The translations under genes and the position numbers were made by a program. A stretch of DNA of 64,000 nt from Macrostomum lignano (Eukaryota): assembly GCA_002269645.1 (NCBI GenBank), contig NIVC01002787.1:34772-98771 (forward strand). The letters run 5' to 3'. Below, in pieces: positions 1 to 64,000 of this stretch. Below the pieces are notes generated by a model. The model did not search any database, had not been told where the DNA came from, and was given only the letters and a program-made list of their open reading frames with translations. The stretch's first letter is position 1, and each line of letters starts with the position of its first letter.

Positions 1-293
1 AACTTCCAATTGGGGATTAACGGTTCTCTTAAAATCAGCGCAAATCCTTACGGATTTCCATCGCGCTTCAAAACTTGGGACAATCAGAGATGCAAAGTCT
101 GATGCGCTCACTTTTTTTATTATGCCTTGAGCTTGCAAATTCGCCAGCTCCTCTTCAATGAGGCTTTTGATCGCAAATGGCACCGGTCGACTCTTACAAA
201 ACTTTGGAATGAAGTTTTTCTTTCAACAGTATTCTGGCCTTTAACCCTTTGATAGTGCCAAGGCTTTCAGCAAACACTTGATCATACTTCTCA
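1..293 (-). pseudogene. pol: Start of pol (reverse transcriptase N-terminus) with several 1-nt indels
   Basis: Manual translation gives EKYDQVFAESLGTIKG, PKFCKSRPVPFAIKSLIEEEL and SVRICADFKRTVNPQL; frame changes are needed between blocks. Confidence 0.8.
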
Positions 294-1574
294 TTAACTG
301 CTCGATAGTGGAACCAACGTTGTTGTTTTCACATGGGCAAATTTGCTCCAGTCAATTTTCAACGAAGAGAGCCAGTCCCGACCTAGAAGATTCACTCTGT
401 CTCCCTTCACAACAAGCGCAGTTAGTTGATACTGTCTTTCCTGATAGTTAGTTACGATAACAGTAGCTTCGCCCAGAACTGGTATGAGATGATCTGTGTA
501 ACTTGACAGTCTAACATTAGATTTAGACCACCTTAAGCCAATTTTCTTGCCAGTATTTTCGTTAATAAGGGTCTTGTCTGCGCCAGTATCCAGTTGGAAA
601 TTTACAAAATGCCCATTTATATTTAACTCGCACATATACGGTGCTGATCCACTAAAGCCAGCCATTCCTGTAGCAAACACAGTCCTGATCTCGGAATGCT
701 TGTCTCGACCACTGCAGTCCGAACCCTCACTTTCTGACTCACTGTCGAAATTCCGCGCGTAATGCACCTTACCGGACTTCCCACGTTTTGAAGAGTTGAA
801 TCGCTTCGACCTGCCACTTCCAGACTCTTTTGCCTTGTCCTTTGTACGGCATGCATCTCTAAGATGTCCTACTCGGCCGCATTTGCTGCACGTTTTATTC
901 CTATATGGACAGCTCCTTGCCCAATGATCCTTCGCGTTACAGCGGAAACATCCATCTTGGGCGCGGCTCCTTTTCCCATGTTGCGCTGCAGTTGATTGCT
1001 TGTTAGTTTCCTTCGAGAAATTGACACTATGACCGACTCCTGTGGCGGAGGTGATAGTCACGACTCCTCGCTCTGCTGCTTCTATCGCAGTCGCTAGCGT
1101 TAATGCACCCGACAGGGTCAGTGTCTCTTCTTGTAGCAATCGCTGCTGGATGAGCCTGTTCCTGAGGCCAACGACGAACCTGTCTCTCAGTGCCTCCTCC
1201 AGGAACTTGTCAAAACCACACGTGGCTGCCAACCTCCGCAGACTTGCAACAAAGTCACTCACTGTTTCTCCTTCGTGTTGGACTCTGCTGTGGAAGTTGT
1301 ACCGCTCGACGACAATCTTCGGCTTTGGGTTGAAGTGTTCCCTCAGCGTCTTCACTTGTTCGTCGTACGCCACATCCTTAGGCTTCTTAGGCGATAGCAG
1401 GTTGCGTAGCAATTGATAACAGTCATTGCCTATCACTGTGATCAAGCTCGCTCGCTTTTGTGCCTCCTCGGTCACTTTATTCACGACGAGAAATTGTTCT
1501 AGCCGCTCTTCGTAGGCTTCCCATTTATCCGGTTTAGCCACGTCAAACTCGCCGATTTTTGTACTCGTCGCCAT
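294..1574 (-). CDS. gag: Gag plus aspartic protease of the LTR retrotransposon; frameshifted away from pol
   Basis: N-terminus WEAYEERLEQFLVVN typical of K02A2.6-like gag; knuckles CFRCNAKDHWARSC and CSKCGRVGHLRDAC; protease motif FQLDTGADKTLI. Confidence 0.9.
   Translation of the reverse strand: MATSTKIGEFDVAKPDKWEAYEERLEQFLVVNKVTEEAQKRASLITVIGNDCYQLLRNLLSPKKPKDVAYDEQVKTLREHFNPKPKIVVERYNFHSRVQHEGETVSDFVASLRRLAATCGFDKFLEEALRDRFVVGLRNRLIQQRLLQEETLTLSGALTLATAIEAAERGVVTITSATGVGHSVNFSKETNKQSTAAQHGKRSRAQDGCFRCNAKDHWARSCPYRNKTCSKCGRVGHLRDACRTKDKAKESGSGRSKRFNSSKRGKSGKVHYARNFDSESESEGSDCSGRDKHSEIRTVFATGMAGFSGSAPYMCELNINGHFVNFQLDTGADKTLINENTGKKIGLRWSKSNVRLSSYTDHLIPVLGEATVIVTNYQERQYQLTALVVKGDRVNLLGRDWLSSLKIDWSKFAHVKTTTLVPLSSS
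1564..1573 (-). promoter_or_regulatory. Primer-binding site TGGCGACGAG (likely tRNA-Ser GCU), overlapping the gag start codon
   Basis: Complementary to the ...CUCGUCGCCA 3' end of eukaryotic tRNA-Ser(GCU), recalled from knowledge; lies 1 nt after the LTR end. Confidence 0.7.
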
Positions 1575-1796
1575 TGTTATGTCTTCTGCTCCGACGTGGA
1601 GCTGCTACATTTAAGTAAGAAGACAACGGTTCGCTTAGGGGTTCGAGCTATCGTATTGCTCCGGTAGTTACGAACTCCTCTTGGGATTCATGTTGTAACT
1701 AGCTCGTACTTTATTATAAAATAATAGGTTGTGCCTTAGACAACAAAACATTGGGCTTGGGGGCATACTCTGTGTCTTCTCTGTTAATATACAACA
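1575..1796 (-). repeat. 5' LTR, 222 bp (TGTT...AACA)
   Basis: On the minus strand it starts TGTTGT and ends ATAACA, one base before the PBS; host sequence resumes at 1797. Confidence 0.8.
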
Positions 1797-3120
1797 CAAT
1801 GTCAATTCATTTATAGTTTTTTTATGATTATTTGTTATTTTCAAATCCTCACCAGATTAGCACTATTCTCCCACATTAGCCCTACACCCCCAGATTAGCC
1901 CCACTTCCCCAGATTAGCACTACGTCCAAGATTAGCACTACTCCTCCATATTAGCCGCACACCGCCAGATTAGCCCCACTTCCCCAGATTAGCACTACGT
2001 CCAGATTAGCACTGCGCCCAGATTAGCACTCAGCCTAGATTAGCACTCAGCCCAGATTAGCACTCAGCCCAGATTAGCACTCAGCCTAGATTAGCACTCA
2101 GCCTAGATTAGCACTCAGCCCAGATTAGCACTCAGCCAAGATTAGCACTCAGCCTAGATTAGCACTCTGCCTAGATTAGCACTCAGCCCAGATTAGCACT
2201 CAGCCTAGATTAGCACTCTGCCTAGATTAGCACTCAGCCCAGATTAGCACTCAGCCTAGATTAGCACTCAGCCTAAATTAGCACTCAGCCCAGATTAGCA
2301 CTCAGCCCAGATTAGCACTCAGCCTAGATTAGCACCGCTCCACAGATTACCGCCGCTTCCCAGATAGTTTCACCTTCCCAGATTAGCACTACTTCTCCAG
2401 ATTTGCACGACTCCGCAAAAGTTGGCACCGCTACTTCCTCCAGATTAGCCCCAATCCCCCAGATTAGCCCCCCACTCCTTTATATTAGCCCCACTCCCTT
2501 AGATTAGCACCGCTCCCCAGATTAGCACCACTCCCAAACTGCTAAAAGGTGACTACTATTATCGCCTCAAAACCTAGTCCTAGTGCCTACACTGCGGCTA
2601 TTCCGCCTACTGATCGGAGGGCGCAAAAATCAGCCATATATGCTTCGGCACTGCAGTCAAATACATAGCAGTGATAGGCTGCTCAGTGTGCACAGGTTGT
2701 ATGCAGGCAGAGCCAATGCACAGTTGAGTGAAATCTATAAATAGCAATAGGCTATGCAGTCCGCCAGTCAGCCAGGGTCAGAATGTACACACGCAGCCAC
2801 TGAGCATTATTTTCCTCTCCCTTATTGCAGCCAGTATTGAGGCGTACACAGTGAACAGAGAAAAGTTGTGGCGCAATCTTAATTGGAATTAAAATTCAGT
2901 TAGTGAGATTTTGACCTTTACTAGCCTCCCATTGAAAGCATTAAAAAAACTCGTTTTTCGAATATTTAACCAACTTCTCATTCGAATTTTTCAATGCAAT
3001 TACACCCACACAATCTCACAAGAATTTGCAATTAAATAAAGCAAGTTTGAAAAAAAACGGTTCAGGCATTCAGGCTGTGGACTGGAATACCGGTCAAACC
3101 TTAGAGATTTAGTATATTGA
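1797..3120 (-). mobile_element. Non-autonomous Helitron E1 (5' end at 3120; interrupted by the Gypsy element)
   Basis: Minus-strand 5' end TCAATATACTAAATCTCTAAG; body matches E2 but lacks about 3857-4890 of E2. Confidence 0.7.
1851..2545. repeat. 17-bp minisatellite (CAGATTAGCACTCAGCC)n
   Basis: Directly visible tandem units; most regular at 2022-2330. Confidence 0.95.
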
Positions 3121-3370
3121 CTAGCCATTTAGCCCCCCTCCGGGTGGCTTCTTAGCAGTTTAGCGCTTGTCTATAAGCAGTTTGTCACAGTCGCTGAGCA
3201 TATCTCACTAATCTCCGCGCAGTTCTGCAGTAGCAAATCTCTAAGTAGTTGTACACCAATTTTACTGAGACTAAAAAGTTCTAAAAATTTACATTTCTTT
3301 ATGTTTGAAACTTTGCAATGTCAATTCATTTTTAGTTCTTTTATGATTATTCGTTATTTTCAAATCCTCA

Positions 3371-3835
3371 TCAGATTACCACTATTCTCCCACATTAGCC
3401 CTACACCCCCAGATTAGCCCCACTTCCCCCAGATTAGCACTACTCCCCCCATATTAGCCGCACACCCCCAGATTAGCCCCACTTCCCCCAGATTAGCACT
3501 CAGCCCAGATTAGCACTCAGCCCAGATTAGCACTCAGTCCAGATTAGCACTCAGCCCAGATTAGCACTCAGCCCAGATTAGCACTCAGCCCAGATTAGCA
3601 CTCAGCCTAGATTAGCACCGCTCCACAGATTACCGCCGCTTCCCAGATAGTTTCACCTTCCCAGATTAGCATCACTCCGCAAAAATTCGCACCGCTACTT
3701 CCTCCAGATTAGCACCACTCCGCAAAAATTCGCACCGCTACTTCCTCCAGATTAGCCCCCCCCCACTCCTTTATATTAGCCCCACTCCCTTAGATTAGCA
3801 CCGCTCCCCAGATTAGCACCACTCCCAAACTGCTA
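3371..3835. repeat. Second block of the 17-bp minisatellite
   Basis: Same unit and flanks as 1851-2545. Confidence 0.93.
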
Positions 3836-4854
3836 AAAGGCGACTACTATTATCGCCTCACAAGTTTAAAGTTAAACCCTCCCCAGAAATTGGCAGTTAT
3901 CCCCACAACAACCTGAAATTATCCCTTCTAATTCCGCAAAACAGACATGCAGTCATACAACTCATTTGCACTCTACTACTTTTATTATTATTATTCATTT
4001 ATCCCTCAGGGACCCAGAATTGTCCCTTCTGCAAGCTACAATTATTCACAGTTAGATATCCTCCTCAGAAGTCTGCCATTATTATCCTAGCAGTCTGCAG
4101 CTATCCCCTCAGCAGTTTGCAGCTTATACGCTCATAAGTCTCGAGAAACTAACTAACGTCAGCAGTTTGCAGTTTGTCCCCTTTGCAGTCTGCAATGATC
4201 CCTTCAACAATCTGCAGTTCCCCTCAGTAGTCTGCAGTCAATTCATTTGCAGTCAGCAAGTGTTTCCTTAATAATTCTCATTTATCCCTTTGCAGCAGTC
4301 TGCAGTTCTCTCAGCTGGCCCCTTAGTATTCTCAGCAAACTGCAATGATCTTTTCAATGATTTAAAAATTTTCTCAGCATTTACGACACGAATTTTCGAT
4401 ACATATTGGCAGTCTTGCGCAACTCAGCATTTAGCAATACCTCAGCAGTTTAGCAGCATCATCTACTGCAATGATGCTTTCAACAATGTTGAAATAAGCT
4501 CAGCATTTTATGGCTCACTAATCGATTTTCGATACATATCGGCAATCTTTTGCACCACTCAGCATTTAGCAATACCTCAGCAGTTTAGCAGCATCGTCTG
4601 CAGTTTAGTAATTTAATCCCCTGCAGTTTAGTCCTATATACTAAAAATCTACTTCTATAGACCTAGATAATAACAATTAATGGGATCTTAGGATTTTACA
4701 AATCAAATCAAATTTGCTTAGTGGCTTGTGCGAGTAGCAAAAATAAATTATTGTAATTAATAAAGAATTTTTACAATTAATCAAAAATGTTCAAAATAGT
4801 CGAGGCAGAAGCTACTAATGAATGAATTTATTTAATTTTAATTATCCGCTGAGG

Positions 4855-4928
4855 AGGCGGACTCGAACCTTGGACCTTATGCCTAGCCTAAACCTAGTCC
4901 TAGTGCCTACACTGCGGCTATTCCGCCT
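4855..4928 (-). ncRNA. tRNA-derived (SINE-head-like) segment carried inside the Helitrons
   Basis: Minus strand has B-box GGTTCGAGTCC, A-box-like TAGCCGCAGTG and a closing stem AGGCGGA/TCCGCCT; the T-stem does not pair canonically. Confidence 0.5.
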
Positions 4929-5964
4929 ACTGATCGGAGGGCGCAAAAATCAGCCATATATTCTTCGGCACTGCAGTCAAATACATAGCAGTGATAGGCT
5001 GCTCAGTTCATTAAGCAGTTATGTGCAGGCAGAGCCAATGCACAGTTGAGTGAAATCTATAAATAGCAACTGTCTATGCAGTCCGCCAGTCAGCCAGGGT
5101 CAGAATGTACACACGCAGCCACTGAGCATTATTTTCCTCTCCCTTATTGCAGCCAGTATTGAGGCGTACACAGTGAACAGAGAAAAGTTGTGGCGCAATC
5201 TTAATTGGAATTGAAATTCAGTCAGTGAGATTTTGACCTTTTCTAGCCTCCCATTGAAAGCATTAAAAAAACTCGTTTTTCGAATATTTAACCAACTTCT
5301 CATTCGAATTTTTCAATGCAATTACACCCACACAATCTCACAAGAATTTGCAATTGAATGAAGCAAGCTTGAAAAAAATCGGTTCAGGCTTTCAGGCTGT
5401 AGACTGGAATACCGGTCAGACAGACAGACAAACCTTAGAGATTTAGTATATTGTGACTAGCCATTTAGCCCCCCTTTGGGGAGCCCTAAAATGACACCAA
5501 TTGGTTTTTATTTTGACGCAAGAGTAACCTTACTATAATTATCCAAAATGTTGATTTCCATTAATCAAAAATTACCTTTTCTCATTTTGGCAAAAATAAA
5601 TTGCCATGAATCAGAACTTTCATCAGCCAAAAAAGTTTCCTTCATCAGCACAAAACCCTTTTTCAATCAACAAATAGTGCTTATCCTTTCAAGCACAAAC
5701 TCTTAGTGCATATCGTCGCTGGCCGGGGCATATTCTGATCCGCTGCAAATATGCAAATCATTGACGGCCTTAGACCCTCTCTCTTAATTAGCCTGAATCA
5801 AAGAATGAAACCTTTAATAAATGCGCTGGTATTTCCTATTAGCAGAAATCAGCATCACTTGTGTGTACAATTTCATTATCTGAATTACATGAGGTACTTC
5901 AGCTGTACTACCTGACTATCTGACAATCGCCTAACAACCTAACATCCCCCAACAATTCAGCCAT

Positions 5965-7620
5965 CGTCCATGAGCCTTGGCATCTTAGCAATTCCCCTCC
6001 CCCCCAGTAAGCCTTGACATATCAGCAATTCTCCCAGTAAGCCTTTACATCTCAGCAATTCCACCAGTAAGCCTTGACAAGAATTGCTAAGAATTGCTAA
6101 GAATACTTGGCTAACAATTGCTAATACGTGCAAGAATTGCTGAGAAGCCTTGAGATCTCAGCAATTCCCCCAGTAAGCATTGATATCTCAGCATTCCCCC
6201 AGTAAGCCTTGAAATCTCAGCATTCCCCCAGAAAGCCTTCACATCTTAGCAATTCCCAGTAAGACTTGACAATTCATCAATTCCCCCAGAAAGCCTTGAC
6301 ATCTCAGCAGTTCCCCCATTAAGCATCGACATCGCAGAAATTAAACTCGAGCCTTGACATCTACGCAGTTCTCTCAGCCGAGTAAGCCTTGACATCCCAA
6401 CAACCCAACTCCCCTCCCCCAAGAATTCAGCAATCCCCTTATGAGCCTTGATATCTCAGCAATTTCTTCATGAGCCTTGTCAACTCAGCGATTCCATCCA
6501 TGAGCTTTGATATCTTAGCAACTCCCATCTTAGCTAGTCTTTAGTTGATGGCAAGTCCTTGGTTGATGGTTAAAATTTATCTGAATTACATTATCTGAAT
6601 TACATGAGCTACTTGAGCCGTACTACCTGACTATCTGACAATCGCCCAACAACCTAACACCCCCCAAAAAATTCAGCCATCGTCCATGAGCCTTGACATC
6701 TCAGCAATTCCCCCAGTAAGCCTTGACATCTCAGCAATTCCCCCAGTAAGCCTTGACATCTCAGTAAGCATAGAAATCTTAGCAATTCCCAGTAGGACTT
6801 GACATTTTAGCAATTCCCAGAAAGCCTTGACATCTCAGCAATTCCTAGTAGGACTTGACATCTCAGCAATTCCCCCATTAAGCCTCGACATTGCAGCAAT
6901 TCTCCCAGCGCAGTAATTAGCCTTGACATCCCAACAACCCAACTCCCCTCTCCCAAGAATTCAGCAATCCCCTTATAAGCCTTGATAACTCAGCTATTCC
7001 CCCATGAGCTTTGATATCTTAGCAAGTCTTTAATTGATTGTTGACAGCGGTTAATCTATGATTGAACCAAAACTGACCCTAAGCCCCCAAACCTACTCAT
7101 AAGTGAGTCTTGGCATGTTAGCAATTTCCACTATGAGCCTTGAGCCTCAGCATTAAAGTAACTTCCTCATAAGGTTTGTAATCTGAATTTCACCGAAAGC
7201 CTTGACCTATCAGCAATTCCCCGTAGAGCCAAAGCATTTAAGTAATTCGCCCCAAGAGCCTTTAATCTTAGCAATTCCTCGATGGATCATTGATGGTTGT
7301 CACGACGATCGCTCTATAATTTAACCAAAACCATAACCCTTAACCTGTAGTCGAATTTCAGCAATTCCCCAATGAGCTTTGGAAATGTTAGCAATTTCCC
7401 CATGAGCCTGAAAATTGAGTGACTAACCATTTGATATCTTGGCACTTGCATTTCAACAATTAATTTCAGCAATTTCACAAATGAACCTTGAATTCAGAGC
7501 AATTCTCCCAAGAATGACATAATTATAGCAATTCCCCTTTGTCTTGATATCTTATAAATCCTTCCATGAGTATTGATATATCACAGCAATTTGCCATACC
7601 AGCATTATGCTCATAGCAAT
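5965..7620. repeat. Degenerate ~30-bp minisatellite (GCCTTGACATCTCAGCAATTCCCCCAGTAA)n
   Basis: Clean units at 6690-6760; reverse-complement copies at 45760-46900 and 48700-49700. Confidence 0.9.
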
Positions 7621-7789
7621 AGTCTTAGCAGTCTTAACAGTCTTAGCAATTCCCAATGAGACTTTTACTTTCGACAGGGTGCTTTTTTATGATTGACAAG
7701 ATGATTCTTGTTCGTTTTTTCTTGCCTTTGCGTTTTCTTCTCTTTAACAGAAGTTAATATTAAAAAATACAATATTTCACTATAGCTTT

Positions 7790-7930
7790 CTGCAGTTTAG
7801 CAATGGTTCACCAGCAGTTTAGCAATGCAGTTTAGCAATGCTTCACCAGCAGTTTAGCAATGCTTCACCAGCAGTTTAGCAATGCAGTTTAGCAATGCTT
7901 CGCCAGCAGTTTAGCAGTGGTTCACCAGCA
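7790..7930. repeat. ~22-bp tandem repeat (CCAGCAGTTTAGCAATGCTTCA)
   Basis: Directly visible. Confidence 0.85.
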
Positions 7931-9038
7931 CTGTTTTGCACAATCAGTGAGCAGATGGCCACTAATCTTTGCATATGGCCATATTGGTTCTGCATAATCG
8001 AAACCATTTAAAATGTTTTTGCAACTTGCAGGGTAAATTTAATCTCCTTACATATTTATTATTTTATTATATGCGTCGACAGATTAGCACTGCTCTCCCC
8101 GATTAGCGCTGCTCACCCAGATTAGAAATACCCTTTGCAAATTAGCACTTACAGCAGATAAGCACTGCTCTTGAAGCTTAGCGTAGCCCCAGCGAAAGTA
8201 TATATAAAATAAAATGTTAAAAATTTGCATGAATTCCCATAGGAAACAATGATTATTGTCACAACGATAAATTCGCTGCTTCAATGTAGACTCGAACTGC
8301 CGACCTTCTACTAAAAGCCTTATACTATTCTAGAAGTTTAGTAACTTCGCACTTTGAAGTTAACCCCCCCCCCAGAAATCGGCAGTTATCCCCACAACAA
8401 CCTGAAATTAGCTATCCCTTCTAATCCCGCAAACAGACTGCAGTCATACTCTTAGCAGCCTGCAGGTACTACTCTCTACAACTTTCATTAGCACCGGCAA
8501 GCTACAATAATTCACTCAGCAGTCCGCAGTTACTCGTATCCCCTCAACAACTTGCTCTGCTATACACTCATAAGTCTGGAGGAATACCTCAGCAGTTTTT
8601 TTCAATTTTTCCCTTTGCAGTCTGCATGAATGAGTCTTCTCAGCAATTATTCTTTCAGTATTCTGAAAATTTGCTCAGCATTTAGTAGGGCTCACTAATC
8701 AATTTTCGATACATATCGGCAGTCTTTTGCGCAGCTCAGCATTTAGCAGTACCTTCAGCTATTTAGCTATTTAGCAGCATCGTCTGCAATTCGGAAGCAG
8801 TAATACACGAATCAGTTTTTTACAAATCAAATTTTTAAATGCACTGGCTGAAATCAAATCAAATTCAAATTGACAAAATCAAATTTGTTTAGCAACTTGT
8901 GCTGAATAGCAAAATATTGTGCTGAATAGCAAATATAATTCATTGAGTGTGGCTTACTAATTAATAAAAAATGATTCAATTAATTGAGGCGCTAGGTATA
9001 AATGAACTAATTTATTTAATTTTAATTATCGGCCGGCG

Positions 9039-9111
9039 AGGCGGACTCGAACCTTGGACCTTACGCCTAGCCTAAACCTATCCTAGTGCCTACACTGCGG
9101 CTATTCCGCCT
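9039..9111 (-). ncRNA. Second copy of the tRNA-derived segment
   Basis: Same motifs as 4855-4928. Confidence 0.5.
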
Positions 9112-10082
9112 ACTGATGGGAGGGCACAAAAATCAGCCATATATGCTTTGACATTGCGGTCAAATACATAGCAGTGATAGGCTGCTCAGTGTGCACAGGT
9201 TTGGTGCCGGCAGAGCCATTCAGCCAAGGTCAGAAGAATGTACACACGCAGCCACTGAGCATTATTTTATTTCAATACTTTTAAAATGCACTGGCTGATT
9301 TCGCTCTCCCTCCAGAGTGCCTGCGCAATGCTTGGCACACTGCCTCCACCTAAAAAGCTCAGAGTCAGTTTATAGCGAGAATATGCAGTACGCAGTTGTG
9401 GCGCAATTATAATTAGAATTGGAATTCAGCCAGTCAAGAATTCAACCTTGCTTGGCCTTCTAATAAAAGCATTAGAAAAACTCGTTTTTCGAATATTTAA
9501 TACCTTTAACATTGAAGCAGCTACAAGAAATTTTAGCTGCCTTCTTTCCAGATAATTACAAATCTTTTTATAGAGAGATCTCTAGAGTGCTACACGAATA
9601 CACGAATACTAACACAAAGTCTGTTCGAGTGAAAGTCACACGAAGCAGCTATGACATAATTAAATACGCAGGCAGTCAGTATCAGTCTAAATTAAAGTTT
9701 GCTATATGGTTACGCAATTGCTGTCTTTCAACTTGGCACAGTGTTTTCAACTTGTTGTGATGTAATCTTTATCAGAATAAGAATTCAGCCAGTCAGTTTT
9801 TTCTCTAGCATTTTTACAGCGCATTTCAAGTAGAAAGAGCTGCTTGACCTTTGCAGAAAACATGTTTTTCGAATATTTAATCCCTTTAGCATTGAAGCAG
9901 ATACAAGAAATTTTAACCATACAATCCCAGGCTGATTAGAAATCTTTTGGCGAAAACGCGATCAAAATTGGTCAAGAATTGCAATCTGTAGAGCGTTATG
10001 GACAAGCAAGCATTCAAACATACAAAGCTTAGAGATTTAGTATATTTAGATAGAAGAAGAGATTTAGTATATTTAGATGATG

Positions 10083-11650
10083 ATTCCCACTCTTTCCATT
10101 AGCATCTCTATTCCTACTCTTTCAGTTAGCCTCTCTTTTCCCAATCTTTCAATTAGCCACTCCATTCCCACTATTTCAATGAGCCTCTCTATTCACACTC
10201 TTTCTATTAGCCTCTCTATTCCCACTCTTTCAATTAGCCTCTTTATTCCCACTTTTTCAATTAGCCTCTCTATTCCCACTCTTTCAATTAGCCTCTCTAT
10301 TCCCACTCTTTATATTAGCCACTCTATTCCCACTCTTCCCATTAGCTTCTCTATTCCCACTATTTCAATGAGCCTCTCTATTCACACTATTTCAATTAGC
10401 CTCTCTATTCCCACTCTTTCTATTAGCCTCTCTATTCACACTCTTTCAATTAGCCTCTCTATTCCCACCCTTTCTATTAGCCTCTCTATTCCCACTCTTT
10501 CTATTAGCCTCTCTATTCCCACTCTTCCCATTAGCCTCTCTATTCCCACTCTTTCTATTAGCCTCTCTATTCCCACTCTTTCTATTAGCCTCTCTATTCA
10601 CACTCTTTCAATTAGCCTCTCTATTCCCACCCTTTCTATTAGCCTCTCTATTCCCACTCTTTCTATTAGCCTCTCTATTCCCACTCTTCCCATTAGCCTC
10701 TCTATTCCCACTCTTTCTATTAGCCTCTCTATTCCCACTCTTTCTATTAGCCTCTCTATTCCCACTCTTTCTATTAGCCTCTTTATTCCCACTCTTTCAA
10801 TTCGCCTCTCTATTCCTACTCTTTTAGTTAGCCTCTCTATTCTCACTCTTCCCATTAGCCTCTCTATTCCCACTCTTTCAATTAGCCTCTCTATTCCCAC
10901 TCTTTCTATTAGCCTCTCTATTCCCACTCTTCCCATTAGCTTCTCTATTCCCACTCTTTCTATTAGCCTCTCTATTCCCACTCTTTCAATTAGCCTCTCT
11001 ATTCCCACTTTTTCAATTAGCTCTGTACTCCCATACTTTCTATTAGCCTTTCTATTCACACTCTTTCTATTAGTCTCTTTTCCTACTATTTTAGTTAGCC
11101 TCTCTATTCTCACTCTTCCCATTAGCCTCTCTATTCCCACTCTTTCAATTAGCCTCTCTATTCCCACTCTTCCCATTAGCCTCTCTATTCCCACTCTTTC
11201 AATTAGCCTCTCTATTCCCACTCTTTCTATTAGCCTCTCTATTCCCACTCTTCCCATTAGCCTCTCTATTCCCACTCTTTCAATTAGCCACTCTATTCCC
11301 AATCTTTCTATTAGCCTCTCTATTCTCACTCCTCCCATTAGCCTCTTTACTCCCACTCTTTCAATTAGCCTCTCTATTCCCACTCTTTCAATTAGCCACT
11401 TCATTCCCACTTTTCCCATTAGCCTCTTTATTCTCACTCTTTCTATTAGCCTCTCCATTCCCACTTTTTCTATAGTCTCTTTATTCCCACTCTTTCTATT
11501 AGCCTCTCCATTCCCACTCTTTCAATTAGCCTCTCTATTCCCACTCTTCATATTTAGCCTCTTTATTCCCACTCTTCATATTTAGCCACTCTATTTCCAG
11601 TCTTCATATTTAGCCACTCCATCCCCCCTCTTCATATTTAGCCATTTTTT
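10083..11650. repeat. 27-bp minisatellite (ATTAGCCTCTCTATTCCCACTCTTTCT)n, more than 50 units
   Basis: The unit translates as ISLSIPTLS, which explains the spurious long ORFs on both strands. Confidence 0.97.
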
Positions 11651-12422
11651 CACTCTTTAAATTCATATTCCCACGTCTAAAGAAACCCAGGCGTCTTCTT
11701 TTCTCTATCGTCTCTCTCTTTTCTCCTTAAGAAACGATTGTATCACTGAGCTTGCGTTGCTTTTGCGCAGTGCGCAATTCCGAAGGCTGAAGAAGTTTGG
11801 TTTGTTATTAGCCAAACAGTCAGGCAGTATGAGAGGGACTGCGTAGCAGAGGTGCTCAAAGAATTTCTGTGTCTAACAGGTTTTATTTTCCTGCTATCTT
11901 CTGCTCACAAGCCAGAAAGACTTTCTAACTCACTGGCATCAAAGGGCCCTATTATGAGTGTGAGGCTCACATCTCCAACTCCTCTCTGTACCGCAAATTA
12001 TTCAAGACAGTGTATTTTATAGTCAAGCAAGCAAACTGGTTTAGTTGACAAAATGCAGAGCAATGCATAGTTTGAGCGGGGCAGGGTTATCGCTCGAGCA
12101 GTTTTTCTGTGTGCTGTTGTTAGGCAACCATATCACCCCCAAAGCATTGCTGCGAGTCTACTGTGTCACGCGTTCGCAGGCTGCTGGCTTGGCCCTCAAA
12201 CCTCGGCTTTTGTTATTTGTCTTTTAGTTTAGAGCTGGTCTGGCTGGATAGCCCCGGTCGAGATGAGAGGAGGCCGTTGTTTGCTTCGATGTAAGCACAA
12301 TTCCAGTGCTTACACTCTGCCTTTCACGCATAAAAACTCGTGATACAGACGGCCTCCTATGCATTCCGAGAAATCCTTGTGAGCTTTTTGCAATCTCAAA
12401 ACTTTCTGCTCGCGCAAAAACG

Positions 12423-13544
12423 ATGAGAACAAAGAATAACTTAATATCGCTAGCTGGCGCAGCAGCTGTCTTACTGACTGTAGCATACCTCGTTCGGCGC
12501 AGAAATTTCGCTGATTCTGACACACTGCCAGTTCTGAGCGATGTGCAGTTGATCAAAAACTGTCCCGCCTACAACGAGCTCCGCAGCGTCGACTTCACGA
12601 ACCCCAGCCTGCGGCACCGGCTGTGTCAGGAGACGCCGGCCTATCATTTAGTCAGGGGCAAGTTTCTCCTGTGCGAGCTGAACAGGAACTTACCGCAGCA
12701 GATGTACACCATTGTCAGACAAGGGTCTCCTGTGGCCAATGTGACCCGAGCGATGGGCGGCGGCCGAATGCCGATATTTACCTTCGGCGCGGAGGACTTC
12801 ATTTCTGGGGAGATGCTAAAAAAGAACGCCTGGGAAACTGGCGAAATTCGGACGATGCTCAACCTGTTAAAGCAGTTTCCGACAGACTCGGTAACGTTCC
12901 TTGACGTCGGCAGCAACGTCGGCATCTACAGCCTGCAGGCCAGAGAGCTCGGGTATCCCGTAGTGGCCATCGATGCAAACATTCGTGCATTGGCCAGGTT
13001 GCAAATGTCAGCGAAGAGGCTGGATTTGCTTGATGACAAACTGAAGCTCTTCTGGGGCTTCATCAGCGACGACGTGGCGGTCAAGCGAATCACTTGGAAC
13101 GCTGACGATTTTGGTTGCCACGCCGGAAGCGGCTCGGGTGCAGCGGCTGGCTGGAGACAGAAGGTTACGACAGCAATTGAGGACACTATTCCCGTGATGA
13201 CGGTCAGGGCGGACGAGCTTCGAGAACACATCAGCACCAAGAATGTGATCATCAAGATGGATATCGAGTCCGGTGAGCACCTGTTCATGAAGACTGGCGA
13301 AAAGCTGTTTAGAGAGCTCAACATCATGGCGCTGCAGATGGAGTTCTGGCGGAAGCTCACGGAGCCGCCGCAAGCGTCGAAATATTACAACTTTGTGACT
13401 CACTTCATGACTTCCAGGAACTTCTCTCTGCTGTCCATGAGGACCTTCCAAGTGCAGAAAATCACCACATTTGGTGAATGGGACGGAATATGGATTAGAA
13501 ACGACTTTTTGCCACGAGTTAAGAAAGAGATTCAGATGATTTAG
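12423..13544 (+). CDS. FkbM-family (Methyltransf_21) SAM-dependent methyltransferase with an N-terminal signal anchor, 373 aa, intronless
   Basis: Likely start MRTKNN (ATG 12423), then hydrophobic LISLAGAAAVLLTVAYLV; FkbM motifs FLDVGSNVGIYSL, VVAIDAN, IIKMDIESGE, MEF; uninterrupted ORF. Confidence 0.88.
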   Translation: MRTKNNLISLAGAAAVLLTVAYLVRRRNFADSDTLPVLSDVQLIKNCPAYNELRSVDFTNPSLRHRLCQETPAYHLVRGKFLLCELNRNLPQQMYTIVRQGSPVANVTRAMGGGRMPIFTFGAEDFISGEMLKKNAWETGEIRTMLNLLKQFPTDSVTFLDVGSNVGIYSLQARELGYPVVAIDANIRALARLQMSAKRLDLLDDKLKLFWGFISDDVAVKRITWNADDFGCHAGSGSGAAAGWRQKVTTAIEDTIPVMTVRADELREHISTKNVIIKMDIESGEHLFMKTGEKLFRELNIMALQMEFWRKLTEPPQASKYYNFVTHFMTSRNFSLLSMRTFQVQKITTFGEWDGIWIRNDFLPRVKKEIQMI

Positions 13545-13650
13545 AGATTTAGAGATTTAGAGATTTAGAGATTTAGAGATTAGAAGATTAGAAGATAGAA
13601 GAAAGAAGATTAGAAGATTAGAGGATTTAGAGATTTAGATGATTTAGATA
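13537..13650. repeat. 8-bp repeat (GATTTAGA)n abutting the methyltransferase stop codon
   Basis: Directly visible; the TAG stop lies in the first unit. Confidence 0.9.
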
Positions 13651-15169
13651 AGGATGCTCAATGGGCCACTTTTACAGAAAAGTTTTCACTGGGTTTTGCA
13701 TTGATATCTTGAAAGACTCTTGTGAGTCCCTTTTTATTGCTACTTTTTTAGTAAATTCGTGTGGGTTAATAACGTAACACGTGTCGTATATGTACGAGCC
13801 AGCTTCATATTTGTGCTGCCTGCATCCCTTTTTGGAAAGTTTCTGCATCAGCTTTCGCCCATCGTGGGATGTCAACTTCCATATTTCCGGACCCGGACAC
13901 CAATCCTCCACCCCATTTAAAGTTCCTGGATATTTTACTGCCTGCACCCGCTGCCAAGAGATTTGGAGAAAAAACTTTCCACCACCATTCAGTGAGGTCG
14001 ATGCACCTCTCGAACATAGTGAGTACTTTCTTCCTTTAATTTTTTGTCTTGCCATGTGTTTAAAAAGCAAATGAAGTACAAGCTGAGTACAAATCCATCA
14101 TGCCAAGCGATGTAACTCAATCCCAGTGTTTTGATAGCTCAGCTCAATGCAGTTGAAATTAAGTTTGTCTAAGTTGTGTGAATTTTTTACTCAATTAAAG
14201 CTGATAAGCTGAATAATTTTTAACGGCCGTGTAATAAAAAATTATACTACTTTTTCTATGCTGTGCATAACATAATCGCCCTCCAAAATGAGTTATTAGT
14301 TAACCTTAATCCCCGTAAGACATCCTATCCTGCACCAATCCTGCACGGATTTTGTTATTTTTTTGTTTTTTGTTGCAGCCAAATAAATTTTCTGTTGGCT
14401 TTCCAACCCTGAGCAACAGCGGTTTGTTTCACGGCCAGTAAATTGTGGCTCGTTTTGTTTAACTAAAGCTAATTATATTTTCAACAGATGCTCCAACCTT
14501 TGATACCCTTTTCACTGTTTATGATGCAGTTAAGAACTCGTGTTTTGCGGATCTAATACTCGATATAATTTTTATCTATCTATCTATATGTATCTATTTA
14601 TTTATCATTAAAATTAATTTAAAAAATCCTGCCAAAATGCACCCGTGTATACAGTTTTGCTGGAATATATCACAAATAAGTGCAGCAAAAAGGCTCAGAT
14701 ATCATGATACGGTGATCTTACATCATGATATTCTTAGCCAAAATGCTGCAACAATAAGCCTCTTCACATTACCAATTACCAATATGAAGAGCCTCAATGT
14801 ATCTAGTTGGGATTGTTTACGTGGCGTCGTTTTAAAAGTCTAAATGAAGCATATAATTTTCCTCCAGCATTAGCTTAGTAAGCTCCACTGTAGCACATGG
14901 CCTTGTGAATTATATGCTTATCTCGTATGCTTCCTTAAGTGAAATGCCAAAATGAGCATTATTGTATAAAATGGTGTTGCTTAACTGCATCACTTTTAGC
15001 TATAGGGCGCAGATTAATATAAATTTATCACCCGTGTCAGCAGTTTATACGCGAATTCAGCACAATTTTAGGTACGATCACAACATGCATATCCTGCATG
15101 CTGGTTGCTTTTACTGCATGCTGGTTGCTTTTACTGCATGCTGGATACTCGTACATATTGCCTGCACAA

Positions 15170-15995
15170 TGACAAACAAACTAGTGAAGTATAGTTGTTG
15201 TTGTTGGTGGTTTCTTATTTGTCTCAGGTGGCCTAGCCGTAGGTCTTGGAATCCCACCGCTGCCACCAATGAAGTGGTTGCTTGTACTTTGCTCGATAGC
15301 GTCTAGAGGTGTCCTAGCAGATCTTCTGGCTCCTGGTCGGTGACCTCCCGTTGGCGGCTTCTTAGAAAGTAGTTCTCGTAGCGTCGGTAGTGCTGCCACC
15401 AGCTTCACAGAGTCGCAGCCTTCGGTGAGGTGCTGAGCTCGTAGAAGCAAATAACTAAGACGAGAGAAAGAGACTCGCACTTCGTGCAGATTTAGCAGTT
15501 CCCGCGCAGAGGTGCGCACCGTCAGCAGTCCCTGCCGGCTCGTGCGGGGTGAGAGCGAAAGTGCTAGCGTCGGGCCATCTGAGCTGGCCTGCTAATTGAT
15601 AGCAGGAGCAACGGAAGCAGGCACGCGCAAAGTCGGGAGTCTTGGAGTTTAAACTTTAGCACAAACTTGGCACACAAACTTAGAGTGTTCGCTAGACGAG
15701 GAGAACCGGTTTGGAGCTCTGGAACGGAGGAAACGGGCTAAGGAAAGGCAGAAACGCTTGTCTGAGCCAAGCCATGAGAGGGGCCGCATTTATAGGGAGG
15801 ATCGATTGCACCATAGCACGAAAGGCCCCCGCTGAGAGTCATAAGTGAGGCTTTTCATATCACCGATTCCAGAATCAGAATCGGTTCGAATCTTCCAAGA
15901 AAAACAGCAGTATAACTATTTAATTTTGTTGAATGTTTGTCTGTCTTAACAGCCTCACTTTGCACAATTTTTCGGTTTCTTCTTGGCGATTGTCA
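15170..15995 (-). mobile_element. Probable solo LTR, 826 bp
   Basis: Termini TGACAA...TTGTCA; flanks CACAA (15165-15169) and TACAA (15996-16000) form a 5-bp TSD with one mismatch; minus-strand TATAAA at ~15789-15794; GC-rich island in AT-rich DNA. Confidence 0.65.
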
Positions 15996-16288
15996 TACAA
16001 TAATAAAAACTTTACAGCACGTATCTCCCTCTAGTTCCACCAGTAGCCATGGGCTAGAAAGTATTTACGAGTAAATATGTTAGACTCTAATGCATTTTGA
16101 AATTTCACATTTTTTCGCCAAAAAATGCTCCTGTTTTGCAACCACTGCACGGATTGAGTTGAGTGAGGTGTCGATCGATAGAAAACTTTTAGATCTATCG
16201 AATGGATATACTTTTAAGTGCAGAGATTTTATTACTAAGCCGTAAATTAAGTGGAAAGACGATTTTTTCAAAAGTGCTTCTGGGAGAT

Positions 16289-18126
16289 CGAGATTTAAGT
16301 GCCGAGGAGATTACTGACCTAGCGCTCCGCGAGCTGCAGAGCATGCTGACCTCCATGGGTGGGAGAAGCCTGCCAGAGTACGGCTTGCCTGCGGCCTCCG
16401 TGATGCCTCAAGATGGACCGATGCAGTTCGATACGATTGAGCAAGCGCAGATTACTGAGGCACGCTTACCAATGCTAACAGATGAGCAGAAAGCCGTGTA
16501 CGAGTCAGTGACTCAGGATCTTGTGAGCGGCAACGGCGGCTTGCACTTCCTGGACGCGCCCGCTGGTACTGGCAAGACTTTCCTGCTGGAGGTTTTGCTG
16601 GCCTTCGTGCGCAGCCGGGGTGAAGTCGCTCTCGCCGTTGCGGCTTCAGGAATCGCAGCGACTCTGTTGCCAGGTGGACAAACTGCGCATTCCACGTGAG
16701 TTGTTTATATTTAATTTGTAAATTATTAGTAACTTACGAATAGTTAAACAAGTAAATATGTGAATACTTCCTCTGCTGTATGATACCCAAATTTTTCCAT
16801 GTCAGGTTCAAGATACCAATTCGGGTATTACGCTCAAACAAGGACGTGTGCGCTGTTGGAGTGCAGTCCAAACAAGCTGCTGTATTTCGCACAGCGCGTC
16901 TAATTGTGTGGGACGAGATTTCTATGACAAACCGGAAGGATTTGGAGGTGGTCGACCGGTGCTTGCGAGATGTGCGGAAGCAGGACTCGCCATTTGGCGG
17001 ACTGGTGTTTGTGTGCGCTGGTGACTTCCGGCAGCTCCTACCCGTTGTGGTGCATGGGACTCGTGCTAACAGTGTCATGGCGTGTGTTAGCCGATCCTCA
17101 CTGTGGAAATACTTCCAACGGCATCGCCTGACGAGAAACATCCGGATGCTGAGCAGTTCCGATTCTGTAGCGTATCAGATGTAAACCGAGCTACTCAAGC
17201 AGGTAAGTCTGATTTCATCAGTTTATTAAATGATTGACTATGATACACTAGACGCGGATTTGTTTTTGAACTCAATTTTTTTAAGTTTGCGTCATTTAGG
17301 AATGTCTGTGCTTAAAAGTGTGTATAGGTTATGAAATATTCGACATTTTAACCCTCCACAGATCGGATCCGGAACAATGAAGCAGGATGCGGAGGAGAAA
17401 GTGTCTCTGCCAGCCGAGATCGTGATTTCTGCGGAAGGGCCTCTCACTGATCTAATCAATTTTGTGTACCCATCGTTTGAAGAACCAGTGGAGAGAGACA
17501 GCTACTTTGCAAGCCGAGCGATCCTGGCGCCTTACAATGACTCAGTGGATGCCATCAATGAGACGTGTCTGGGCATGTTCCCCGGCAGCCTGCGGGAGTA
17601 CCGCTCGATAGACAGTGTGGCCGATGAGGATGCCGCTACGCACTTCCCGCCTGAGTTGCTCAACCAGCTGGATGCTCCGAACTTTCCGATTCACTTGCTG
17701 AGGCTAAAGGAGGGTATGCCAGTAGTTCTTCTCAGGAACATCAACCCGCCACGATTGTGCAATGGTACGCGGCTCATCATACTCGCGATGGGCGAGAACG
17801 TGCTTAGATGCAAGATTGCCGCCGGCCAGTTCACGGGAGACGAGATTCTTCTGCCGCGAATCCCGCTGATTCCAAGCAATGCGGACCTCCCCGTCAGTTT
17901 CAAGCGGCTGCAGTTCCCTGTGAAGCCGAGCTTCTGCCTGACGATTCACAAGTCGCAGGGACAGTCTCTGGACACAGTTGGCGTGGACCTCGCTGTCGGT
18001 TGCTTCACTCATGGCCAGCTGTATACGGCTCTGTCGCCAGCGAGGAACGCTGCTAATGTCCGTGTCCGTACTTCTGGAACTAAGACGAGGAACGTGGTGT
18101 ACCCAGAGGTGCTGACTGGAGACTAA
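16289..18126 (+). pseudogene. 5'-truncated Helitron PIF1 helicase (3 exons: ~16289-16696, 16805-17202, 17362-18126)
   Basis: Close paralog of 32930-34753 with the same two introns. Motifs DAPAGTGKT, WDEISM, GDFRQLLPV, TIHKSQGQSL. Premature TAA at 17182 and R-to-P change in motif VI (TALSP versus TALSR). Confidence 0.9.
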
Positions 18127-18197
18127 GCAATTTCGGACGCTATTCGTGAGTTCAAGTCCAAGAGATGTGTTTGAGAAGTGTCTGGCGTCTGACTGTA

Positions 18198-20185
18198 GAG
18201 AATGAAATCAAAGTCGCGTAGAGTCTCAATGAACTGATAGCCCTGAGAGAGTACATTGAGTAAATCCTATTTACGAGGGATGTTTCATAAGTTCTTTCTT
18301 ATACTCATCTATAACAGTTTTACACGAACATGATATACAGTCATTTAACAGACAAAACTACAGCCACTGACCACTGATCATACAGTCACTAAACAGATAG
18401 TAGTACAGGTATAAACAGACAATAATACAGTCACTATGCAGACAGTCTCTAAACAGACAATAATACAGCCTCTAAACAGACAATACAGCCTCTAAACAGA
18501 CAATACAGCCTCTAAACAGACAATACAGCCTCTAAGCAGGCAATACAGCCTCTAAACAGGCAATACAGTCTCTAAACAGACAATACAGCCTCTAAGCAGG
18601 CAATACAGCCTCTAAACAGGCAATACAGTCTCTAAACAGACAATACAGTCTCTAAACAGGCAATACAGCCTCTAAGCAGGCAATACAGCCTCTAAACAGG
18701 CAATACAGTCTCTAAACAGACAATACAGCCTCTAAGCAGGCAATACAGCCTCTAAGCAGACAATACAGCCTCTAAACAGACAATACAGCCTCTAAACAGG
18801 CAATACAGCCTCTAAGCAGACAATACAGCCTCTAAACAGACAATACAGTCTCTAAACAGACAATACAGCCTCTAAACAGGCAATACAGCCTCTAAGCAGA
18901 CAATACAGCCTCTAAACAGACAATACAGTCTCTAAACAGACAATACAGCCTCTAAGCAGGCAATACAGCCTCTAAACAGGCAATACAGTCTCTACAGACA
19001 ATACGGTCTCTAAACAGACAATACAGTCCCTAAACAGACAATACAGTCACTAGACAGACAATACGGTATCTAAACAGACAATACAGTCTCTAAACAGACA
19101 ATACGGCCTCTAAGCAGACAATACAGTCTCTAAGCAGACAATACAGTCTCTAAACAGACAATACAGTCTCTAAACAGACAATACAGTCTCTAAACAGACA
19201 ATACGGCCTCTAAACAGACAATACAGTCTCTAAACAGGCAATACAGTCTCTAAACAGACAATACAGTCTCTAAACAGACAATACAGCCTCTAAACAGACA
19301 ATACAGACAATAATACAGCCACTAATACAGTCACTGAACAGACCATAAAATACAGTCAGTAAACAGATATAGTACAGGTATATATAAGCAGGTGAAACAT
19401 GTATGTATAATTGGAATTTATAAAGCAGCCCTCATTGAGAGTAGGTTGACTGCATCTTAACTGGGCTAAAAGAGTTTGTGAATGGTGTATAGGAGCTGCT
19501 CTATATACCCTGTGGTTCCAGACTCTAAAAGGAGCATTTGCAGTCAAGCTCTGTAGCAGCCTTAAGCAGAGCGGAGCGACTTAATGTTTGGAATGTCTCT
19601 ACCTTTGCTTACACCCAATGCATGCAATTGAGCAGTGACGCGAGTCGGCAGGTAGTCAGGATGGCATATACATGTACATTTTTGTACTGCTAAAGCTATA
19701 CTGGCTGCTTGTCGATGGCACCATCTGCTGAAGCGACAGTCTATCCTTTTGTAATAAATTATTACATTTTTCAATATCTGTACGAAATATTAAACTTGCT
19801 CAGCGTTAGTAGTCAGAAGCAGATCATATATCGTTTGAATAAATACAAGTGTTTGTTTAACTGTTGTTTCAATTTTTAAACTTCAATTTGTGGTTGTTAT
19901 TAGTTTAAAATTTAATTCGCCGTTTGCTTCTTTGTTAGTTATAGCAGTTAAAAATGGATAAAACAGTTTTTTGTACTGTGTATAATAATCGTAAAACTTA
20001 GAAATGTTTAATAGTTCGGCGAATTTATTCATGCAGATTCGTATTGTTCTACTTTCAAAGTAAGCCAGTATGAAATGGTAAGTGTGTATGTACGGTCATT
20101 CTTTGTCATGACATGCTATGGTGAGAATGAATTATACTTTGAATATTTCATGGCATTAGAATATTCTGTTCACAAAACTTTGTAC
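18198..20185 (+). repeat. Direct repeat X, copy 1 (unique head, 20-bp satellite, unique tail)
   Basis: Matches 25012-26855; ORF 19356-19547 gives the same peptide as 26030-26221. Confidence 0.88.
18350..19345. repeat. 20-bp minisatellite (TCTAAACAGACAATACAGYC)n
   Basis: Directly visible 20-bp period. Confidence 0.97.
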
Positions 20186-20364
20186 TGGTGCGCCATTGTT
20201 TCAAAAGTCCAAAAAAATAAATAAGTCTATCGCGGATTTTAATCAAAAGTCAAAAAAGTAATATAGTTTACTAAGATATAGTTTATTTGTATATATTAAA
20301 ATAAATATTCATTGGAAATTCATTGGCTGCGGCTGCTGTTGCTGTGGCTGCTGTTGCTGCTGCT

Positions 20365-22312
20365 GTTGTTGTTGTTGTTGTTAGTTGGCCCAAACGCGCC
20401 CAGGATCCATGCAGAACCTGGCCAGCGCGACCAAACCATCAGGGTAATCGGACAAGTTGCTGAGGGAGAGCGGAGCTCCAATGAAGCGACGGCGGGCGGC
20501 CTCGAGAGCAGGGCACACTGTCCAGTGCTCAAGGGTGTCTGGTTCGAGGAAGCACCTTTGGCACGTCGGATCCACCGTGGGGTCCATGAGGGCGCGGAAG
20601 GCTCCGAAGAGGCTGGAGTGGCCGGAGCGCAGCCGGGCAAGAAGGACAGCGTCTTTGCGGTTAGTAATAAGCCGACGTTCCTTTTCGGCGTCGGCGGAGG
20701 CATAGGTGAGACGAGATCTCGCGTGGGTGACCGGCTTGTCAACCAGAGTGCGGCGGATCACCGAGGCGGCAGTGGGAAAACTGATGCTGGGGCGCGGTGC
20801 TTCATCGGCGTTGGCGGCAGCGGAGTTAGCAGCGCGGTCCGCGAGTTCATTGCCCGGAATGCCGACATGACCCGGGACCCACAGGAGAGCGCGGCAGTTG
20901 TGCGGGAAGCGGAGGGAAGAGGCCAGGCGGCTGAAGGGACGCTGAAGGGCGCGCAGAAGAGACTGACTGTCAGAGCAGATGATGGCAGGGCGCGTGGGGT
21001 GCGAGCGGAGGTAGTCGAGGGCTAGGACCAGAGCGCGGAGTTCCTCTTCAAAGGAGCTGGTGTAGCGGCTGCCAGCGGACGTGCGGGCTTCCACGGTCGT
21101 CGGGACTGCCGGGTCTCCGATGGTGACCACAGCGGCCGCCCGCCAGCCTCGGAGCCGCCGGCCGCCGAACCATCGCAGTAAATGACGAGCTCAGCCGGGT
21201 GAGACCGGATGACGTCGAGAGCGGCAAGACAGCGCTCCAACGGGGGCGTGGAGGCCGGAGGCAAAGGATTGTCAGCTAGGATCGTCGGAAGATGTTGGTC
21301 CAGCCAGGGGCATGGGAAGGCCGGTGTGAGCGGCAGACGCGGCGTGAGATCAATGCCAAGGCCATTGGCAAGCTGAGCCGAGCGGAGTCTCCAGCTACTG
21401 CGGGCGAGCCGGTGTTGCACGGTGCCCGAGAGGGCGATGGCGCGAGGATGGTCGTTGGGCAGCCTGAGCGCGCGTTCCCTGGCGATGAGGCAAAGGCGGT
21501 CGCTGGTGTTCCTGTAGCTGCCGATGCCGGCCTCCAGGTGCACAGCGTCAAGCGGCGCCGAGCGGTGCAAGCCCGTGACGATTCTGAGGGCCTGGTTTTG
21601 CGCGCGCTCAAGGCGCTCGAAGGAGGTGCTGGAAAGCCAAGGTTGCCAAGCCGGGGCCGCGTAGTTAAGAAGGCTCTGCTGCATAGCCAGGTAGACGCCG
21701 CGAAGGCGCTCCTTGCGCCAACCCCAGTCCCGAGCCGCGAGGCAGGACAGCATGCGGCAGCGGGACAGGACTCTGCTGCAGATGTCGTTGACGTGCGCGT
21801 TAAAGCTGAGCGTACGGTCCAGGGTAATGCCTAGGAGTCTAGGAGTGCTGCAGTGCCGAACTTGGGAATGCCCGATGAAGAGCGAGGGGCTCCAGCTCGC
21901 TTCGCTGGGGTCGGTAGAAAAGAAGGCGATTTCACTCTTGTCAGCGTTGAGCACCATCTTGTTGGAGGAGCTCCAGGCGGTAACAGCGTTGAGGGCGGCC
22001 TGAAGGCGGGAGGCGGCCGTGAGCTTGTTGCGGTGCCTGCATCTGAGAGAGATGTCGTCAGCGTATAACGTGATGCCAACATCCTCAGGGATAACGGAGA
22101 CGACAGGGTCAATGAAAAGCGTAAATAGCAGCGGTCCCAAGACGGATCCCTGCGGAAGGCCTTGGCGCATCGGCTTGGACTTGCTGAGGGACCCGTTGAA
22201 GGAAACCCGAGCGCGGCGGTAGCTGAGGAAGGACGAAATCCAGCGAATGTAAGCAAGCGGGACACCTTTATCAGCGAGGATGGTGATAAGCTTCTCGCGC
22301 CACACTTTGTCG
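20365..22312 (-). mobile_element. 5'-truncated non-LTR retrotransposon (I-group, RT + RNase H + C-terminal CCHC) with a (CAA)n tail
   Basis: RT motifs QGSVLGPLLF and YADD; RNase H YCDGS, EELRAL, CSDSQS, WVPGHVGIPGNELAD; RLRSGH...CQRC...LEHWTVC. One frameshift near 21140; stop at 20381 followed by a CAA tail. Confidence 0.93.
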
Positions 22313-22313
22313 G

Positions 22314-22327
22314 TTGCTGCTGCTGCG

Positions 22328-22358
<31 letters not shown>

Positions 22359-22456
22359 ATGCTGCTGCTGTTGCTGCGGCTGCTGCTGTTGCTGCGGCTG
22401 CTGCGGCTGCTGCTGCGGCTGCTGCTGCTGCTGTTGCTGCTGCTGTTGCTGCTGCA
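22314..22456. repeat. CAG/CAA/CCG trinucleotide tract (polyQ on the minus strand)
   Basis: Directly visible; a similar tract lies on the other side of the LINE at 20325-20380. Confidence 0.95.
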
Positions 22457-23553
22457 GAAGGCGGGCGGCGGCCTTCATCGCGTTGCAGCTGGCAACGCGG
22501 TGGCGGCCTCCACAGAAGAAACAAACGACTGGCAATTAAAAGAAGGGAAATTTTTGCAAAATTTATCAGTAATAATACGAGTAGCATGAAAGTCGGTAAC
22601 AGGCCACAATTAGATAAAATTTAGGACTATACTCGAATGTACTCAAAGCTGAAGATTTACAGTGTCTTAGGAAGGTACTCACTACTCTTTCCGCGTGGGC
22701 CACTGCCGCGCTGCCAGCCGCCTCGCCTACCGCTGCCGCCTCGCCTTCTACCGCCGCCGAATATTTGTGTAATATGCATCTTATCTTTTTATTATTTATG
22801 ACTCTAAAAAAAAAAACGAATCAGACTATATAGGCACTGAAACTGAGGTGTAGGGGCGAATAAAATAGGGGTATGGGTTGTGCGTCGTCGCTTCGCTGAG
22901 CCTTAGGGTGGTTTTCTGTACAAGTCTGAGGCTTCCAATTGTCGGTTGTACAGGCGAGGGTGTGCAGGTCGGGGCTTTAGAGCGGCGATTGGTCTACAAA
23001 TTGTCTAGCGTACTGTTGGCCATGCAGCCTGACTTGAGGGTCGCCTGTTTTTTCTTCCCGGCTTAGAAGGTGCGAAAACGGCTCAACCAGTCAGCCGCGC
23101 CACACAAGTTTTGTTTGTACAGTGAAGTACATGCGACCGCGAACTCTTAAAGTATTGCCTACACTTGCTGAGTCAGTCGGTGAGAATTGTGTCACCATAA
23201 AACGTGATAGCAAAAAACAAAAGGATTAGGTGAGAAAAGTTAGGAGACCTTAACGTACAGCAGAGGGTGCAGTGTGTGCTTTAATGCTGGGCACGGGAGT
23301 GATTGGGGTGGAGTGTCTAGCCAATTAGATTGTGTAATAAAAATAAAAATGAATGCAAAATTGAGTACAATGTACTGGGCTGGAGGGGAGGTGGTGTTTT
23401 TTTCGTGGCTACTTTTATTTCAACATATATACTTTGTGATTTGTTGAGCCTATTTTGTTGTCTTAAAGTTAAAGCTTATCATTGCTTAGAAAAAGTTTGA
23501 TTGATACTTTTTATCAGTTCTTTTTTCAACTGTTGGATAATTTTTTGTGCAAA

Positions 23554-24961
23554 ATGGCCTCTTATTCACAGTCACCTTTGAAAAAGAAGTCGAAGAAGGA
23601 TGGGATTGCCGGTCTGACAGCTGGTCAAATGCCTACGCCTGTCACTGGCCTTGTGACGAACCTGAAAGACGTTCACACGTATAATAACAACAAAGGTCAG
23701 GGCAAGTGTTTTCGTTCATCTTGGTGGACGACTCATCTGAGATGCGAGTCAGCGTCTTCGGTAAGGACCTGCAAGCTGTCTGGGAAGTTTGCAACGATGC
23801 TGAAGCCGTTCGCATATCCGGTGGGATGGTGAAGACTGCCAAGCCAGAGTACAAGTGTACGGACAATCCACTTGAGATGACCGTTTCCGTGGATTCCAAG
23901 GGCTTCATCTATAGAAGCAACGAAGTGCCGGTTGCTCGAGATCCAGTAATTAATTACACTGGCATTAATCAACTGCAACAGACTGGATTGGACAGGTGAG
24001 TGACTAATTGATTGAGTAGTTTTCGTCATGTATTAGTGCTCGAATATCGCGGAGTGAAAGTACATGTAATCGTGTTTTTGGGTGACAGTTAGTTTGCCTT
24101 GTGTTTGAAAATATTTATTATCGCAACACTGTACGAAGCCTGGGTTATTAGTTTCATGATGCTACTGTCAGTGTACAAATACTTTAGAAATATAATGTGA
24201 TGCTTAAGTTAGTGTGTAAATAGTTAAAAAAAGTACTGCTCCCTTTCACTATCAGAATCGTCGATGTGCTGGGAGTGATCGACGCCAGGCAACCGCCTGA
24301 AGAAGTCCGAACGCGTGCTGGGAAGAAGGTTAACGTAGCCAAAGTGACTTTGGTTGACCGAACCTTCGGCTCTGTAAGCTGCACGTTTTGGGGTTCGTCG
24401 TCAGCTCAAGTGGACAGGTGGAACATCGGCGATGTTTTTTCCATAAGAAGAGCAAAGGTGCAGGAGTATTCGGGCTCCGTCACGTTGGGATGCTCGAACT
24501 CTGACGTAAAATGCAACAGTGACGATGGTGAAGCCAGAGTCTTGGCTGACTGGTATAGGAATGCAAAGGAAGGCGATACCCGATTTGAACCTGTGCCCGC
24601 TCCAGTGCCTACTCCAGGACTTGGTGCTGATGAGATTGGAGTCGAAAGTGTGACCACCATTCGAGAGCCTGCTGCCTTGTTTGAGTTTTATGAAAAACAC
24701 TCGAAGGAAATTGTGAGGGACTTTGGAAATGGCAAAAAGGTGAGTGATTTTCTACAAATTTAGTTGCTTAATATGAATTTCTTATTACACATATTTTATA
24801 TCCTTATACATTTTTCGTTCTCGCAGATTCGATACAGACGAGTGTCGACGGGTGATGACCGGAGTCAGTTTCACCGCAGTGGAGGTGCCGACTGTCAGGA
24901 CGAGTCGAGCAGAATGTCGTTCGATGATCACAGCGTACAGAACAGCACTTCGTATCAGTGA
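23554..24961 (+). pseudogene. RPA70-like ssDNA-binding protein (two OB folds), 3 exons (23554-23995, 24256-24739, 24827-24961), frameshift at ~23705
   Basis: GK/VFSFILVDDSSEMRVSVFG resembles DBD-A and VDVLGVI...VTLVDRTFGSVSCTFWG resembles DBD-B. A 1-nt deletion splits exon 1; the last exon is less certain. Confidence 0.82.
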
Positions 24962-25011
24962 GTTGCCACAGTTGGCGCGTGCCACTTTTTTGACCCGAGT
25001 GTCAGATGGCG

Positions 25012-26855
25012 GAGAGTGAAATCAAAGTCGCGTAGAGTCTCAATGAACTGATAGCCCTAAGAGAGTACATTGAGTAAATCCTATTTACGAGGAATGTTTC
25101 ATAAGTTCCTCCTTATACTCATAGGGACATAAATATAACAGTACTTAAAGTAGACATTACGCAATAAATACAGTCTCTAAACAGGCAATACAGTCTCTAC
25201 AGACAATACAGTCTCTAAACAGACAATACAGTCTCTAAACAGACAATACAGTCTCTAAACAGACAATACAGTCTCTAAACAGACAATACAGTCTCTAAAC
25301 AGACAATACAGTCTCTAAACAGACAATACAGCCTCTAAACAGACAATACAGTCTCTAAACAGACAATGCAGTCTCTAAACAGACAATACAGCCTCTAAAC
25401 AGACAATACAGTCTCTAAACAGACAATACAGTCTCTAAACAGGCAATACAGTCTCTAAACAGACAATACAGTCTCTAAACAGGCAATACAGTCTCTAAAC
25501 AGACAATACAGTCTCTAAACAGACAATACAGTCTCTAAACAGGCAATACAGTCTCTAAACAGGCAATACAGTCTCTAAACAGACAATACAGTCTCTAAAC
25601 AGGCAATACAGTCTCTAAACAGACAATACAGTCTCTAAACAGACAATACAGCCTCTAAACAGACAATACAGACAATAATACAGCCACTAATACAGTCACT
25701 GAACAGACCATAAAATACAGTCAGTAAACAGACAATACAGTCTCTAAACAGGCAATACAGTCTCTAAACAGGCAATACAGTCTCTAAACAGGCAATACAG
25801 TCTCTAAACAGACAATACAGTCTCTAAACAGACAATACAGTCTCTAAACAGGCAATACAGTCTCTAAACAGGCAATACAGTCTCTAAACAGACAATACAG
25901 TCTCTAAACAGGCAATACAGTCTCTAAACAGACAATACAGTCTCTAAACAGACAATACAGCCTCTAAACAGACAATACAGACAATAATACAGCCACTAAT
26001 ACAGTCACTGAACAGACCATAAAATACAGTCAGTAAACAGATATAGTACAGGTATATATAAGCAGGTGAAACATGTATGTATAATTGGAATTTATAAAGC
26101 AGCCCTCATTGAGAGTAGGTTGACTGCATCTTAACTGGGCTAAAAGAGTTTGTGAATGGTGTATAGGAGCTGCTCTATATACCCTGTGGTTCCAGACTCT
26201 AAAAGGAGCATTTGCAGTCAAGCTCTGTAGCAGCCTTAAGCAGAGCGGAGCGACTTAATGTTTGGAATGTCTCTACCTTTGCTTACACCCAATGCATGCA
26301 ATTGAGCAGTGACGCGAGTCGGCAGGTAGTCAGGATGGCATATACATGTACATTTTTGTACTGCTAAAGCTATACTGGCTGCTTGTCGATGGCACCATCT
26401 GCTGAAGCGACAGTCTATCCTTTTGTAATAAATTATTACATTTTTTTAAATTTTCACCTGCTATTAGCAGCAGAAGATCACATTATATCATTTGAATAAA
26501 TACATGCGTTTGTTTAACTATTGTTTCAATTTTGAACGTCAATTTTCGGTTGTTTAAAATCTAATTAAAAGCTCGTACCGTTTGTTGTTTCTTTATTTGT
26601 TGTAGTTCGTAACAGTACAGTTGAATAAAACTGTTATTTTGTACATGTACTGTGTATAATAATAGTGAAACTAACAGAAATGTTTATTAGTTCGGCGAAT
26701 TAATTCACGCAGTTTCGTATCACCCTACACTCAAAGTATGCAAGTATTAAATGGTACGCGTATATGCACGTTCTTTGTATTGACGTGCTATGGCGAAAAT
26801 AAATAAAGCTTCAAATATCTCACGTCATTAATTAAGAATATTCTGTTCACAAAAA
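25012..26855 (+). repeat. Direct repeat X, copy 2 (includes 20-bp satellite 25150-26035)
   Basis: Matches 18198-20185; near-identical to about 26445, more diverged after. Confidence 0.88.
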
Positions 26856-26866
26856 TTTGGTGCATA

Positions 26867-27225
26867 AGCGCTCACAAACTTATGCAAATGTCAGGCTGTA
26901 GGGTTAGTGTTAGGGTTGGTGTTAGCCAGGGTTTAGATTTAGATTTACATAGAAATATTGGAAGCGTCGTGAAAAATAATGGAATCATCATGCAAACAAT
27001 CATGGAATCATCATGCAAACAATCATGGAAGCATCCTGCAAACAATCATGGAAGCATCATGCAAAAACTCGTGAACAGAATATTAAATTAAGGGTTATGG
27101 TTAGGGTTAGGGTTAGAAGTTTGACAGGATATTTTTTTCAGATTTCAAGGCTGAGCTACATGTAGCTTATTAAAAAACGTGTATTGCATTTCTTTTGCTC
27201 CCCAACGGGGGGCGTTGATTGCTAG
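26867..27225 (+). mobile_element. 3'-terminal fragment of a Helitron (E6 type)
   Basis: Homologous to 49755-50152; ends with a CCCC-AAC-GGGGGG hairpin then GATTGCTAG (CTAG 27222-27225). Confidence 0.75.
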
Positions 27226-28533
27226 TTCCTATATACTAAAAATGAGTTGTCTGTATGTATGCATGTATATGGGTATGCGATTGATTTCAGAAAAATTGGC
27301 TCAACCGATTTTTTTTTCAAACTTGCACCATTCGATCAGAAATTTTCCTGGGACGGTACATGTATCTTGGCTAAGAAATTGCTCAATGTTAAAGGGATTA
27401 AATATTCGAAAAACATGCTTTTTTGCAAAGGTCAAGCAGCTCTTTCGACCTGGAATGCATTGTAAGAATGCTAGAGAAAAAACTGACTGACTGAATTCTG
27501 ATTGTGATAAAGATTGCATAACAGCTGAATTGTACCTCCGCCTTGTATTGCGTCACTTGTATTGCGTCCTTGTATTGTTGAAAACACTGTGTAGAAGCAT
27601 ATTACGAGACTTGATTTAGACTGCGTAACCATACTGACCGATTGAAAAATTGATTATGTCATAACTGCTTCGTGCTCATCTTATAGTGTAATTTTTGTTA
27701 AACATAAAAGAAGCGTCATGAAAAACCTAAAAAAATGCTAGCGTCGGGGCTTACTAATTCAGAACCACAAGTGTCATAAAAATCGTAAAAGAAGTGTCAT
27801 TTTAAGCATGAAAAGTTCCTGTAAAGCATAGAAGAAGCGCGAATATTCGAATAACACACATGCCTTTCTGCAAGGGTCAAGCAGAACTTCCTACTGTGAG
27901 CCATTCTTATTGGAATTGAACTTTGCAGCGCCCAGTAAAGTAGTATTTTTTGTCGCCAGGCTAGAGAGCTATAAATGTAGACTGCGAGAAAAGATTGTAC
28001 ATTATAAAATGTCCCCGTGCACAATTGACAAACTAACTTTAAATGCTGGAGACAGGGATAGTGAGAGAGTGAAATACATGCACATATATACAGTATCTAA
28101 TTGATTCACAATATACGAACCATGTTGAGACTGACCCTCCAAAATGTAATAAAACCGTCTGATTATAAAAAAGTCCAAAAGTGCCACAGAGATAGATGTA
28201 CATTGGCTACTGAGGCTTGCGCCTCCTTCAGAAAATTTATCTGAATCCTTTCACATAGGAGAGTTAGAGTTAGGTGTTTGAGAGATAGTATTGAATAATA
28301 AAAAAGTCCTGACCAATTAGCAGGCGGGTATTTGAGAGAATTTAGGCTTGCTGTACACACTGACGGTCTAACAGTGTACAAATGGTGTCCAGCTTTTTGG
28401 GATTGGGTGGTTGCTGAGTTTAAAACGCGTGACATTATAGACTTCATACCTTTCTCTTTTCTCGCACACAACCCCTACTATCCTTTCTTTTCATTATAAC
28501 TCAAAATTCTTATCTTTCAATTTGAATTCCAAT

Positions 28534-31500
28534 ATGGCTCGACGTGGCACCAGCGCATTGAAGAAGAGCAGAGATGCCAAGAAGAAGCGTCAGCAAGAGA
28601 GTGCCGTTCAGCGAGAGGAGCGGCTGGCTGGACTGCGGCAGCAGAAGAATGAGCGAACGGCCATGGAGACTGACGCGCAGTGAGAAGAGCGGCTGGCTGG
28701 ACACCGGCAGGAAAATGCTGAGCGAAGGGCAACGGAAACAGACGCTCAGCGAGAAGAGCGCCTGACGAGACTCCGGCAGGAAAATGCTGAGCGAAGGGCA
28801 ACGGAAACAGACGCTCAGCGAGAAGAGCGTAGATCTAGAGACAGAACTCGTGCGGAGAAGCGACGCGCTTCAGAAACCGAAGAGCAACGAAGAGCTCGAG
28901 TCGAAGCCGAGCAAATTCGCCGTCGAGGAGTGTCGGCTGGCAGGTAGGATGACATTTTAATTGGAGCTATATATTTTATAGCTATATAAAATCCAAGTGC
29001 CCATTGTTCCTAATTCGGGGTTTTTTCTATCTTAGCTGATGTTCTATTGGTACTTGGGCATATAATTAAAAACTGGAATCTGTTTCGTGCATTTTTTCTC
29101 ATCTTTTCAAGTCGATTGCTTTCCAAGAGTTTTATTTAAGAGATCAGTATAGAATAGCATAAAATTTATTCGTCACTACTTTAATTACCGGCAAATGAAG
29201 TTGTGTATAATTTTTTTCTAATATTCCAGGTTTGATAGTAGTGAGTTGGCCACACCGTCTGTGGTACCTTTTGATGCGTTGCGCATAATTCGCATTCCTG
29301 GTGATGGGAACTGTTTTTTTTATGCAGTCTGTGATCAGTTGCAGGGAACTCCACTTGAGACCGATGCGGCATCTTTAAGACACGAGCTGACGAGCCGTGT
29401 AGTGCAGATTATGCCAGAATTGATTGAACAAGGCTTTGTTTTGCCAGAAAATGCTGATTTCATTGTTGATTCCTCTTTTTCTGAAGGCACATATGTGCCT
29501 GATGAAGTTGTTCCGCTTTTAAGCCGTTGTTTTAATGTTGATCTGGTGATTTATCAAGAAAACGGCACTGTACTGCAGTACTGTATGTCCCCTTTGCAGC
29601 CACCGATTGCAATCGTCCGAATTCTTTTGCGTCATGAGCATTATGAGTCATTGCGATTTGCTAATCCGATTCCAGTTTCTGAGCCCATTGTAGATGCAGA
29701 GGAGCCAAGATTAACTCAGAAGAGTGCAGGTCATTTTGGCGCAAGACCTGCTCAAGAGAGGTAGGTCATTGGTGTGACTGGTCATCATAATTTATTTGTC
29801 ATCGAACTCAAGTTGTTTTATTCCAATAAATTTTTTTGTAAACTGAAAGATTAACTGGGAAAACTGTTTGCCATTAATCCTTCCTAATCCTAACCCTTCC
29901 AATCACAGGCCAGAACGGATTATCAGGCCTGAAGCGCCAGCCCATAACTGTGGCCCAATGGACAGAGCATGCGACCAATGCGGTGCATTACTTTGGTGCT
30001 CTGAGACGAGGAATTTCTGCTGCGCCAAAGGCAAGGTAAAGCTGCCCAGCCGCACCGTGCCTCAAGTGCTGGCGGATCTGTACCTGGGGCGTCACAGACT
30101 GAGTGCCGAGTTCCTGACCAACATTCGGAGTTACAACTCGGCGCTGCACCTGACATCGCTGGGTGCCAAACTGCGGTTGGTGCCAGGCTGGTGCCCCAGC
30201 TTCATCATCAGCGGCCAGTTGCATCACAACACGGCGCCGCTGTTTGCAGAGGATTCAGCTGAGCCCCATGGCTGGCAGGTGTATTTCAATGATCGCGAAC
30301 TTGAAAGCCGCCAGAGTCTCAGCCAGAAGGTGAAGCCGGAGCTACTGGAGCTATTGCAGACGCTGCTTCACGAGTGCAACGGCTATGTCTGCAGCCTGAG
30401 GGCAGTCGCTCATCGAATCAGTCAAGATCCGGAGTTGGGAGATGCGCGAATCGTTATTCACCCTGACCGTCGACCATCTGGGGAACACATTCGGTATGTC
30501 TGCAAGACATTCTAATAAGATATTTTGCGTAATAAATTATCCAATTATCCAATTTGTACAGACTCTGTATCCCACAAACTCCGTTCAAAATCAGGCGCTA
30601 CAACTTGCCTACGGCGAACGAGGTCGGTATCCTGATTGTGGAGGACAATGAGAACACACCGGCCAGTCGGGACGTCGTGATTCAACTGCGTGGGGGCGGT
30701 TCTCAGCGAATCAGTGAGACGCACCGCTCATATGACCCGCTGGAGTATGTGCTGCTGTTCCCGAATGGCGAAGATGGCTGGCACCCGGAGTTGCTGATGA
30801 GTAATGGCAAGAAATTGACGCCCATGAAATACTATGCGAGCGAAATCATGGTGCGAGCGGGCCAGTTCAGTGTGCTGCACTATGGCCGAAGATTATTTCA
30901 GCAGTACTTGGTGGACATGTGTGCCAAGATTGAGGCAGAGAGGCTGCTGTATTTGCGGATCCATCAGCAGGACCTGCGCAGCGAGACATACAGCGGTCTG
31001 CGGGACGCTCTGTTTGCAGCTGATGGCAGGTCTACCGACAGAGATCCGAGTGACATAGGCAAGCCCGCACATGTGCTTCTGTCTTCGAGCTTCGTTGGCG
31101 GGCCAAGGTACCTGATGGAGAGGCTACAGGACGCTATGACCTATGTTCACAAGTTTGGTAAGCCGGACCTGTTTGTCACGGCAACATGCAATCCGAATTG
31201 GCCGGAGATCAGCGCCCAGCTGCTGCCTGGACAGCGGGCAGAAGACCGGCCGGACATTGTTAGCCGAGTCTTTGAAATGAAGAGGAAAGCTCTTCTGGCC
31301 CAGTTGACCAAGCGCTATGGGAAAGAGGCCGCTCACGTTTTCTCACTGGAGTACCAGAAGCGTGGTGAGTAAAAATTCTGACTTGCAAGAATCAAAGTTT
31401 TAAGATTTATTAAAATTTAGATTTACAAAGGTTTTGTGATATTTTCTAATACTTTTTTTGACGCTCCAGGTCTTCCCCATGTGCACTTTCTACTGTGGCT

Positions 31501-34500
31501 CGTGAGCGGTCAGCGAGTGACTCCGGACCGATACGATGACATCGTGTCTGCCGAGATTCCGGACCCAGAGCAGCAGCCTGTGCTGTATGAGCTGGTGAAG
31601 ACGCACATGATCCATGGCCCCTGCGGCAAGGAGAATCCGGCGTGCCCTTGCATGGAGAATGGCGAATGCAGCAAGGGCTTTCCGAAAGAGTTCCAGCAGG
31701 TGACGCTGACCAGCGATACTGGCTACCCACTGTACCGCAGACTATCGCCTGAGATGGGCGGATTTACAGTGGACAAACTGTTCAAAGGCCGGAGCATTCG
31801 CATGGACAACAGGGAAGTTCAAACGCTAATATATTGCTTAGTTGTGCATTTCAGCTTTTGTTTCTGAAAGTTAATGATATTATTTTTTCATTAAAACAGG
31901 TGGGTCGTTCCGTACAGCCCTGACCTGTTGCTCCAGTTTGCGTGCCACTTGAACGTCGAAGTTTGCGCCACTGTGAAGTCGGTCAAGTACGTGATCAAGT
32001 ACCTGTTAAAGGGTGGCGACATGGCGACGTTCAAAGTCGATGCCAATAGGAATTCTACTGAACCGAGAGAGCAGGCAGTGGGTGACCAGCAGCCGAAGCA
32101 AACGACAGGAAATAAGCCGCGTGATGAGATTAAGGAGTACCTGTCCGCGCGCTACATTGGTCCAATGGAAGCCGTGAATACCATCTTGGGCTTTGAAGTA
32201 ATTCGCATTCTAATTATTATTGGCTCATTTTAACCAGAGCTGTGAAACCTCGTCATAGTATAAATTGAATTTCCATCGAAACTTAAAGGCTGTATATTTT
32301 CCTTTCACTTTCTGATCAGGTGCACAACAGGTTTCCGGCGGTCATCCGACTCTGCGTTCACAAGTCGGAAGAGCAGCTCGTGTATTTCAACGAGGGGACC
32401 GCAAGAGCAAAAGCGAGAACGCCGAAAGATTCGACGTTGACGGCATTTTTCAAGCTGTGCCGTATTGACGAATTTGCTGGGTCCTTGCTCTACACGGAGG
32501 TGCCGTCCTACTTCGTGTGGCACTCCAGCGAAAGAGAGTGGCGGCGGGCCAAGCAGGGTGTGCGAGTCGATGGCCATCCGGGTGTAGTGCGGAACAAAAA
32601 CGTTGCACGCATGTACACGGTGAGTCCAAGAGCAGGTGATTTATTTTATGTTCGAATGCACCTTTTGAATGTTAGGGGACCGACTAGCTTCGAGGCGCTG
32701 CAGACCGTGGACGGCGTTGTGCATCCGAGCGCCAAGGCTGCTTGCATGGCCCTTGGCCTGCTGCAGCGAGATGATCACTGGCGGCGGTGTCTAGCTGAGG
32801 CCGTTCAGTCAAGAATGCCAAGAGCCCTGAGACATCTTCTGGCCGTAATTCTCATATGGGGTGAGCCTGAGGATGGCAGCGACCTCTGGTGCAGTTTTGC
32901 CCAGGATCTCAGCGAGGACCTGCGGTTTCACCACCGAGACTTGAGCACCGAGGAGATTACTGACCTGGCGCTGCGTGAGCTTCAGAGCATGTTGATCTCC
33001 ATGGGCGGGAGAAGCCTGCCAGAGTACGGCCTGCCTGCGGCCTCCGTGACACCTCAAGATGGACCAATGCAGTTTGATACGGTTGAGCAAGCACTGATTA
33101 CTGAGGCGCGCTTACCAATGCTGACAGATGAGCAGAAAGCGGTGTACGAGTCCGTGACTCAGAATCTTGTGGACGGCACCAGCGGCTTGCACTTCCTGGA
33201 CGCACCTGCTGGCACTGGCAAGACCTTCCTGCTGGAGGTTCTGCTAGCCTTCGTGCGCAGCCGGGGTGAAGTCGCTCTCGCCGTTGCGGCTTCTGGAATC
33301 GCAGCGACTCTTTTGCCAGGTGGACAGACGGCGCATTCAACGTGAGTAATTTATTGTCAATATTTCAAAAAGCAGTTGTAAATATTTCGTGTGCTGTAAA
33401 TATGTTCGGCATGGTGAAACTATTTGTCTATACCAGGTTCAAGATACCAATTCGGGCGATCCGTTCGAGCAAAGACGTGTGCGCTGTTGGAGCGCAGTCC
33501 AAACAGGCCGCTGTATTTCGGACAGTGCGTCTAATTGTCTGGGACGAGATTTCTATGACAAACCGGAAGGATTTGGAGGCCGTCGACCGGTGCTTGCGAG
33601 ACGTGCGGAAGCAGGACGTGCCATTCGGCGGAGTGGTTTTCGTTTGCGCTGGGGACTTTCGCCAGCTGCTGCCCGTTGTGGTGCATGGGACTCGAGCCAA
33701 CAGCGTCATGGCGTGTGTCAGCAGATCCCCACTGTGGAAATTTTTCCGGCGGCATCGCCTTACAAGAAACATCCGATTGCTGAGCAGTTCCGATTCTGCA
33801 ACGTATTTGAGATACACCGAGCTACTCAAGCAGGTAAGTTTGTTTTCATCAGTTTATTTATTGGAAGATTTAAGGATATTCGGTTTCTTTCGTGTTGAGA
33901 GCTCCATTTAAAAAATTGTGGCTTATTCAAGAATGCCTAGCTCAAAGTCTGTCTAGCGTTTTATATATTTGACTTTTAACTCCCCCAGATCGGATCCGGA
34001 ACAATTGAGCAGGATGCAGAGGAGAAAGTGTCTCTTCCTGCTGAGATCATCATTTCTGCGGAGGCGCCGCTCAATGATCTGATAAATTTTGTGTACCCAT
34101 CGTTTGAGGCGTCAGTGGAGAGGGACGGTTACTTTGCAAGCCGAGCGATCCTGGCGCCTTACAATGACTCAGTGGATGCCATCAACGAGACGTGCCTGGG
34201 CATGTTCCCCGGCAGCCTGCGGGAGTACCGCTCAGTAGACAGTGTGGCCGATGAGGATGCCGCTACGCACTTCCCGCCTGAGTTGCTCAACCAGCTGGAT
34301 GCCCCGAACTTTCCGATTCACTTGCTGAGGCTAAAAGTGGGTATGCCAGTAGTTCTTCTCAGGAACATCAACCCGCCACGATTATGCAATGGTACGCGGC
34401 TCATCATACTCGCGATGGGCGAGAACGTGCTTAGATGCAAGATTGCCGCCGGCCAGTTCACGGGAGACGAGATTCTTCTGCCGCGAATCCCGCTGATTCC

Positions 34501-34753
34501 TAGCAATGCGGACCTCCCCGTCAGTTTCAAGCGGCTGCAGTTCCCTGTGAAGCCGAGTTTCTGCCTGACGATTCACAAGTCGCAGGGACAGTCTCTGGAC
34601 ACAGTTGGCATTGACCTGTCAGTCGGTTGCTTCACGCATGGCCAGCTGTACACGGCGCTGTCACGAGCAAAGAACGCGGCAAATGTTTGCGTCCGGATTC
34701 CGGGAACAAGGACCAGAAACGTTGTGTTTCCAGAAGTTCTCACTGAAGACTAA
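28534..34753 (+). CDS. Helitron Rep/helicase with N-terminal STPR-like repeats and an OTU protease; 9 exons (28534-28943, 29230-29760, 29909-30493, 30595-31364, 31470-31812, 31900-32197, 32320-33341, 33437-33833, 33989-34753); probably disabled
   Basis: All junctions are phase-compatible and rebuild motifs: EHIR|RYNLP, EYQKRG|LPHVHF (HUH), DNR|WVVPY, KYVIKY, TAHS|TFKIP, HGQLYTALSR. Lesions: in-frame TGA at 28681 and a GG instead of GT donor at 31813. Confidence 0.9.
29230..29760 (+). CDS. OTU-like cysteine protease domain (exon 2 of RepHel)
   Basis: RIPGDGNCFFYAV and LRHEHYESL: catalytic D, C and H present. Confidence 0.85.
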
Positions 34754-35924
34754 TTTATTTATCGTAAAAAATGAGGGGTGAGCAATAATTTTCCTTATGC
34801 AAAAGGCTAGAAAGTATATTCATTTATTTTTAAGGAAAAATAGAATAATTATTTCCCCAAATCTCTTAAGTGGTAGCTCTCATTCCTAAAAGAATCGCAG
34901 GAAACTTATTGCCCCAACCTCATTTCTAACGAAGCGTAGATATTGCAATGGCAGTGAGTACGAGCTAATAGCTGATGAACTTAATGTTGAAGCTCAATTA
35001 GGCTTATTTCATTCATTGTATTAATTTTTACAGTCATTTTACCGTTAATTTGTATTTTAAGGCAATTTTATATTAGCCGGAAGTAACTTTTGAAACAAAC
35101 CTTCTTTTGCACTGCTTTGAATGAATTAAGGCTTTGATGAGCAGTTAATTTGTCTTTTATTTTTCACCTGAAATTTCATTATAATTCGAACAATAACTTT
35201 ACCTATTTTATATCGCAAATTAATGCAAAAGACGAAACAATTTTGTTTTTAGTTTTCCAAGGTGTACAAAAACTTAACATTTAGAGTGAATTTTTACGCA
35301 AACTACGATTGACAGTCTTTTTTCAAAAATCCAAAATATCTCAAGTCACCTATGTAACAACTGTGGACTGTAAGCTCATAAAAAACGATTTGAATCAACT
35401 TGCGACGGGGCCTTCGTCTTCCATATATTGAAAGTTGAATAATATACGAAACTCGCAAGATGTCAATTTTAACTAAGGCGAAGGCCCTGAATGAAGCTTT
35501 TGTCTTACTTCATTTCTTAATCTTTGGCGAAACAATAAATACGAATAGACTGAGGCAAAGCGCAAAGGCTAAGGAAATAGAGCCGAACAGAAAATCTTAG
35601 CGCGAAAGAAAGAGACCAACAAAAATATAAATGAGATCGAGAGATCTAACTTAAAATTAGAGTTAGATGGGATTATTGCTGAGAAAATATTTTTGCAAAA
35701 GCTGAGTCAAGGATTAATGCAAAATTGCAGAAAATGAATATTGCAAACTTCAGAAAGGTCAAAGGATTCATTTAAGGCGCCGCCGTGGAATTTATGGTGG
35801 GGGGAGACAAAGCCAAGAATTCTACATGTGCATTCCTACATTATTTTGAGAATCGGTTTTTCAGCGCTTATTTTGGCGTAGCCGGCATTCATCCCAGCGC
35901 CACAAACGCCACACATTTTAGCAC

Positions 35925-36330
35925 CGCAAGCACTCATTTTGGCGTCGTCGGCAGACACTCATTTTGGCACCGCAGACACTCCTTTTGGTACCACAGAAAC
36001 TCATTTTGGCACCGCAGACACTCATTTTGGCACCGCAGACACTCATTTTGGCACCGCAGAAACTCATTTTTGCGCCGCAGGCAGACACTCATTTTGGCAC
36101 CGCAGACACTCCTTTTGGTACCACAGAAACTCATTTTGGCACCACAGAAACTCATGTTGGCACCGCAGACACTCGTTTTGGCGCCGCAGGCACTCATTTT
36201 TGCACCGCAGGAACTCATTTTAGCGCCGCAGGCACTCATTTAGGCGCTGGCACTCATTTTAGCGCCGCAGGCACTCGTTTAAGCGCAGGCACTACTTGTA
36301 GCGCCGCAGAAACTCATTTTGGTCCCACAC
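35925..36330. repeat. 21-bp minisatellite (CACTCATTTTGGCACCGCAGA)n
   Basis: Directly visible; produces repetitive ORFs on both strands. Confidence 0.93.
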
Positions 36331-38246
36331 GTACTTAGTTTTCATTATTAATGCGGCAGAATTGCAGGCACTATATTTTTCGCCGAAGGAATACTATTGA
36401 TTTCAATATTGGGTCACACGGTTGGGTGGTGAGGCCGTATAGCTTTTACTAAGGAAAGATGTCCCCTCTGTTGGCGACGCCCTGGATTCACAGCGAAAGC
36501 AGAGTAAATGATGATTGCAAAGCTGAGAAAGAGTTCTTGAACTGGCTGAGAAACGATAACAATAGGGAGAACCAAGAAAAAGCGAAAGTGCAAACGAAAG
36601 AGAGCCAAACTAAAAATCTGAGCGAGAAGGAGAGACGAACGGAAAATTTCCTTGAGAAAGTGAGCTTTACTGTTACATGATTTGCATAATATTACACTAT
36701 TATAGGGGCTGCTTGAATATTGTTTAACTCTTAAATTGGTAAATCAATAAATTACTGTACTCATTTATAACTAAACAAAACTAACTTTCGTTTTATTCTT
36801 TTCCCCTACGCTCAGCGGTTCTTACTCGTTCATTTATCTTTTTGAATTAATAAAAAGTTTCAATGCATCGTATTGCATTCGAAATTTAAAACTTGCTCTT
36901 TTTAGTATTCCTTATTATTTTATTATCTAAATATTATACTGTTAAAGCCTGTATCTTAAAAATTATCTTCTTCTACCATAAACCTTTGTCAGACTGTTTA
37001 ACAACAGTTCAAAAATAAAGACAAAGACAAATATTTTAAGGGGTTTTTCAGTAATGAGGCGAGAGCAAGGCGGTGGTTCAGTTGGTTAATGTGTTTATAG
37101 AATAATGTTATTGGAATCTAGAAAAAGATTCGTGAAGAGATTCCAGCTGAGCTGCTGTATATTTATAATGTTGAGATGCTCTTCCGGAAAGTTCTAGAAA
37201 TATATAATGCATTATAACAAAATGATTGTTAGAAAAATACTGCTAGTTATTTATCGCTAGTTTTACCCACAGACTGCGAATACTTGTTAATTATTAAATA
37301 TATTGAAATGCAGTAAATGAGAAATTGTGTCTAGTTTCGTTTGGGCCACAAACGATTGCGTCGACGGCAATTGTGAACTAAGTAAATTTTTGCGCGCCTT
37401 TCAGGCATCCAAACAGGAATACAACAACAGATTGCTTATCGGTGAATAGTCTTTGGTCAAGCCGCCCCCCATCTTTGGATATTCCCAACGGGTTATATTT
37501 GGATATACCCATTTGCAGATGAGCAATCTGCATATTCCTGTATCAATGCGGTTGCGAGTCTATTTTTTATTCAATACAACAAAACTGAATAAACAGATTG
37601 TATACATGTACGAAAACGGCCGTAACATAAGCATAATGAAACGTGGACCAATTTTTCCGCAATAATCGATGAGTAGAGCTAGAATCGACAATAATTACAC
37701 TCACATCGGCCGAATTGCGTGGTTTGTTCCGCATGGGATCCTCGGGGCAAGCCTCTTCTTCGCTTGGCAGTGGTGGCAGAGCATCATCGTTACCGCATTC
37801 AATGAATCGGATGAACTCCATCAACTCTTCGTCATTCGCCTCGTCACGTCCACCCATACTCAAGTCGCGGAGAAAATTGACCTCATTTCATTCAAGCCGT
37901 CAATGCTTTCAATCGAAAATTCGACCAATTTATCATTCGTATGAGTGGCATGAATAGAGGTTAGGGCAAACGGAGGAAACAGGAACATGTATCCTCTGCT
38001 GCAGAGTTCCAGCTTATAAGACCACAACTTTATTTAACATGTTTTGTCTATGGTAATTTCAGGCTGTTCCGCTTAACTTTTCGTTCCAGACGTTTAGTCT
38101 ATGGCCATCATTTGGCTTGCGCCAAGATGGAAAATGCCTATGACACAAATCCCTAGAATTGCTTAGTGAACAATTCCCGTCTGGGAAGTTGTGTCCTAGC
38201 CGTTTTGAATTGGTTTTTGACGAAAATAGACACAATTCCACTATCA

Positions 38247-38356
38247 AGAGGTCACGCTTCACACACAACTGCCATAGCGTCGAGGCCGCGTCATCCAAGT
38301 GCGTCAGCCAGGCCCGGCCTCGACGCTATGGCAGTTGTGTGTGAAGCGTGACCTCT
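38247..38356. repeat. Perfect 42-bp inverted repeat with a 26-nt loop
   Basis: 38247-38288 is the exact reverse complement of 38315-38356. Confidence 0.92.
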
Positions 38357-38818
38357 CGATAATCATACATCGCTTCAGACACAGAACTTTCTAGAAAATG
38401 TACGAATAGAAATTTCTCGAAGGTCACTACATATTCAGAGCCTACGCCTTGGGTAAAAGTTTTCCCGGAAATCATTTTTATTTATCGAATTTAAGACGTA
38501 GGCTCCGTCGCAAGTTGATGCAAATAAAAATATTCAAATTTGTCAAACTGCTAGCGAATTTTGCGTGATTATTACTTATCACTACTGTAAGTAAAAAAGG
38601 TGATATTATTCAAGCCATTCTACAATTACAAATTTAAAATGGATTTTTAGATCTTAAATATATCTTTAGTTGCAGTTTGAGGCATAAATTTGCGAAAGTT
38701 AAAAGACAACAGCACAGAAATGAGGTTGAGGAAAAAATGTTCTGATTGATATCTGTTCGAATTCAGTTTGAAGAAATTCAAAAAGAAAAAAATTAGTCTT
38801 CATCTTCTGCTGGTGATG

Positions 38819-40438
38819 TCAAAATTCTTGATTTCGAGTGCTCGAGTCACCAGTGTACGGAGTTCTAGGTGTAGAGCCTGTGGGTACCTGCTGATTACAG
38901 CTGTTCTGCTGAGACATGTCACTCGTGTACAGAGGCCTAGGTGTAGAGCCTGTGGGCATCTGCTGATTCCAGCTGTTCGAATCTCGTGAAAATGTTACCT
39001 GTGAAGTGGGATTCGGTTTGAAAAGTATATAATTATAACTGTCTTTGATTAAATTGAAGTGAACACTCATAAGAAGTATACAATAATAACTGCCTTTGTT
39101 TAAACTAAAGTGAGCACACATTTTCGAAACAAACTAACCTCTTTGCTTCCGAAACGCAGTCTTATTCTTCGCATGTTGTTAAACTGGTGAAACATTCGTT
39201 CGGGGTAGTGTAATGTCATTTCTTCATCATGTGATGCTTGCTGCTCAGGTGGTGGAATCTGTGTCGCTCGCACAGCCTCGAAATGCTGCTGGCTAGCTGT
39301 GGCGCCGTTGTACCACTCGGTTAGGTCGGAGAACTCTTGCGAATTTTCTGGCCAGTGATGCACTTCTGCTTGCGAACAGCAGAGGCTTATCATCTGGGCG
39401 TACTCTTGGACTTGAGAGCCATGAATCGCGAGAATGTCGCCGATGGACCAATTATTCACCTGCGCAGAAGAACTGGCCCAAAAAGTGCAGGACACAGAGG
39501 ACCCGGACCGATCAACGATGGTAACTTTTGCTAAATCGACGAGCTTTCCGGCACCAGTTTTTATTTCCTTTGGCTTCTCAACTGCAGAAATGATGCCACG
39601 AACGTCAACTTTCCTGTCGTACGGTGAAAGTTTTTGAGTAGGGCAAATTTAGCTGAATGACTAGCAATCAGCGCCCCCCGTTGGGCAGCCAAAAAATGCA
39701 TTACAAGTTTTTTAATAAACTACATATAGCGTCTCTTTGCAATACCTCAGCAGTCCCTTGTAAGCCTTGGCATGTTAGCAATTCCCCCCACAAGCCTTAG
39801 CATATCAATTTCCCCCCTCGACATCTCATCGATGCCCCCCTCCCCATTAAGCCTTGAAATCTTAAAAAATCGGTCAAGCTTTTAACCCTAACCTCAGCCT
39901 AACTCTAACCGTAACCCTAGATTAACCCTAACCCTAACCCTAAAGTAAAGCAAAGCACGAGGAAAATGTATAAAAGAAAATAAAGGCACAAAGTGCAAGA
40001 TATTTACGTTTTCATTTGGCATGCAGAAATTTCCGATATCCTCCTGTAGTCCCGGGGACGCCTGTTGACCGTCTCGTTTGAAGTCATGATGGTGCCGCTT
40101 TTGTCAACTGAGACGCTCATCTCATACTCGTTTTCCGAAGTGTTGTACCTTGGGTCAGCCTTTTTGATCCAGCCTCCAGAAATGCGCACTGTCTCGACCG
40201 TTTGGCACATTTCCAGCAATGACTTCAGGTCCTTGCCAAAAACGCTCACTCTGATGTCTGCAGTCTCGTCAGTCAAAGTGAAGGAGAACACTTGGCCTGA
40301 TCCAGCTTTGTTGTTCTCGTAGGAGTGGATTTTTGTCAGTCTCGTTATCAGACCAACGACCGGTGAATCCATCAAGCCGGGCAGAAGAGCAGAGATGCCG
40401 AATTTGACCTTCTGGGCTGGCGTAGGGTTTGATTCCAT
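38819..40438 (-). CDS. Intact RPA70-like ssDNA-binding protein (two OB folds plus low-complexity tail), 361 aa, 3 exons (40438-40008, 39613-39139, 38998-38819)
   Basis: Exons total 1086 nt and are open. Motifs GQVFSFTLTDETADIRVSVFG and KVDVRGII...VTIVDRSGSSVSCTFW; first intron position and phase match the 23554 paralog. Confidence 0.85.
39661..39945 (-). mobile_element. Truncated Helitron 3' fragment inside intron 1 of the RPA gene
   Basis: CTAG at 39661 with adjacent hairpin (GCGCCCCCCGTTGGGC), 30-bp satellite remnants and CCCTAA repeats; no TC 5' end seen. Confidence 0.7.
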
Positions 40439-40559
40439 TTCTCTTCGTTACTTAAAGAATCTAAGTTAAAAGTAGATAAAAGTGATGCTTGACTTGAAAC
40501 AGTTGAGGCGAAAAGTTTACTGCATTTACAGTTTGTTTTTATTATATATTGCAGCCCTG

Positions 40560-41165
40560 CAGCCACCCCTTCGTCCCAAAACAACTCTCAATATTTTCTC
40601 GCTGCCGTCTGATTGGTCAGCATCTCGACTTTCTGTTATAGCCTTTTTCTTACCGTCCACTCTATTCTATTTTTTAGTCACCCCTGTTTGTAAATTTTAG
40701 CCACCTTTATAATTTTGGTGGCCTCTGATTGGTCCGCTGGTTTAGGCTGGGGTCGATTGGGGGCTGCAGTCAGCGCCAACCCTTCCGCTGGGTCGAACTG
40801 GATCGCTGAGACTTTTTTCATGAAATTACTTTATTTGGGCTGTTTACGCGTGCCGCGGAAAGTTATTGATTTTTTGGACTACAAGAACAAATACTAACAG
40901 ATATAGTAACAAATACTTTTGTTATTTTTTACAAAACAAAACTGAAACTTACACTTAAACTTAGAAGTGCATTTTTGTGGCTAAATTTTCACGACAGAGG
41001 TAGAGAGACACCAGATAAAATCAATAATGAGGTGATTAAAGTATGATGTCTCACCCTCATTGTCCACTGAAAACAAAATATAGGCTTATTAGGCTGGGCT
41101 CGGGAGTTAGCTGATTGGTTAGAAATAACTCAGAAATCAAAAGCCGACAGGGTGAGCCAATCATC
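40560..41165. promoter_or_regulatory. Probable bidirectional promoter with five CCAAT boxes
   Basis: ATTGG at 40612, 40728, 40756 and 41114, CCAAT at 41157, between divergent starts at 40438 and 41377. Confidence 0.45.
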
Positions 41166-41376
41166 GCTAGAGATAACAAGAGATTTGGGGTGAAAAAACA
41201 GCAAATTTGGGGTGGTGGATCAGCCAGCCATTATCTGGTTTTGGCCACTGTACACTATAGTATATATAACCAACTCTGTTCTTAACAATTTCACTATACG
41301 CCCGAACAAAATAAAAAATAAGTTTAAAAGCCCACGCCAGTTTAATTTTTAGTAAATTTCGAATTTCTACTACACT

Positions 41377-41980
41377 ATGAATCCCTACCTAAGTAATCCC
41401 TACCTAAGTTATCCATATCCCTATCCGTATCCATATCCCTATCCCTATCCCTATCCATTTCCTGGTGTATTTTATCCCCCATCTACTGGGATGCCCTATC
41501 CCAACCCATAACCACCCCCCATTCTCCCACCGGCACCCTGGCCGATGCAGCAACAGCAGCAACAGCAAGAGGAGCAGCAACAACAACAGCAACAACAACA
41601 ACTGCAACAACAACAACAGCAAGAGGAGCAGCAACAACAACAGCAACAACAACAACTGCAACAACAACAACAGTAAGAGGAGCAGCAACAACAACAGCAA
41701 CAACAACAACTGCAACAACAACAACAGCAACAACAACAACCGCAACAGCAACAGCAACAGCAGCAGCATCAACTGAAGCTACACTCGCGCTCGGCGCGAA
41801 CTCGATTTGTGAGAGACGAAATGCGCGCACGTAAGTTAATTGTATTACGAGGTTGTTTAGAGGGGTAGTTTTGACTAAATCAGTTTTCGTTTGACCACTC
41901 ATTTCGTGTGAAGTGAATATACGTCAAAACTAATATGTGACAATCGCTTTCTTTTCACAGTTGGACTCTGAAGATTCTGC
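41377..41980 (+). pseudogene. (YP)n / proline-rich / polyQ low-complexity gene with two premature stops
   Basis: ATG 41377 reads MNPYLSNPYLSYPYPYP...PWPMQQQ...; in-frame TAA at 41509 and 41674; GTAAGT donor ~41830 and TTTTCACAG acceptor ~41960. Confidence 0.5.
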
Positions 41981-43879
41981 CAGCGGCGCGGCCACATAGC
42001 GGCAGAGTGCAGAGACCTTCCTCGCCGCCGCAGCCGCAGCCGCAGCCGCAGCACCGTCGTTGAAGAATGAAGCATTTTTTAATTTCTGTGCTGTTAACTA
42101 TTTGACTATTTGTATTTTGACTATTTATAACTATTTGTGCTGTTAACTAGGTTAAGTATTTGATTAAGTAAAAAATTGATTAAAAAAATTGATTAAGTGA
42201 TTAAGTAAGTTAAACTACGACTAAAATGCTGAGTTAGAAGCACCAGGCAAATTTAAGTAAAGTAGCTAATCATTTTTGCTGAAAAGAGGCTCTTTGTCTT
42301 ATGATAAATCCGTTTTAATAACGAGTCTTTTGGTTTTTTTGGTTCGTCAAACAAAAGGAGCCACTATCTTGTTTCTCATTGTGTGCAATGAGAAATAATC
42401 GAGGCCCTTTTAAGTCCTTCATTACTGATATCAGTTTTCGTACGATTTGCAGTACGAAAGAGGCACCATGTAAAACATAAAAGAGCCGCCATGTCAAACA
42501 CTAAAGAGCCACTATGTCATACATAAAACAGCCACCGCGTCAAACATAAACATGTCAAAACAGATAATTAAATATAATAAATCACAAAAATAATTAAATG
42601 TATATAAATTGTGCAATGCGCTATCTTGTTGGTAAGCCTTTTGCAAGAACATCATACAAGGCATGTGTGCAAAGAAATATTGTGCTAAAATATTCGGAGT
42701 TGTTTTGTTGGTGAATGTAATTTAACGAAATTCACTCTTCATTTCGGCCTTTGTTCACAAGAATTCTATTTATTTATTGGCCAAAACTATACATTTACTA
42801 TAATATATATGAAAAACTGCCGAAATTTACTTTTTGTTTCTCATGCATTTTTTGTGTTAATAGTTTATTCTGATTCGGACACTACTAATAAGTAATAACT
42901 TTGGAAGTCACTTTTATTGGTATTGGCAGGAATGGACTGCGATAGCTTAATTATCGCATAAAGTCTTTAAATTTTGGTGTATGTATTTTTTATGGAAAAT
43001 ATAATCTATAAGTAGACTAATCAATGAAATAAGGGCAGAAAAAATGGACGAATTCAACATTTTGGTGGTACTGTTTAACATTGTATTAGTGAAGCAGCAT
43101 AGTTGATATGAGTATGTATTCAATAAAGTCAAATTGAGCTATTGAATGGATAATACTCCCATAAAATACACCAATTAATATTCTTTTGCAGCTGCACATG
43201 TTTGAAATTATAAAACCAATAAAAGATAACAGTCAACAGTGAGAAATAATCGAGGCCCTTTTAAGTCCTTCATTACTGATATCAGTTTTCGTACGATTTG
43301 CAGTCACCACTGAATTTAGCTACTAGGCTCATCCCTTATTAACTTGACTTAAAATAGAGATTTGATATGTAAAGTGAAAGACACTTTGAAGAGTTTTATG
43401 TATATTTATTAAATCAAGATTCAAGAAGCAACATCTATTTGTTCTTGCCATTGTAACTTTTCATAAAATCTGTTTTAAGGACCACTGCAGTACAAATATT
43501 GTTCGTTTTAGTACGCGTCATGCAGTTTATTCTGTATGTATGGTCATAGTAGGGCATTATTATAAAAACAACAATTTTCGGCTCAAATTAATTTCAGTGC
43601 GAGTTGTCATCAACCAATGTGTATGTAAAAAAATGACTAATCTCTAGGTTACTGTTTAAAAATGCAGTACCTTATCATTTTTATTTCTTCACATACATAT
43701 TAAATGGTCTAGCTAAAACAGGCTTACATGGACCACCTAATTTCTCGGATAGACTGAAACATTCAACTGATGTTTAATATGTATGAGAAGAAATAAAAAT
43801 GATAAGTTAATGCATTTTTAAACAGTAACCTAGGAAAATTTAGAAAAACCGTTTCAATTTGTCCCTTGCTTATTTGGCT

Positions 43880-44020
43880 TATTCTTGCTATCTGGGGGAT
43901 GCTTGCTATCTGGGGGATGCTTGCTATCTGGGGGATGCTTGCTATCTGGGGGATGCTTGGTATTCGGGGGATGCTTGCAATCTGGGGGATGCTTGCTATG
44001 TGGGGGATGCTTGCTGTCTT
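43880..44020. repeat. 18-bp tandem repeat (TGCTATCTGGGGGATGCT)n
   Basis: Directly visible. Confidence 0.9.
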
Positions 44021-44680
44021 GGGATAATTTCTTTTTGCATTGCACTTCATTTGAGTATTTTGTCTGTTTTCTTTGTGAAGGCTTTATTTCGCTATCTTTT
44101 TGTTACTTGTAGAGAACAGAGATTCTATACAGATGTCCCCCAACGGGGGGCGAAGATTGCTAGTCCATCACAATATACTAAATCTCTAAGATCTGTCTGA
44201 CCGGTATTCCAGTCTACAGCCTGAATGCCTGAACTGTTTTTTTTCAAACTTGCTTTATTCAATTGCAAATTATTGTGAGATTGTGTGGATATAATTGCAT
44301 TGAAGAATTCGAATGGGAAGATGGTTAAATATTCGAAAAACGAGTTTTCCCAATGCTTTCAATGGGAGGCTAGAAAAGGTCAACATCTTGACTAACTGAA
44401 TAGCAATTCCAATTAAGATTGCGCCATAGCTTTTCTCTCTTCATTGTGTAGTAGGCCTCAGTACTGGCTGCAGTAAGGGAGAGGAAAATAATGCTCAGTG
44501 GCGGCGTGTGTACATTTTGCTCTGGCTGACTGCATAGACAATTGCTATTTATAGATTTCACTTAATTGTGCATTGGCTCTGTCTGCACACAACCTGTGCA
44601 CACTGAGCAGCCTATCACTGCTATGTATTTGACTGCAGTGCAGAAGCATATATGGCTGATTTTTGCGCCCTCCCATCAGT

Positions 44681-44754
44681 AGGCGGAATAGCCGCAGTGT
44701 AGGCACTAGGACTAGGTTTAAGCTAGGCGTAAGGTCCAAGGTTCGAGTCTGCCT
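44681..44754 (+). ncRNA. Third full copy of the tRNA-derived segment
   Basis: AGGCGGAATAGCCGCAGTG...GGTTCGAGTCTGCCT. Confidence 0.5.
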
Positions 44755-45227
44755 CCTCGGCGGATGATTAAAATTAAATTAATTTATTCATTTATATATA
44801 GCTTCGGGCTCACTAATAGGAATATTTTTTGTTGAATTCGTAAGGCATACCTAATGAAAAAGTTTTGCTAATTTACTAAGAAAATTTGATTTGTAAAAAA
44901 CTGCTTCGCGCATTACTCATCGCATCAATGGGTATTGCCTAGCTCCATGAAAGTATCAAATTGCTAAGCTGCTAATTTTTTTGTTAAAATGAAGGCTGAA
45001 TTGTGAAAAAACTGCCGATATGTATGAAAAATTTATTAGTGAACCGTAATAAATGCTGAGAAAAAATTTAGATTCTTGAAAGGATCCTTTATTTTTCACT
45101 TTGCTGAGTATACTGAGGAGCCGGCCGAGAGGAGAACTGCAAACTGCTGAGGGGAACTGCAGATTGGCGAAAGGGTCATTAATGCAGACTGCAAAGGGGA
45201 CAAACTGAAAACTGCTGAAAGGGGACA

Positions 45228-45460
45228 CACTGAAAACTGCTGAGGTAGTTTCTCTCGACTTACAAGCGTATAGCTGAAAACTGCTGAGGTAGTTCCTCCA
45301 GACTTACAAGCCTATAGCTGAAAACTGCTGAGGTAGTTCCTCCCGACTTACAAGCCTATAGCTGAAAACTGCTGAGGTAGTTCCTCCCGACTTACAAGCC
45401 TATAGCTGAAAACTGCTGAGGTAGTTCCTCCCGACTTACAAGCCTATAGCTGAAACTGCT
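45228..45460. repeat. 44-bp tandem repeat, about 5 copies
   Basis: Unit CTGAAAACTGCTGAGGTAGTTCCTCCCGACTTACAAGCCTATAG. Confidence 0.9.
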
Positions 45461-47999
45461 GAAGGGGACTGCTTGGAGGATTCGTAGACTTCTGAGCAAG
45501 ACAACTCTCAGAGAAGATAGGATAGCAAGACATCAGTTTCAAAACTGTACAGTTTAAGTAATTAAGTGCAGGTTGTTTAGCGGATTACTGTGGACTGCTG
45601 AGTGGACTATTGTGGTTTGCTGACGGGACAGTTTTGGGCTGCTGAGGGGATAAATGCTTATGTTAATGAAAGTTATAGACTGGAATGGGATAACTCCAGG
45701 CTGCTAAGATAATGACTGCAGTCTGTTTTGTGGGATTAGAACGGATAACTTCAGCTTGTTGTGGGCATATCTCAGGAATTGCTGAGATGTCATGGCTTTT
45801 TGGGGCAATTTCTGAGATTTCAAGGCCCATGGGAAATTGCTGATATTCCATGGCTTACTGGAATAATTGCTTGAATTGAGGTTTCAAAGGCTTATAAGGG
45901 GGAAGTGCTGAGATTGCTTACTTGTGGGAGATGCTTGCTATTTAGGAATGAAGGTATTGCTTAATGCTGATTTGTGCAAAACACTGCGGATATGTATCGA
46001 AAATTGATTAGTGAACCGTACTAAATTGTTAGGAAATTTTTATTGTTGAAAATATCATTGCAGTTTGCTAAGCAGGAAACTGAGGAGCCGGCCGACAGAA
46101 GAACTGCAGATTGTCAAAAGGATCATTGCAGACTGCAAAGGGGACAAACTGCAAACTGCTAAGGTAGTTCCTCCAGACATATAGATCATATACTCTGGAG
46201 GATCATATCATAGATGTAAAGATGTGGGATGTGCAGACGGAGTTCCTCCAGACCATATTCAGAAACAATGATATGATCTTTGCTTCAGACTTATGAGCGT
46301 ATAGCTGCAAACTGCTGAGGTGGTAACTGTGGGCTACTGTGGACTACTGCTGAGTAAATATTGTTTGCTGTGGGGACAATTCTAGGCCGCTAGAGTATGA
46401 CTAAAGTCTTTTTTTGGGATTGGAAGGGATAATTTCAGGTGGAGACATCTCAGGAATTGCTGAGATGGCAAGGCTTATTGGTTGAATTGCTGAGATGTCA
46501 TGGGTTTTTTGGGGTAATTTCTGAGATTTCAAGGCTCATGGGAATTGCTGAGATGTCAAGACTTACTGGGGTAATTGCTGAGATGTCAAGGCTTCTTAGA
46601 GGAATTGCTGAGATGTCAAGGCTTACTGGGGGAATTGCTGAGATGTCGAGGCTTACTGAGGGAATAACTGACATTTCAAGGCTTACTCGGGGAATTGCTG
46701 AGATGTCAAGGCTTACTGGCCTGGGAGAATTGCGTAGATTTCAAGGCTTACTCGGGAATGGCTGCGATGTCGATGCTTACTGAGGGAATTTCTGGGACGT
46801 CAAGGCCTACTGGGGGAATTGCTGAGATGTCAAGGCTCATGGGGATGGCTGAATTGTTGAGATATCAAGGCTCATGGGGAATGGCTGAATAGTTGGGGGG
46901 AGGGGGTTAGGTTGTTGAGCGATTGTCAGATCGTCAAGTAGTACGGCTTAAGTAGCTCATTTAATTCAGATAATAAAATAGTACACACAAGTGATGCTGA
47001 ATTCTGCTGATAGGAAATACCAGGGTATTTATTAAAAGTTTGATTCTTTGAGTTAGGCTAATAAAGAGGGGTGTCAAAGGCCGTCAGGGATTGGCATATT
47101 GAGCTCCTGCTGCGGACCAGAATATGCCCAGGCCAATGACGATATGCTCTAAGAGTTTGTGCTTGAAAGGATAAGCACTATTTGCTGATTGAAAAACGGT
47201 TTTGGGCTGATGAAGGAAACATTTTTTCTGGTGAAAGTTTTGACTCATGGCAATTTATTTTTTTTCAAAATGAGAAAAGGTAATTTTTAATTAATGGAAA
47301 TGGAAATTAATGGTTACTGTTGGCCCAAAATAAAAACCATTCGGTGTCATTTTAAAACCCCCCAGCGGGGGGCTAAATGGCTAGTCTAAATATACTAAAA
47401 ATGGTCTGTCTGTGTCTATCTATCTATCTATGTGATCGATTAGAGAAAAAATGGCTGGACCGATTTTGTTTGAACTTGCACTATTCGATCAGAAATTTTC
47501 CCGTGACTGTACATGCATCGTGGCTAAGAAATTCCTCGATTCTAAAGGCATTAAATATTCGAAAAACATGCTTTTTGCAAATGTCAAGCAAACTTTTCGA
47601 CTTGAAATGCAATGTAAGAATGCTAGAGAAAAAACTGACTGGTTGAATTCTGATTCTGAAATAGATTGCATCATTACTGAATTGTAACTCCGACTTGAAT
47701 TGAAAATGCAGTGTGGAAGCGTAGCACCAGACTTGATTTAAATTGCGTAACCATATTGTTAACTGATACTGACTGACTGAGAAACTGATTATGTCTTAAC
47801 TGCTTCGTGTGATTTACTCTATGCTTGGATTTTAAAGTGTTAAATTATATAAGTGCAAAATTTGATGTTATTAAAACGATGAGAGCTAGCCTAGAGGTGA
47901 ACAAACTGAACTGCTAAATGCAGCGACGATGGTTCGAATTTTCATAGAGTTTAATTTTTTTAATTAAAGCTTTTCAACTTCAGGAAAACTAAGACTTTT

Positions 48000-48650
48000 T
48001 ACAAAGAAGCGTCATGTAAAACTCATAAAAGCGCCATGTAAAAAATCATAGAAGCGTCATGTAAAAATCATAAAAGCGTCATGTAAAAAATCATGGAAGC
48101 GTCATGTAAACAATCATAGAAGCGTCATGTAAAAATCAAAGAAGCGTCATGTAGACAATCATAGAAGCGTCATGTAAACAACCATAGAAGCGTCATGCAA
48201 ACAATCATAGAAGCGTCATGTAAACAATCATAAATGCGTCATGCAAAATACATAGAAGCGTAATGTAAAAAGCATAGAAGCGTCGTATAAAAAATTATAG
48301 AAGCGTCATGTAAACAATCATAGAAGCGTCATGTAAACAATCATAGAAGCGTCATGTAAACAATCAGAGAAGCGTCATGTAAAAAATCATAGAAGCGTCA
48401 TGTAAAAATCATAGAAGCGTCATAAAAAAATAATAGAAGCGTCATGTAAACAATCATAGAAGCGTCATTTAAAAATTCATAGAAGCGTCATGCAAAAATC
48501 ATAGAAGCGTCATGTAAACAATCATAGAAGCGTCATGAAAAAATCATGGAAGCCTCATATAAAAACTAATGAAAGTGTTATTAAAAATTAAGAAGCATAA
48601 TGGAAGAATAAAAGAAGCGTCATGTAAAAATCAAAAGAAGCGTCATGTCA
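48000..48650. repeat. ~23-bp minisatellite (AGAAGCGTCATGTAAACAATCAT)n
   Basis: Directly visible; related units at 26980-27070 and 49920-49990. Confidence 0.93.
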
Positions 48651-49476
48651 GACATGAAAGGTGTCATATAAAAATTAAATGAAGCTATAGTACAGTGCTG
48701 TGCTGGGGAGAATTACTGAGACATCAAGGCTCACAAAGAATAACTGAGATATCAGGGGGGGGGGGGTTTCTGAGATGTCAAAGCAAAGTCAGAAGCTACT
48801 TTAAAGTTCATGTACTTTACTCATTTTTTTATTACATTCTTTGCTTCTATTAGCGCCCCCCAGGTGGCGAGCCAACAGAGTCAAGTAAAAAATAAAAGTA
48901 GCATTATTTATACATAAAAGAAAAGTCATATCGAAGTTAAAATATTCATTTGGGAATTTCTACGATGTCAAAGCTTGGAGGGAATCGTTATAGTGCTGTG
49001 ATTTTTAAAGATAGAATCACTAAAATGCCAAGGCTTAGGGGAGAAGAATTGCTGAGATTTCAAGGCTTTAGGTTGGGTTAAAGTTAGGTTTAGGTCAGGT
49101 GTGGGTTGAGGGTTATATTTTATCGGGTTTCAAGGTTAACAGGGGATTTTTTAGATTTCAAGGTTTATGGGGGGCATCGCTGACATGTCAAGGCTTACGG
49201 GGGGAATAGCTGAGATGTCAAGGCTCACGGGGGTATAAATGAGATTTCAAGGCTAAAGTCAGAAGCTACATGTAGTTTATTGAAAACTTTTTATTACATT
49301 ATTTGTTGGCTCCTCAGGGCTCGGTGATAGAAAAAGCATAATGTAACAAATAAAAGAAGCTTCATGTCGAAGTTAAGAGATTTATTTGGGAATCCCTACG
49401 ATGTCGAGGCTTGCAGGGAATCGCTATAATGCTGTAGTAGTGCTATAATGACTCAGAATTACTGAAATTTCAATGC

Positions 49477-49527
49477 TTTAGGGTTAGGTTAGGGTTAGGG
49501 TTAGGGTTAGGCTAGGGTTAGGGTTAG
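49477..49527 (+). repeat. Interstitial (TTAGGG)n tract
   Basis: About 7-8 near-perfect units; degenerate tracts also at ~27090, 39880-39945 (CCCTAA), 49790-49880 and 50020. Confidence 0.85.
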
Positions 49528-50152
49528 AAGGTTGACAGATTTTTTTTAGATTTCAAGGCTTATTGGGGGCATCACTGAGATGTCAAGGGGGGAAGTTGAT
49601 TTGTTAAAGCTTGTGGGGGGAATTACTGACATTTCAAGGCTTACAAGGGACTTCTGAGGTATATTGCAAAGAGATGCTACATGTAGTTTATTACAAAACT
49701 TGTACTGCATTTTTGGCTCCCTAACGCTAAGATACTAAGCTAAAAAATACTACTAGCGCTTCACAAACTTATGCAGATATCAGGCTGTAGGGTTAGTTTT
49801 AGGGTTGGTATTAGGGTTTAGGTTTAGGGTTAGGTTCAGGGTTATTGCGTTAAGATTCGGGTTAGGGTTAGGGTTCGGGTAGCTTATAACTTAGCTTATG
49901 TAGCTTATTAAAAATGTTTATCATGGAAGCATCATGCAAAAACAATGGAAGCGTCATGCCCAAAATCATAGAAGCATCGATCATGCAAAAACTCATGGAC
50001 AAAATATTGAATTTAGGGTTTTGGTTAGGGTTAGGGTTAGAGTTGAAAGTTTGACAGGAGATTTTTTAGAATTTCAAGGCTACATATGCAGCTTATTAAA
50101 AAAACGTGTATTTTATTTCTTTGGCTCCCCAACGGGGGGTGTAGATTGCTAG

Positions 50153-50656
50153 TATTGGGTGCTAAGAATAAACCGCTTACATTTTCCCGGGCCATGCTAA
50201 CGGCCCCTGACGCTTGAGTAGCGGTCCGCGCCGTGGATTCTGCCTTATAAACTTTCTTCTCGAATCCCAATTCCCTATACCAAGTTTCATCTTAAACTCA
50301 ACCTCCGCATCTTTGTGAACTTGCATGACCACTCTCATTACAGTGAGATCATAGGCCAGTTTGACAGGGAACAGTTCTGGCTTAATCAGATCAGGTTTCT
50401 CAAAATGGCCTTTTTAGTAAAGACGTTTTCTAGAAAGTAATTGTAGGGATCCACACTTTGCGTGCTCACAGGGAATACCACAGGTTCTGTTGCTGCACCT
50501 TTTCATTTGTAATAAAACTTATTATTTGCTGCCGTCACATTGGGAACGTTTGACCAACCAGTGAAGTCGTTAAGATAGACATGGTAATTAGCACCTGGAT
50601 CCAGGCGAATCGCCTGCTCTAATTTTTTAATAAATATCCCGTTTGAGTCATTAATT
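50153..50656 (-). pseudogene. Decayed fragment of an older Polinton minor capsid (penton) gene
   Basis: Collinear with 55877-56388 but with indels; cut on the left by a Helitron end and on the right by new sequence starting AGTAG. Confidence 0.88.
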
Positions 50657-51354
50657 AGTAGAATGCATGAGACTACGTATTGTGCAGATAAGTGTCGATT
50701 TTGGAGGTGAGATGGGTGTCAGAGCCAATGCAAATTAAACGCCTATCTAAATACATTAGACCTCTTCTAATTGGTCCAGACCCTGTAAGTTATTATGTGA
50801 GACATTTATGCATGTAACTCTCATGTAAATCTAATTATACATGTAATCAGTGTGTCGTACAGAAGCGACGACCAGAACAGTACGCATAATTAGCGCTTCA
50901 CTATAGCCGTTGTTGTACGCAGAAGCGCGCGCGCGCCCAGCCCCGCACAATGCAGCATTAGTGTAGCGCGCCCACCCATCCCATAACTGTCCATATTATT
51001 ACTTTTCCATATTTACTGTCCATATATACACCCAAAATTAGTGTACGCGCAGAATTGTAGCGCCCGCCCACCCCATAGCTGTTCGATCATACCCAAAATT
51101 GGTGTACGCACAGAATTAGAGCCCACCCATCAAAGAAAATATTCTGTCGCCCCTCACAATTAATTGGCAGTCCCACGCGGAGGCATGATGAGTCAGTCAG
51201 CCAGTAAATCGCCGCTGTCCACCCCTCTGCCCTGCGCTGGCCGCTATAGCTACCAGCAGTGTTACGCAACAACCCGTTTCTATGCATGAAATATTCTTGT
51301 TTAACAAGATGCCAAACCAATTTTCTTCAGACAGCAAACAATAAATAAGAAAAT

Positions 51355-51690
51355 TCGGATTCTCGGCCGTTTATCTAAATTCACCTAGTTCAATTAACAC
51401 CCCAATCATGTGGAAAACGCAGTGTTTGACAAGCAATTTTTGGTTGCCAAAGCACAAGAGGATCAGACCGCCAAAGCATGAACTGCCAACAACTTGGAGC
51501 AAGGATTTCAACCCACCTCCAACGCCAGCACCGAAAATAGGTAAAAAGGCTCATTTTTTCGCGAATCCTAGATAACGACAACACCGTAAAAAGCTCGTTA
51601 ACATGTAATTAAAACAAATACTTATTGAGACTCTCGGGTATATAAGCACCAACCTGGAGCACCAAGCACTCGTACCTGCAAATTTTTCTC
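51355..51690 (+). pseudogene. Internally deleted duplicate of the 51777 gene unit
   Basis: 51355-51436 resembles 51690-51777 and 51436-51690 resembles 52135-52395, including the TATATAAG motif. Confidence 0.7.
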
Positions 51691-51776
51691 GGATTCTCGG
51701 CAGTTTTCTAAATTCGCCAAGCTCAAATAACATCCCCACCACTAGTGCGAACAACGCAGCAAGTGCTTGACAAGAA

Positions 51777-52313
51777 ATGAGCTGGATTTCCAGAGACTAC
51801 CCCCTATTATCGAACGAGGGAAAAGACGAATATGATGCCTTAAAAAAATCTGCTGACTGGTTGTGCATTTGCCACAGCAAACCGATTTTCGAGCGATTAG
51901 TCACCTTCAATGCCAAGGTCGAGGAAATTGATCAAGGCCCCTACGACAGCCAAGACTACGCAGCAGCCAGGATAAATGAGCAACTACGGGACAAAATGAG
52001 ATTCAAAGCTGATTTAGCACGAATGGAGAGATTACTGGCTCCGATACTAAGTGAAGAGCATCGCCAACAAATACGTTTTCGGAACCATCAAGATCTGTAT
52101 AATCCGTCGTGGGAGGAGCAACAAAAGATTTGGAATTTTTGGCTGCCAAAGCACAAGAGGAACAGGCCGCCAAAGCTTGAACTACCATCAACTTGGAGCA
52201 AGGATTTCAGCACACCTCCAACGCCAGCACCCGAGAATAGGAACAAAAGGTTCATTTTTTCCGGAATCCCCGATAACGACAACCCTGTAAAAAGCTCGTT
52301 ATCGTGTAATTAA
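51777..52313 (+). CDS. Hypothetical Polinton accessory protein, 178 aa
   Basis: ATG-initiated, non-repetitive ORF inside the element; no family recognised. Confidence 0.55.
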   Translation: MSWISRDYPLLSNEGKDEYDALKKSADWLCICHSKPIFERLVTFNAKVEEIDQGPYDSQDYAAARINEQLRDKMRFKADLARMERLLAPILSEEHRQQIRFRNHQDLYNPSWEEQQKIWNFWLPKHKRNRPPKLELPSTWSKDFSTPPTPAPENRNKRFIFSGIPDNDNPVKSSLSCN

Positions 52314-52339
52314 AACAAAAACTTATTGAGACTCTCGGG

Positions 52340-52347
52340 TATATAAG
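52340..52347 (+). promoter_or_regulatory. TATA box (TATATAAG) upstream of the 52409 ORF
   Basis: About 62 nt before the ATG; conserved in the duplicate at 51639. Confidence 0.5.
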
Positions 52348-52408
52348 CACCAGCCCGGATCATCTGCAAGCGCCCGTATCTGCAAATTTTTCTAAACAGA
52401 CAAGAGAC

Positions 52409-53161
52409 ATGGAGACAGAGCAAGACTTCAACTGCGTCAAGCGAGAGCTGCTGGCACTCAAACCGCGAGGTCCGAGCTTCAACGGGGTTGAAACGTTTGA
52501 CATTGAATATGACGAACAGGGACCTCTCTACTTGGCCAATGCGGTCCCTGTTTTGATCGTCAAGGGCGTGCGTACTGACAACGAAGGTCGCGAATTCATC
52601 ATGATTGCACAAAAACACATTGAAAGCTGCATACCCTACGCTTTCAACACTGTGGCGGAGCACCTTGCCAGCGAAAGTCTAGCTCTGCTGGGCTACAACC
52701 CTGCGTTTGGAGGTGACAGTGCAGCGTTTGGGCTGGCTCACGACTTTAAAATGTACGACCAAAATGTACTGCCTGTAGAGGATTACAAAAACAAGAGCGG
52801 CTATTACAGGATTCTGTTTACTCTCGACACGGCCGTGATTCGAGACGCTGTTTTGACCGCAATGCCAAAAATTCAACAGCTACAGTTTGTCGAAGAAACC
52901 AAACAGGCATTTGATCGTTGCTATTGGACGCCACCTCCAAAAATCAAGGTAGGCACCAAGAAAGTAAGCAAGAAAGCAAAGAACCCACCAAAGTTTGTCA
53001 AGGAGAAGCAGCCAAAGGTGCCTAAAAATCAGGCCAGAAAGCGACAGCATCAATCGAAAGTAGTAGCAGCCAACGAATCAAAGAAGCGGTCGAAAGCCCC
53101 CAAGAAGGATACGAAAGTAAAAACTGCCGAAAAATCTACTTGCAGAACGTCGAGTGTGTGA
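52409..53161 (+). CDS. Hypothetical protein, 250 aa, globular N-terminus and Lys-rich C-terminal tail
   Basis: Clean ORF with upstream TATA; the last ~75 residues are strongly basic. Confidence 0.7.
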   Translation: METEQDFNCVKRELLALKPRGPSFNGVETFDIEYDEQGPLYLANAVPVLIVKGVRTDNEGREFIMIAQKHIESCIPYAFNTVAEHLASESLALLGYNPAFGGDSAAFGLAHDFKMYDQNVLPVEDYKNKSGYYRILFTLDTAVIRDAVLTAMPKIQQLQFVEETKQAFDRCYWTPPPKIKVGTKKVSKKAKNPPKFVKEKQPKVPKNQARKRQHQSKVVAANESKKRSKAPKKDTKVKTAEKSTCRTSSV

Positions 53162-53744
53162 ACCTAGTGTTTTGCGCGAAATGGAGCCGCATGCCTGACT
53201 TGAACTGGGCGAGCGCACGGACATTTCGCAGACCAAGAGCTCTTATCAATTTGCGAATAGGAAAATGTACAATCAACTTTTTTCAGCGTTCTTTGTCTGC
53301 AATTGTATTCGGTTGTCGCTCAGTCAACCAAGTTTTGCGTCTTTTTCCTCAATGTAAACCAATTTCTGTTGTTGTTACCACTAGTATTTACCGCGCTGAA
53401 GTAGACAGATGGCCAATTTTTTTTCCAAATTGCATACTTTGGGTCCCACTGGGTGAAGTGGGAGTGCGAAGTTTTCAATGGAATAGTAATAAAGTCTCCA
53501 TTTCGCAATGCTAAATGTTTACTATGCGGAAAGAATGGCCGCATTTTTTTCCTTGGAATACGAAACTTTAAAGAGCTCTGTCAAATGTACGATCATGTGA
53601 CTAGCGTTTTGCATGTCTAATCCATGTAGCTGTTGCGTAACTTTATTGTTTTACCACTGTACTGAATTTGTATGTACGTACAAGCTGCTATGAAATTGTC
53701 TATAAATATAGTAGAAGGCATGAGGGGGCTTTTGGGACAAAATT

Positions 53745-54075
53745 TTTCACCTCCTCCATAATCCACCTAAATCCATCCATATTATCCCTGACAGAATCAG
53801 AAAAAAGGGGGGGGGTCGCACCTGCTCACAAAACATCGTCCATAATCCCATTAAATCCATCCATATTATCCCCGACAGAATCAGAAAAAAGGGGGGTCAC
53901 ACTTACTCCAAAAAACTTTGAACGTAATCCCAGTAAATCCATCCATATTATCCCCGACAGAATCAGAAAAAAGGGGGGGGGGTCGCACTCGCTCACAAAA
54001 CGTCCTCCATAATCCCATTAAATCCATCCATATTATCCCTGACAGAATCAGAGCATTATCCCTGACAGAATCAGA
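53745..54075. repeat. Four ~84-bp tandem units with G-runs
   Basis: Recurring CCATAATCC...AAATCCATCCATATTATCCC...ACAGAATCAGAAAAAAGGGGG. Confidence 0.85.
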
Positions 54076-54286
54076 GCATAACAGGTGTCCACTAACACCT
54101 GTTATGCTCACTGACACAGACATAATCCACCAACATCCACCCATAGCATCTTCGAAACAATCAGAAAATAATCTGCATTCTTCTCCCCACATTCAATCCG
54201 AAGCGTTGAAACCAGATCCCTAAAACTTTAAATCCCCAAACCCAGGGTCCTTACCCTTTGAAAAAAAAATTAAATTCTCAATAAAA

Positions 54287-54523
54287 ATGTTTCCAGTTGT
54301 CTCTCCAGGTTCTTATTATACTCAGCCTCATCCATTGTACAAATCCAAGTACCAATGCAGACTAGAATGCAGCGAATACATGAGAAAATATTGGCCCGAC
54401 GTTGATATCAATGTCCCTAATATTAATCAAGCACTTAAATCTCACTGGTTTGAAAAACACGGAGTAGTCATTAACAATTTTGACAGCTATTATAACTTTG
54501 CTGAAGTTATAAGGCAGTTATAG
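54287..54523 (+). CDS. Small hypothetical protein, 78 aa
   Basis: ATG in an AAAAATG context like other genes of the element; aromatic-rich; no family recognised. Confidence 0.4.
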   Translation: MFPVVSPGSYYTQPHPLYKSKYQCRLECSEYMRKYWPDVDINVPNINQALKSHWFEKHGVVINNFDSYYNFAEVIRQL

Positions 54524-54737
54524 TAGCCAACTACACTACAAGGTTGTACCCTGTAGAGTGCAGACGCAAGATCTAAAAATACTGACAAAATCATGTGCAG
54601 CATAAAGCGGCTCGTATTTGTAAGCGATAGCTTACTGATAGTAAAGCTATTTGAACATGGCGCGAATTCCTCACATGGTGGACTAGAAAATGTCGCCATG
54701 TGCAAGGCAAGGACTTGGTGCAAGGGCGTATAAATAG

Positions 54738-54856
54738 CAGTTCCACTCAGCTGGCTAGAGGTGGAGCCGACCTCGTGTGGCTATGACTGACTGACGAGGG
54801 CAAACAAGCCCGAAGTCTGCCCCGCATGGTTCGATTCCCACTGATAACATGATTTT
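54738..54856 (+). ncRNA. Candidate Pol III transcript (tRNA-like or VA-RNA-like)
   Basis: A-box-like CTCAGCTGG, B-box GGTTCGATTCC (~54828), upstream TATAAATA, internal stems and TTTT at 54853. Confidence 0.4.
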
Positions 54857-55182
54857 CACGAACGTTCGTAAAAATCATGTGCAGCATAAAGCGGCTCTCA
54901 GTGGTTACATGATTTTTACGAACTTTCGTAAAAAATCATGTGCAGCATAAAGCGGCTCTCAGTGGTTACATGATTTTTACGAACTTTCGTAAAAAATCAT
55001 GTGCAGCATAAAGCGGCTCTCAGTGGTTACATGATTTTTACGAACTTTCGTAAAAATCATGTGCAGCATAAAGCGGCTCTAAGTGGTTACATGATTTTTA
55101 CGAACGTTCGTAAAAATCATGTGCAGCATAAAGCGGCTCTCAGTGGTTACATGATTTTTACGAACGTTCGTAAAAATCATGT
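54847..55182. repeat. Six 34-bp palindromes in a ~60-bp tandem array
   Basis: ACATGATTTTTACGAACGTTCGTAAAAATCATGT (perfect at 55089 and 55149) separated by a constant spacer GCAGCATAAAGCGGCTCTCAGTGGTT. Confidence 0.95.
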
Positions 55183-55601
55183 GCATAACAGGAATTCGCA
55201 CGAATTCAACTGTGCAAAATAGCATTTTTTCTGAGAAAGACTAATGCGCAGTTGGATTCGCGCCATTTCCTGTCTTAACAGGAATTCGCACGAATTCAAC
55301 TGTGCAAAAAAAAGCTTTTTTTTCTGAGAAAGACTAATGACAGACTTGTGTTTGTTATGTGCGAATACTTGCGAAGTTAACCAACTTTTGACATAATAAA
55401 ACAATAGACTGAGCACAGACTATCTTTTTGTGTCCGATTTCTTTTGTGTTTTCAATCCTTTCACTAAATACTGGTTAGAAAAAAAATAATGCTTGGTCAG
55501 TCCAAAAAGCGTGAGGTTGCCTACTAATAAGTAATATGACTAGAAAAAATATACTAAAAATTCGAAATAGAACTGAAATAAAATATTTAGTTATTTTAAC
55601 A

Positions 55602-56464
55602 TCACATTCTCTCAATGATTAACGTCAATACAAACTCTTCACCGTTGAAATCAACACCCATCCCATCTTCAGTCTCAAACTGTAGCACAATCTCGTGAAT
55701 CTCCTTATTACTCAATACAACTCTTTTCACTGGATTTGGTTTCTCTACCACCATCTGTCCTCCAGCAACAGAGTTGGAGATGTTGTACAAAATATTAGTT
55801 CGCTTTCCCTTAAATACCCAATCAAGACTGAGATTGCTTCTGATTAGAATATTCAAACCCTTTACAATGTCTGCAATATTGGGTGCTAAGAACAAACCGC
55901 TTACACTTTCCCGGACCATTCTAACAGTCCCCGATGCTTGAGTGGCGGTCCACTCCGCGGATTCTGCCTTATAAACTTTCTTCTCGAATCCCAGTTCCCT
56001 ATACCAAGTGTCATCTTTAAACTCAACCTCCGCATCTTTGTGAACTTGCATGACCACTCTCATTACAGTGAGATCATAGGTTAGTTTGACAGGGAACAGT
56101 TTCTTCTCTGGCTTACTCGCATCAGGTGTCTCAAAATGGCCTCTCTTAGTAAAGACATTTTCTAGAAAGTTATTGTAGGTATCCACACTTTGCGTGCTCA
56201 CATGGAATACCACAGGGTCTGCTGCTGCACCTTTCCATTTGTAATAAAACTTATTATTTGCTGCCATCACATTGGGAACGTTTGACCAACCAGTGAAGTC
56301 GTTAAGATAGACATGGTAATTAGCGCCTGGATCCAGGCGAATCGCCTGCTCTAATTTTTCAACAAACATCCCGTTTGAGTCATTAATTCGCCAGTTATTG
56401 TAATAGGAATGCTCTCCTTGGAGTGTGAAACAATGTTGTTTAGTCTTTCGGCTATAGCTTCCAT
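55602..56464 (-). CDS. Polinton minor capsid protein (penton); true start ATG 56464 is one base out of frame
   Basis: IRLDPGANYHVYLNDFTGWSNVPNV...NNKFYY and C-terminal IVLQFETEDGMGVDFNGEEFVLTL fit Polinton pentons; adjacent to the major capsid gene. Confidence 0.8.
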
Positions 56465-56484
56465 TTTTTGTCCTAAAAAAATAT

Positions 56485-57771
56485 TTAAACTTTACTGGAT
56501 GAATTGTTGATCATGTTAAGCTTCACCTTCCTCTCAAATGCATAGATAATGTACAAGTCCACGGGTGTTGCGACAGTCCTCTCAATGTTAGTCACGATAT
56601 TCACAGGGCTGTTATCAGTAGGCATTTGTCTGGCAGACACATCAGCGCCAAACATCGGATATAGAGTTCCATATTGAAGAGCAGTGATAGCAATTCCATT
56701 GTTCTCTTTCACAGCCAAGTCGACCAACTCGCTGTAAAATTTGCTAATCTTGTTCTGACTGAAATCTCCATTTTGTGGCAGTGCAGGGTAAAGATTATCA
56801 CTGATTTCATGCTGAATGGACCGCACGTCTCCATGCATGTAGCGTATAATGCTATTTGGGTTTCTCATGTTAATAATGATATACCTTGGATTGCTGCATG
56901 ATCCCTCTTTAATGCAGATGTTTGTTCTAGTTTCGTTTCGCTCATCTCGACACATGTAGGCTGTGTATGCAACATCAATGTCCTTCTCTATTGCCTTGAG
57001 ATAATCCGCTTTTAGTGCAGTCTTTGGCTCAATGACTTCCAAATACAGCTCGATTCCGGTTAGCTTCACCTCCATCCTTGTGTGGTCCGCCCCAGTCCAC
57101 AACACTCTACTGCGATCATCTCTAGTCATCCTAAAGGTGTAGCTAAAGTTACTAGTCAGTCGATTAAATGTATTACAGAATCCACTCATGAATCTCAGTG
57201 GTACAAATACATCAACAGACCGATACAGCGGGTTCTTAGCAGCATCATCAGCACCTTGCAATGCATAGTTGTATCTCTTCTTCCTCTTTTTATAGCCACT
57301 GTCATTGGTGTCTCCTTCTTTTTCATCTGCAATAAAACCCGCACCACTTCCCAACTGAATAAAATCAGGATTCTCGATCAAACAATGAGCGTCATAGACA
57401 ATTCCAAAGTTGGCGATTCGCTCCAACTCTGTGCTCCCATTCGATACACTAAACTCCTTGAACATGTACGCCCAAAAGTTACTGATCAGAGCCACATCCG
57501 CATCATGCTTGTCAACGTTAGCACGAGCCGCATCCGCACCACCTTTTGTCTTGAATTGAAATGTCATATGGAAGCCGCTCTTAAGACTGTGCACACTAAC
57601 CAGAGACGAACATCCATTGTATGTAAATGTCAGTGTTTGGCCAGGACCAAGATTAGTTTCATTCTGATTTTCCTGACTGGGAACTCTTACCTGAGTCGCT
57701 TTGATTGTGCTATCATCACTCAAAATAGGCTTGTTAATTTTGTAGAAAACTGGTGTCAGTGGGTCGTTCAT
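56485..57771 (-). CDS. Polinton major capsid protein (double jelly-roll), 428 aa, intact
   Basis: Pattern ALISNFWAYMF...ELERIANFG, VFVPLRFMSGFC, PRYIII, LYP, YPMFGADVS matches recalled adintovirus hexons; size and position fit. Confidence 0.88.
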   Translation of the reverse strand: MNDPLTPVFYKINKPILSDDSTIKATQVRVPSQENQNETNLGPGQTLTFTYNGCSSLVSVHSLKSGFHMTFQFKTKGGADAARANVDKHDADVALISNFWAYMFKEFSVSNGSTELERIANFGIVYDAHCLIENPDFIQLGSGAGFIADEKEGDTNDSGYKKRKKRYNYALQGADDAAKNPLYRSVDVFVPLRFMSGFCNTFNRLTSNFSYTFRMTRDDRSRVLWTGADHTRMEVKLTGIELYLEVIEPKTALKADYLKAIEKDIDVAYTAYMCRDERNETRTNICIKEGSCSNPRYIIINMRNPNSIIRYMHGDVRSIQHEISDNLYPALPQNGDFSQNKISKFYSELVDLAVKENNGIAITALQYGTLYPMFGADVSARQMPTDNSPVNIVTNIERTVATPVDLYIIYAFERKVKLNMINNSSSKV

Positions 57772-57801
57772 TTTTTAACTAAAAATAAAATAAAATAAGA
57801 A

Positions 57802-59020
57802 ATGAAGCGAAAAAGTACACAGCAGATATCTGAATTGGAGAAGCTAGCACAAGCAGAGAAACGAGTTACCGGGCTAATAAATAAGGAGCAACAATCCTAC
57901 AATGAGTTTGTCCAAGCAGCCACAGAGTTTCATAAACCCGGGTATGGAGAAGCTAAGAAAAATATTGATCAGGTTAAGAAACTATCGACGACATACAGGA
58001 AACCCAAGTGCAAAAGGTTTTGGGCAAAATTCCAGAAGCACCACAGATACAGCCGCAACCACAACAACCACAACCACATCAGTCCCAAGTAAAAGTGACA
58101 GATAACATTTTTGGACCAGTAGAGCGTGTCGAACATGATGGGAAATATGTATTTGGAATAAGTATGTGGAGAAAAAACATTTATAATGAACCAGTGGAAT
58201 ATTATATCGACATAAATAAGGAAAATATTTCTGTTGTCAAAGGCTCAGAAACAATGAAAATTCCTTTCACAGACACCTTACTGACTTTTATGACCAAGAA
58301 CCAAGAGAAAATCTCCGAGAAGCAGCTAAAGAACTACAGAAATCTAGTGACTTTTTCTCTTGTTAGAGATATAGAAATACTAAAGGTCCCAGAAGTTCTG
58401 AAACACATGTACGATAGCGGTGTCAACCTGACTAAATTCAAAAAGTACAACACTTTAAACAATGGTTCGATTTGCCAGATCAGGCGGAAGTCATAAAATA
58501 TCTAGAACAACAACAACAGCAACAACAACAACCACAACACAGCAACAACCACAACCACAGCAACAACATTTTACAGAAGTACTCAGGCAACTGGAAAATG
58601 CAGATCCGACTCAAGTAGCTAAATATAAAAATGATCACCCAGATGCCTGGCAACACTTAGAACAACACTCTCCAGATCGAATGAAAGAATCAAGCAAAGA
58701 GTTTTCACACCTCAACAAAGACAGGCACCGCATGACAGTTCCATCTCTGAAAGTGAGCAGTCTTTTGCATCACCTCCCCAGCAGCTACAAGCCCAACCAA
58801 CTCCACAACCCAAGACCAACCGCCCTCAACAGGAAAAGGAATTTCTGAAATCTACAAGCGAGTAGCGGTTCTTCTAGGAGCGGCAAAGACCGGAATGAAA
58901 GATGAAAATAGAAAAGAATTTGTCAACATCCTGGACAAAATGATGGAAAAGAATATACTGACAAAGGGCGAGAGAGCTTCTGCTTTCGCGGTTCAACAAA
59001 AAATAATTTATTTCAAGTAA
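57802..59020 (+). pseudogene. Conserved Polinton gene of unknown function, broken by several frameshifts
   Basis: ORFs 57802, 58008 and 58462 chain by 1-nt shifts. The C-terminal block VAVLLGAAKTG...EFVNILDKMMEKNIL resembles a motif seen in Polinton genes next to the capsid. Confidence 0.6.
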
Positions 59021-59022
59021 AA

Positions 59023-64000: not shown

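Follow-up and report, generated by a model that had tools for sequence, protein, structure and literature searches.

Among Helitron fragments in the genome of Macrostomum lignano, a minus-strand segment opposite a gene for an RPA-like protein was described in an initial annotation as a hidden gene, interrupted by a LINE (20309–22779), for a protein with RGG repeats, a zinc knuckle and a polyQ tail. Is there such a gene and, if so, does it belong to the transposons, to the host or to neither? The window analysed here is a stretch of 64,000 nucleotides of contig NIVC01002787.1. The basic observation is confirmed: a small intron-containing gene encoding RGG repeats, one zinc knuckle and polyglutamine is present on the minus strand and is split by a LINE. 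For the reasons given below, this is probably an accessory gene, linked to a transposon and now dead.

The gene, called locus 1, is laid out on the minus strand as follows. A TATA-like box (cctatatag, 22826–22833), read directly and putatively functional, lies ~50 nt 5′ of the ATG. Nearer the start codon, a run of 11 Ts followed by AG (22816–22804) ends 25 nt 5′ of the ATG and, from its sequence, may be a candidate trans-splice acceptor. The ATG itself, also read directly, is at 22779–22777. Exon 1 (22683–22779, 97 nt, 63% GC) encodes the RG/RGG-rich segment MHITQIFGGGRRRGGSGRRGGWQRGSGPRGKS and ends one base into the following codon. The phase-1 intron (22529–22682, 154 nt, 34% GC) runs from a GTGAGT donor at 22682 through a pyrimidine tract to a CAG acceptor, ...ttttaattgccAG at 22530–22529. 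From 22528 onwards, exon 2 encodes (I)VCFFCGGRHRVASCNAMKAAARLL and then polyQ. Its 5′ part (22313–22528) encodes the knuckle segment (I)VCFFCGGRHRVASC, NAMKAAARLL and a polyQ/P tract, its last 13 nt being the upstream copy of a target-site duplication (TSD); its 3′ part (20309–20365) contains the downstream TSD copy, further Q/P codons, QPMNFQ and the stop TGA (20311–20309). An AATAAA polyadenylation signal, read directly, is found at 20282–20287, 22 nt past the stop. GC content is 63–66% in the exons and 34% in the intron, and the shift falls exactly on the donor and acceptor consensus sites. The splice from 22779–22683 to 22528 had thus been placed correctly in the initial annotation, and the RGG stretch, knuckle, Gln/Pro tail and polyA signal that it listed are all present on the minus strand.

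The interruption is a 5′-truncated non-LTR retrotransposon of 1,947 nt (20366–22312, minus strand), running the same way as the gene; the boundaries of the insert are taken from the exact 13-bp repeat CAGCAGCAGCAAC that flanks it at 22325–22313 and 20365–20353. It has an RT domain within which the 5′ truncation falls, a simple-repeat tail and the 13-bp TSD. Pfam identifies RVT_1 (4e-19) and RNase_H (4e-6); the RT occupies ~22311–21829 and is followed by RNase H and a C-terminal Cys/His motif, with a frameshift near 21100–21130 and a 3′ end of TAA(CAA)5. Excision restores an in-frame ORF ending in QPMNFQ and the stop at 20311–20309. The rebuilt protein has 118 residues, provided that the 13-bp duplication marks the insertion point, and is shorter than the ~125–130 aa first estimated. 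An ORF in the RT frame that runs through the repeat (21022–22587) was dismissed as meaningless, as CAG repeats are open in every frame.

One other copy of the gene was found, the M. lignano UniProt protein model A0A1I8JBM3 (P0127). Its first 48 residues are identical to those of locus 1 across the same exon 1/exon 2 junction, and its residues 1–32 are the exon 1 product. Past residue 48 it runs into a different LINE, the two LINEs being only ~25% identical. The model may be an ab initio prediction, and hence is perhaps not independent evidence of splicing. The knuckle exon alone served as the query in an exhaustive search of 1.84 billion protein representatives, and no uninterrupted copy of the gene was found among them. 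The 60-aa N-terminus had no match among 5.8 billion proteins in a word-indexed search. Neither a degenerate knuckle pattern nor an RPA profile found anything in JGI metagenome contigs, the PDB sequence search returned chance matches only, and no Rfam family matched anywhere in the window. The best non-self match of the knuckle exon is a plant gag-like protein, P0125, with CX2CX3HX4C repeats (E = 1.3e-6 summed over three stretches).

The knuckle of locus 1, CFFCGGRHRVASC at 22523–22485 (minus strand), likewise has the spacing CX2CX3HX4C, as against X4 in the canonical motif. The knuckle claimed at the outset therefore stands as a Cys/His motif and falls as a canonical one: it matches none of the Pfam knuckle models (zf-CCHC PF00098 and relatives) even at E ≤ 10, and has neither the CX2CX4HX4C spacing nor the gathering score of zf-CCHC. 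By spacing, it is a knuckle of the retroelement X3 type. CX2CX3HX4C is the spacing of the second knuckle in the ORF1 of I/Jockey/Nimb-type LINEs, and such knuckles are nucleic-acid-binding modules in LINE ORF1 and gag proteins (PMC3391268, PMC2330053). In the six-frame translation of the window, CX2CX3-4HX4C occurs four times, versus 0.2 in shuffles, with two of the four inside a gypsy gag.

Could the knuckle then simply be left over from a retroelement, either a BEL/Pao gag or the ORF1 of a LINE (the inserted one or an older one), with the rest of the gene illusory? Besides the spacing, this is favoured by the insert, which is broadly that kind of LINE and bears an RNase H, and by a co-oriented LINE RT that follows the knuckle in both known copies, locus 1 and A0A1I8JBM3. 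However, the knuckle is not within the stretch delimited by the TSDs but ~160 nt upstream of the 5′ junction of the LINE; it is single, as opposed to the ORF1 triplet; and an intron sits one codon upstream of it. Retrotransposed elements are normally intronless. The flanks contain no gag, protease or RT domain at E ≤ 1, so that locus 1 has none of the knuckle triplet, gag domain, adjacent PR/RT of the same element and intronless structure of a LINE ORF1 or BEL/Pao gag. Further, the N-termini of the two copies are identical over 48 residues while their LINEs differ. Membership of the knuckle in the inserted LINE is rejected on the TSD position, the intron and the different LINE in A0A1I8JBM3. 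A BEL/Pao gag origin of locus 1, which the initial annotation had named as its own possible refutation, or a LINE-gag origin is thus unlikely, even though the spacing is still the retroelement X3 variant; that the remainder of the gene is also illusory seems to us very improbable.

A more serious competitor is that the whole assembly is non-functional chimeric debris, in which (GGC)n-like and (CAG)n microsatellites were joined to a knuckle scrap from a retroelement gag/ORF1 or a host gene, the result being a chance ORF with usable splice signals and gene models that are artefacts of TE-rich DNA. The composition of the protein is consistent with this. It is almost wholly of low complexity, with the RGG pattern RRRGG, RRGG, QRG and PRG and ~60 Q/P residues. 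Short exons of high GC content and a triplet repeat stay open in whichever frame they are read, so the openness of an ORF made mostly of simple sequence is statistically meaningless. The X3 spacing, the match to P0125 and the lack of intact homologues in the protein searches point the same way, as does the capture of gene fragments for which Helitrons are known (PMC5148889). What argues against debris is the recurrence of the arrangement elsewhere in the window, as follows.

RPA-like gene #1 (23555–24763, plus strand), with two OB-fold exons (PF16900 REPA_OB_2, 4.4e-10), is indeed divergent from locus 1, as had been noted, its start at 23555 being 775 bp from the locus 1 gene, although it carries a frameshift near 23695. 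Its best matches are M. lignano REPA_OB_2 proteins (52–63%). RPA-like gene #2 (39100–40438, minus strand) shares ~55% amino-acid identity with #1 in tblastn/tblastx comparisons. Downstream of gene #2 there is a 47-nt hairpin, 98% complementary, at 38242–38361. Divergent from gene #2, at an ATG-to-ATG distance of 938 bp, is locus 2 (41377–42070, plus strand), a decayed analogue of the locus 1 gene 18 kb away from it. Exon 1 of locus 2 (41377–41830) is PY-rich, polyQ and basic; a phase-1 intron (41831–41960, GTAAGT...CAG) follows; and exon 2 (41961–42070) reads L-G-L-stop-RFCQRRGHIAAEC and then an RS tail. There are in-frame stops at 41509, 41674 and 41969, one of which sits at the first knuckle Cys. 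When Cys is written for that TGA, and only then, the knuckle scores 20.7 bits against zf-CCHC PF00098, where the cut-off is 20.8.

Loci 1 and 2 have in common polyQ, a phase-1 intron 1–2 codons 5′ of the knuckle, a GC-rich knuckle exon and a divergent RPA-like neighbour at 0.8–0.9 kb. At both, the exon/intron boundaries match sharp GC shifts and a T-rich/AG element ends 25 nt 5′ of the ATG. The domain order differs, being RGG-knuckle-polyQ at locus 1 versus PY-polyQ-knuckle-RS at locus 2, and when the two intergenic spacers were aligned locally, the score did not exceed that of shuffled sequence. Homology of the two loci is suggested by their architecture and a 13-residue motif. Both of the large CAG/CAA arrays in the scanned stretch from 17 to 44 kb lie inside these two genes.

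A divergent polyQ and knuckle neighbour thus accompanies two of the two RPA-like genes in the window, and the linkage to RPA foreseen in the initial annotation is upheld by the second, diverged pair. Because the RPA-like genes have diverged to 55% and retain the same pairing, the pair appears to have been kept together over a long period. This recurrence, the coincidence of exon boundaries with GC shifts at both loci, and the intron phase and T-rich/AG element common to them are not what debris predicts. On the other side, every copy is broken or chimeric: locus 1 is split by a LINE, A0A1I8JBM3 is fused to one, and locus 2 has three stops. The copies free of a LINE and with conserved Cys/His that had been hoped for were not found in our searches, and no intact copy bears witness to purifying selection. 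Hence the original interpretation is supported in part, namely a coherent, spliced, LINE-split gene whose link to RPA recurs at locus 2, and lacks an uninterrupted copy. We regard chimeric debris as possible but doubtful. With two loci bearing such pairs and both broken, a knuckle and RPA-like gene pair recurs whose knuckle copies are both dead.

The same pairs might instead be ordinary host genes, one for a small RNA-binding knuckle protein and one for an RPA-like paralogue, driven by a common bidirectional promoter; genome duplication would have copied them, and here TE insertions would have made pseudogenes of them. CCAAT/ATTGG boxes occur in the spacers of the divergent pairs, and several REPA_OB_2 proteins are annotated in M. 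lignano. The M. lignano genome was recently duplicated, which would explain A0A1I8JBM3 as a homeologue. Yet all four genes lie among Helitron RepHel fragments, satellites, MITE-like repeats and a LINE, and three of the four have disabling lesions. A host gene under selection would be expected to survive intact somewhere in the protein databases, and was not found. Moreover, in a related autonomous Helitron (contig L001) a gene of this RPA type is directly behind OTU-RepHel, which ties the type to Helitrons. We consider a host origin of the pairs quite improbable.

The surroundings agree with a link to transposons: the neighbouring TE genes have decayed to the same degree as the knuckle genes. 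Repeat X (18203–20185, plus strand), which includes a 20-bp satellite, follows a truncated RepHel A (16289–18126) and ends ~100 bp from the locus 1 poly(A) signal. Repeat X′ (25015–26860), 85–88% identical to X, follows RPA-like gene #1, so X and X′ bracket the locus 1 gene together with that gene. No Helitron termini were identified around the pairs when the end of the X/X′ homology, palindromes and inverted repeats were examined. The L001 Helitron lacks the knuckle motif in the 7.2 kb sampled, and although both RPA-like genes in the window have a knuckle partner, the knuckle gene is absent from L001–L005. Finally, RepHel of L001 is 80–88% identical to that of the window, but RPA only 40–52%; the pairs may thus not belong with the RepHel copies next to them.

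The best explanation as a whole, to which we give about even credence, is that locus 1 is a dead two-exon knuckle gene from a recurring divergent knuckle/RPA-like unit of a Macrostomum-type flatworm genome. The unit would consist of a short, low-complexity gene with a single CCHC knuckle, transcribed divergently from a Helitron-type RPA-like gene. The predicted 118-aa product of locus 1 would begin with an RG/RGG-rich segment, continue with a single CX2CX3HX4C knuckle of retroelement type and end in a polyQ/P tail, and the gene was inactivated when the 5′-truncated, RNase-H-bearing LINE with its (CAA)n tail entered the CAG/CAA repeat that encodes the polyQ/P tail. Intact copies, by analogy with nucleocapsid (NC) proteins, would encode a zinc-dependent protein that binds or chaperones single-stranded nucleic acid, and a promoter in the shared spacer would drive them together with the gene for the RPA-like ssDNA binder. 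Helitron transposition passes through single-stranded DNA, and the rolling-circle intermediate would be where the protein acts. The role in ssDNA handling or evasion of silencing advanced initially, and condensate formation, are conceivable for such a protein. It is tempting to go further and propose that the unit is part of the element proper in flatworm Helitrons, or in some non-autonomous lineage among them, where an undescribed accessory gene, transcribed divergently together with the RPA-like gene, would encode an NC-like single-knuckle RGG/polyQ protein that coats or condenses the intermediate together with RPA; taken whole, we think this rather unlikely. If true, it would be the DNA-transposon counterpart of the NC proteins of retroelements. 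A conserved partner of this kind would mean that a DNA transposon had acquired the nucleic-acid chaperone logic of retroelements, and would open a way to study the protection or packaging of the intermediate. The window holds only fossils, with no demonstrated function, and what makes the recurring gene pair valuable is that it can guide searches of Macrostomum and other flatworm genomes.

How does locus 1 compare with known systems? Its RGG/RG repeats and long Q-rich tract resemble the sequence pattern of RGG-box and polyQ prion-like proteins. CNBP-type proteins, Vasa N-termini and plant RZ-1-type glycine-rich proteins are cellular examples in which RG/RGG repeats and a CCHC knuckle also occur together; locus 1 differs in having no detectable sequence relationship to them, in its single knuckle of non-canonical spacing, in lacking an RRM or a helicase domain, and in its polyQ tail. 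Helitrons carry accessory genes for RPA-like proteins, OTU proteases and AP endonucleases, as well as captured fragments, and to our knowledge the RPA-like protein is their only known accessory ssDNA binder. The locus 1 gene is like these in its neighbours, a Helitron-type RPA-like gene and copies of OTU-RepHel, and in being as decayed as they are; unlike them, its type does not occur on L001, the contig of the related Helitron. Some Helitrons, e.g., FoHeli3, are reported to carry additional ORFs that run in the opposite orientation and do not encode a transposase (PMC5148889), and the literature searched describes no CCHC-knuckle/RGG/polyQ gene as a Helitron companion. With the knuckles of retroelement nucleocapsids and LINE ORF1 (I, Jockey, Nimb; gag NC), locus 1 shares the Cys/His spacing, the basic surroundings and the weak similarity to P0125. 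It departs from them in its one knuckle, its intron, the absence of a gag/MHR domain and of a Pfam knuckle match, and its position outside the inserted LINE. By analogy, the activity that the locus 1 protein would have in common with them is the binding and chaperoning of single-stranded nucleic acid.

The candidate, a small gene for an RGG, zinc-knuckle and polyQ protein that is split by a LINE, reads on the minus strand from an ATG at 22779. Exon 1, of 97 nt, encodes MHITQIFGGGRRRGGSGRRGGWQRGSGPRGKS plus one nucleotide and is followed by an intron of 154 nt (22682–22529) with a GTGAGT donor and, at its 3′ end, a pyrimidine tract and CAG. Exon 2, beginning at 22528, encodes IVCFFCGGRHRVASCNAMKAAARLL and then a polyQ/P stretch. 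The intron has a GC content of 34%, against 63% for exon 1 and 64–66% for exon 2, and the shift coincides exactly with the proposed splice sites. The ATG is preceded by a TATA-like box, ~50 nt upstream, and by a T11-AG element (22804–22816, minus strand) that ends 25 nt before it.

From 22312 the sequence turns into a non-LTR retrotransposon (Pfam RVT_1, 4e-19; RNase_H, 4e-6), which begins within its RT domain, is frameshifted in its RNase H region and ends 3′ in TAA(CAA)5. An exact 13-bp repeat, CAGCAGCAGCAAC, flanks this LINE on either side (22325–22313 and 20365–20353). Excision of one copy together with the intervening 1,947 nt yields an in-frame 118-codon ORF ending in ...QPMNFQ-TGA (stop at 20311–20309), followed by an AATAAA at 20287–20282. 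The duplication, sitting in a triplet repeat where such repeats are easily found by chance, is consistent with target-primed insertion, short of proof; the landing of a (CAA)n-tailed LINE in a CAG/CAA tract would fit microhomology-guided priming. At the sequence level, then, the initial annotation of a LINE-interrupted RGG/knuckle/polyQ gene with splice sites and a polyA signal is confirmed.

The six-frame translation of the window contains four CX2CX3-4HX4C motifs, where composition-preserving shuffles give 0.2; a Ty3/gypsy gag-protease ORF (Pfam; 294–1574, minus strand) accounts for two of them, and a third has stops all around it. The gypsy gag knuckles (CFRCNAKDHWARSC and CSKCGRVGHLRDAC) are both of the canonical CX2CX4HX4C form, whereas the spacing in the candidate is X3. 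That the candidate might itself be a gag or ORF1 remnant is unlikely, since it has an intron and a single knuckle, its flanks are free of gag, protease and RT domains by Pfam, and its knuckle is not within the stretch bounded by the TSD of the LINE.

A word-indexed protein database gave no match to the 60-aa N-terminus of the candidate. With the knuckle exon as query, HMMER run exhaustively against 1.84 billion representatives gave four weak matches. One of them, the M. lignano protein model P0127 (UniRef100_A0A1I8JBM3, 114 aa), is identical to the spliced candidate over residues 1–48 (48/48), across the ...GKS|IVCFF... junction, and continues as an RT fragment (...SGFADDLAAW...) that is absent from the window and only ~25% identical to the window's LINE. 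The shared N-terminus and junction indicate that a second copy of the candidate exists, a homeologue or paralogue, likewise fused to a LINE. This gene model uses the same splice junction; as it may be ab initio, it is consistent with splicing. No LINE-free protein copy was found among the 1.84 billion representatives, and for this reason the view that the candidate is a captured fragment, or chimeric debris with no function, stays a serious rival.

Beside the candidate is an RPA-like gene (RPA #1; 23555–24763, plus strand) with a Pfam OB-fold match, whose best matches are M. lignano REPA_OB_2 proteins (52–63% identity). A second such gene, RPA #2 (40438–39100, minus strand), was detected by tblastn, the query being a related Helitron's RPA, and is ~55% identical to RPA #1 in protein. 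At an ATG-to-ATG distance of 938 bp, the plus strand carries another small gene, locus 2, which is divergent from RPA #2. Exon 1 (41377–41830) encodes MNPYLSNPYLSYPYPY..., then polyQ and a basic stretch; the intron (41831–41960; 130 nt, GTAAGT...CAG) is in phase 1, as in the candidate; exon 2 (41961–42070) reads L-G-L-stop-RFCQRRGHIAAEC, then RDLPRRRSRSRSRS. The TGA occupies the first-Cys position of a canonical CX2CX4HX4C knuckle, which with Cys restored scores 20.7 bits against PF00098 (cut-off 20.8). Two more in-frame stops, both TAA, are at 41509 and 41674.

The two genes have in common the knuckle, a long CAG/CAA-encoded polyQ, a same-phase intron one to two codons ahead of the first Cys, GC-rich exons around an AT-rich intron, a T-rich/AG element 25 nt before the ATG, and divergent placement beside an RPA-like gene. 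Their domain order is not the same, nor are their remaining low-complexity parts, and the intergenic spacers of the two pairs have no alignable similarity. A polyQ and knuckle neighbour is present at both RPA-like genes of the window, and the two large CAG/CAA arrays in a tandem-repeat scan of 17–44 kb are exactly the candidate and locus 2. Chance recurrence is an unattractive explanation, and we read the pairs as probable diverged copies of one two-gene unit. The proposed linkage to RPA is borne out by this second pair; the initial interpretation is partly supported, in that the gene model and the linkage stand, and the proposed function, the status as cargo and the intact copies do not. The T-rich/AG elements (22804–22816, minus; 41345–41352, plus), each ending exactly 25 nt before its ATG, may be spliced-leader trans-splice acceptors or else a coincidence; trans-splicing is known in Macrostomum.

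Pfam places Helitron RepHel pieces at 16289–18126 (RepHel A) and 29258–34753 (RepHel B, plus strand), the latter with an OTU-like N-terminal part. Five Logan contigs (L001–L005) carry OTU-RepHel, with protein pieces mostly 80–88% identical to those of the window. In L001 an RPA-like gene lies 390 bp downstream of OTU-RepHel on the same strand, so that this type of RPA is Helitron-borne; the L001 protein is only 40–52% identical to RPA #1 and RPA #2. No knuckle motif occurs anywhere in L001–L006. The OTU-like cysteine-protease region lies upstream of the Rep domain (window 29258–29710, plus strand; L001 2–670, with GDGNCFFHAV...) and no AP-endonuclease domain was seen. RepHel therefore appears to be that of a Helitron which has OTU and lacks the Helentron endonuclease.

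A 2-kb repeat, X (18203–20185, including a 20-bp satellite), starts 75 bp after the truncated RepHel A and ends ~100 bp from the poly(A) signal of the candidate. Its copy X′ (25015–26860; 85–88% identical) follows RPA #1, so that X and X′ bracket the candidate/RPA pair. The satellite arrays (18335–19367 and 25167–26021) hold ~43–50 copies of the consensus ACAGCCTCTAAACAGACAAT; a different, 21-bp array (35910–36322) lies behind RepHel B. The layout is compatible with a non-autonomous element that has a 3′ region in common with the RepHel element, with terminator read-through capture, or with separate insertions of X. Helitron termini were searched for in the window and none identified, so the candidate as Helitron cargo is plausible but unproven.

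All elements of the candidate and locus 2 region are fossils: there are frameshifts in RPA #1 (near 23695) and in the LINE itself, RepHel A is truncated, RepHel B is broken into at least five ORFs and locus 2 has three stops. This decay and the surrounding context make it less likely that the candidate and RPA are a host gene pair.

The window is eukaryotic DNA with many transposable elements. A Polinton/Maverick-like region (50153–63170) has capsid- and ATPase-like ORFs at 55–61 kb by Pfam, namely a double-jelly-roll capsid-like ORF (56485–57771, minus strand) and an A32-type packaging ATPase-like ORF (59465–60397, plus strand), and a 0.5-kb repeat, 92% identical (50153–50656 and 55877–56388). 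The M. lignano contig L006 contains a repeat 82–89% identical to 53710–54519; this repeat, the best matches of RPA #1 and the 48 residues shared with P0127 place the source of the window in M. lignano or a very close relative. A ~1.6-kb tandem array (10083–11663; self-matches at multiples of 27 nt) gives rise to an ORF of 502 aa that matches no Pfam family. Upstream of RepHel A, a 412-aa ORF (12306–13544, plus strand) with a weak, below-cut-off match to FkbM-type methyltransferases (PF05050, E = 3.9e-4) may have been captured as a fragment or be an unrelated gene. A GC-rich inverted repeat at 38242–38361 (47 nt, 98% complementary, 26-nt loop) is found ~0.75 kb downstream of RPA #2 and may represent a subterminal palindrome of a transposon. 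MITE/SINE-like short dispersed repeats, 84–90% identical, occur at 9756–9895, 27383–27523 and 47536–47673 and at 39679–39931 and 49478–49726, one of them within the RPA #2 intron.

Searches of Pfam, PDB and Rfam found nothing that bears on the function of the candidate. The same X3 spacing has been described in I/Jockey/Nimb LINE ORF1 proteins, at their second knuckle; these proteins bind single-stranded nucleic acids (PMC3391268, PMC2330053). The best non-self match of the knuckle exon, P0125, is gag-like and has CX2CX3HX4C knuckles in repeated form. Combined with the RG/RGG repeats, these likenesses suggest that the most likely activity would be nucleocapsid-like binding or chaperoning of single strands, beside an ssDNA-binding RPA-like protein; the polyQ tail may be a mere expanded microsatellite. 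The literature search returned no paper combining Helitron, RPA and zinc knuckle. In papers that have both “Helitron” and “zinc knuckle”, their co-occurrence looks incidental by title and abstract, and it is so in PMC12477816. Plant Helitrons have RPA-like genes, and one fungal Helitron group has an additional ORF on the opposite strand whose function is unknown (PMC5148889). The candidate belongs within known kinds, those of Helitron-associated accessory or captured genes and of NC-type knuckle proteins.
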